From assembly GCA_965649765.1 (NCBI GenBank), contig OZ287755.1, positions 31,620,001-31,684,000 on the forward strand: a DNA stretch of 64,000 bases, written 5' to 3'. Below the pieces are notes generated by a model. The model saw only the letters and a program-made list of their open reading frames with translations. It was not told the origin of the DNA and did not search any database. A program made the translations under genes and the position numbers. Below are positions 1 through 64,000 of the stretch, one piece after another; position 1 is the first letter of the stretch, and the number at the start of each line of letters is the position of its first letter. The stretch comes from Bispira polyomma (lineage: Eukaryota).

Positions 1-1612
1 TGGTTAAAAACTGACGAAAAACTATTAGAAGTAGATACAACCATTTAAATTTGTTTTTTGTGTTCTCATGTAATGTTTTAGGTATGCACCCAGTTGACTC
101 AATGTTGACAAGTCGGGCCTGTCTTAGGCTGCATTCTGCCTTTGCTGCCTCTACAGCTAGATCCTACGACAGTATGGTTAAGATCTTTGTCGCCTTTGGG
201 GCGTTCATGGGCTGGCCCCCCACTCAGGTGAACGTATTTAGAATCTTATCTTTTCTAGAATTTTTGAACCACAATTCAGTGTCGTCGGCTCAAATAGTAA
301 ATTACTTGTCTGCAGTGAAGGAGAAATGTATTTTGTATCACATATGTGTGGACTGCTTTGCAGATCCCAGAGTTTCTTATTTTAATCATGCTCTGGCAAT
401 CAATAGACCTCTCCAGGTAAAACTCAAAAGTATTTTTGATATCCCTCTATTGACAGCTTTAATTGCAAAATGTGACTGTACCTATATGGGTCAAATTTTC
501 AAGGCCGTGTATTTGACCAGTTTCTTCACTTTTCTCAGATTGTCTAACCTTTGTCCCCACTCGGTGGCCTCATTCTCTCCCTTAAAACATTTAGCAAGAG
601 GAGATGTTTTATTCAAGCCAGGCTATGTCATGCTACTTATTAAGTGGTCCAAGACAAAATTCGATTAAATTGTTGACCATTCCAGTAATTCCGAACTCCA
701 TTCTATGTCCTGTGGCAGCCTTAAGGAATGTTTTAGCCTTGACTCCCCCTGGTAGTAATGCACCTCTCTTTCAGTACAAAGCGGGCAGCTCTTGGGGGGC
801 CTTGACTGACACTCATGTCAGACGTCATCTGAAGAATGTTCTTCAGCTGCTGGGGTGCCAGGCCTCGAATCTGACCTTCCACTCCTTCCTACGTTCAAGT
901 GCCACGTTTGTGTTTAACAATAACGTCAATGTTCAGGATGTTCAACGTCATGGCACCTGGACGTCGGATTGTGTGTGGAGGTATATTACTGATTCTTCTT
1001 TGGCTGGCTCTCAGGTGGCGGATTCGTTCAGGTTGGCACTACAGTCTAACTCCTAGGTCTCTTGGGTTTGGTGGTCTGGTTTGTATGATCAGCTGGAAAA
1101 CAAATAACATGTATAAAGTTCATGTCTAATAAAATATAAATCTGGGCAGTGGAGACACTGCCTCTCCTTGGGCATAAGGTCAACCTATACTCAAGTACAT
1201 AATGTACTCATTTGTAACATTTTGATCATTACACATTTTGGGTATGCTTAAACTCAACCTAGGGCCAACATATGGTCCCCTTATCTCGCATACCCTCTAA
1301 ACTTAACAGTTTCTTAATCTCAGGTTAGGGTCACCTTATGCTGACCCTAATCCTCCTTAAGTTATGGTCACCTTATCTTCACACCTTTTCAAGCTCAGTT
1401 TAAGGTGACCTTTATTTCAAAATTCTCCAATTTGAGGTGACCTTATGGCACCCTTAAATCCAAATGTAATTACATTTAGGTTGACCTTATGCCCACAGGC
1501 AAGCTGAAACTGTACATATATAAAAAAGTAGTCATTAACATGCTAGTCATTAATAAAATATACCGCAAAGTCGTTTCAGTGTGTTACATTCTAGATTAAG
1601 GTAAACTAGGGA
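1..1612 (+). mobile_element. YR retrotransposon E1 (DIRS order, Ngaro-like), 3' part: RNaseH tail, YR, B-type 3' region
   Basis: RNaseH tail WLKTDEKLLEVDTTI* (1-48) matches the E4 pol end; YR follows. The 3' region has TTGGGTTTGG, GGTSACCTT repeats and AATAAA..ACCGCA like E2-E4. Right end approximate. Confidence 0.9.
82..1056 (+). pseudogene. tyrosine recombinase of E1, frameshifted near 660
   Basis: FLRLSN (catalytic R), KWSKT, HSFLRS (HxxR), HGTWTSDCVWRY; split over ORFs 51-668 and 604-1056. Confidence 0.9.
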
Positions 1613-1639
1613 ATTAATTTAACTTTCAACCCTGAGTAA

Positions 1640-3020
1640 CTGATAAACACAGGTTAATCAATTTGGTGATAGAAGGTGCAAGAATTTCAATGCAATCCTT
1701 GATAAGGAAAGTAGGCATAGGATCCAGGCTACATGATTTTGTTGGTGATTTTGTTGAACATTAATTTCTTGATGTAGTCAACACCAACTTCAGTAAAACA
1801 GGTGAAGCAGACATGAGTTGTTTGAAGAGACTCAGTCTTATGACTATCAGAAAAACTACTTCGAATGAGTTCTATTTTCTCTTAAAAATACTTGCAAAAC
1901 ATTTTTGCAACTGAAGTATCTGAATTGCAGTCGGGCAGCTTTCATGAAGTATACCATTCAATACATACCAGAGGGCCTTAGGGTCATTAGAGTTTTTTTA
2001 ACAATTCCTGAGTAGTAATTGGCTTTATTAATGAGAACATTGCATCTGTGAGTTAGCTGCCTTAACTTTGACTTGTATAATGCAGATAATGTAGGATTCT
2101 GCAGATTCTTACGCCAGAGTCTTTCATATACTGGCGGCGCAAACACTTTGCATTCAGGTACTCATCAGTGATCCAGGCAGGGGTAGCTTTCTTAAGTGAC
2201 TAAGCAATCACTGGGGTATGTTTGTCTGTGACATCTGACAGAGATTGTACATATTGGTCGTACAGTGTTGTAGGATCATCAGAAGGAGCCGTAACAAAGC
2301 TTGTATTTTTTAAGTCAGCTCTAAATGAATCCATATCAATTTTGTGATATTGACGGAAATGAACCTCATAAGCTACTTTATTGTGGACATAGTCACAGTC
2401 TTAGTTTCAGACAGTTGAAAAATGATCACTAACAAAAGCATTTTGCCGTACTTCGGAGAGACTTCGGAGATTATAGTAAAATCTAAAGTATGGCCATGTA
2501 TATGTGTTGGAAAGTCAACTAATTGATTGCGATTGCATGATGCGAGTAATGATTTAAACTTTTGGCTATGTTGGGTATCAGTATCATACTGAAATCGCTG
2601 ACTATGACGAAGTCGGATTTGAATGTTGACAGGTAAGTAACTAGTCCCATGAATTAATCCAGAAAAAGCGGGAGGATCTAGGTGGTCTGTAAAGGACAAT
2701 GATGTTGACCAGGGACTGGGGACCAGTACAGAAACAATAATATGTTCAAAAGTTTTTGCAGGAAAGGCTTCTAGCCGCTTTACACTCAAGGTGTTCCTGA
2801 CAAGTATTCCAAAACCCCCACCAGGTGCATGCTTATGAGGAATATGATCGAGAATATAATTAGCAGGCGTGAGGTCATTTAAAAGTGCAGGAGTATCGTT
2901 GGGTTTTATATGGGTCTTCGTGATCCCGAAGATGTCACAGCTGGTACTGTTTAAAAAGTCCTCAACAATCGGACCTTTGTTTCGAACAGAGTGGCAGTTC
3001 ACATGTCCCAGAGTTATTGG
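1640..3020 (-). mobile_element. degraded non-LTR retrotransposon (L2/CR1-like) ORF2: AP endonuclease and linker
   Basis: ORF 2373-3002 has NCHSVRNK, GGGFGI and QLVDFPTHIHGHTLD (APE motifs); ~1660-1735 reads SCSLDPMPTFLIKDCIE, typical of the pre-RT linker. Confidence 0.85.
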
Positions 3021-4049
3021 TCCGGGATTTATGGCAATATGAAGCCAGGATTTTGCAGGAATTATGCGAATTCAGCATATATTTGGTGTAAATTTAAATA
3101 AGAGGTCACGGAAATGACAAAAATGCGACTCTCCTGGTAAACGCTTAATGCTTAGATATCCTACATGATTGTAAATACAGCGCATCTCCAGGGAATACTC
3201 TGGAGATCTAACTGCAGATGACACATTTCTGCAATTTCATCATCTGTATCACTGACGCTTACTGAATATGTTTGTTTTGGCGTCTGATTCTTTATGCGAT
3301 CAGGTATTTTTAGCCATATAATTAATTTACTTGTAAACGAGAATTAAATAGTCAATTTATACAATGCGTATAATAATTTTATTTCTGTTTATAAACACTG
3401 CAATTTTTTAAACTCGCGTACTCAATAGGCTTTTTTGATTATTTAATGTGTAATAACATACAAGTTGTGGCCCCTCAGTTAAGATGCTCTTATATTTAGA
3501 GAAAAGGCTTTGAATAGCAAATACTCGGTCATATTGCTTGCTTCCTGTTAATGGATATTGATAGGAGTTTTAAGAGAAAGGCAGTTTAGAATGAGAATGT
3601 CTTACAAGACAGTTTAAGTTTTTCTTTATCTGTAGTTAGAAGTTTATAGGAGGCATTGGAGATAGGAAATTAGTAGAGAATTATGTTTCAGATTGATTTG
3701 CTTATTATTGACTACTTGCATTTATTTTAATGATTACCAACTATCGCCAGTAGCCGATGGTCTAAACATTTTTTTTCAATGATATGGTCCAAAATTGTTT
3801 TGAAAATCTCAACACAAAATATATATTATGTAACTGTTAGCTGAATAACTTTTCAGTTTCATATATGAAATCCTTTGTATCTACATGCTAAACTATGATT
3901 TAAGGTGTGTGAGGCTATGTGAGGCTGTCAGAACAGCGTGTCAAATTATTATGATATTTAACTCATACGTAGACTGTTAAGAGCATATATCCAAAACAAA
4001 AACTCTTCTAAACCTAGCAAACTAGAAAATGGTATGGTTTCCATTGTCT

Positions 4050-7000
4050 TGCTCTTTTGCCAAAACAGCTTCTTTCTGGCCTTATTGATTGATTCCTGGT
4101 TACTTGTTTTTTCAGAGAAGATGACTGTCTACCATTCTAGAAGCTAGAAGCAAGCATCGTCAACATCCATTTGATAAAACGCTTTTGTTGCTATTTGACA
4201 AAGGCTTCAGTAACTTCTGGGTAGGAACTACATGCATTCCATGCCATTCTCTTACCTTTTTCCCAAACACGCAGACACTGTATCATATCCAGAGAAGCTG
4301 TGGAAGGCAAGAAGCCCTATCCAATTTGATACTCAAAGATCCTAAGCAATAGCATTCACATGAAAATTTTCGCCTGTTCGAAAAATATATATGCAGTAAG
4401 ACTGGGCAAGAAGCTAGTGGAACTTCTCAACCAGGATGACAATCACATCTGTGTATACATTATGGACTGCACAGGTTGAAAATCCGTTTTGCATTGCATG
4501 TTTTACGTGAACATTGATCCTAGTGTCTGCTTCTTTATGGTCATATGGGAGCAAGGGGTAACTGCACCTGTTCACTTTCGGCCAGCAGTTATAACCACTT
4601 CCTTACAATTAGAGAAGTTGTGTTTGCAACTATACTTTAGAGAAATGTGAAAAAAGCTTCTTTCTTTTGTTCATCAAGCAGAATGTCTTGCCAGTTACTA
4701 GGAAGTTTTGTATTAGTTGCTACCTTTCTTCTGATGCCTTTGCTTTGTTTTTCCCATTTTAAAGCTTTGATCCTTTATGAAAAATAAACATCTCCAATGA
4801 TGTCAACTCTAGTGCATGTCTCTAATTGCTTCAGAATGTGGGACAGACAGACATCCTTTGCATGGTTGTAAATGTTGTAAAATTGACTGTGGACAGTAGC
4901 TGTACAACAACATGATCCCTGATTATGGCATGAACGGAACAGGGTTGCTCAGTTTGCGTGTCAACGTCAAGGCAGGCTAGTAAATTAGCTTTCTTGCCCT
5001 GGTGGATGATTTTCATGTTAAAAGAATGCATCTATATCACTGTCCTGGTGTTGCATTACAATATAGAGCTGAGAGAAGATGGCTACATCAATTCTGAGCT
5101 TTGATGTACACTCTGATTGTTTGCTCTTTACCTTAGGTGTTGACAGTTTGAACAGTGAAAATGAGTTCTGTTTGATTGACTCATGAATTGATGTGCGTTC
5201 AAACAATGCTGATTGTAGTAGTGATTGTACTGGTCAACACCAAAGTTTTTCACTGTTTGTATAGTGGTGACAACAGACTTATCCATGTAATCCTGTGTAT
5301 CCAACTTCAAGAGTTCTGTTGTGTCATCCATCAAAAGATTTCCCATCTCATAGGTACTGATGAGGTCTCAAGTTTGTTGCTTGAAGGTTTTCTGTGTTGA
5401 CATACCTTCATGATCACTTGCTGACATCTTCTCTGTAAAGGTACTCGTCCTCAAACTCCGGCAGGCTCTCCATGTCTCTGATAGGTACAGGAATTTGATG
5501 ATTAAATGCAAAGAACCAACAAACCAATGCCTTCAGACACTCCACATACAAAGCAAATTTTTGATCTCTATACACCCTGACAAAATGAGTCCTAACAACG
5601 TCATGTTCGAGATGGTACTCCAATACTGAAAAGTGGGGAATTTCTCTTTTGTCAATTGATGAATTTTTTTGAACTGGGATATTTAACGTCCACTCTAGTA
5701 CCTGTTCAGGTTGTATTGGGACGGGTAGTTAGAAACACTGGAGGAAACACTACATACAGTTGATCAAGGTTCTGCACTGAAACCAGCGGCCCACAGTAAG
5801 GAACTACCACCTTTTTTCCATAGACATCCGTGGGAGTTGAACCAATGCCAGCCGATCCCAGAGATGAGAGACCAGTGATTGTGAAGCATAATGTTTGATA
5901 ACCACTAAGCCACCTCGACCCCCCAGTCAATTGATGAGCTTGACTTGTCCTTGTCAGATGGGCGGCACAGAGAAAGGAATCAGCTCTGCTTGGAGGTGAG
6001 ATCCCTTCCTGCGCTAATGCTGCTGAACCTTGAGGTAGTGCCTGAAAAACACAGTGCCAGCTCAGTATGGAGACCATCTAACATTATGACATAGCTTTGT
6101 TCTCCATGTGTCTGAGTCCAGTGTCACTGGATATACTTTGCCAGGTCGTAAAGTCAAGCATCCACTGCAATTACTGGTATTTGTCCAGGGTTGAGGAATT
6201 CTGTAGCTTCTTGATGGATGTCCATTCCATGTTTTATCACAGCTGCTATTGCAGCCTTCTCACTGAAGAGAGGTTAGGTAGTGTCAGCGTTGTCAGCAGT
6301 CTATCTGATGTGCCGAGTCACTTAGCATGATAGGCTGACCAAGCCACAGTGTCACCTTTGTTCAAACATTCTGCATTGATGAGTTTTATAGCATGCTGCA
6401 ACCAACAGTTTTTATTCTGTCCTAGCTTCATCAATGTTGATTATACTGTTGAAGTTCTTTATTTAGAGGAGCAACACTAACCTTTTTTTTCAAGGCAAGG
6501 CATATTTTGTCTTTTTATTGGGTAATTTGGTGGTTATTAAGTCAAGGTTTGTTGTTGTTGGAAATTGAAGTTGTCTAGGGTTCCGACAGTAATTAGACCA
6601 TGTCGTAGTTTAGAGGGGCAGACTACACCTTCCTTTTGTGTTTGCTTTCAGACCGATGTGACAATTTACTCTTCTACTTGTTTGGTCATAGCTGACGCTT
6701 GGAGCAATCTCATACAGTTGAATAATCAACCTTTCTTATCTGAATGTTGTGTGGATGCTCAAACATAGAGCGAGAATAATGGTTGGTAGTCCAAGGAGTG
6801 ACGGGATGTACATGTACTTGCTGTAAGCTGTAACAAGATAGACTGAGAGATAGTGAGATCTTTTTGTGAATCTAACAGCTCTTGGTCTTTTAAATTTACC
6901 CCATTCAAAAGCATAGAGTCAAGCAATTTCAGATTAGCAGGTAGTGACTTCTTCTGACGTTCATCAAGAAAAGAACCATGAAATGGTTGCCGATGCGATA

Positions 7001-7260
7001 TTGATATACAATGTCTTACTATGTTTGCAGCTTTTTGCAGGAACAGTAACATCATTTTCATAGTTTAAATTGAAAGATTGTTTCAACATTTGCTGCATGC
7101 TATTTGGAAAGATGATAATGACATTTTTTCTATCATTTTGCTCCTGTACGTACTGGAAAATGTGCCAAAATCTTCTCCTTAAAGAGAACTTTGTTTTAGT
7201 GATGAGGTGAGCTAAGTGACTAAATCTGCCATATTAAAGTACAACTTAAGACACATACCT
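4050..7260 (-). mobile_element. Academ(X)-like DNA transposon relic (large ORF with XPG/PIN-like nuclease), pseudogenised
   Basis: Minus-strand fragments EADTRINVH..TDVIV, FHSFSGYDTVSA..GKGKRMAWNA, FSQLYIVMQ..DIDAFF and NLKLLDSMLLNG. Superfamily assignment is from motif recognition only. Confidence 0.6.
5663..5925 (-). mobile_element. tRNA-derived SINE family 1 (Meta/MESC-like core), full length
   Basis: A/B-box-like head and A-rich tail; 12-bp TSD GTCAATTGATGA at 5651-5662 and 5926-5937; homologous to the copies at 7.7, 36.3 and 47.9 kb. Confidence 0.9.
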
Positions 7261-7675
7261 AGCTGTCTTAAAATTAAATCCTTTGCTAAGTCTGATACTG
7301 GCTTAAGTTAGTGAATTAGTACTATTTAGCCATTTTTTTTATAAAAAGACCTTTCATGAATATGGGCCCTGGACCAGATTATCTACTACTAGTAATAGTA
7401 GGTAATCATTAAAATATATATAAGTTGTCAATAATAGGCTAATTAATATGAAACATAATTGTCTAATAATTTACTAACTAGTTATGCCTTCTATGAACTT
7501 CCTTCCAACTGTGATATTTTAGAAGTTATCCAAGTAAAGATGGTTGTCAATGTCACTGTGAATGACCCGTTTTAATAAAAAAATGCGATTTTTCGTTTTT
7601 TGGCAATAAAAACTGAAAAACGAATCAGATTAAATGCCTCCCACCCCAAATCCATTGCTTATGGTCTAATGAAAC

Positions 7676-7876
7676 TTTGAATTTGAATTTGGATATTTAA
7701 CGTCCATTCTCTAGTACCTTTTAGTAGGTTATATTGGGATGGGTAGAAACACTGCATACAGTTGGTCAAGGTTCTGCAGAGAAACCAGCGGCCCACAGTA
7801 AGGAACTACCACCTTTCCCACATAGGCATCAACGGGATTCGAACTCACGCCGCCTAGAGGTGAGAGACCAGTGAAT
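7676..7876 (-). mobile_element. SINE family 1, 5'-truncated
   Basis: B box GAGTTCGAATCCC, shared core, (TTCAAA)n tail. Confidence 0.85.
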
Positions 7877-7959
7877 GAAACAATAAAAAAATAGTGCTTT
7901 TGTCCAGTCGTTCCCCTTCTTTCAAAATTTTGATGCTAAACTGCCTGACTATTATAACT

Positions 7960-8490
7960 TCAACAATGCTTAATTTAATTTACTTGTCTTTGTGTCTTAA
8001 ACAAAAGTACCATAAAACATCTATAAAATGTGACAAGCCTTAACAGTTCTTGCACTTTTTTCCCAAGCAGAAAACCTTTTGCTTTTGTAGACACTAAATG
8101 TATCATTGTTGATGGTTTAATTGATCTTAGTCGATTTTTGTTTTGTCTTTATTAGGTTTTTAACTTCAGTGTCAAACTGAACTTATCTAAGAAATCATGC
8201 AAGAATCATTTTAATATTTTTCGACCTTTCCTTTATAGTTTAGCATTCTGTGATATTTATGGTGTTATTCTAAATATCTGAATATAATTTTCTCATACGA
8301 AAGGTTTGACACTTTTGCAAGGAAGTAGTGATCCTTAATGTCTAGCTCTTTTAATGGGAACACATCACTGTTAATATTGATGTGTCATGAAGTTGTTGAA
8401 CCTTTCTTACTACAACCCCAAAAAACTATCTTGCGAATAAAAATAAATTATTTTGCTACATTTTCCCTTTACATTTTGTCTCTTATGTTA
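7960..8490. repeat. diverged segmental duplicate of ~31650-32195
   Basis: Colinear blocks such as GATGGTTTAATTGATCTTA and AATGTCTAGCTCTTTTA in both places. Confidence 0.75.
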
Positions 8491-8926
8491 AATCATATTT
8501 GAACATATTTGATTATTGTAAACATTTAACTTCATGGCCTACAAGTTAGCTGCAAAGATGTTAAATAAGACATGTATTTGCAATTATCCTTTATAAAACC
8601 TTGAAAGCTAAAGTTAAATCCAGAGAAAACTGAATTTTGCTTATTATCTCTAAAACACAAAGGTGTAAATGTTTTTTATCATTCTGCAACTCTTCTTATC
8701 AGAAACAATGGTGGGCTGACGCCTCGGTGTCAGCCCCCTCATTTCTGGTACCAGGTCACTGGGGATCGCAATTAGGCCACCAGGGGTCAGGGGGCAGATA
8801 TAAAAGGTTTTGGCGCCAAGCAAGTGCCATCATTATTACTTTGAGAATAGACCTATCAAGAGTGTTTTACAAGTGGGGCTTTTACTAGCCTACATATTGT
8901 TTTTAACTGATTTTAATTTAAAGTGC

Positions 8927-9973
8927 ATGATGTCTAAGAAGGAATTTCAGTGCAGTGCATGTATGGGCAAACATGAGCGCCCAGTGGGAAAAAATGTCGT
9001 TATGTGCTGGGGCATGGCGTCGCCGATGAAGTAACCACAGTTTGTCATGCTACTACCCCTGAGATGTCGGATACAGTGTCCAGTTTAATCTTACAGCAGC
9101 TTCAGTCTCTCAATGAGAAGATAGATAGCATGGACCAACGTTTGCAGGTTACAGAGGCAGCGCTGTGCTCACCCAGCGCCAATAATTTGTCAAATGTTAC
9201 TGTAGCCAGTACTGCTAGTACCAGTATCGCCAATAGTGTTGCTAGTAATCCAAGTAAAAATGTAGCTAGTAGTGTTTCTGAACCAGCCGTCGAGGCAGTA
9301 GTCCCCTCCTTAGATTTTCTTAGATCAAATGAAAACCTTCAGTCTCAGGTGGATCAGCGCCTACTGCAGTTGCAACAATTAAATAAGTGGGCAGGAGGTA
9401 AAATTAAATCTCAACGTGGGGGTGTTGATGCACCTATAAAAGGGCTGTAGACTGGCCCCAGAATTTCGTTTTATCAGGAACAAAAAAGACCACACCCACC
9501 TATGACGATTTATCTCTAGTCCAGTTTACATCTGGTTTCATACGTTGTGTGCAAGAACAAAAGGTCCCAGCCATGCGAGAAGCTATGCTCGAGTATTTGG
9601 CTAATCTTATGGATGATGCCCATCATTTTTCATGGGAAGCAGCCAAGGCCTCACACGCAATTCTCTTAACAAATATGGAACTTGATTGTCTTAAATGGAC
9701 AGATGTTGATAAGATTGACCTCATACGTCGGGCTCATGCCCAACGCCACCTTACTTTGGGTGCCAGTGGCTCTGTTTCTAAAAAGTCGAATGGTGCCTCT
9801 AAGAGTAAGATACAGCTTAAAAGCCAAGGCGTGAACTGCAGGTTCTTCCAAGAAGGCACCTGCAAGTTCAATGCAAGTCATCGTACTTCGGATCAGTTAT
9901 TCAAGCATGTCTGTGAGAATTGTGAGGAGGCCATCAGACAAAACTGTGTACTAAAAAGAATGTAAAAAACTAA
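8927..9973 (+). pseudogene. gag-like ORF1 of E2, frameshifted
   Basis: N-terminal CSACMGKHERPVGK zinc motif, coiled-coil-like segment, WPQ, WEAAKASHA, RRAHAQ, C-terminal Cys/His fingers. Confidence 0.8.
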
Positions 9974-12454
9974 GGGGCCACTGCAGTAATGCAGTGGCAG
10001 ATAGAAAAAGGTTACAAAAAGTCTACTCTAGAGTTGTGTATAATTCAGCATTTACTGATTTTAATCTGTGTGAAAAGGTGTGTTTTAATCATGTATCAAG
10101 TGTGTCAAAAGGTCTTACAGGGACGTGGTGTTGGGAAAAGCTGTTTCTGACAAAATAAAACAAGAAGGTCCTGTGAGCGATGTTGGGAATAATGAAAGGC
10201 AGGCTCTTTCTTTGGAAGTCAAAACGAGAACTTTCAGTAAAACAAAGGGTGCCAAACTGAAACATGTAAATAAGCCTTTACATTCTCCCAGGTCGCACAA
10301 TGGAAACTTCTGTGCCAACAAACCCAATTTATGCTCTATTGTTAGCAGGACTAACAACGTGTCACAAGTTGCCAAAGCCGAAGCAAACAATAAGTGTCAA
10401 AAAGCCCCTCCCCCAAAAAGGGGGGGGGGGTTCTTTGTCCCCAAATGTAAAACCAACTAACCTGGAACAAGGTGTCAACAACCAAAGTGATTTCCAATTA
10501 CCCGTTTACAATAGATTTGCATTGTTAGACTCCCCTAGTGTACAGGCCGCGGAAACTATTGTCTCTGCCCCCGTGGTTGATGGCAAATCTTGTCAAAAGC
10601 CTCCAAATAAACAAAAACGTACAAGAAACACTCAAGTGAATACTTGCGACGATAAATATGCATTGGAAGTGTACAAATGTCCCGATAAAAGACAGCGTCT
10701 AAATAGTGCCAAAAACTGCGATACCTACAAGTTGTGGGATATTCAAAATAACGGGAAATGTGGTTTTATTCCACTTAGCTCGTGGGGTGTACCCATTCAA
10801 AATGAATCACATAACAAGGTTACTATGGACGTGTTCACTTTACATAAGCGACTAAAACAAGATGGGCGGTCCAATTACAGGGGACTACAAATACCGGTGA
10901 TTACACAGTTGAATGCCCTAGTGTGGGAGAAACTGGGTATTGGGATTGGGAACTCCCTTTACTCATAAAATTTGGTTTCCCCCTTGATTGTGACGAGGAA
11001 CACGTCTTTCACTCTGACCTTGATAACCATTCTTCAGCTACTCAGTATCCAGATCATGTGACTTACTATTTTAAAGAGGAATGTAACTTTGGGGCCATAT
11101 ATGGCCCATTTGCAATTCCCCCAATTGATAAAGTACATACTTCTCCTTTCATGACCAGGGACAAGTCGAGTTCGATTAACCGATGAGTTATCATTGACTT
11201 AAGCTGGCCCCTCGTACATTCAGTTAATGCAGCAGTGTGTCCTACCATGTACTTAGGAAAGGAATTTATACTCCCTTATTCTTCTATTGATACAATCACT
11301 GAGCAGGTACTTGTCATGGGGAAAGGTTCCTTAATCTTTAAAGCTGATATAAGTCGCGCTTTTAGACATGTGACAATAGATCCGAGAGATATTAATTTGC
11401 TGGGACTGTACTGGGATGGTTATTACATAGACGGCTCGCTCCCGTTCGGTTTTAACACGGTTCGGCCATTTTCCAGCGAATTTCGGATGGAATAAGGTAT
11501 ATAATGCAGGGTGAAGGTCATCAGATTACGAACTACATCAACGATCTCCTTTGCTGCTCAGTACCTACAAAAATCTACAAAACCTACAATAGATTGCAGG
11601 CTCTATTAACCGAACTCGGTCTGACCTTGAGTAAGAACAAACTGGTTCCCCCTGCTACACAGGTTACCTGTCTGGGTATTGTTATAGATACTGTGGAGTT
11701 CACCACCTCCATACCAGAGAAGAAATTACTAAATATCCACACCACTTGTGATAGCTGGGCAAACAAAACATTCTGTACTAAACGTGAACTCCAGTGCCTA
11801 CTAGGTTCTCTCTTATATATTTCAAAATGTGTGAAATACTCCATGTTTTTTCTCAATAGGATGCTCCACCTCCTCCGAAGCAACCACAAAAATAAGTCAA
11901 TCAAAATTAACCCCGAATTCAACAAAGATCTCAATTGATTTAGAACCTTTCTTACCAAATTCAATGGGGTTTCCTTTTTTCAACACAAACCCATTACTGC
12001 TATTATAGAATTAGATGCCTGCCTTACTGGTATGGGAGGTATTTATGACAATCAAGTATACACCCTATCTGTACCTTTTGAAATGCAACAACTAAATATT
12101 GCTTCTCTAGAAATGTTTAACATTTTGGTAGCTCTGAGGTTGTGGGGTGTGCAATGGAGAGGTCGTGCAGTATTAGTACAGTGTGACAACCAGGCTGTGG
12201 TTAGTACTCTCACCCATGGCAGAACACGAGATGAGACTCTAGCTCTATACTCTAGAAATATTTTCATGACAGCCAGCCAATATGATGTGGAGCTGAAAGT
12301 AATACATATCTTAGGTGAAGACAACTCCACTGCTGATCTACTGTCATGATGGACCAACTCTCAGCAGAATTATACTCGCTTACATGAACTTGCAGGTCCA
12401 ACTCAGTGGTGCTCTGTTACAAATGATCACCTCAAAGTAGATGAAAATATATAA
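9964..12454 (+). pseudogene. pol (spacer, RT, RNaseH) of E2
   Basis: SPFMTRDK, KADISRAFRH, LPFG, YIND (YxDD site), ELDACLTGMGG, LEMFNILVA, CDNQAVV; several stops and frameshifts. Confidence 0.9.
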
Positions 12455-12498
12455 TTAATATAGCATTAGTGTCTTCCTTGTAGTTTCTATTTTTACAG

Positions 12499-13471
12499 AG
12501 AGCAACCCGGTTCAGCAGTCACTATACAGACATGCCACTGCCAAACTACACCTGGCTTTCTGTAGATCTACTGACAGGTCCTACAACTCAATGTATAGAT
12601 GATATCATGCCTATGCTGCCTTCATGGATTTTCTAGTGGATCAGGTGACTGTGTTTGACCTCCTTGCTTTAATTCTGTAAAACCTGCTTTGATGGCCAAT
12701 TATCTTTCTGCTATTAAGGCTAAGTCTATTGTCAATAATGTCTCCATTCTGGCCTTCAGTGACCCACGCATTGCTTACTATCAAAAGGCTGTCCAGATGT
12801 CGGCCCCTCTCCAGGTTAAACTGAAAAAAATTATAGATATCCCCACTTTGGGTCAAATTGTAAGACTTTCACTCACCACTTACATGGGACTGGTGTTTCG
12901 AGCTGTATACCTAGTTAGCTTCTTTTCTTTTTTACGCCTTTCCAATCTTGTTCCCCATGCTGTCCACCTTTTTTCTCCTTTAAAACACCTAGCACGTGGG
13001 GACGTTATGTTTCATCCTGATAAGGCTGTACTATTCATTAAATGGTCAAAGACCGTGCAGAATAATAAACAAATCAAATTAATCACCATCCCCTGTCTCA
13101 TGCCCCATGCCCTTTGCCCTGTGAGGTCACTTGAGGATATTATGGCTATTTCACCTTCTGGTGTTAACCTTTCTTTATTCCAGGTAAAAGTCAGCCAGAA
13201 GTGGGTACCTCTAACTGACACTAAGGTACGTCGTCATTTCACAGATATTCTTACCAGACTGAATCTTAAAGAGTCTGGACTTACCCTACACTCTTTCGGT
13301 CGTTCAGGTGCCACATTTGCCTTCAATAATGATGTTAGCATTCAAAATACACAAAACCATGGCACCTGGACCTCGGATTGCGTGTGGCGGTATGTCATCG
13401 ACACTGTTGATGCCGGCAACCAAGTGGTTGACACCTTTAAGCGTCAACTTACAGTCTTCCCCTTTCCTTAA
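12499..13471 (+). pseudogene. tyrosine recombinase of E2
   Basis: FLRLSN, KWSKT, HSFGRSGA, HGTWTSDCVWRY; N-terminal part has a stop and a deletion. Confidence 0.9.
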
Positions 13472-13606
13472 GCCTTTTTTCTTATACCCCTACCTTTTGG
13501 GGTTTGGCTGATTGTCATATGTAAATGATTTTACAGCTGTAACTTACTCAGCTAATTCACTTATTACTCATAAAGTATATGTAGATACTTCTAAAGCTCA
13601 CTTTAA

Positions 13607-13742
13607 TAAATTACGTAACTCGCTAGTCATAAACTCAGTAACTTAACTGTAATTACGTAACTTGTTAGTAAGCAATAAAATCAGTAACTTAACTGTAATT
13701 ACGTAACCTGCTAGTCATAAACTCAGTAACGTAACTGTAATT
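13607..13742 (+). repeat. ~3 tandem copies of a ~42-46 bp unit in the E2 3' region
   Basis: Unit AATTACGTAAC..CTAGTCATAAACTCAGTAACTTAACTGT is repeated. Confidence 0.85.
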
Positions 13743-15881
13743 GTCTCACTCTTAAGGCTATGCTTACAGTGCTATTTTTAACACCGTTAAATATATCTCT
13801 GCCTATAATGTAGTTCTAGTAAAACTTTACCATAAATTCACAGGTTATCGTAACTTCATTTAGACTCTAAGGTCACCTTTGCTTAACTGCCCACAGGGCT
13901 GTATAAATGTAATATGGACAATGACTTCCCCTTAAAGGTAAGGTGACCTTATCAAAATTATTACTCTAAATAAAATATTTATTGTAGGTGGCCTTAAGTC
14001 ACTTACTTGTTGTAATATTAAAATTAGTTATGGTGACCTTAAGTTGCCTTGTACACAGTAGTTTAACATCTTAGTCTAACAATAAATATTTTACCGCATT
14101 CTGTGTGTACACATACCTGTGTTCTTGATCTCTGACCTTTGACCTGTTACTTGGGGAAATGTATCAAGAATCTTTCGACTCAATCTTTTCTGTAAAATCA
14201 TGTAATAACAATATTATATCTGAACTAAAATCCAGAATCTACAACTACAGCTGAAAATCAATAAAATGTTTAATTAGACAACATACATCATTGCTTTCTC
14301 ATTTTATATACTACATTTTCTCTTTTAATGCTTACAAGATTTTTTTGTAAATAATGTGTTGGCTGTTTTAATTTTCAATCCATGCTTACAAAGCAGCATT
14401 AAAATGATGTCAAAGTATGGATCAAACATATGATATCCTGTGTAGTTCACCATTAGGTTTTATGGACCACATTACTGCAGTTTATCTTGGTAATAGGATT
14501 GTATTAAACACTCATTACACTACTGGTGCTCCACATTATATTCACTGTCGTTTGTACTCTCATTTCATTACAAGGCACTGCGTAGTTCTGGACTCACTTT
14601 AGTAGAAAGGCCATTTTATGTGAAGGATTTTGTGGGATAAGTTTTTTTAATTGCAAGCTTAATCAAAAGATCACTTTCTCATTTTAACAAAAATCAAAAA
14701 TTATTTCAGATATTTTAAGTAGTTACATGTATATTATTTTCTATTAGCTTTAACTGTTTAAAACTGAATGAAATCAGGTATATTCTCTATATCTAAATAA
14801 GGGGTCATCTTAACAAAAAGGTTAAGATATAGATATAAGTTACTATGCAGTGAAACTTTCATATCACCACAAGTAACTGACACATATTTGTGATATCAAA
14901 GTGTTACCAATGTTATCAATAATTCCTTTTATAGTTCTACGTTGATGCCCAAATATGACACTTTTGAAATGTAACATGAATGAAATTTGTTCAAAAGAGG
15001 AAACCATAATATATTCTTTTCCAGAAGTAGGTGGTTAGTGCCAATATGTTGTATATATCATCCTGGTGATTTGAAGAATGTGAATCATATATATTAAGTG
15101 ATTTAACATATGTCTTATCAGACAAAACAACTACAGTTAACATTAATTTGCTTTAATGCAAACTATACATGGTATTTACACCGGGAAATAGATCTACATA
15201 CTTTCTATATACATTCTATAAACAAATCAATGACCACAGCTAAGCAATTCTACAACTGTGCCGTAATGTTATACCAAATCTGCTATTCCCAACTGGTATT
15301 TTGTCACTGATCTGGGACAAAGGTTCCTGTCTATAACCCCCAATGTGTGGAGGCGTTATATACTTCCGGTTGATCATCCCCATTCAATCTTCCATTCCTC
15401 ACAGTCCCCACCCCACCAAGCCAAAGGATAATAAATAAGACATCTGCGGTTACTCTTTTATTATATATATGCACTCTCTAATACTACTATATATTTACAC
15501 ATCAATCATGATTATACACGGTTATACATGCTTACACATTATTACATAAAACACATTGTTCTCAAACCTATTGTGACCATAACTTAAACTAGGATCACTT
15601 TAAGGTGATCTTAACTTGACTTTACGATAACCTTAAACTGAGTCACTACTATAAGGTGACCTTAAGAAATTTGTGCAAAAAGTGGGCACCACTCTAAGGT
15701 GACCTTAACTGTTACATAATGGTTTTTTAGATTATTTACATTTCTGGTTAGTGACCTCATAGTGTCACCATAACTACATGTGTAGGTATATTACAGGAAT
15801 AGTTGAGTATTACATTTGTACGTATAAAATTTAAACCCAATATAACATTAAAAAACCTTCAAAGCCCAACCTGTAATACAT

Positions 15882-16907
15882 TTATTGCATATTATCTAGA
15901 ACATTCTGTAGTGATGTAGCCACAGTTTCACTCATACGTGAATCACCATGAATATATCTCCACGCACAATCCGACGTCCAGGTGCCATGCTGCTGTATTT
16001 GCTGGATAGATACGTTAGTGTTGTATGCAAACGAGGCACCTGAACGCCGGAACGTGTGGAAGGTGTAGTGGTTGGGGGCCAAGCCCAAGTTAACGTTAAT
16101 TTTTGACAAGACCTTGCGCACACGTGTGTCAGTTAGCACTTGCCATTGATGGTTAGATTTATACTGAAATAAGGGATCTAGCCTAGAAGGAGCATACAAC
16201 TTGAGTAGCAATTTTAAGGCCCTATATGGGCACAGTAGAGGGTCGGATAGCTTGGGGAGGGTAAGCAGATGTACTTTGTCACGTGTTTGCAAGGTTTTTG
16301 TCCATTTGATTAATATTTTAACTGAATCTTTGGTGAAAAACAAGTCAGCTGGGGTAAGATGCCTAGTTGGATCAAATGCCGAAATGGAGTGGGGGGAGAT
16401 GTTTGATATCCTCAGAAACCCGAAAAATGCTGTCAAAAAGACAGCTTTGAACACTGGAGCCAACTTTACATTATCACACTGTTGTATTAAAGTCTTTAAT
16501 GCTGGAATGTCCAATATGTTATGTGTGGTTATAGACAAAGGTCTGTTTAGCTTTGCAGCTTTTAGATAATATTTAATCTTTTGATTTTCAAGGGGGGAAA
16601 CTGGCAACCCCAGGATGTTGAAGTTGGCCTTAATAGCTGATATGTAATTAGCCATCATTTGGGGTGAGACACTGTTGAACATCAACAATTCTAGGAATGA
16701 CATTATACAATTTACAGATACTTTTTGCAATTGAATTTTCACATATATACAAAACGCCACAAAAGTCCTGAACTGTTGTGTGTATGAACTCTGTGTCTTT
16801 GGCCTGAAGGCTGCTTTGAGACGAGAATTAGCTTGTGTACCCAGCTTCTGCAGTAGCCGATGACCTGAAACAAAGTATAGCATCATTAGTTCTAATCTAT
16901 AATTCAT
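15882..16907 (-). CDS. intact tyrosine recombinase of E3 (probable exon start 16864)
   Basis: 341-aa ORF with FLRISN, KWTKT, HTFRRSGA and HGTWTSDCAWRY: full R-K-HxxR-H/W-Y set. Confidence 0.9.
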   Translation of the reverse strand: MNYRLELMMLYFVSGHRLLQKLGTQANSRLKAAFRPKTQSSYTQQFRTFVAFCIYVKIQLQKVSVNCIMSFLELLMFNSVSPQMMANYISAIKANFNILGLPVSPLENQKIKYYLKAAKLNRPLSITTHNILDIPALKTLIQQCDNVKLAPVFKAVFLTAFFGFLRISNISPHSISAFDPTRHLTPADLFFTKDSVKILIKWTKTLQTRDKVHLLTLPKLSDPLLCPYRALKLLLKLYAPSRLDPLFQYKSNHQWQVLTDTRVRKVLSKINVNLGLAPNHYTFHTFRRSGASFAYNTNVSIQQIQQHGTWTSDCAWRYIHGDSRMSETVATSLQNVLDNMQ

Positions 16908-19062
16908 TATCTACCCCTAGCATATTGAGTGAAGTTGTTAGCCATACAGGATTACTGATATAACCGTTCAACTCATTGACATTTTCTGCAGTGCCCTGCC
17001 ACCTGGATAACAAATCCGCTGTTCTATTTAATTTCCCTAAAACATGAACATATTCAAATTCAATGTCTGCTACTGCAGCTGTAAACCATATATTCCGGGC
17101 ACATGCTGCCAAAAAGGGATCTTTTACTCTGCCCAGCTTCAATGCCCATACCACTGCTTGGTTGTCACATTTAATGCACACTTTTTTTCCAGTCCAGTCA
17201 GCCTGAAATAACCTGGCAGCCAACAACACATTGATCATTTCTAAGTGCACAATATTAAGGTTCATGTAGTCTTTTGGGACTTGCAAATGGTAAACCCAAT
17301 TTTTCCAGACACCTCCAAGTCCAGTTAGACATGCGTCCAGCTCTATAATGTGATCCACAGCCCTGTAGTCATACATTGAAATACCATTGTATGAAGGAAG
17401 GAACTTACTAAACCACCTCAGGTCTCTGTGAAAATCATTAGTGAGCTTAATACTACTTGAGTTATGAGAATTTCTTAATAATTCAAGCATTCTATTGAGG
17501 AATGTACGAGCTGGTTTTACCCATTTGTGTACGTATAGTAAGAGCCCTAGCAATGACTGCAACTGACATTTAGTACATGTGTCTTTTGTTAACCAGTTTT
17601 TAACCATTTCTTGAATAGTTTTTCCTTTGGTATTGACATGGTACCTTCAACTGTGTCTATTAACACGCCCAAACATACTGCCTGGGTAGCAGGTGTTATG
17701 AGTTTTTTGTCACTGATATTTAAACCAAGATCTTGCAAGGTGCTAAATAAGCAATCATACGATTTTTGGACGACAGAGGGCGTGCCGTACCCGATAAAGT
17801 CATCGATATAATTTACGACATTGTAACCATGGCAATGCATAACATAACGTACCGCGTCACTCAATCTTTGGAATATTTGGCTGCCTTGTCTACTTCCAAA
17901 TGGGAGGCACGTATCTACATACGCCCTCTATTAACCGAATTTGGTTATTCTCTGCTCATGAATGGTGAGAAGTGCCCCCCTTTAATTGGATGTTCACTAA
18001 AAGGACCTAATATAGCCCCATACTTGGCCTCTTCCTACAAGTATACTTCAATATCTTCTGGATGGTCAGTGGCCGACTTATGGTTATTACCTTCCCACCT
18101 CAAAGGGCACTGAAGTCTACTGGGAAACCAAATTCAATCAGTTCCACCAACTGCTTATCCCAGTACCCATTGAGATATGTGCGCCAATTTTTGACATTTA
18201 ACTGTGATACCAATGGTATTCGTGCACCCCTGAAGTTATAATCTCCACTGTTCTTGATTACCTCATGTTGGTGAAAAGGATCAAGTATTGTTTGGGTGTT
18301 TTTTGCTTTAGATTTGTCACTACCCATTGGATCAGACAAGGGGATAAATCCAAAGTCAAACTCTGACTGAGTATGCCAAGCTTTAAAACTGGCCACATTG
18401 ATCAAATTAGTACTGTCCATGTCACGTGTCTTTATTCTTCCCAATACAGAATTGATGAATTTATCATCATCTGTGTACCTATTAACATCATAAAGCAAAT
18501 GGTTTGGTTTTTTAGGATCGTCACTTAGTTCACCTTGATCAATTTTATTAGTGTCACCACTGCTAACTTGCGTTGTTTCAACAGGCATGTCACCAATCAT
18601 GTCAATCAAGTGAATGTCACTTTGGTCAGTTTTTTCCCATTCATTACTTTGAACTAAGTCTTGGCTGTCACCACCCTTATTCGTCGTCAGTGTTAAAGCC
18701 AGGCCCATGTTTTTATTTGTGCCATTACTTTGATTGTCTGTATAGGCCATTGTTCTTTTGGAATGAAAGACTTTACTAATGATTCGATTGCTTTGCCTAC
18801 TTGGGGTGACTGTGCTTGTGTACTTAAAACTTTGTTCACTTTTACGTGCTAATAAAGCCTGGGTTTCTTTTACATTAACACCAGTACGATAGAAGACTCT
18901 TGTTCTAAATACATTGGCCACAACAAGAGAAGCAGTATATTTGACTTTCCCCAATTCCACACCATGCTGTTGAACACATACATTAGTACTAACCATATGA
19001 TCATTTACTTGTTTTCTGCTGCCCTCACCCTGATCTAGACTTGAGCAGCTTGCTAGTTTTTT
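16897..19062 (-). pseudogene. pol (RT, RNaseH) of E3 with internal RT deletion near 17920 and frameshifts
   Basis: NYIDDFIG, ELDACLTGLGG, CDNQAVV. The RT segment between SPFMSRE and YVDTCLPFG is missing relative to E4. Confidence 0.9.
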
Positions 19063-20221
19063 GCGAACATTTTCTTTTTAGCGAATGTGCAATCTTTTTC
19101 TGGGTGATTTAATTCCCTTCCCCTGTCCAAACATGTTGAACAAATATGTTTATGCATTTTTCCCCCTGTCTCATGATCTTTTGTGTGAGAGCAGCTACCG
19201 GTTTGAAAGTTTTTACAAAACCAAGGTTTTCTGGTTGTTTCAGTACTTCTTGCCCAATTTGATTTACCTGACCCTGCGAGATGTTTTTGCGCATGCGCCC
19301 TGCGAATCCTATCTATGCAAGATGTATTTTGCCATGTCAAAGTGCCTCTCTCCATCTCACACAACAGAACCACATGTGCCGCTTTAGCTCCCAGCCATGA
19401 AAAATCTGTTGCGTCCTCCATAAGTTCAGACATGTACTGTACCATTTTATCCTTAGTTTTACTATCACGTTCTTTCAAAATATTTTTACAGACGCCCTGA
19501 ACCCACTGTGTCAGTGACAGCTGGTCATAAGCAAGTCTTTGCCTGCTGGTCCCCCCAAAAATATATTCTTGAGGCCAGGCCACTCGTCGTTTAACAACCA
19601 CGTCAACATTGCCCCCCGTTTTGATTTAATTTTTGAGGTGAGAAATTTACCTGCCTGACATGCCCCTTCACATTCTAGTTCCCGTAACCTGCTGTCAACC
19701 TCCCTCTGTATGTCTTGAGAGGATCTTAATACAGACATAGTGGGTACCACAGATTCATCTGAAGAGGTGTCACTTTCACTTGAGATCATTCTACTTTTGT
19801 AACTACTTTTACTTTTACTGTAATGTTTCTGACAATCTACATCACTATCACTTTCACTGTTTTTACTTTTTGATTTGCTTTTACTTTTACTGTAATGTTT
19901 TTTAGAAGCACTACTTAACTTAGTATTGTCCCGTCTGGCACTTGTGGTTTTCGCCCGCACATCTGCGACTTGTCCCTCGACCATGTCCAGTCGTGAGTTC
20001 ACCTTCTTGAGTTGCATCAGGATTTGCATCTGTACACTGTCCGTGTCCTCCACTGCTGACTCCGCCATGTCCATCTCCAGACTCGCTGGCTGTGGTGTAT
20101 CCTTCACTCCCTCCACCTGTGAACTGCTACTGCCGTCGTCTACCAAGGTACACTTCTTCCCCGTGGGTGGTGCGTGCCTGGTCATACATTTTTGGCACAA
20201 TGCTTTATTGCTCTTAGGCAT
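19053..20221 (-). pseudogene. gag-like ORF1 of E3 (one frameshift near 19612)
   Basis: CQKCMTRHAPPTGKKC, Ser/Lys-rich internal duplication, WPQ, WLGAKAAH, RRAHAQ, C-terminal Cys/His fingers. Confidence 0.85.
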
Positions 20222-20867
20222 TTTTAATTGTCAATGTTATCTGGAATTTCTGAAAAATATTCACAGCCCTCTGAACGCTGATGTGACAACTTCAAGCTTG
20301 TGATCAAAATTCGACCAATTTGGACAACATTAACTAGTTAAAATGATTTGAATCGTCCCTTTTAAGATGCCCTTTCAGGCAATACAAGCATGAGGTTGTC
20401 AGATCAGCCGAGTGCACTCCAACTGTATTCCGACTCCACTGAGTGAGAATTACACAAGTACTATTCCATGTTCTAGTCCGTTTCTTAAGTCCAGTTTATA
20501 TATGCACAATCACTAAAATGAACTAAAAACGTAAAAACAGTTTGTAAAATTGATAAAAGCTTTATAAATATAAAAACAGTTCTAAACAATTTAAAACAAT
20601 TTAAGCACGTCTGTGCCATTCGATCTCAAGTTTTAAACTGAAGCTAAGTCACAAATGGTAGGTGAACCCTTACACTTGGGCCAATCAGAATTTAAGATAA
20701 TAAACAATTTGAACCCCTAACAACCAGTGGAAATCCCATGATGTCATAACCTTTTTACCTGTTAAAATTAGTCTGGTAACTTAAGCAGATTTCTAAAGGG
20801 TGAGGCAGGACTGACTCCAGTGAAGCCTAGACACCACGAGTGACAAGACACTTCTGGATAAAAGATC

Positions 20868-21105
20868 ATGGCCTGGTTTCCTCTAAATTAATTCAAGCTC
20901 AATTTAGATTCAACTCAAATGACGGCTATCTGTTATTCACTGAACATGGAAATAACGTTCAGTTGTAACCATTCATTTTAATAGAGTTGAATTTTTAAGA
21001 TTTAGTTAGATGTTACCTATCTTTAACGCTAGCCCGAAATAGGGAGACCTCAGGTTTGAGCTTGATTCTGAGTTGAGCTTGAGATGTTTGGAGAATATGG
21101 CACAG
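20868..21105. mobile_element. degenerate fold-back MITE-like element
   Basis: TCAAGCTCAATTTAGATTCAA at the left is an imperfect inverse of TTGATTCTGAGTTGAGCTTGA at the right. Confidence 0.55.
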
Positions 21106-21299
21106 GGCCTCCTGTTAAAAGTAACTGACACTTAAACTCACAACTAAATCTTAGGATAAAGTACCATGTGAGAGCAATGATATATGGAAATACTTGTAAC
21201 CCCTAATATTATTCATTACTTGGTTTAATAGAACTTTCAAAACTGAATAATTAAAATATAAATGCACATTGTATTTTTACATCTTTTTATTTACAAACA

Positions 21300-21640
21300 T
21301 CAACAGTCAAACACCAACAAAAGCACACACACATAAATATGAATATATGAATTGGGACAAAATTGGAAAAAATACATAAGAAAGACAATATTATAGCCAA
21401 AAATAACATAGAAGAAACCACTGCTCTTTCTCTTGAGGATACAAAGAAATAATGAAAAGATTAAAGACCTGTTGACACATCTCCCACATGTTTGTAAAGA
21501 CAATGCACGTCTAGGGATCTATTTGCAGAACACATAGCTCTGCAAGTTAGACATCTGTATCTCTGTCGCTAATGGAATATTTTTGTTGTGGGGTATGATT
21601 TCTCATGTTATCAAATATTTTTAGCCACATTATTAATTTA
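21300..21640. repeat. diverged duplicate of ~29440-29740
   Basis: Shared CTGCTCTTTCTCTTG.GGATACAAAGAAATAAT and CCTGTTGACACAT..TTTGTAAAGACAATG. Confidence 0.8.
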
Positions 21641-23199
21641 ATTGTAAAAGATCATAAGAGAGTCACTGAGTCCTATATATTTAAACATAAATATTTAACA
21701 TCACATAATTGCCATATCAAACCTAAAATTGTACTCTGTGTAAATGTAACAGCAGATTTAAAAAAGATAAATGTGGTGCCAGAAACAAGAATTATGGTAG
21801 ACACTATCCCAAATTGTATGACCTAGAGCCTTAGGAACATTGATAAATGGTCATCCCTATCAACCTCTCATAGACACAGAAGCTAGGCCCACACTATGGA
21901 AGCCTCCATTGCAATAAATGTTAATTGATTTACCCTTGCAGTATCCATTAATTGATTATCCCACTGGCTTTATTGGTGGCGTCTGCACCTTTGTGTCTCT
22001 AAGTTTTCTGTGTAGGAGAATAGCCAAGAATTAGGTGTTTCTTTAAAATTAATGGTCTTAGCAAAAGGCAAAGACTAATAATTTAAAGAAACACCTGATT
22101 CAAGGCAATTATCTGATTTAAACTGCTGAAAACTAAGGTGACGGTAACAAATTGTATTTTTAAGTATTGTTTAAAGTCATTTCGAATTTCTAAATACACA
22201 TACACCCAATATAATTATAAATAAAGGTAATGTGATACAATTTTATGTTAATATAATTTTATATCATAATTTTGATAAATAAATGTAATATATATTTAAA
22301 AGTTACTGAATATGATGTACCAATGTAAACTTGAACTGAGTAATTTAATAAACAAAGTCCTTCATTGATGTGGCCCAGAAAGCAGACAGGACATTCTTTA
22401 AAAGGAAAATTTTAAACAATAGGTATCACCCAAACAGGAGTTTAAATTTATGTTAATGTTTTCTGTGTGTAGTGATTTGCAAGTAAAGAAATATAGACTT
22501 TGGAATATCTCTATAGAGTATAGAAGAAGTTCACAATTCTTTAAAAAATAATTGCACAATTTATTGAACCTCTGGGAGGTGATGGTAGCCAAATGGCAAA
22601 TATTATAATACATATGTCAGGTACTTGTCGTATGGCTTACAGTGCTTCAGCACTGCTTTCTTCTACCATTGAATTTGACCATCGTAATATGACATAAACT
22701 GTTTAAACTGATATAATAGTTTAATAAATAACATTAATAAGTAACAGCCCATTGAAAACGATTTTTGAGGAGTAATTTTTTCAATAGATATCTGTACTGA
22801 TGTCCCTTCCATAGATTCTATCTTAAAAAATTACATTGGCTTCCCATTTATTGTCGAATTCTGTTTATAATCCATGTCAATAATTTCAAAGCGGTTGTCT
22901 CTCAACAACCCTCCTACCTTGCAACTTGTGTTTACTTGAGTAATCTCAAGAGAGGAAAGGACTTGATGTTTTCTCTTTTATTATTATTGTAGAACGTTTT
23001 TAGTTGCTGTCCTCTCTGTTAGGGACTAGTCCCCCAGTTGAACTTGGATCACAAGTTTAGTAGAACAATCTATTTAGTAATATAATATAACGTTTTCTGA
23101 AGAAAAGCAATTTCACTTTTTCTCCAATATTTTACATCCACTTTGTAATAGTACAAATTGTTTAATCCACTGCTTACCAATTTGTGTATTCCAGTACTA

Positions 23200-23344
23200 T
23201 ACAAGGCAACGCCCTAGCGTTGGTGGGTTTAGTTCGGGATACCAGACTGCTCGTCACGCCTGGCTGTGTTTCACTATAAAAGGCAGGAAAATTTAAATCT
23301 CCCTCCTTTTCGTCAACCGTCAGCAGAAGAACAACTTCAAAATA
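23200..23344 (+). repeat. terminal repeat A1 of E4 with TATA box
   Basis: 145-bp direct repeat of 27771-27915; contains CACTATAAAAGG. Confidence 0.93.
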
Positions 23345-23448
23345 GAATAACCTGAAGGGTTAGGCAGAGAGTCTATGTTTTGTGTTTTACATTTTTATAT
23401 TTATTTTTTTACAATTTTAGATTTTTAGTGTAACAAACTTCTCTCATA

Positions 23449-24291
23449 ATGCCACGAATTAAGGTTTATAGTTATGCAAAATGTATGGGGAAACACGCTA
23501 GGCCAGTGGTAACAAATGTACTCGGGTATTGCATGAGGGGTCCGTTTCCGAGGACGAAATCAAAGGGGCAGTTTCGGAAGCTACTGACGTCTGGCCGCTG
23601 TTTCTAGTAAAATATCGCTGAAATTAGAAAGTATGGGACAAATGATGGAACGATTAGATAAACGTGTCTTGGTCACGGAGGCGGCTCGGAGCACGGACTC
23701 TACTAAAGCTCAGGCCAGTTTGATTTGCAACGCTAGTCCAGTGACTGCTTCGGTTGAAAAGGTCAATACTATAAGTGATGATAATGTGATTCCTAGCATC
23801 GAGTTCTTGAAGAAAAATACCTGCATGGCCCCAAAATCATGTTCTGTCGGGCAATTTTAAAACACGTCCGAGTTATGATGATCTGTCCCTCAGCCAATGG
23901 GTCTGTGGATTTACCAGAATAATTCAAGACGAGAAAAAGCCGGAAATTAAAGAAATCATGTTAGATTATATGGCAGGCTTAATGGAGGACCAAAGCCTGC
24001 CATGCGGTCGTGTTGACCACAATGGAAATGGACAAACTCCAATGGACGGAAGTCGATGAACCGGTTGAGGCGAGCTCATGCCCAGAGACACGTCGCTAGT
24101 AGTAGCAGTAGCTATAACAGTACTCATAGTGGCCGTAGTAGTAAAAAGCCAACTGTAAGTTTCATCAAGAAGGCACGTGCAAATTTCCTTCCAGTCATAA
24201 AAGTGGAAATACCTTTTTTAAGCATGTTTGTAAAACTTGTGCTGGAGCACATAAGCGTAGTAACTGTAACCGAAAATTGGCCAAAAACTAG
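23449..24291 (+). pseudogene. gag-like ORF1 of E4 (internal deletions, frameshifts)
   Basis: AKCMGKHARPV, IPSIEFL joined directly to WPQNHV, RRAHAQRH, CKTCAGAH..C. Confidence 0.8.
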
Positions 24292-24884
24292 GAGCCCACT
24301 GCAGGAATGCAGAGAAATTAAAATGTGTGACCCTAGCCCAGTATCTGTACACAATAGGTTAAATGTACTAGCTTCTTCGGATTTGACAGACTCTGTTGAC
24401 ACAGATAAGGTAATGCAAACAGATCACATAGTTACAAAAAATAGTAGCTCAGTGCGACGCAATACTGTTGATATACGTGCTAGTATTGCGCATCAAACTA
24501 AAACAGTGGATACTGAGGACACTGTAGTCAGTGATAAATATGCTCTAGAATTAAAGCAAAAAATCAACAAAAAATAGCTTTTAAACAGGGCTAAAAATAA
24601 CCCTACATATTGTGAATGGCGCAGCCAGAACAAAGTCCAGTATGGCTTTACCCCAGTGTCCGGCTTAGGTTGTAGAATCTGGGATAGGCAGGCCAACAAC
24701 TATAGTTCTGATATTTTACAAATGCACAAAGCATTGAGAACTGATGGTAGACAAAATTTTAAGGGCTTGCAGATACCTGTTAAGTCACAATTAAACCCTG
24801 AAAAATGGTCGCATTATTTAAAGTCATATTGGGAGTGGCAATTGCCGTTATTAATTAAATATGGTTTTCCGCTTAATGTGATTC

Positions 24885-26306
24885 GTGAAAACATTAGTCA
24901 ATAACTTTCCAGAGCACGTAGACCTTTATTTAAAAGAAGAATGTAACCATGGTGCTATATTGAGCCCATTTTCTAGCCCACCAATAGAAAAAATGCATTT
25001 TTCCCCTATGATGACGTGCAATAAATCCAGCTCGAGTAATAGGCGGGTCATTGTTGACCTTAGCTGGCCAATTGGCGAGTCCGTAAATTTGGGGGCTTCT
25101 TCTAACAAATATTTGGTTACAGAATTCATATTATCTTATCCTTCAGTTGATAATCTCACTAATGAAGTTCAAAAATTAGGTAGAAGTTGTCATATATTCA
25201 AGGTCGACATAAGTCGCGCATTCAGGCACGTGCCTATTGATCCAGGTGACGTAGATTGGTTGGGTTTAAAGTGGGATTCCTATTATTTGGATAGATCTCT
25301 CCCGTTCACCTTTCAGAACGGAACCACTATTTTTCAGAGAATTTCGGACGCGGTTCGATTTATTATGTTACAGGAGGGATTTCACATCCATGCCTACATC
25401 AACGATTTTTTATGTGTAGCTCTTCCCAGTAAAAGCAATATCATATATGACAGACTCCAAGCTCTGTTGGGTGAATTAGGTCTTACTGTCAGCCCTAAAA
25501 AGTTAGTTCCTCCTAACACAAAGGTAGTATGCCTGGGCATTTTGATAAACACAGTGGACTTTACCACTTCAATTCCTGTGGAAAAAATGAACAAAATCAA
25601 AAAATTATGGGAAAATAAACAAAATTGTACTAAGAAAAAATTGCAGTTACTGCTTGGGTCCCTTTTATACGTTTTGAAATGTATTAAATATGCTTGGGTG
25701 TACCTTAACAGAATGCTACAGTTCTTACGAGATAACCATAGCAAGAAAAGATTCTCAATTACTACCGAATTTAAGAGAGATCTTAACTGGTTTAGCACAT
25801 TTATGCAACAATTCAATGGTACTAGTTTCTTTGCCCACAGACCTATTAATGCCCAGGTGGAACTGGACGCTTGTCTTACTGGCATGGGGGGTATATATGA
25901 TGGGCAAGTGTATAAGTTAACTGTCCCTCAGAATATGTCTCAACATAATATTGCATATTTGGAAATGATCAATATTCTTGTGGCTATTAAGTTATGGGCC
26001 AGTGATTGGCAAAGTAAAAGAGTATTATTTAAATGTGACAATCAGGCCGTCGTCAGCATTCTGACCAGTGGTCGCACCCAGGACCTGGTTTGGGCTACCT
26101 ACACTAGAAATATATACATGTGGGCCAGTCGGTTCGACATAGATATTAAAGTTATTCACATACTTGGTGTTAAAAATAAGGTTGCTGACCTTCTATTCAG
26201 GTGGGATAAGACAAAAAATAATGTGCAGTTGTTGCATGAATGGGTAGGCCCTGTAAAATGGCTTCCAACAAATGAAGCATTATTGGAAATAGATACTGAT
26301 ATTTAA
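24885..26306 (+). CDS. RT-RNaseH of E4 (open frame; catalytic YxDD reads YIND; upstream part frameshifted)
   Basis: 473-aa ORF: RRVIVDLS, KVDISRAFRH, LPF, YINDF, ELDACLTGMGG, CDNQAVV, NKVADL. Confidence 0.9.
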   Translation: MKTLVNNFPEHVDLYLKEECNHGAILSPFSSPPIEKMHFSPMMTCNKSSSSNRRVIVDLSWPIGESVNLGASSNKYLVTEFILSYPSVDNLTNEVQKLGRSCHIFKVDISRAFRHVPIDPGDVDWLGLKWDSYYLDRSLPFTFQNGTTIFQRISDAVRFIMLQEGFHIHAYINDFLCVALPSKSNIIYDRLQALLGELGLTVSPKKLVPPNTKVVCLGILINTVDFTTSIPVEKMNKIKKLWENKQNCTKKKLQLLLGSLLYVLKCIKYAWVYLNRMLQFLRDNHSKKRFSITTEFKRDLNWFSTFMQQFNGTSFFAHRPINAQVELDACLTGMGGIYDGQVYKLTVPQNMSQHNIAYLEMINILVAIKLWASDWQSKRVLFKCDNQAVVSILTSGRTQDLVWATYTRNIYMWASRFDIDIKVIHILGVKNKVADLLFRWDKTKNNVQLLHEWVGPVKWLPTNEALLEIDTDI

Positions 26307-26331
26307 TGGAATTTTTATGTTTTATTTTCAG

Positions 26332-27296
26332 GAAGCAATCCCATTAAAAACTTGCTGACAAGTCAGGCCTGCAAGAGGATGCACACTGCTCTAGCTGCCT
26401 CTACCACTGCTGTTCAGGCTTTTCATAGCTTTCAGCATTTTTATGGCTTGGCCAGCCTCTCAGGTGAATGTGTTCCATATTCTTACTTTTCTAGAATTCT
26501 TAAGCTATAACAGTGTGTCTTCCTCTCAAGTGGCTAATTACTTGTCAGCTTTAAAAGCTAAATGTATTCTATTCCATATGGATATCCAAGCTTTCTCTGA
26601 CCCTAGGATTTCTTATTACACTAGGGCTCTTCTGGTTAATAGACCACTGCAGGTCAAGTAAAAAAGTGTCTTTGACATTCCTCTCATGTTGAAGCTAGTA
26701 GAAAAATGTGAAGCCACCTATATGGGTTTAAAGCTATGTATGTAACAAGTTTTTTCAGTTTTCTTCGTTTATCTAATTTGTGCCCCCCACTCTAGGGCGG
26801 CATTCTCACCCCTTAAGCATCTGGCCAGGGGGGACGTTTTGTTTAAACCTGATTATGTTATTCTTTTGGTTAAATGGAGCAAGACTTTGCAAATTAATGA
26901 TGCAGTGAGGCTTTTGTCATTACCAGCTCTCCCCTCTTCCAAATTGTGCGCAGTGAGGGCCTTAAAAGCTGTACTAGCTGTGTCTCCCCCTGACAGAATG
27001 CCCCTTTATTTCAGTATAAAATTAATAATTCTTGGGTTCCAATGACGGATAATCGGGTGAGACGCCATCTTAAAAATGTCCTGGCTTTAATGGACATGCA
27101 GCATTCAAATTTAACTTTTCATGCCTTCCGGCGTCCAGGGGCCATGTTCGCGTTTAATAACAATGTTTGTCTGCAGGACATTCAGCGGCATGGCACCTGG
27201 ACGTCGGATTGTGTGTGGCGATATATTACCGATTCTGCTCAAGTAGGCACTCAGGTGGCTGATTCCTTGCTATGGCCCTACAAACTACCCCCTAGA
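26332..27296 (+). pseudogene. tyrosine recombinase of E4, fragmented
   Basis: FLRLSN, KWSKT, HAFRRPGA and HGTWTSDCVWRY across ORFs 26443, 26839 and 27042. Confidence 0.9.
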
Positions 27297-27337
27297 AAGA
27301 TTTGGGCTTGGTGGTTTGGGACATCTCAGAAAGAATC

Positions 27338-27771
27338 AAGAATCACAGTACTTGGGGCTTAAGGGCACCTTATTTTGGGGAGTACATTATGTACTCTTAC
27401 ACATCACTTATTAAAAATTCTAAATTCTAATCTTTATTCAAAATCTTAAATTGATCGACTTTATTTTAAATCTTTAATTCTTAAACTGAACTTTTTAAAT
27501 TCAAGTTAGGGTCACCTCTTTCCTTTTCAAAATTTTGGTCACCTTAACTCCAGTTTAAGAACTTAATTTATGGTAACCTTACTTTCTTAACTTATACTCA
27601 CCTTAGGGTTAACCCAACTTATCTTAACTTAAGGTCATCATATGCCCCTTCACTAATTGTATATAGTAGTTGTCTAACATGCTAGTATACTAATAAACTT
27701 GTGAACCGCAGCCTTTTTTCTGTATTACAAATTAAAATCTCATAGTTTCTGCTCTGGTTCCTGGGAACTGT
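27338..27771 (+). repeat. repeat B1 of E4
   Basis: 434-bp direct repeat of 28680-29113. Confidence 0.93.
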
Positions 27772-27915
27772 ACAAGGCAACGCCCTAGCTTTGGTGGGTT
27801 CAGTTCGGGGTACCAGACTGTTCGTCACGTCTGGCTGGGTTTCACTATAAAAGGCAGGAAAATTTAAATCTCCCTTCTTTTCGTCAACCGTCAGCAGAAG
27901 AACAACTTCAAAATA
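27771..27915 (+). repeat. repeat A2 of E4
   Basis: Copy of A1, abutting B1 at GGGAACTG-T-ACAAGG. Confidence 0.93.
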
Positions 27916-28679
27916 CCCACCCTCCTCTGCCCTGTTTAATTTTTGTTGTACTAGTTTCAGATGCTTACAATATCATTCACGGAGCAGCAGTGATCCTGTC
28001 ATGCCCTGTTGTGCTAGTATAAGCTGCAGGCTCGTTCCGACCTTGTGTTTGGGCTCATCACCACAGTACTCCCGGTCGGGTGCAAGATGGGATGTATGGT
28101 TTAACATTCTAGGCTCTGTGTTGTGGGCAATGACGAACTTTAGACAGCTTGTGACCTGGAGACTCCGGCTGTGGTGTATTATGTTGATGCCTGGATCCTG
28201 CTGTTTTGTTAAAGTGTTTAATTTAGTAATTAATTCTTTTCCTCCAACTGTATAATGTTATTAAGGGGTTGTATTGCTCAACCATGTAAGACTGTTGCAG
28301 TAGAGCTAAAGAGGGGAAATTCTGAGTTTAATAAACTTTACAAGATGGCTGCTTTACCATCTACCCGGGTTGGTTACCCTATACTAAATGACTTGTGGTG
28401 GAGTATATGCTATTAAATATTCTGTTATACCACGCTAACCGTGACCAGTCCTGCCTGTTGGCCGTTGTCCTTCTTCTCCTTTTGCTGATGTTTTGACATA
28501 AACTGTATTATTATTGTTTCTTTTAATTTCTTTTAAACTTTTACATTTTTGCATTGAATTTACACAAGTTATATGTTTTATTTACTGTGATATGTGGTTT
28601 CGGAAATCTCTTCTCACCTCAAACGTTAAAAAGTTTATCTGTTAAATAATAAAGAATACCAAAGGTCAATAAATAAATA

Positions 28680-29113
28680 AAGAATCACAGTACTTGGGGC
28701 ATAAGGTCACCTTATTTTGGGGAGTACATTATGTACTCTTATACATCACTTATTAAAAATTCTAAATTCTATTCTTTATTCAAAATCTTAAATTTATCGA
28801 CTTTAATTGAAATCTTCAATTCTTAAACTGAACTTTTTAAATTCAAGTTAGGGTCACCTCTTTCCTTTTCAAAATTATGGTCACCTTAACTCCAGTTTAA
28901 TAACTTAATTTATGGTAAGCTTACTTTTTTAACTTATACTCACCTTAGGGTTACCCCAACTTATCTTAACTTAAGGTCACCTTATGCCCCTTTACTAACT
29001 GTATATAGTAGTTGTCTAACATGCTAGTATACTAATAAACTTGTGAACCGCAGCCTTTTTTCTGTATTACAAATTAAAATCTCATAGTTTCTGCTCTGGT
29101 TCCTGGGAACTGT
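28680..29113 (+). repeat. repeat B2 of E4
   Basis: Copy of B1, ending GGGAACTGT. Confidence 0.93.
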
Positions 29114-30361
29114 TATTCTAGGTAACCATCAACTAGTATAATGTTCTTATATAATGTACAAGTATAATGTTCTAATGTACAGTGTTTCTGCATATTCTCT
29201 GTGTATAATGATAAATTTAAATATATTTACAGAACCATTCAACATATTGTATATTTTGTTTTGTTTTTTTGCAACACGCAGAAATATCATGTATTTTTGT
29301 CAATTGTAATAATATTGATGTTATAAAAAAACTTAAATTTAAATTTAAAAATAGAAAAAAAAGAATAAAAAAGATGTTTGATAGAACTTTCAAAACTGCA
29401 TTAAAATATGAAGCCACAGTTTTTAAATTATATTTTTGGTTCCAACCAACAACCAATACACACCATTTTATATATTTGTGAATCGGGAGACTTTTGAAAA
29501 ATACATAAGAAAAGACAATATAGTAGCCATAAAGATCATAGAACACACAACTGCTCTTTCTCTTGGGGATACAAAGAAATAATAATAAGATTAAATACCT
29601 GTTGACACATGTCGTACACGTTTGTAAAGACAATGAACCTCCGAAGATTTATTGCCTTATAAATATGTTTGTTGAGGGGTTTGATTCCTTATGCTATTTT
29701 TCCTATTCCTTAAGTATTTTTAGCGATATAATTAATTTACTTTAGAATTAAATGATCAATTCATACAATTCATATATTATTTGAAACAATTAATTTCGAG
29801 GAAGATAAAAAAATGGTAGAGGACGGATTTTTATTTGTATGTGTTAGTAACTGTTTATATCTCAACTGGGAACAGATAGTGTAATTTAATAATGCGATGC
29901 GACCCTAACATACGTAAATCGAAGCATTAGTGCTAATGTGTGTAGTAGTGTATTGTGTAGTTTTTAACATGTGTTACTGATGTCAAGCATCTCCCAGAGC
30001 ACAACACCAGAATTGATCATGATCTTAATACATATAGTCAATTGGTTGTCAGCAGGCAATACCATGTTCACATCTTGTCCAAGAATGTTGTCCTCAGTGG
30101 GTGTTATGGTGAAACCACGGGTAAAACTGGAGAACTTCTGCTTATCAAACCAACTTTATTACTCAAGTAATAGAAGTCATTTCATTATAGCCAATGTTAA
30201 TATTTATATTTGGGAGAGTATCTTCATGAACTCGGATATTTGAATATTAGAAGTTTGGAGGTTTTACTGTAATAGTCTTCTTGCTGAGTTTACATCACTA
30301 GAAAGACTTTCTGGGTTTAGGAAAAACTTCAAAACCTTTCTTCTCAAACTCGCTTACCACC

Positions 30362-31165
30362 TTAAGCCACACAGTGCTTACAATCAGTTAGAGAGCTGCT
30401 GCGACTTTAAAATCGTGTTAGGTTGCTGGAAGTGTTTTCAATCCTTAAAGGTTGCTGGAGTTTCCGCTAGATCTTTGAAGATCTTATAATGGCTTTGTTC
30501 GTAAAGAGGTTACCTGAAGTACAAGTGATTCCTCTCTACAATTCAAAAGGTTGCTGGAGGTCTTTGTATGATCTGCGACTGATCTGCGACTAGTTCCTTA
30601 GAAGGTGCCATCTCCATGCCACAACTCTTCAGAGGTTTTTGTTTAACAGGTCTTTGATATTTTTAATCGGGAACCTATCTGACATCTGTCTCCGACAAGT
30701 CTGCAGATCACTTGTCGATCTAAAAACCAATCTTTAGTAATCCCAGCAAGGCGGCGACTAATCTCTAATCAGTTGTACAAACAATCCCCGAGTGATCTCA
30801 CCACCTGTTGCCGACATGTGACACATCAATAGAAAGTTCCAGACCTCTATTCACTGATTTCTATTCAGTTTGCCACCAGTCTGCCATTAATCCCCGAGTA
30901 GTCTCACCATATATCACCGTCCAATCAAATTATCGGAGAACGCTTTATTTATAGCCAGATTAGTATGCTCTTCGAGGGGTCTGCGATGGTGCCACCAGTA
31001 TGGACCACCGTGCAACAAATGGCGAGTAGTCTTTGATAGTCACATAACGATCTCAGTCTGGATGCAGACAATTGCACGGAGGTCTTTGTCAGTCGCCGAC
31101 CATTTCACAACCAGTCCCAGACTGATGAAAACTCTTCATTCAAAAGATGTCTCTATTTAATTACT
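30362..31165. repeat. probable non-autonomous DNA transposon relic with short internal repeats
   Basis: Recurrent GGTTGCTGGA and CTGCGACT-like motifs; GC-richer than flanks; termini not resolved. Confidence 0.35.
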
Positions 31166-34100
31166 TAAGTGCAGAATGTAAAATTTACCAGCAATCTGAA
31201 GTTCAGCATTCTTAAGATTTTCCAAAGATTTGTATTCAATTATAAAGCAGGCTTTAATGTGGCCAACCACAAAAAAGGCTGTAAAATGCAAAATACAATA
31301 TTTTTGAACAAGACTGTCAAGAGGTAACTAACAAAGCACTATATGGGACTGTATTAACAACCATTGCTAAAATAACCTTTAGACATGAAAACTAGAGTCT
31401 CAGCAAGACACGAGATAAAAACGTTAAGCTGATCCATATCTAGTTACATAGACCAACTTTGGGATTTAATAAAAAAACACAGTACAAGTTATTAGAAATT
31501 GCTAAGGCAAATTGGAGTTTCTACTTATAAATCATTGATTTTATTCCATCAACCCATGTACTCAATAGACAATAAATTCTCAATCAATGATCTCGTTGCA
31601 TTCTACGTTAGATGTATATTTATAATGCAATTAACACAATATCTTATAATGTTGACAATGATTAATTTGTCTTTCTGTTTTGAATAAGACTTCCATAAAA
31701 CTTTTATAGTTTACCCAGCCCTAAAAAACTTGAACACTTTTAATTTCACAAAAAAACCCTCCTGTTTCTTCTGTAGCCAGTAAATTTATCATTGTGGATG
31801 GTTTAATTGATCTTACTGGGTTTTTGTTTTGTATTTATTATAGTTTGTACCTTTTAAACTCTAGAGTCAAATTGAATTTATCTTAGAACCAAGTTATTTT
31901 ATATCAATTTTTCCAATCTAAGTTAGATTTTTCTTTGGGTATAGTGATATTTATGCGTATTAATATAAACATGTGACAATATTTTTTCCATACCAAAGTT
32001 GATCTTTGCACTTTAAGAAGGATGCAGTTATCCCGAATGTCTAGCTCTTTTATTGGGAATACTGTAAATGCTGTTGTGTCATGAAGTTTTTCCACCTTGT
32101 TATTACTGCAGCCCAAATAAAGTGTAATTGCAAATGAAAATAAATAATGCTTTAAATAAATAAATTTTTTCCCTTTACATTGTGTCTCTTATGTTTCACC
32201 TTTTTAAGGTAGCTTTAACATTAGGGCGTCCCTTCTAATATATGTAGCACAATGTTTACTTACTCAGTACCCAGTGGTAGATAATTAATATGGAATAAAA
32301 GTAATATTCCCAAAGCCCCCGTTCATTATTCTTGAATTACTCGTAGTTTAAGGTCACAAGAGTGTTGCTGAGCCCTAAATATTCAAACAAAAATATTAAA
32401 AACATAGGTCCTATAAATATAATATATGCTATGTGAAACAACAATTGTGTTAGACACAAGTGCAAGCTGTATGATCATAAACATTGGTAACGTTAATAAA
32501 TGGTCATCATCAAATTATTTTTAAAAGGGGAATGATAGTTCTACTGGTGCTTTGGTGCAGTAACAAGAAAGTAAATCATTAATACAAGACACTGTATTTA
32601 TAGTATAAACACACATTATAAAAGACAGTAAATATATAAAGAGGGTGATAAAGGTTAACCTATATTGCAGACCTTGGTTTGACTATAACAAACTTTTCTG
32701 TGCTGACTTACAGTAAATGCTATAAATTCTAGGTAAATAGTACAGTGCTTTTTACGGTTTTATTCCCATGGTACATTTGATATGGAATAGTGTATGCATG
32801 ATAGCATTATAAATTTCTACTCCTGGCCCATCAATTTTTCACAAACCAATATGTTAGCAAATACGTTTTTATTTGGATACATTTCCTTAAAACATCAGAA
32901 ACCTTTCAACATAGAAGCATCCATTGCACTAAACCTTAATTCATATAACCTTGCTGTACCCATTACTTGATTATCCCAGTAGCTTTAATGGTAGTGTCTG
33001 CACCCTTGTTTCTGTAAGTTTTGTTTTCTATTGATGCGAATATTTTCTGTGTGTAGTAATGTGCAAGTACATAAATATATAATCTAGAATCTCCTATATA
33101 TCAATAACATAGAAATAATAAACCATTATTTTCTTCAATTTATTTACCTTCTTTAAATAATTTGTAAATGTGAATAATAAGGCAAGAGAAGATGAGAAAC
33201 AAATGAAACTTCTTCTATTATACTTACATATGTCTGATACTTGCCGCAGGTCAGTGATTAACTGGTGATTATCATTTATCATTATTATTATTGTGAATTT
33301 TTAACGCGTTTTATTGGTGCTAGGCATCTTCCAAAGCGCAACAGCAGATCCAATCATAACATCCATGCGAAAGAAGTGAGATTAACTTCCACCATCTGAA
33401 TCTGGCTGTCATAATGTGACTTAGGCTGTTGACAAAAAGATACAAATTTATCTAATCTTATTAGTTGAATGAAATACTTCGTGGGAAAAAATTTCATAGA
33501 AGGAAACTGTAATACAGGATCTATAACGATGCAAACAGAAACCCCCCCAAAACAGAAACAGATTATATTAAAATAAAACAGTTATGAAAACAAGTTTTAT
33601 TTTACCCAAGCAACTAAGAATTTCTGTTTTTAGAAAAATAGAAACTGTGTCCTAAATATGCTTTAGTGCTCATGGTGTACTGGAATCATAAGTAGAGTTC
33701 TTTAAAAATAACCCTCCTAATAGTGTTGTATTGATATGAGGTATTTTCAATTGAGAAGTTCAAAAACATAGCCAGGTTCTTAAGGAAGGATGTTAGCGTG
33801 TACATTGAGGGAACTAATTCGGATAAACTGGTATGAAGAGATAAGTTTCAAGTTTTCTTTTAAACCCCAAAAGTAGTTTTAGTGATCTAAGCTCAGCCAG
33901 AGACTATTTCATAACAAAGGGACAGCAATTGAGAAACCTCTAGATCCAGCCCTCTTGGTGAGTTTATTAGAGGAAACAGATATCTTTCCTCTCTTAAGGT
34001 TACTGAGTGTAAGACGAGTGGCAAGGTAGGGTAGGGCTGTTGAGAATGAACAGCTTTGGAAGTGGTAACATGGATTTTAATCAAAGTTAGATAAAGAATG

Positions 34101-34471
34101 GGAAGCTATTAAGATGCTAGTAATTTGGTAGAAACACCCATTTTAAACAGGATTTGCTTAACAACAATCATGTGGCTTGCTACGTTTGGAGGGGTAATGA
34201 TAGGACTTTTAAGCAAATGTAGTTTAATAGAGAAGTCTCAGGAGAGAGTTTTGGTGATCCCTATGTATCTTTCTTTAGTTTTCCAAGTAGGCGGATTAAC
34301 AAATAATATAACATGTATTGTAACAATCAATTATTTAGTTTTAACTATCTTTATATATATTTAATAAAACTTCCACACTGAAGCTGATTATTGGTGAATG
34401 GCTTTAGCATATACTTTGGGCACTAAAAACGACATGGTGTGATAATAAACATGTTTGTTTTCATGCAATAA

Positions 34472-35137
34472 TGCCGTGGTCACACTGAGTGCATTCGCGT
34501 TACGTTTTGTTTTTTCGTAAACGTGAGAAAACTAAAATGGGGAAACAACAAAAATCAAATGTATTTGTACACATCCAGTACGCATCTGTACATGTTTGTA
34601 CATGCATTTAATACGTTTTAATAGCTTTTTCAACTATCTTTACCTTGTTAGCCACGTTTTAAAAATACATGAGCCTCGTTAGCCATGTTTTAGCCTCGTT
34701 AGTCACGTTTTAGAACTATGTTAGTCACGCTTCTAAACCCGTTTCAGTCTCATTCTCCTCGTTTTTACCGTTTGTAAACCCGTTTCGTTCTCGTTCTCCT
34801 TATTCTTAATATTATGTGTAGGTATAGTTTGTTTTAATCATGCTCTTCATGTCAAATACGCATTAAATACGTTTCATACGTTTGCCGCGAACGCACCACC
34901 CGTTCCCTGAATTTTTTTGCAGCAAACGGCAAAAAACGTAAAAAAAATTTCGAGCAGTCCAAAAATTAAGACGTTTTTTTTAAAAACAGGAGATAACCAA
35001 ACTTGAGGTACCACCTTTCCCTTACGTTTACTTCTGTTACTTCCTTTTACTACATTTTACTTACGTTCACTACGTTTTACCTTACGTTAGCCATTTTTGG
35101 TGTGCAATCGAAACATAAGGCCAGTGTGACCATGGCA
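34472..35137. mobile_element. PIF/Harbinger-type MITE
   Basis: 16-bp TIR TGCCGTGGTCACACTG / CAGTGTGACCATGGCA; TAA TSD on both sides. Confidence 0.9.
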
Positions 35138-35555
35138 TAAGCTTTTGCTTCTCCTATGCCAACTAAATTTACATTTATGAATAAGTAATCTTTGTGCAGG
35201 TTTTATTTGTCAATGTTAGTTTTTGTGTTGTTTTGCTTGCATGCAGTATACATCTGAATTATAAGGAATTTGTCTAAATCCTTTTCATTAATCTGTTCTT
35301 CTTTCTTTTATCTTATCCAAGGGTATTTAAGTATCGAAAAATTCTTTGATATCTAAGTTTATCATATTATAACTATCTGAATATAGTTTGCTCATACAAA
35401 GTTAGGTATAGCACACTATAGCGAGGAAGCAATTATCCGTGATGGATACCTCTAATGGAGACATGCCACTGAAAACAAAGTTAAACAGAGTTTATCTTGA
35501 AGACGTGCAACTCGTTCAACAGGTTTATTTTTTTCAGCAACGCTTAGTACGTTTA

Positions 35556-35845
35556 GGCTTCCTTTCAGCCCAAATGTCAGCCGATTTATTAAAATCTGAG
35601 CCGAGTTGATATCAGCCGATGTAGGGTTTTCTTTAATCTGATATTTACTATGTAAAATGATGTGAGAGATTTTTTTCTTCTTTTTTGTTCAAAATTCAGA
35701 CCGAGCTCTTGATTTTTTTCGCTCCCTGTCCAATTGAATGTGATGGTGGAACAGACATTTGCCGACATCTGATCTGATGTGAGGAAAATCTGTCTGAAGG
35801 AAGCAGTTCCGCCGTCGGCCGACAAATATCAGCTGAAAGGAAGCC
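35556..35845. mobile_element. MITE with 14-bp perfect TIR
   Basis: GGCTTCCTTTCAGC / GCTGAAAGGAAGCC flanked by TA. Confidence 0.85.
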
Positions 35846-36291
35846 TAGGCTAACAGTGCAAATGAGGATAAAGAACCAAATAATAAATCCAATAAAACCG
35901 ATAGCCTGATGACAAATACATGCACTGGTGATGATACCTTGAGAGGATGTAGAAAGTAATAGATGAGGATACAAGTCAGTTTATGATGAACTAAAAGTAT
36001 ACTGTATATTTAATTGCAGTAAGAATGAAAATAGTTTTTATTTATAGCAAATTATTTACTCAGATCTGGGCCTCATCTCACAAAAAACATCGGCTTAAGT
36101 ATACGTTTCTGTATCAATTGTGATGGCCAAATCTAAAAGTGCCCATATCTCACTTATTTTTTGATCAAGCAGGTTTTGGGCCTGAAACCAACCTATAGGA
36201 AATCATGGATTGGGAATCTTCTGATGTGGTCCGATTTGACCTTTGGCCCCTCATTCAAGGTCAGTCGATAGCGAGGGTGCTTGCTACCTAA

Positions 36292-36566
36292 GGTGCTTGT
36301 TACGGTAGCCTAGTGGTTAGCAAGCATTGCGCTTCACAATCACCGGTCTCTCACCTCTGGGCGGCGTGAGTTCGAATCCCATCGATGCCTATGTGGGAAA
36401 GGTGGTAGTTCCTTACTGTGGGCCGCTGGTTTCAGTGCAGAACCTTGATCAACTGTATGCAGTGTTTCCTCCAGCGTTTCCAACTACCCGTCTCAATATA
36501 ACCTAAACAGGTACTAGAGTGGATGTTAAATATCCAAATTAAAAAAAAATAAAAAAAACAAAAAAA
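36292..36566 (+). mobile_element. SINE family 1
   Basis: GGTAGCCTAGTGG (A box), GAGTTCGAATCCC (B box), shared core, poly-A tail. Confidence 0.9.
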
Positions 36567-38397
36567 CTTTCTAATGGATACAAATATGCATCAGTTCTCC
36601 GATGCGCCAGGTCTAGTTGGAAGTTGGTTTGGAAGATTTCAAATATCTTTATTTGCAGAGTTGTAAAATTAGACATACATGTTGTCAGTGCTTTGAACTT
36701 TGTGATTCTGTGATGTTTGAAGTATATCGAGCAGTATATACAAGCAGTGGGCATAATCTCAGCTAAGTTTGAGTTTGAGTCAATTCCAGATACAACTGAG
36801 TTTGAGTCAATTCCAGATACAACTGAGTTTAAGTTTACATAACTAGAGTTAATGTAACCTTAACGATTTACTAATTTAGGTAAAGTGACTTTAAAATATC
36901 TGATGTCTGCCGTCGTGCTTGCATGTTTGTTTGCTTGCTCTTGTGTATATTGGTGTTTTATGGATGCTCCCAATACCATCGACACAAGCTGAAACTAATC
37001 TAAGTTAGCACCAGCCCAAAATATATGCAAATAATGTGGCTATACATAGTTTACTGTAACATACATGATTTGACATTACTTGATATTCATAATATTAACA
37101 ACATTTAATTGATACACAATTTATAATACTTTCATGAAAAATGATACTGCTCCAATATGCTGCTGCTCTAAAGCAAGGAGTGCCCTCATCTAGTATTAGG
37201 GGATGGAGACAAGCAGGGGAAACCCATGGTGGCCCCAGGAGAATAAAGGGTGAAATCCTGCAGCTGAGTGATGTTACTCACTGTTCAGAAGACCTGTCTC
37301 CAGATGTCCCCGCCTCCCCCGCGCTACAGTCGTTAAGTGGGACAACATGCAGCCCTCCTGGTAATTGCTCCCTGTGCGATGAAGAAGCAGCAGCATACAG
37401 GTGTTGTTGTGGATAGGCATGTTTTCTATATATATACCCACCCTTAGGCAATCTAAATGATGGGTTAAACTGTTTTATTAGGGTTCAAGGCAGCCTAGAC
37501 TGTTTCCTGCTGCTTCCTCTCTATTTGTGACATAAGCATTTCTCAAAAGTACTTCAAAAATAATTTCTTCTTTGTAGACTAGTTCTAGCTGGCATTTGCA
37601 TGTTTCATGGCGACAGCATTTGTGCTTGACGTAGTCTATCACAGATTTAAACTGCATATTTAATGTAGTTGTATTTGCCTGAATGTCGATGCAGGTTTGA
37701 AGCTTTGGCCGACAGTGCTAGATAATTTCATTTGACATGGGGTGATTTGATAGAGTTGGTGTATGTTAGATTTATTGCCTTGTAGGACTCATATAATGAT
37801 GTCTTAGTATAGGGGCCATTTTAGCCTTCCATGTATGGCTAAACACAATTCACAAAAGCACCATTTATGGAGTGTTTACAGCAAGGTGGATTATATGGCT
37901 TCATAATTAATGATTACACAGCTTTAAATAGATTTATGCCAATGTCATGATCTCCTGCATACTCTCTGTGTTGTAACAGTCTGATGTATTTGTGCATATA
38001 GATTTTAGTCATAGTTTTCTCTGTTTAAATTGTGCTACTTACTCATATTATTGGCTAATCCTATGTTCTCAAGTAATATGCTCGTAGTTTGTACACTGTA
38101 TATTGTATTGTGAACTAATCAAAACAGAATCTCAAACTGCATCTTTCACTGACTTGGATACTATTGTACCATCTTAGGTGGAATGTTGTCTTATTTAATG
38201 GAATCCCAAGTAGTGTCTTCTAATATTTAAACACATCTTCCTTTTCATTGGAGGAGGATATCAAAATTAATAGTACATTGGTACTGTTGCAGTACGTTAT
38301 GGAATAAAGCGACAATAAAAACTTAGAAAAGTGCATTTTGGGAGCATTATTATGTCCAACACCGTTTAGCGTAAATTACTAATGTTAACAGTATCAT

Positions 38398-38745
38398 ATG
38401 TGGTCTCTGTGGACTAATGGTTAGTGTGTTGGTCTTTGGATCTCAGGTATCTAGAGAGTCAGGGTTTAATCCATGCCTGCAGGCCTGGAGATTGTACCCT
38501 TGGACAAGGTGCTTTATACAAAGTTGTCCCTCTCTGTATAAATGGGTAACTGGCTGCTAATGAGTGTTATGAGTGTTAGTCTTTGTGCGCCGCATGTGGC
38601 AGCACGGCTAATATGCTTCACGAGGGACCTGAAACTGGACAATTGGTTGACAAGTGAAAGAACCCAGACTGGGGTAATAATGTCAAAGTGCATTTGGTAA
38701 CAGTCATGTTGGAAGTGTGCTATATTAAATTAAACAATTATTGTT
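38398..38745 (+). mobile_element. SINE family 2 (tRNA head, CORE-like)
   Basis: TGTGGACTAATGGTTAG head, TGTACCCTTGGACAAGG..TATAAATGGGTA core; second copy at 44290-44560. Confidence 0.7.
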
Positions 38746-39137
38746 ATTATATTTACACATGCTTGTGATTAGGGTTTTTCGGTTCAAAACTATGTGTGTA
38801 TAAGATTGACTTGTATATATAAAACATATCATGTACTTTTCATTTTTAATATTCCTTATTGATATAAGACATCTTCTAAAGGTCTAATATTTGTATTCAT
38901 AAAGTTTGACAAGAAGCATTAATTATATTGTAGCACACACAATGCTACAGCATTAACAGCTTGCTTAAGATAGAGATGTGCTTTTAAAATTCAATTTTAA
39001 GAAGATTTTTACAAAACTGCAAGAGCAGAGATGTATGATCCTTTATTTGTTTTTTTACCTGGTTTGATTAACGTTTTCTGAAGCAGTAGACTTCTCCAGC
39101 AACCTACAGCTTATTTGTTAAACACATTTCAGGCAAT

Positions 39138-40940
39138 ATGTTTGCTGCTATCTTGCTTTTGTTTCTTTGTGTCGGATTTCATGCCCTAGGTAAGTACCAA
39201 CGATCATGTGACTTAATATTTATTTATTTTTTGTGTAAATTTAATTAACCTCCTCGACAGACCTAAGATTCAAACCACTAATGTCCTCAAAAAAATACTA
39301 TTGTTACAAACTGATTAAACAAAAGAACTATGTAAACACGCTATTGCCTACTGATGATTTGTTATAGGACTACTTCTTTTGGAGAATTATGTCAATAGGG
39401 GTGCTATATAAAATGTCCAATAATAGGTACTTCCCCAAATATATGCAGTAATTTGTATTCTCTACGATATTCACTTGGAGTTTAGTTCCGCTACTACAAA
39501 TTATTTCAGTTGAAAGATTAGTATTTACATAGATTCATTTTTCTTAAATATTTGTCTCAATCAATGTGATTACTAGAAAATATTTAATTTAATTGACTGA
39601 ATAGGGCACCAGATTTAACTTTTTAATTGGAATTAGGTTTACACAGTCAAAACTTCTTGGCGACAAACAACCTAGTCAAAAAGTTTAATTATGCAGTATA
39701 TATGGGTATGAAATACTTTACGTTAATAAGTTCAAAATCTTTAAATATAGCAGTAGTCGTGCTTCACAATATCTTGTATGTCAATGGAATGTCAACACTG
39801 TTGTGGGAACTCTGCAGTAATTAAATATTATACTTTTTAACATTCCTATTTTTTGGTAATCTATATATATATGTAATGTTTATATCTGTTTTCTTGTTAT
39901 TGTCTTCTTTTTGTCTGTGATAATTTTACTGTATTAAAACTGTGATTTTTGCAATTAATTCAATTTAATATTATATCAGAAAAATATTAACAAAAATTAC
40001 AAATATATTGTTAACTGAAATAATGCTATAAATGAAGTAACAATAAACAGTACCTAAAATACATGAATAAATTTACATTATTCACTGAGTTGTAGTGGTT
40101 GTCACTGATAAGATAAGGTTTGACCAGAGTGAGATTAAGTTTTATCCAATGGTGGACACTTTTTCATTGACATATATATATCATCATGTCTTATATATTT
40201 TTTTGTCAGTAATAAAATCTGGCATGTGTCCGAAAATTCAACCTGGAGAAGTTGGTATCTGTGCTTTTCTCTGTTCTTCTGGCTGTGGGGGTGGCAGGAT
40301 ATGTTGTCCTACTGCTTGTGGAGGCACCACATGTACAGGTAATAATGTATCTGACATGACTTAGATGACTATAAGTCACACTTCTGCTATTAAAATAGGG
40401 GTACATATAGGTTAAACAACAAGTATTATGGGCATCTGCCACCAGTGGACCAAATGAATATTTAGGTTTTCCGATAGACACTGGACTGCCAAACAATTTA
40501 CATTACTTGCATACCAGCCCTTTAACCTTTGTTACAAACGAAGAACCATATTCAAGGCTGTAGTTACCCAACAGCCATTCTACCTCCCTTCCCTTCTCTC
40601 TTTTCAGTAACCTAATCTATTACATTAATTTGGAGTAACCCTAGAAATAGCATTGGTAAGTATTTCGGTAATATATGATAACATTAATTTTATTAATGTT
40701 AATATGTACCACTGTAGAATTATATTTTTATACTTAATTTCAGCCCCAGTTTTTTTGTGTGAAGATAATCCTAAATGGGTTTCTAAGAAGCTGACAAGGA
40801 AAAACAAGTGTAAGCCCTACAAGTGTAGCTGTGAAAGGATACTGGAAAAGGGTAAACGTCAAATGAAGAGGGTCTGTAAAAGAGATACCAATGGTGCGAG
40901 GAAACACTGCTGCAAAACCTGCAGAAATCTAGGATTTTAA
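39138..40940 (+). CDS. secreted WAP-domain + cationic PLAC-like protein, copy A; exons 39138-39189, 40210-40338, 40744-40940 (125 aa)
   Basis: Signal peptide MFAAILLLFLCVGFHAL; 8-Cys WAP KSGMCP..C..C..C..CCPTACGGTTC; terminal exon CED..CCKTC; all GT-AG introns phase 1 and in frame. Confidence 0.85.
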
Positions 40941-43369
40941 ACTATGTCTGTGAACATTTTTCAGCTCTATTTTTTTTAGCTCTAAAGCTTCAAGTTACTA
41001 ATCATCAACTGAAAAGCAAGCCTTTTCTTTAGGAAGAGATTCAAAATGGTTTCTTAATCTTGGTAAATTAAGCTGCTTTTGCAGATCTATAGTATCTATA
41101 CCTGCCCAGTAGCTATTTCAGTTATCACAACCCAAAGATCACCACAATAATGTTATTTTAAATTCAAATACATATGTTTTTTTCTTTTTCTGTATTATAA
41201 ATGACGGGGAACATAAATGATATCAAAATATTATGTATCCATCTGGTTTGGGAGTTGATCTCACACAAATGTCTATCTTCTTACTCAAAAGAGTGAAACT
41301 ATGTTATAAGAGGGACATCCTATTTAATATTCCTCCATGGACAATAAACACCTGCACATCATTTGTATTCATATGTATGTACTCAATGTAGTATCTCCTG
41401 ACTTCTAGTGGCTAAGATGATCAGAAGGTCCCTCGGTTGGACTCCCTTTAATGCTATCATGGTTAATACAGTATAACTTCCTTGGGTAAGATGTAAAGAT
41501 ACCATTGCCAACTATTGATGACCATAATGCTATATTTTAAGAATATTCCTTCTCACAGAACAAGCGCCTTATAGGATGCTATCATTAATTTATTGCTATA
41601 TAAACGCTTAACAAATAAAATAATGTGACACCAATAACTAACTTTTCATTAATTGAAGACAAAAGGACAACAATTTGGGATTTATACTCTGTTTGGACAT
41701 TGAATATACTGGCATATTTGAAGTCCAATAGTCTGATTGAAGTCTATGACTAAAATTACAAATTCATAAAATTACATTTACAGGAATACACGGAAATTAT
41801 GTTTAATAGAAAAATATGTCAGGTATGCGTTCAGTGTCTTGCAGAAAAACTTTTCAAAAGACACATGATCAAAATGTCATTGTCTAGAAGACACTTATGG
41901 GTATAGACTTTCTATTTCTGGGGGAAACTGTAAAACCAAAGAGAGACACAAAACTTCAGTATATAAGTGTGTCCTTTTCATAGTGTGCCACCACAGGCCT
42001 ACAAAGCAATATAAAAGATGTATGGATGGAGAAAAACAATGAAACATTCATCTATAAATATAACTGTGCTTTGGAAGTGGTTTTGGAAGATTTTAAGTCT
42101 CTTCATTTGCAGAGTTGTAAAATTGGACATGTTGTCAGTGCTTTAAACTTCAGTTTTACAGGCGTTAAGTGAGACAACATGAGACCCTCCTGGTAATTGC
42201 TCCCGGTGCGACAAAGAAGCAGCAGCATACAGGTGTTGTTGGGGATAGGCATGATATCTATATATACCCACCATTGGGAAATCTAAATGTTGGGTCAAAC
42301 TGTCTTATTAGGGTTTTAGGCAGCCTAGACAGTTCACTGGTGCTCCCGCATTTCTCAAACTTACTTTAAAATAGTTTCTTTATGTAGGCTAGTTCTAGCT
42401 GGCATTTGCATGTTTCATGGCAACAGCTAGACTTGCTTACAAGTCTTTACTGTTGGTGAAGCACTGTATGACTGCATTTTAAACAGTTCCTATTCTATTC
42501 AAAAGGTGTCATCACTATTGTTTTTGTAACTGCCAGCTTCTTTATTTTATCCCAAATGTAAATCCACACAGAGATATAGAGTAAAAGTCATAATGCCCTC
42601 ATTGAAGGACATTGCACAAGGTCTAGGCGACAGCATTTGTATTTGATGTAGTTTATCACAGCTTTAAACTGCATATTTAATTTAATTGCATTTGCCAGAA
42701 TGTCGATGCTGGTTGGAAGTTTTGGCCCACAGCCACAGGGGTGATTTGACATGGGGTGATTTGATGATTTGATGATGCATGTTAAATTTATTGCCTTCTA
42801 GGACTCTATTAACGTAATTATGTCCTGTTCTACTTAGCCGATTAATCAGGGCTAGCCCCTGATAAATGCTATCAGGCAGCATTTGTCCCAGATTTTTGAA
42901 GAAAAGCATGGGAAAATCGGCGTCATGCAATTATAATTGTGAAGACTCTTGAGTGGGACAATAAGTCGAGTGGGCTACCGATTGATCTAAACAATCGACC
43001 CGATTTGTCCTCCTGTTACACAAATGGCTGCCCTGACCTCCCCAATCCAGAACAATAAGACAGTAGTACTGCTTATGATCATAAAGGTAACTCAGGGAGG
43101 CAGCCCAATCCACTCGTAAATTGTCATGTACGAACCCTATATATTGGTTGCTTATCTCAAATTCAGACAGATTTAATTGTCAAGATGGTTCTACAAAGTG
43201 TAATAAAGATTATGAGGGCAATTCAAGTTTCAATTGCTTCAATGCGACTGCAAGTGATAGGTATTTTTACATCTTCAAACAGTAGAAATGTTAAGAAGAG
43301 AGACAGACACAGAGAATACAGGTCAAGGGAAAGTCATCACACGAGGAAGGGCCAGACGTCAATTCTGGG

Positions 43370-44140
43370 TGAAGCCATAGCTGACTTCCTATGGATTTGG
43401 CCACTGGGGAGTCCTACAGTTCTCTACATTACTCCTTTGCAGTGAGGAAGTCCACCATAACCAAGTAACCATAGGTAGAAAACACATTGCAATTAAATGC
43501 CCAAGGAAAGGGGGAGTGAATACTTCAATTAAAAGGGGTTCCACTCGATTGTAATACTGGCTTTGGTTGACGTGGAATACAAATTCCTCTGGGTAGACCT
43601 TGAATCCAGTGGTTCTAGCCACAATCAATCAATCTGAACTGAAACAGAGGATAGAAGTTCACTCAATCAACTCCCCCTCCTGAAGCCATAAGCCCTTTTA
43701 GGCCCCCCATTCCCTACTTTATCCTGGGTGACGAAGCATTTGCCCTAAAGCCCTGGCTGATGAATCCCTTCTCCAGACAAGGGATGGATCCTCATGAGTG
43801 CATTAATAATTACAGAATTTCCAGGGGTAGAAGGGTCGTGGAGAATTCATGTGAAATTCTAGTTCAGGGGTTTCTTTTCTGTTGCTGTCAACAATGCAAC
43901 CACCAGTGGTAGCCACTTTCAGAATAATCTGTGTGGTCTTGCACAATATTTTGATGACGGCCACCATCAACCAGGAAATACCCTACACAAACAGCGAAGA
44001 GGACCCAACCATCCCATAGGAGGCACTGGAAGGAGACCACCAACCCTCTGATCACAGATATCCAAGCAAGGCAGTGACAGAGCAGAGTGAGGTACTGATG
44101 GGGTACTTTCTCAATGAGGGGGCAGTGCCATGGCAGAACG
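43370..44140 (+). pseudogene. PIF/Harbinger (HARBI1-like) DDE transposase relic
   Basis: [62 protein letters not shown]. Confidence 0.88.
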
Positions 44141-44289
44141 TCAGAATATGAAGCTGAGCTAAAAGAAGAACTAATGGGCCCTTTCAGGGCCACCATAATG
44201 TTCCAAAAACATTATCCAACCTGTTTGGTAAATGAAAAAAAAACCTGACTACAAGAAGCAAAATGGCCCCACAACATACATTGCCTCAC

Positions 44290-44560
44290 GTGCCTGAAGG
44301 CCTGGAGATTGCACCCTTGGACAAGGTGGTTCACACAAAATTGTCCCTCTCTACCCAGGTGCATAAATGGGTACCTGGCTGCTAATGGGCATTAGTCTGA
44401 AGCGCCGCATGGCAGCTCGGCTAGCATGCTCCCTTAGGGAGCTGAGACTGTAAAATGGTTGACAAGTTGAAAAACCCAGGCTGGGGTAATAATGCCATAA
44501 GCACATTAGATAACAGTGATGTTGATAATGCACTATATCAAATGAATTATAATAATTATT
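44290..44560 (+). mobile_element. SINE family 2, headless copy at the paralogous position upstream of WAP copy B
   Basis: Colinear with 38475-38745. Confidence 0.7.
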
Positions 44561-44900
44561 TTATTACAAGATTGACATGAAAATAAAACAGATATTGTAT
44601 TTTGAATTTTTAATGTTTCATATTGATGTGAGACATCTTATATAGCTCTAATATTTGTATTCATAAAAGTTTGACTAGAAACATTAATTTTATTGGCACA
44701 CACAATGCTACAGCATTAACAGCTTGCTTAAGATAGAGATGTTCTTTTAAAATTCAATTCTAAGAAGAATTTTACAAAACTGCAAGAGCAGAGATATATG
44801 GTTCTTTTAATTATTTTTTACCTGGTTTGATTATTGTGTTCTAAAGCAGTAGACTCCTCAAGCAGTCTACAGCTTAGATGTTAAACACATTCCAGGCAAT

Positions 44901-45720
44901 ATGGTTGCTGCTGTCTTGCTCTTGTTTCTTTGTGTCGGATTTCATGTCCAAGGTAAGAACCAACAATCATGTGACATAATATAATATTTTTTTTTTACAT
45001 GCATTTAATTAACTTATTCCACAGAGCCAAGATTCAAATCAATGATGGGCTGAAAATAATATTATTGTTGGAAACTGATAAAACGAAATAACTTCTTTTA
45101 GAAAATTATGTCAATAGGAATGCTATATAAAATGCTCAATAATAGGGACTTCCCCAAATATTTGCCATAACTCTGCAGTAATTAATGATTGTACTTTTCA
45201 ACATTTCTATTTTTTAGTAGTCTATATTTGTATGTAATATTGATACCTGTTTTCTTGTTAATATCTTATTTTTGTCTGTGATAGTTTTACTGTATCAAAA
45301 ATTGTCAACCTGGCCTGTGACTTCAATTTCAATTCAATTTAATATTATATCAGAAAAATATTAACAACAATTACAAATATATTGTTGACTGAAATAATGC
45401 TATAAATTAGGTAACAATAAACGGTACCTAAAATACTTCTAATTAAAAATAAATTTCCATTATTCACTAAGTTGTAGTGGTCGTCATTGGTGAGGTCAGG
45501 ATTGACCAGAGTGTGATTAAGTTTTTTTTCTAATGATGAACCCTTTTTCATTTATACATCATCATGTCTCATATTTCTTTGTCAGTAATAAAAGCTGGAT
45601 GTCCAGAAATCATATCTGAAGACTGTGCTGCTGCTCTTGCTTTTCTCTGTTCTGATGACCAGAGCTGTGAGGGTGACATGAAATGTTGTCCTGATGGGTG
45701 TGGAGGCACCGTATGTACAG
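44901..45720 (+). CDS. WAP gene copy B: signal exon 44901-44952, WAP exon 45586-45720; no adjacent terminal exon found
   Basis: MVAAVLLLFLCVGFHVQ + VIKAGCPEIISEDCAAALAFLCSDDQSCEGDMKCCPDGCGGTVCT; intact phase-1 splice sites. Confidence 0.8.
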
Positions 45721-47843
45721 GTAAGAATGTATGTAACAGTTAAAAAAAAATCACCTAGATGACTATAAGTCACACTTCAGCTAATGAAATCCAGGTAGGT
45801 TCTAGAGCATGTATTGTGAGCATCTGATAGACACTAAATTCCCCGATAAATTGCATTAAATTGTACTCTTGCACATTTGATTATGTATAACATGTCAACC
45901 TCTGACATATGAACATATACTAATATATAAGGACCATGGTTAAATCATCAAGAACAAACTCGACATCAGTCTAACCAACTCGGCACCAATTCTATTTAAA
46001 AAAAATCATTACCACTGATGTTTAATTAACTTACACCAATAATTAAATGTAGTGAATTTAAATAATTCGATCAATTGTATAAAAAAACTAGAAATGTAGC
46101 TAAACTATTTCATAAAATATACACAACTTTATGAAATGATTGCTAGATGCATTGAGTGTAAGCCACAACGCAAGTTTTTTATATAACTTGTTTAAGGTGT
46201 TTTTCAAATAGCTTTAATCATGTAAGTCTAGACTATACAACTAAATATCAAAATTAGGGTACAATTGATCACTATAAACTTGTTTCCATTGACATGTTTT
46301 CAAAAACTGAACTTCTACAGTATCAGAGGTTTCATAGAATGCCCAGCATGACAGTATATCTGCATACACATTTGTTATACCCGTAATATGTTTTATAGTA
46401 ATTTCAATATTGAATTTTGCTGCATATAGCCTCACAGTACATGCTCAAGCCATTAGCCAGACGTCTTTTATTCTACTATTTTTAAAGGCTTGTACTACGG
46501 CCCAATTGTCACACCAAATACATAACTTTTTATTTCTGAGTTGTTTTGGCCAGACTCTGACGGCCAAGGCCACATTTGCAGCTTCTAGGTGAACTATGTT
46601 TTATGTCTTTTATACTAGGGGGTAATGTCTATGGAATACACCTGATTGTTAAAAATAGCCCCCACTTGATTTATTGACGCATCAACATACATATCACACT
46701 TTTCTATTTCATCAGTGGGAATTACTATAACCTCATCAAATTGTTCTAGAAAGGCATTGAACCATGCAATATCTTTATAAAATATAGAGGATAGCATAAC
46801 TTTCCCTGACATAGGGGTGACCCTGAGTACTTGGAGAATTCTATTGCAAAACAGTCTAGAGGACTTTACACATCTATGTATGTGCAACAATTTGCCTGTG
46901 AGCTTTTGTAAATCCTTCCTAGAAGCATGAGTTATGGTTTTCCACTGGTGACACAATTTTTTAATTTTTTTGCAACTTATCTGCATGAAGTTTTAGAGTA
47001 CCCAATTTAGCATTGATTTCAATACCTAAACATGTTATTTAATGACACGAACTTTCAACCTTTTTCTTGTTAATTAGTAGCCCAAGAGCATTGAGTAAAT
47101 TTGTGAGGGTCATATAATGATTATTTGCCACATCCGGTGTAGAAAAGCCAACAAAATCATCTAAATACGACATAACCCACGTCTAAATAACGGCACAAGC
47201 ATGTTTTTACCTATAAAAGTACTAGCCATATTGGTTCAATTTGGACCAGTACGTTTTTCCTAAATAATAAAATTGTTTATCATGCTCACTATCGAGCCTA
47301 CTGCCTTCAATGTTTTCACAATTAACATAATTCTTGGGAAAGAATGGAGCAGCTATTAGATAAATGCGTCTCCTAAACAAGTAAAGAGGAATTCATTTGT
47401 ACCTCAGTATACACTGAATAGTTTCTGACATTACTGCTCTCTTTTTTGTTTTCAACGATAGCTATAATTCTATAACTTTTAAACACGCTGCTCTTTTTCT
47501 TTGTCTCCATTTTTACTTTTTAACTCTAAAACACTGCTTACTGAGTGGTCATACTTTTTACTAGTTTTTTCCCAACAGTGTGTATAGTAATGTTCATACA
47601 AAATATTGCCACTGACATGGTCACCTTTGTTCTTACATGTACCTTTGCTAAAATGGTGGCATACAGAAGTTTTCCGATCAGAGCCATGAGCTTTTTGGCC
47701 AGTTTGGACTATCCCTTAGGCATTCCTATGTCTAATTGTTTCAATAGCATCTTTTTGCCCAATTACACACTCCCCTTTCTAAACTTACTGTAATACTGCT
47801 GCATGACCTCTACGTGCAGCAGCTGGACTTATTTCAATTGCAT

Positions 47844-48098
47844 TTTTTTTTTTTTAATTTGGATATTTAACGTCCACTCTAGTACCTGTTTAGGTTATAT
47901 TGGGACAGGTAGTTGGAAACGCTAGAGGAAACACTGCATACACTTGATGAAGGTTCTGCACTGAAACCACAGCCCACAGTAAGCAACTACCATCTTTTCC
48001 ACATAGGCATCGATGGGATTCGAACTCACGCCACCCAGAGGTGAGAGACCTGTGATTGTGAAGCGCAATGCTTGCTAACCACTGGGCCACCACAGCCC
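47844..48098 (-). mobile_element. SINE family 1 inserted in gag of E5
   Basis: Full head and A tail; TSD CAATTGCA(T) at 47835 and 48099. Confidence 0.9.
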
Positions 48099-48869
48099 CA
48101 ATTGCATCTTGTAATACACTAGTTATATGTCCTATCATGTTTTCTCAAATACGGGGATCTTGTTCATCTAGTGCGCAGTACAGCATACCTTGAAACCATT
48201 AACAATCTGACATGTCATACATAGGTTGTTTACCACCTACAGGGACAGTACCAAAAACCTTGGGGTCAATTAGTGGGGATTTTAACTTTGTTTACTCCTG
48301 CCCTATATCTACCAGATTTAAGTACATGAGCGGTTTTACCTTGTCCATCGGACCGTAATGTGTTGTCGTACTCTCTTGGTCTGATGTGACTTCAGCTTGG
48401 ACTTTAGAATCTGATTTCAAGGCCTCAAAGGATGGTAGTTTGACTGCCGCCCACTCGTCAGATGTCTTTTTCTTGGCTTTAGGAGAGTTGTGTGCAGAAG
48501 ATACCAGCAATAAGTTTGATATAGCGATGGCACTTTCAAGTTCGTTCAACGTTTCCTCCATACTCTCCATTCTTACCATCATAACATCAAGCTTCTGGAT
48601 AAGGGCTGATTTTTTCTTTTTCACAGGAGTAACTTTTTCCACCACATTGTCTGTTTTACTATTTACTATACTGTCATTATCTGTAGACTTTTTGGCTTTT
48701 TTACCCATATACTACAAAATAGTATATGCCCCCAGATTTCTGCTGTTTCCAAAAGGTTTATTTTTTGGACACAGCAGAGGAAAAAGCTTCCTGTCGACTT
48801 CAAAACACAATTCAACAAGAGGGCAGTGGTCGCTGAAGCGGCCACAAATCTCGGATACGTGTGTGTATG

Positions 48870-49240
48870 TGCCGACCTGTCTACCTAAAAGTAAAATAAA
48901 CCAATATTATCGGTCTGTCACCCTATAAGTTACAAAAATAATATATATATCTATCGACCTGTCTTCCTATAACCTAAAAGACAATTCTCTATCTGTTGAC
49001 CCATTTACCAATATAGACCTGTCTATCTAAAAGTAATTTAAAAAAATTATCTGTCGCAAAAATGTTATCTGTCAATCTGTCGACTTGTCTATATAAAAGT
49101 AACATTTAAAAACATTATCTGTCAACTTATAACTTAAAAAAAAAAATTGTCCGTCGACCTTACAACTAATAACTTAAAAAAAATTATTATCTGTCTTCCT
49201 ATCGATTTGTTAACCTGTCTAATTAAAAGTCAAATTGAAA
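48870..49240. repeat. imperfect tandem repeats upstream of E5 gag
   Basis: Recurrent CGACCTGTCTA..TAAAAGTAA..TTATCTGTC units. Confidence 0.7.
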
Positions 49241-51810
49241 AACATTGCCCAACTTGTTTATACAAAACATCTCATATTTTTCTCACAGCTTTTACTTCAT
49301 AAAATATTACATTACCCTAATTAAACAGTATTTTTACAAACACCATTTTATTTCGTATTTTGACAACTTTATTATATATATGTAATATGTGTATAAGTGC
49401 AATATTTTGGTCACATTATTTCACAGATCCCCCGAGCTGCAAATTTTACAAAAGTTCAATGGAAATGTCATCCTTTAGCAACAAATTAAATATTATTACA
49501 AAGAAAAAATATTTTTGCATCTTCTGTCAAAATGTGAGGCCATTATTTAGATTAATAAAAGCAAGTGCATAGTATCAATCACTACAGTATTTTCACTATA
49601 AACTGTTTAATATCGCTCACTTCCCGGTAGCGTTTTAGACGAAACCTCATCTCGTGTGTTAACTAAAACATATTCTAGTGAGGGAGGTAATTTTGTAAGC
49701 CGATTACCCAAACAAAACGCTTCAAATATGATGAGAATGCAGGCGAAAATAGGAGTTTGCAGACTTTGCCTCGACTCGCGTGCTAATAAAATATATTCTA
49801 GTGAGATAGGAAGTTTTGAAAGCCGAGTGCCCAACCAAAATGCCCCGAAAGTGATGAGAGCTTAAGCGATTTGCAAGCCGCTTGTGTCAAATTTAATATG
49901 GGATGTATACAAAAAGTGATGACGTCAACACAAAAATGGCGAGAAATGCTAGTACCGAGTATCTGAAATACTTAAAAATAAAAAAAAGACTGTAGTGTGG
50001 TGCCGTCTAGCCGTCGAAACCAAAGTTAAAAGGCGTGCGTTCTCACAATTTAGAATCAAAATTAGAAGAAATAGAGTTTCCCGTCAGTATGGGTGTATAT
50101 ATATCGTCTATATATCCCTAACTCTTGTCTTTGTCACATATTTATATATATACCTATTGCAACCTACGAATCTGACTGGCCCCCCGAAAAATGGACATAA
50201 CAAAATATGCGGTAATTGGGGAGGGCAAAGGTTAAATCTTTTTTTACAAACAAAATAAAAAAATAAATAGATATATCAAGGCTTCTGACTCGTCCTTAGT
50301 ACCAATCACATATAACTGCCAAAAAACGGTCTAAAATAATGGACGAAACTGGTAGAAAGTGCTGTCTACAGACCAAAAATATTTTCTTAATACATCTCGG
50401 AGATAATAAATAGAAATTTTGACTAGAAGTCGGCAGTAAGCTTTAACTTTGAAGACACGTGAGGCAGCAATTTCTGATAACAGATTTCTTTTGGCAAGAA
50501 CCCCTGCTTTTATAGACATCCCAGTTATTTTTCCTCAAAGCCATGTGGCTGAGCTCACCCAATTCAGAATCATTTTCCCTTGAGTTCTTTTTATTCAGGT
50601 TAAAAAAAAACAACAGAAATATCACATGCCTCTAGCAATTACTCTGCCCACAAACAGTTCACCCAATTTTTCCAAAGTTTCAATTATTGACCTTCGCCCA
50701 GTATAAACTGGTGATCAACAGGTGATTCTATTCTTGGTTAGACACTTAACCCTTTCACTGCCATATACTATATATACAACCTTGTGCTTTTTCTACACAT
50801 CTCTCAACTGGTAATATGTAACATGTACCCTGCAACTAAAAGTGTGTGCTACTTTACTTCCATATACAACCATCATTGTAGAAAATCTGCTGAAAGGAAG
50901 CAGATCATATAGTGACCAAAATATTCGTCCTTTGTCGATAAGGCTAACAGTGCAAACGAGAAGAATGAATTCATTTTGCATTTTATGTTCGTTTTCTGAT
51001 TTTTTTTCAATTGACAAAATCTAAATGCTCATTTTTACAATAACTGTTGTCCTATTATTTCCACTGAGGTGTTGTAACTACTTGTTATCAGATCAGCAAT
51101 CAAGGTGCTACTGATGGATTATGACACCTTTCTTGGGCCATTTTCATTCACTCAGCAGGACTAGGGACCAATGATGGTATTCGATAAAATGATCTACTCA
51201 AACTGAAATGTCTGCCAGAATGTTATATCCGTTTTGTAAACTGAGTTAAGACTTACACATGTTCTATAAAACTAAAATATGTTAAAAATAACTTTATTTC
51301 ACATAAATGAGACTAAATTAGACTTAAATTAGACTCTTTTCTTGAGATTAGTCATATTCTACAAATGGAATATTTATTACTTGCATAAAAAGGCGACAAT
51401 GGTTACATGTTGTTACTGCATCAGTTTCACAAATGTATCCATAATTCGTTTGTATAGATTGATATATTTATCCCATATCCTAATTTTTAAATTACTGTTG
51501 GTATATCTAAATAGATACATTTCAATACATAACTGGTATTTTGTATCACACATGGAATAGAATAAACTTCTAGGCTTGAACCAAATATTAAATCCAATAA
51601 GACCGATAGCCTGCTGACATATACATGCCTTGAGAGGATGTAGAAAGTAATATATGAGGATATAAGTCATTTTGTGATGAACTAAAAGTATCCTGTAGAT
51701 TTAATTGAAGTAACAATGAAATTATTTGTTATCTATAGCAAAATATTTACTCAGATCTCGGCATCATCTCAGATAAACACATCGGCTTAAGTCTACATTT
51801 CTGTATCAAT

Positions 51811-53021
51811 TGTGCACACAAGCAGGGGTGACAAGCAGTACAAAATATGTCAACAAAGAAATAGGAGAGACGTTTCCATAGCCACGACAAGTGGCATATT
51901 GTAAAACATTGAGAACAGACTAACTGTTGCTGCTTCCACTTGCCAGTTGTATATAAAGCACAGATATTTTTTTAACTAATACAAGATTATTTGTGATTAA
52001 CTTGTTTGTATTACTGTACATATTAAAATAGTAAAAATACCTTAAATTGGCTGAGAAATAAGAAATTTATGGTGTGCAGAATAAAATGAAATACTTGGTA
52101 TGCCCTGTCTCTCACGTAAATATAATCGCAAGCCACTGCTGTCTGCCGCTACCACTTTCTTGGCCCCAGGAAGTGTAGCCTAAAGGCCCCTGGCTGTTTC
52201 CAATATTTGCTGATGCCCTCAATTTCATAACATGTCCCAGTCATACAGGATATTACCTCTAATTTGGTATAGTCCATTCTTTTAAATCTCGTCCCTAAGC
52301 ATACAGGACATACCGGACATTACCTCTAATTTGGTACAGTCCAGTCTTTTTAATCTCTTCCCTGAGCATCACGTTTAGGGAGCAAGGGTAGAATAAGATC
52401 GCTGAAAAGCTGAAACCAGCTCTGCCAGGCAATAGGAGCCATAGGACTTAGGTTCTAATTAGGCAGATAACTTGCTTGCTGGATAAAAGTACCCCAATTG
52501 TCGAGTAATGATACTTGAAATAAAGGAATAATTATGAATGTTAATGTAAAAGAAGGCACGAGGCCTGTAGCTGGTTATGGTCGACATAACGTTATTTAAC
52601 TCCGTAAGAATTATAATGGTTCTTTCAGTATCTGGTATTTTAAAACTATATATGAATACATTGAATGGGTAGAAAAAAGGCTGAGAGTTGTTAGTTCTAA
52701 AGATATATTGTTAATGCTGTATTTGGCATATGTTCAGTGGTGGTTGTAACTACTATCCACTGTTAATACTTTTATTTGTACTGATTAATCCTGGTGTGGT
52801 GTTAGATGTTTATGAGTGTCACTCATGTTGGGTATTTTTAATTTCTACCTAAAATTTTGTACATATACTAACTACTATGTATATAAAAATAAACCTCAAA
52901 CAACTATTACATTGGCATTTGACTTTGAGGTGACCTCCTTTGCACAACCTTAAGGTCAATTTTGCTTCACCAACTTCAAACTTATTGACTTCTGACCTTC
53001 ATTTTGCAAACGGGAGAACTG
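51811..53021 (+). mobile_element. putative ORF-less derivative of a YR retrotransposon (A-spacer-B like)
   Basis: Lies between two host duplicated blocks; has TATATAAA, a GC-richer hairpin region, AATAAA, GAGGTGACCT and a GGGAGAACTG end. Confidence 0.45.
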
Positions 53022-53757
53022 ATAAAACATACATTGTATTTTGCATTTTAATGCTCCATATTGATGTGAGACATATTCTAAAGCTCTAATATGTGTATTC
53101 ATAAAAGTTTGACTTGAAACATTAATTATATTGGCACAAACAATGATACAGTATTAACAGCTTGCTTAAAATAGAGATGTTCTTTTAAAATTCAATTCTA
53201 AGAAAGTTTTTAAAATACACTGCAAATGCAGATAAATATAATTGTTTTTTGATCTGGTTTGATTAATGTTTTTTGTAAAGCAGTAGACTTCTCAAGCAGT
53301 TTATAGCTTAGTGATTTGTTGTAAGGCTATTCCCTTTTGAGAAGTATATCCATAGGGGTGCTGCATAAAATGTTTAATAATGGCAGAAAACATTTTTTCA
53401 AATAATTTGATCGACTGAATATGCCCCCAAATTTAACTGTTTAATTAAAATTACGTTTACACAGTCAAAACTTCTTAGCAAGAAACAACCGAGTCAAAAT
53501 GTTCAAATAAGCAGTATATATGGGTATAAAATACTTTATTTCAACAGGTTTAAATGCTTCAAATATAACATTAGTCGTGCTTTACAATACAGTTCCTAAG
53601 TGAGTGCAGGGTGACCTTGAGGTAAGTAGTAGGTCAAGTGTGAACACTATTCTTGTTTGGAGAAATTTTATTCTATACAGGTTAGTTCTATGTACAGGAG
53701 GTAAAAGAGTAGTTTAAAATTTAACTGGTAAAATTTTAAAATATACCCAAACCCAAA

Positions 53758-64000: not shown

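Follow-up and report, generated by a model that had tools for sequence, protein, structure and literature searches.

How do the ribosomes that translate gag reach pol in the retrotransposons of this locus? Several decayed elements lie in the window, a stretch of 64,000 nucleotides from the forward strand (31,620,001-31,684,000) of a host genome of 1.03 Gb; they have a gag with zinc fingers, a reverse transcriptase/RNase H (RT/RNase H, RT/RH) and a tyrosine recombinase (YR). A preliminary description had placed a -1 frameshift signal at the gag/pol junction of three of them, E2, E3 and E4. The observations given below make it about 85% probable that these Ngaro-like elements make Gag-Pol by programmed -1 frameshifting at the heptamer A_AAA_AAC followed by a stem-loop. 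Such a cassette would belong to a textbook mechanism class, which limits the surprise; what appears to be new is its place at the gag/pol junction of Ngaro-like elements, together with the existence of a sister clade that does not carry it.

The elements of the window and their junctions

The open reading frames of the elements follow the order gag, RT/RNase H, YR. The YR match to Pfam has an E value of 1.2e-4, too weak to reach the curated cut-off. The end of pol lies about 35 residues past the RNase H motif ADLLSRW, and there is no room for a methyltransferase. Split direct repeats of the form A1-ORFs-B1 A2 B2 flank E4 and two fetched relatives (L091 and L093), and none were found for E2, E3 or E5 within the window. 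According to the available portions of PMC8547959, PMC3783388, PMC9210276 and PMC3266345, Ngaro elements, of the order DIRS, have gag, RT/RH and YR reading frames, lack a methyltransferase and carry A1-ORFs-B1A2B2 repeats. By these ORF and repeat features E2, E3 and E4 are assigned to decayed Ngaro-like tyrosine-recombinase retrotransposons. The positions of the features are collected in the table.

Table. Features of elements E2 to E5, in positions of the window
Element	Feature	Position	Strand	Remark
E2	Candidate phase-1 splice donor in gag, AG/GTAA	9391..9405	+	found by reading, missed by pattern
E2	gag C-terminal ORF, CCCH/CCHC fingers	9429..9965	+	ends early
E2	Slippery heptamer A_AAA_AAC	9964..9970	+	kept in relatives
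E2	pol start, -1 frame	9970..10158	+	open about 62 codons, then decayed
E2	6-nt spacer	9971..9976	+	contains gag stop TAA (9971-9973)
E2	9-bp stem with 4-nt loop	9977..9998	+	predicted frameshift stimulator
E2	Candidate splice acceptor before YR	12491..12503	+	
E3	Candidate splice acceptor before YR	16862..16873	-	in frame with donor
E3	pol 5' part, -1 to gag	18100..19077	-	open through variable linker into conserved FGFP motif
E3	Stem-loop, 7-bp lower stem	19018..19049	-	arms 19049-19043 / 19024-19018
E3	TAG	19053..19055	-	private to this copy (0/22 relatives)
E3	Slippery heptamer A_AAA_AAC	19056..19062	-	
E3	Candidate phase-1 splice donor in gag	19645..19657	-	
E4	Split direct repeats	23196..29113	+	A1 23196-23344, B1 27334-27771, A2 27767-27915, B2 28676-29113
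E4	Heptamer C_AAA_AAC	24282..24288	+	A_AAA_AAC in most relatives
E4	Residual stem	24295..24312	+	about 394 nt gone directly after 24312
E4	Candidate splice acceptor before YR	26324..26336	+	
E5	gag stop UAG-G, candidate readthrough junction	57374..57377	-	pol of relatives in frame 0

All three copies in the window are damaged and misleading in detail. In E2, the heptamer, the TAA and the 9-bp stem lie exactly where they had been placed, and the downstream fold has a z score of -3.28, with 0 of 200 shuffled sequences as good. An indel in the last zinc knuckle makes the gag frame, as it stands, end in K-R-M-stop. The K-N-stop ending attributed to gag thus applies to the relatives of E2, but neither to E2 itself nor universally. 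As a defining feature it was ruled out, because the relatives of E3 run six codons further and the distance to the stop varies. The GNRA loop seen in the E2 hairpin fared worse, as GTAA, GAAA, GCAG, GTAT, ATGA, AAAA and GAAG all occur among relatives; this variation rules out the tetraloop as a feature.

The E3 heptamer, TAG and stem were also found as described, followed by a -1 frame that is open for 318 codons, to position 18100. The downstream fold is weaker here (z -1.85; 10 of 200 shuffles as good). The TAG, taken earlier for the end of gag, is present in E3 but is a private change, found directly after the heptamer in 0 of the 22 listed relatives. Their gag has six further codons and stops within the hairpin, at the equivalent of E3 positions 19037-19035. 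In E4, the C_AAA_AAC, the TAG and the CTGCA stem are in their reported places, and the later indel that had been postulated for this copy is real: the deletion takes away the 3' arm of the stem and puts the downstream frame in +1. The residual 5-bp stem gives no fold signal (z +0.64). Most relatives of E4 have A_AAA_AAC and a 9-bp stem; among the 11 that were aligned, the -1 frame is nearly or fully open across the deleted linker in three, and most of the others carry private indels.

The window contains 116 N_AAA_AAC sites on its two strands. The strongest folds downstream of such sites are those of E2 (-18.0 kcal/mol) and E3 (-13.3 kcal/mol), the third being -11.4 kcal/mol. A search of positions 9000-25000 against Rfam returned two matches far under the gathering scores, neither of them at the cassette.

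Reading frames and conservation of the cassette

Seventy-six long loci were fetched from the genome, and the ends of their gag genes were located by the zinc fingers, with no use of the heptamer. The gag end was found in 57 of them and missed in 19. There are 38 copies of the frameshift type, 15 of the UAG type and 4 in which gag is fused to pol; L194 was counted as frameshift-type by its stem despite a damaged heptamer. Within the frameshift type, the heptamer in the phase of gag reads A_AAA_AAC in 34 copies and A_AAA_AAU in 3, and is broken in 1. The longest open frame is the -1 frame in 35 of the 38 copies, so that in the better-preserved copies pol has the frame relative to gag that the preliminary description had proposed, and not 0 or +1. 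Two of the exceptions (L168 and L170) are in +1 through different single-base deletions just downstream, and the third (L180) is decayed. In three families pol is nearly complete, as a -1 frame that starts at the junction and measures 823-842 codons. In L092, for example, gag is followed by a -1 frame of 838 codons that spans RT and RH, and L158 and L163 are alike. In seven copies from different families, which were selected for being open, the linker of 229-278 codons contains 0 stops in the -1 frame, 10-16 in the 0 frame and 31-41 in the +1 frame.

Synonymous positions at the junction were examined in family representatives, of which 21 were located out of 23 tried. The codon preceding K-N encodes S, A, P, V or T, five residues with four-fold degeneracy, and its third base is A in 21/21 (background 26%); the Asn is spelled AAC in 20/21 (background 33%). 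None of the 35 other K-N pairs in the same gags reads A_AAA_AAC, just 2 of the 68 control columns show equal fixation, and the mean share of the top codon elsewhere in gag is 0.56. As the search pattern itself forced the A run and the motif at the start of the stem, only the flanking bases and the spacing are free tests. The heptamer lies 4-13 residues past the last Cys and the gag stop 0, 3, 18 or 21 nt further on. Unlike this distance to the stop, the distance from the heptamer to the stem is fixed, at 6 or 9 nt, in the 21 representatives. The silent sites are strong evidence that the heptamer has been kept at the RNA level, although the families share ancestry and their counts, not being independent, do not amount to an independent-sample statistic.

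Stems of different sequence occupy the same slot in two subclades. The lineage of E2 and E4 has a perfect 9-bp stem with a freely variable loop of 4 nt, and the lineage of E3 has a different stem of 7-11 bp with a larger loop. The downstream fold reaches z <= -2 in 15 of the 21 representatives and is weak (z above -2) in the other 6. The covariation check called for earlier gave a weak signal: the stem is kept, but two-sided changes are few (E3 lineage: one pair among seven; E2/E4 lineage: one among nine), and the remaining pairs are invariant or alternate between C-G and U-G. The bases of the stem are also protein-coding. In some families of the E3 lineage, complementarity between the loop and downstream sequence, such as a pseudoknot would need, can be seen by eye, but it looked inconsistent from family to family.

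Gag homologs that are 43-65% identical occur in other assemblies. Among the matches listed there are 120, of which 109 have a readable finger end. K-N is found within the last 10 residues, with <=8 residues after it, in 99 of these 109, and it follows S, A, P or T in 92 of the 99. For those assemblies the comparison is one of protein sequences, and the endings are interpreted as the footprint that the cassette would leave in them.

The proposed mechanism and its alternatives

By combining these observations, it is possible to outline how the cassette might work. Most ribosomes would terminate 0-7 codons past K-N and release Gag. A minority would pause at the stem, where tRNA-Lys and tRNA-Asn could re-pair one base back. 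The shifted ribosomes would then go on through the variable linker (about 230-280 codons) into RT/RNase H, and the outcome would be a high ratio of Gag to Gag-Pol. The parts of the cassette are those of known systems: A_AAA_AAC ranks with the heptamers most prone to shifting (available part of PMC5009743), a spacer of 5-9 nt is typical of -1 frameshift sites (available part of PMC3542737), and the heptamer-spacer-stem layout is described in both sources, as far as they are available, as driving tandem tRNA slippage.

Pol might instead be translated alone from an AUG in the linker, through reinitiation, leaky scanning or an internal promoter, with the motif serving some other purpose, for instance packaging or termination. 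An in-frame AUG does exist in the linker of most families, and in a young family 8 of 9 copies have it at codon 72-73 of pol; the single copy in which its context was inspected has a good one. Its position differs between families (codon 9, 14, 43, 61, 73 or 95, codon 14 being that of the E3 family), and L092 lacks one up to codon 389, L169 as far as the conserved motif. A conserved ATG of pol's own, named earlier as a refuting observation, is thus not seen across families. Since the open pol frame extends upstream as far as the heptamer and an independent start leaves the silent-site fixation of A_AAA_AAC unexplained, this possibility is very improbable. A splice that joins a donor in gag to an acceptor close to the 5' end of pol is even less probable. 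The phase-1 donor in gag is conserved, and acceptor-like sites of phase 1 occur in L163 (+3) and L176 (+396), but no such acceptor is shared among the 8 frameshift-type copies inspected, 6 of which have none before pol. In the UAG clade the TAG/G resembles an acceptor, yet its phase is 0 against the phase 1 of the donor, and a pyrimidine tract precedes it in only 1 of 4 copies tested.

The least probable of the alternatives is that the polymerase slips on the A run and adds a base, so that the frames are fused in the RNA. The junction does offer a run of six A, and in L175, a genomic copy, an additional A goes together with a fused gag-pol frame. Runs at which transcriptional slippage typically occurs are longer than six A. 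The run is held at six and usually flanked by C, and polymerase slippage needs neither a fixed codon phase nor a spacing of 6-9 nt to a stem.

Programmed frameshifting would account for pol, and YR is likely to be made separately, by a splice from the N-terminal part of Gag, Gag(N), to YR. Most of the frameshift-type copies tested have a phase-1 donor AG/GTA within gag and, about 30-85 nt beyond the stop codon of pol, an acceptor that is in frame with it. The Gag-to-YR splice signals put forward earlier are thus confirmed at the level of DNA, being in frame in most copies in which both were located. The donor is also clear in the UAG clade, where the acceptor was not reliably picked by pattern. 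Three contig sets, which are not recorded as RNA and so bear on the splice in neither direction, contained no joint of the predicted kind.

The cassette resembles those of retroviruses and LTR retrotransposons, for example HIV-1, in having X_XXY_YYZ in the phase of gag, a spacer of 6-9 nt, a stem-loop and pol in -1 (PMC3542737 and PMC5009743, available parts). It differs from retroviral cassettes in that it is carried by a tyrosine-recombinase retrotransposon, which lacks integrase, and in the variable linker that follows the site. The available text of PMC13003380 quotes Poulter and Butler 2015 for a frameshift proposed at the overlap of RT/RH and YR. In contrast to that quoted proposal for Ngaro, the cassette described here is at the gag/pol junction, and splice signals accompany YR. 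The portions of PMC8547959, PMC3783388, PMC9210276 and PMC3266345 that were available describe no gag/pol recoding signal for Ngaro, and no description of the cassette was found in the DIRS/Ngaro literature searched, itself partly available; Poulter and Butler 2015 and Poulter and Goodwin 2005 may propose one, and Repbase may also bear on novelty. In the available parts of that literature, the expression of start-less reading frames in YR retrotransposons is unsettled. The present analysis places a testable cassette of 40-60 nt at the gag/pol junction, and not at the RT/YR overlap, and supplies about twenty natural A_AAA_AAC variants with two different stems.

The sister clade with a UAG-G junction

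The sister clade, which includes E5 and is absent from the preliminary description, has no A_AAA_AAC cassette. Its gag ends in TAG-G in 15/15 copies, and frame 0 is the longest in 14 of these. In the family of E5, 27 of 30 loci match the junction pattern, all 27 with TAG-GGG; in 12 of them frame 0 stays open up to the locus end, and the -1 frame closes within <=12 codons and the +1 frame within <=6. TAGG and a short downstream motif are common to 10/10 family representatives, the motif being A-C-N-A-C-Y-A-like and 15-21 nt away, counted from the first base of the UAG. The gag stop of the frameshift-type families varies, unlike this constant TAGG.

Readthrough of UAG-G, called Type III, is used by gammaretroviruses and luteoviruses, according to the available part of PMC3542737. 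The sister clade is like these systems in its UAG-G, found in 10/10 family representatives, and in the frame 0 of pol. As a difference, no stem was detected at the junction in 11 copies (z -2.3 to +2.2, local folds only). It is probable that the clade makes Gag-Pol by readthrough at UAG-G.

A careful tree was built from 32 representative rows of 83 and rooted at the midpoint. The frameshift-type elements lie on one side of a branch (support 92/94), and the UAG elements are grouped with 100/100. Under midpoint rooting the tree suggests that frameshifting is the derived mode, with a root that is not established, as long branches meet there. There is perhaps an even chance that animal Ngaro elements follow a retrovirus-style plan on one transcript, with a recoded Gag-Pol and a spliced Gag-YR, in which -1 frameshifting once took the place of stop-codon readthrough as the recoding step, the two types being still abundant in one genome. 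The frameshift and readthrough clades apparently exist side by side in one genome, as both modes do among retroviruses; if true, this would be a natural experiment on why the modes of gag-pol recoding replace each other. UGA is found at the junction of distant relatives. Of 14 from metagenomes, five show the gag/pol junction, all of them with an in-frame UGA and one with a second stop; in the tree, the UGA elements fall in three places.

Gag-pol junctions with pol in frame 0

The gag-UAG-G-pol junction of the sister clade that includes E5, an element of the window, is a candidate readthrough site. A short conserved motif is found 15-21 nt from the UAG start in E5 and loci L197-L245, and a search for local structure detected no local stem at the junction. 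The pre-RT region, comprising the first 320-440 codons of pol (L227, L234, L241 and L242), is longer in this clade; it contains an unannotated, Tyr/Cys/His-rich stretch apparently common to these four loci.

The metagenome relatives L248, L249, L252, L256 and L257 have an in-frame UGA between gag and pol, followed by C or U. In the single copies L162, L175, L185, L231 and L246, gag and pol are merged into one frame by an indel or by loss of the stop.

Invariant silent positions within gag

The silent positions of columns 45 (Asp, GAT) and 148 (Cys, TGT) of the gag codon alignment are invariant in all 19 representatives, unlike those of neighboring sites. These codons are possibly further RNA signals.

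Repeat architecture and duplications

The unique segment between the A2 and B2 direct repeats is 485-760 nt long.

Coordinates of the A2-B2 unique segments and the E5 junction
Feature	Position	Strand	Element or clade
A2-B2 unique segment	7022-7506		L091
A2-B2 unique segment	6947-7431		L093
A2-B2 unique segment	window 27916-28675		E4
gag-UAG-G-pol junction, pol frame 0	window 57377-57374	(-)	E5; sister clade, loci L197-L245

Elsewhere on the contig (G000:C8:46521397-46538412), four equal-scoring gag matches spaced by ~5.58 kb suggest one element in a head-to-tail array. A distinct duplication spans window 38845-62060: this segment is multi-copy, its boundaries look splice-like, and it is probably a tandem host gene family.

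Follow-up and report, generated by a model that had tools for sequence, protein, structure and literature searches.

In the 64,000-nt stretch of Bispira polyomma DNA analysed here (hereafter the window), the element designated E3 is a fairly young, reverse transcriptase (RT)-dead tyrosine-recombinase (YR) retrotransposon copy with Ngaro-like architecture, in which the 5' half of gag and the YR can be joined across a predicted intron into a single uninterrupted frame. The reading we favor, and consider likely from splice-site footprints in the window DNA and in related proteins, is that such a GagN-YR splice is a feature of the whole lineage and that the E3 exons have stayed open by chance. The Ngaro-like lineage would then probably express its recombinase as a spliced GagN-YR fusion. 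The initial annotation had described the intron and fusion in E3; both are well supported as a lineage-wide feature but are not peculiar to that copy.

All E3 features described here lie on the minus strand. Exon 1 (20221-19651, 571 nt; 190 codons plus 1 nt) covers the 5' half of gag and comprises an N-terminal CxxCxxxHxxPxGxxC motif found in 71 of 93 Gag relatives, a Ser/Lys-rich linker and a conserved helix preceding the donor glycine, and exon 2 (16864-15882, 983 nt) encodes the core-binding and catalytic domains of the tyrosine recombinase. Between them the predicted intron (16865..19650, 2786 nt) takes in the 3' half of gag together with the entire pol. The predicted splice is of the GT..AG type and in phase 1, with donor CAG/GTAAAT (19645..19653, intron start at 19650), acceptor TTTGTTTCAG/GT and a GGT junction codon, and gives a predicted GagN-YR product of 517 aa with no interruption of the frame. 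That both exons lack internal stops and that the YR catalytic residues are complete, as first annotated, is confirmed in the sequence, the R-K-H-R-H-Y set being R151, K189, H269, R272, H292 and Y303 (position 1 being the first complete codon of exon 2). An alignment-based fold of exon 2 is that of a full-length Cre-like recombinase (pLDDT 87), and the predicted structure compares with the Cre/Tre fold at TM 0.57-0.60; single-sequence folding was poor (pLDDT 42), and a profile search of PDB sequences gave no match.

The first ORF, labelled gag by position and size as it has no significant Pfam match, has 93 relatives, which are 337-595 aa long and carry Cys/His motifs, and such motifs are also found in its intronic 3' half in E3 (19053..19650). 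Directly before the gag stop lies a slippery heptamer, A AAA AAC (19056..19062), also present in E2, and pol (16897..19077) lies in the -1 frame relative to gag. Most Gag relatives end in K-N-E/D, and Gag-Pol would be made by a putative -1 frameshift at the heptamer. We considered counting the TAG stop that follows K-N in gag as a seventh lesion and rejected this, since E2 and E4 likewise stop right after an A-run-AAC. The broken pol encodes RT and RNase H, lacks a methyltransferase and has 286 relatives; the Pfam matches of its pieces to RVT_1 and RVT_3 both fall below cut-off, with RT above cut-off in the relatives. Downstream of exon 2, a B-like 3' region (15445..15881) carries GGTCACC-type motifs and an AATAAA..CCGCA end common to E1, E2 and E4, and no second copy of it was found around E3. 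It is followed by an A-like piece (15340..15440; TGGTGGG, then a TATA box) that could represent A2 of E3 or part of a different element, and that has no match upstream of gag (score 22, equalled or exceeded in 66 of 200 shuffles). A TATA-like TTAAAAGG lies ~140 nt before the E3 ATG at a spacing resembling that in E2 and E4. No repeat pair was found around E3, and with no A1/A2 pair to confirm a promoter E3 may have lost its own; if it does have one, E3 might supply recombinase in trans.

The footprint of the donor is seen throughout the Gag family, as inferred from amino acids because the relatives are known as proteins only. A glycine at the site (the MAG/GT footprint) is present in 79 of the 80 relatives that could be anchored, 13 of the 93 being left out and the proteins not being independent of one another; an alignment-based recount finds the footprint in 87 of 93. 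In all 79 the preceding residue is S, Q, T, P, K, A or E, which is the exact set permitted by N-[A/C]-A codons and of which all seven members occur, and in 78 of 79 the following residue has a codon starting with A. Only 21% of the 2073 glycines in these Gag proteins satisfy both measures; one of nine other conserved Gag glycines reaches 0.93 and 0.94 on them, without the seven-residue spread. At the DNA level, phase-1 GT donors occur at the matching glycine in E2, E3, E5 and E6, and 15882-20600 contains just two near-consensus donors, one of them that of E3. The other, a second CAG/GTAAAT at 19267, was rejected as an alternative: it has no conserved glycine in the relatives and lies past the E3 gag frameshift.

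The acceptor shows a comparable pattern. In E3 its region (16865..16889) comprises a branch-point-like CTAAT (16889-16885), a pyrimidine tract and CAG, and ends 32 nt after the pol stop. The corresponding amino-acid footprint, NYA-GNN, stands at the exact position in 47 of the 52 YR frames that reach upstream and within one residue of it in 51; a similar pattern in 30 of 34 distant YR relatives was scored with a loose tolerance of three residues on each side and is not counted as evidence. All five window copies that retain the region, E1 to E5, have phase-1 YAG acceptors, and the YRs of window copies with splice sites are only 31-57% identical. It is unlikely that no splice exists and that unspliced RNA instead yields the YR, through a programmed frameshift at the end of pol or through re-initiation at an ATG before the acceptor. 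Such a frameshift was thought probable by Poulter and Butler (2015), as quoted in PMC13003380, where the YR overlaps pol in the -1 frame, and in E3 the open YR frame extends 14 nt upstream of the pol stop, with in-frame ATGs there. An in-frame ATG stands 6-7 codons upstream of the acceptor in E3 and in many relatives, many relatives start M-L-Y-F-V, and an intronless GagN-YR frame was found neither among the best 120 of 315 matches up to 571 aa nor among the best 150 of 5592 representatives. Yet the YR of E3 lies in the +1 frame with respect to pol, the frame relation is not constant over E1 to E5 (-1, +1, +1, 0, -1), a slippery heptamer occurs near the pol stop in one copy of the five, and E2, E4 and E5 have no in-frame ATG from the pol stop to the acceptor. 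Translation from unspliced RNA would also leave unexplained a donor-shaped glycine in a variable Gag linker. Some of the frame variation, on the other side, could stem from indels, the copies being decayed.

We therefore prefer a spliced route, for which site conservation is observed and the transcript is inferred. Full-length RNA would give Gag and, via the -1 frameshift, Gag-Pol, and a spliced RNA would join the mid-gag donor to the acceptor just past the pol stop, thereby removing pol altogether along with the 3' half of gag and yielding a GagN-YR fusion of about 500 aa. The Gag half would probably serve to deliver the recombinase, either into the particle or to its target. No description of such a splice was found in the literature searched, which did not extend to two key Ngaro papers.

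E3 carries six lesions, all within the predicted intron. Four had been placed between the splice sites by the initial annotation and were located there: a gag frameshift in a G6 run (19617-19612), pol frameshifts at ~18110 and ~17616, and a deletion at ~17927 of about 78 codons, which in relatives include the first RT aspartate motif. Two further nonsense codons, at 18037 and 17947, had not been listed. Five of the six fall inside one damaged RT patch of ~500 nt (17612..18112; P = 0.004 under uniform placement). The intron makes up 64% of the E3 span, and the probability that all lesions are intronic is P = 0.17 for the original four and P = 0.07 for all six, if they are independent; independence fails because five of the six cluster within 500 nt. 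With lesions at the rate seen in E3, clean exons would be expected in one or more of four near-complete copies with a probability of 0.39. The earlier caveat that chance might account for the pattern is accordingly borne out. Lesions are likewise absent from roughly 1500 nt of gag/pol and roughly 750 nt of RT/RNase H within the intron, and the long intronic frames of the pol N-terminus and RNase H are as open as the exons. Two of the frameshifts lie in or next to homopolymer runs and might reflect assembly error, which would not account for the deletion or the stops.

We consider it quite unlikely that, with the splice being real, the E3 GagN-YR frame is under selection, as a helper for other copies or through early host co-option, with RT lost. 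In favor of selection are the six of six intronic lesions, the nonrandom clustering of five of them in RT, two splice sites near consensus, the ability of DIRS-1 RT to act in trans (PMC7192593), and the observation that E3 alone has an open YR among the five YR-bearing window copies, the other four being broken. Against it, the lesion distribution reaches P = 0.07 at best, and about 0.4 once clustering or copy number is allowed for, and long stretches of the intron are, as noted, also undamaged. At conserved columns the missense load is the same in the exons (2/71) and the intron (5/166; P = 1), and a contrast is absent at three thresholds (P = 1.0, 0.56 and 0.40), the test being weak in power because the copy is young. 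Intronic RNase H and the RT YIDD motif also keep their catalytic residues. The pol N-terminus of E3 ranks below 97% of 36 comparable proteins in its similarity to relatives, a slight hint that decay is faster within the intron; at conserved columns, neither this N-terminus nor RNase H has decayed more than the exons. The neighboring copy E4 is the reverse of E3, with a 474-aa open RT-RH and a dead YR, and a promoter is not confirmed by any A1/A2 pair. The proposal that E3 selectively retained its YR or is an incipient domestication is thus not supported, given the equal missense load, the clustered lesions and the E4 mirror pattern. More specifically, that E3 is a transcribed helper or an early host co-option, with RT selectively lost and a catalytically complete YR kept and expressed by way of the element's own splice, seems very unlikely to us.

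We also regard as highly improbable that E3 belongs to a nonautonomous subfamily which lost RT, spread with RT supplied in trans and kept the YR as needed in cis. Damage centered on RT, a missense load that is low throughout and the DIRS-1 precedent of a trans-acting RT would fit such a history, but no close copy of E3 was found in the 64-kb window, no terminal repeat pairs were found, and RNase H and the pol N-terminus are no more decayed than the exons at conserved columns. E3 is instead most likely an ordinary dead insertion whose YR probably stayed intact by luck; its exons are open mainly because lesions are few and mostly fall in one local patch, rather than through selection on the YR.

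With RT, RNase H and a tyrosine recombinase but no DDE integrase, E3 is a YR retrotransposon of the order DIRS, and its ORFs follow the Ngaro-like order of gag, RT/RH and YR on one strand with little overlap (definitions from PMC9210276, PMC4157794 and PMC3266345; the lineage is assigned by architecture). PAT-like elements share Gag, RT/RH and YR and also have split direct repeats, but both they and DIRS-like elements are described with a methyltransferase after RNase H. None is present in this lineage: of 110 pol relatives that contain the last RNase H motif, 105 terminate 34 residues beyond it, and no methyltransferase family was found in any of the three full pol relatives scanned. The inverted termini, internal complementary region and extensive ORF overlap of DIRS-like elements were likewise not found here, with no DIRS-type inverted repeats in 14000-22500. 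E4, whose RT/RH is 44-49% identical to that of E3, has the split direct repeats of an A1..B1-A2-B2 arrangement (23196-23344 = 27767-27915, 95%; 27334-27771 = 28676-29113, 96%). E3 itself has one B-like region and one remaining A-like piece, and is not formally filed as Ngaro because no repeat pair was found and the copy may be truncated. Its +1 YR frame departs from the -1 overlap with pol, which is no strict Ngaro criterion since fungal Ngaro elements vary in this frame (PMC3783388). Further differences from described Ngaro-like elements are that no hydrolase ORF is seen after the YR and that the YR is apparently reached by mid-gag splicing, not by frameshifting from pol.

Partial precedents exist elsewhere. 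In murine leukemia virus SD' RNA (PMC10496198), an in-gag donor likewise joins the Gag N-terminal half in frame to an integration-enzyme domain, but the product, P50, is an accessory protein whose DDE integrase portion is limited to the final 116 aa, whereas in the E3 lineage the spliced exon holds a whole Cre-like enzyme and would be the main route; the likeness is one of analogy, not homology. In Ty1/Copia, a conserved splice also sets a retrotransposon protein ratio, but there it yields Gag alone (PMC5580714), and here it would give a Gag-enzyme fusion that skips RT. Host co-option of parts of YR elements has precedents in the Crypton DUF3504 genes (PMC3212892) and in the DIRS gag-derived LAP2alpha exons of TMPO and in ZNF451 (PMC4495291). 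Such genes are old and conserved across species, and many DUF3504 proteins have lost catalytic residues, whereas E3 is young, stands amid decayed relatives and shows no selection contrast in a low-power test.

How the third ORF of YR retrotransposons is translated is unsettled, the review view quoted in PMC13003380 being a probable ribosomal frameshift, and a conserved mid-gag donor with a post-pol acceptor would settle the matter for one large lineage. If the splice is true, the integrating enzyme would be a GagN-YR fusion instead of a free 325-aa recombinase, which offers a reason why ORF1 influences insertion preference in Cafeteria Ngaro elements (PMC8547959). Such a fusion would also indicate which N-terminus to use when expressing these Cre-like eukaryotic enzymes.

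Across this family of tyrosine-recombinase (YR) retroelements, the recombinase is very probably expressed by a splice that joins the N-terminal half of Gag to YR (GagN-YR): its signals are conserved, its phases are compatible, a complete recombinase lies on the second exon and the fusion frame is open in E3, the copy under study (20221-15882, minus strand). Here exon 1 (20221-19651, 571 nt, 5' half of gag) and exon 2 (16864-15882, 983 nt, YR) are both open and meet in phase 1 to encode 517 aa, with donor CAG|GTAAAT and acceptor TTTGTTTCAG|GT, and frame reading and alignment bear out the exons, open frame and catalytic residues described in the initial annotation. R151, K189, H269, R272, H292 and Y303 of exon 2 are all present; in an alignment of 74 rows (E3 plus 73 of the 120 listed matches) every one of them is either invariant or conserved at 90% or more. 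The structure model of exon 2 (pLDDT 87) matches Cre and Tre over the full length (TM 0.57-0.60). The Ser/Lys linker of exon 1 contains an in-frame 72-nt tandem duplication (19770-19907, 76% identical).

The other copies are E1 (to 1056, plus strand, YR only), E2 (about 8930-13471, plus), E4 (23196-29113, plus), E5 (about 58559-53758, minus) and E6 (about 48700-46260, minus, YR lost). All six are diverged, with no close sister of E3 among them in these 64 kb; in YR, E1, E2 and E5 share 39-43% identity with E3. ORF order, absence of a methyltransferase and the split direct repeats of E4 agree with the Ngaro-like description given in PMC9210276, PMC4157794 and PMC3266345. E4 carries a full A1..B1-A2-B2 set, its A2 and B2 separated by some 760 nt of decayed, coding-like sequence that is unrelated, and no A1/A2 or B1/B2 pair was found around E3. 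About 140 nt upstream of the E3 gag ATG there is a TATA-like motif, and acceptor-like T-rich..AG sequences 20-30 nt before the gag ATG of E3 (20251) and E4 (23421-23429) suggest an additional 5'-UTR intron in both.

The donor consensus is MAG|GTA, and the donor footprint in Gag relatives reads as what a phase-1 site of this kind would impose on protein. Among 93 relatives, 80 could be anchored on the helix preceding the donor (13 were left out), and 79/80 have a glycine at offset 14-16, preceded in 79/79 by S, Q, T, P, K, A or E, the N-[A/C]-A codon set, and followed in 78/79 by a residue with an A-starting codon. The N-[A/C]-A measure is 0.34-0.80 at neighbouring positions, both features together occur at 21% of all 2073 glycines in these proteins, and a plain-alignment recount gives 87/93; one of nine other conserved Gag glycines comes close (0.93 and 0.94), without the same residue spread. 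In the window DNA a phase-1 GT stands at the matching glycine in E2, E3, E5 and E6, the donor region of E4 having been taken out by a gag deletion, and in the distant E5 exon 1 is open over 189 codons plus 1 nt and ends AAG|GTAAG. The start of the E3 gag 3' half has two matches in one Gag relative, P0121, suggestive of an internally duplicated stretch of about 80 residues.

At the other end of the predicted intron (19650-16865, minus), the anchor motif is present in 93 of the 120 listed YR relatives (best of 315), and 52 extend upstream of the junction; an NYA-GNN acceptor fits at E3's exact position in 47/52 and within one residue in 51/52, preceded by a Phe/Leu/Cys/Val-rich run. E1-E5 all have a phase-1 YAG acceptor and place YR no more than 45 nt from the pol stop. 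Frameshifting from pol into a -1 YR frame, considered probable by Poulter and Butler 2015 as quoted in PMC13003380, would also reach the recombinase, but the YR frame relative to pol runs -1, +1, +1, 0, -1 from E1 to E5 and a slippery heptamer lies near the pol stop in E1 only. Fungal Ngaro YRs are likewise reported to lie either in the pol frame or outside it (PMC3783388), a variability that a splice would explain. ATGs just upstream of the acceptor make re-initiation possible in E3, whereas E2, E4 and E5 have none there. Counting against the splice, no intronless GagN-YR frame occurs among the best 120 of 315 matches (up to 571 aa) or, of 5592 representatives, among the best 150 (longest 420 aa); YR matches are single open frames starting at or near the acceptor, and spliced gene models therefore seem absent from these sets.

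Relative to intact relatives E3 has six lesions, all intronic: a G6-run frameshift in gag (19617-19612), frameshifts near 18110 and 17616, stops at 18037 and 17947, and a loss of about 78 codons near 17927. The initial annotation was thus right to place the gag frameshift, RT deletion and two pol frameshifts in the intron, and both stops fall there too. The missing segment holds a D-x-S-R-A-F motif (60/69 measurable relatives), which we take to be the first RT aspartate. It was further proposed that this RT-dead copy may still supply recombinase, having either simply retained YR or begun to be domesticated. In favour of this, YR is open in E3 alone among the five copies that bear one, and 97% of 36 comparable proteins are closer to the relatives than the E3 pol N-terminus is. 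We nevertheless consider this improbable. Confinement to the intron does not exceed what chance would give: with 2786 of 4340 nt intronic, P is 0.17 if four lesions are counted and 0.07 if all six are. Five of six lesions cluster inside 500 nt (P = 0.004 if placement is uniform; indels alone, three of four, P = 0.13). The picture is of a single damaged patch in RT and a slip in a homopolymer, and the exons are no cleaner than intronic stretches of about 1500 and 750 nt. E3's rate predicts 2.1 exonic lesions (P(0) = 0.12), and at least one of four near-complete copies would have clean exons with P = 0.39, in keeping with the annotation's own caveat that chance may suffice. The anatomy and intact YR stand, but the selection reading finds no support: departures at columns conserved in at least 95% of relatives are 2/71 in exons vs. 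5/166 in the intron (P = 1.0), with 3/101 vs. 11/217 at 90% (P = 0.56) and 11/137 vs. 16/279 at 80% (P = 0.40); one exon mismatch, at a fragment edge, is possibly an alignment artefact. At the strictest columns the average for intact relatives is about 2%, which makes E3 young and the test a weak one. Inside the intron YIDD and the RNase H acidic motifs have survived as well, and the intact YR catalytic set is therefore no sign of selection; E4 is the mirror image, its 474-aa RT-RH being open and its YR dead, while in E5 gag is open and YR carries a single frame break.

Several further features accompany the elements. The five copies besides E3 (1-1570, 8930-14100, 23196-29113, 46260-48700, 53500-58631) form a cluster, perhaps because earlier copies were targeted or because recombination is low in this region. 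The N-terminal region of pol is long and differs between family members, and the gag-RT interval of E5 holds a 190-aa open stretch without Pfam match (56649-57221). The 3' B regions of the diverged copies E1-E4 (1170-1500, 13860-14050, 15570-15790, 27480-27640, 28700-28990) have repeated GGTCACC/GGTGACC-type motifs and AATAAA..CCGCA ends in common, which are candidate recombinase-binding or polyadenylation signals. Upstream of E3 gag, 20500-21200 has the look of a B region on inspection (GGTT/GGTA motifs, GTGCATATATA) but fell short in the motif count; it possibly derives from an older element. A short Cys-rich ORF end, behind an acceptor-like TTTCAG and without Pfam match, occurs at 40629-40940 and 59682-59990 inside a duplicated block (39771-41008 / 58834-60055, 82%); its cysteine spacing may resemble that of a ShKT-type domain. 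A decayed ORF at 2373-3071, also without Pfam match, presumably resembles a LINE-type endonuclease N-terminus, and a repeat of about 250 nt occurs four times (5664-5922, 7682-7877, 36304-36553, 47843-48099; 76-94% identical), once within E6.

Taken as an expression route, splicing of donor to acceptor would yield GagN-YR, while Gag-Pol would arise by -1 frameshifting; A AAA AAC is found at the gag end in E2 and E3. The Gag half, with a Cys/His motif in 71/93 relatives, may package or target the recombinase, and altered insertion preference accompanies the loss of ORF1 in Cafeteria Ngaro elements (PMC8547959). Analogues are the MLV P50 splice (PMC10496198) and Copia gag splicing (PMC5580714). 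We found no report of a spliced Gag-YR RNA among the matches listed by full-text literature searches; Goodwin and Poulter (2004), the 2015 work of Poulter and Butler, Repbase and supplements lie outside that coverage and may have it. The string "splic" occurs 0 times in PMC3783388, PMC3266345 and PMC8547959, and the accessible parts of PMC6681497, PMC2632668, PMC9341512, PMC3212892, PMC7192593, PMC13465315, PMC4495291 and PMC13003380 (section 2.7) contain nothing on such a splice. The interest of the locus comes nearly all from this expression strategy, and not from the E3 copy.
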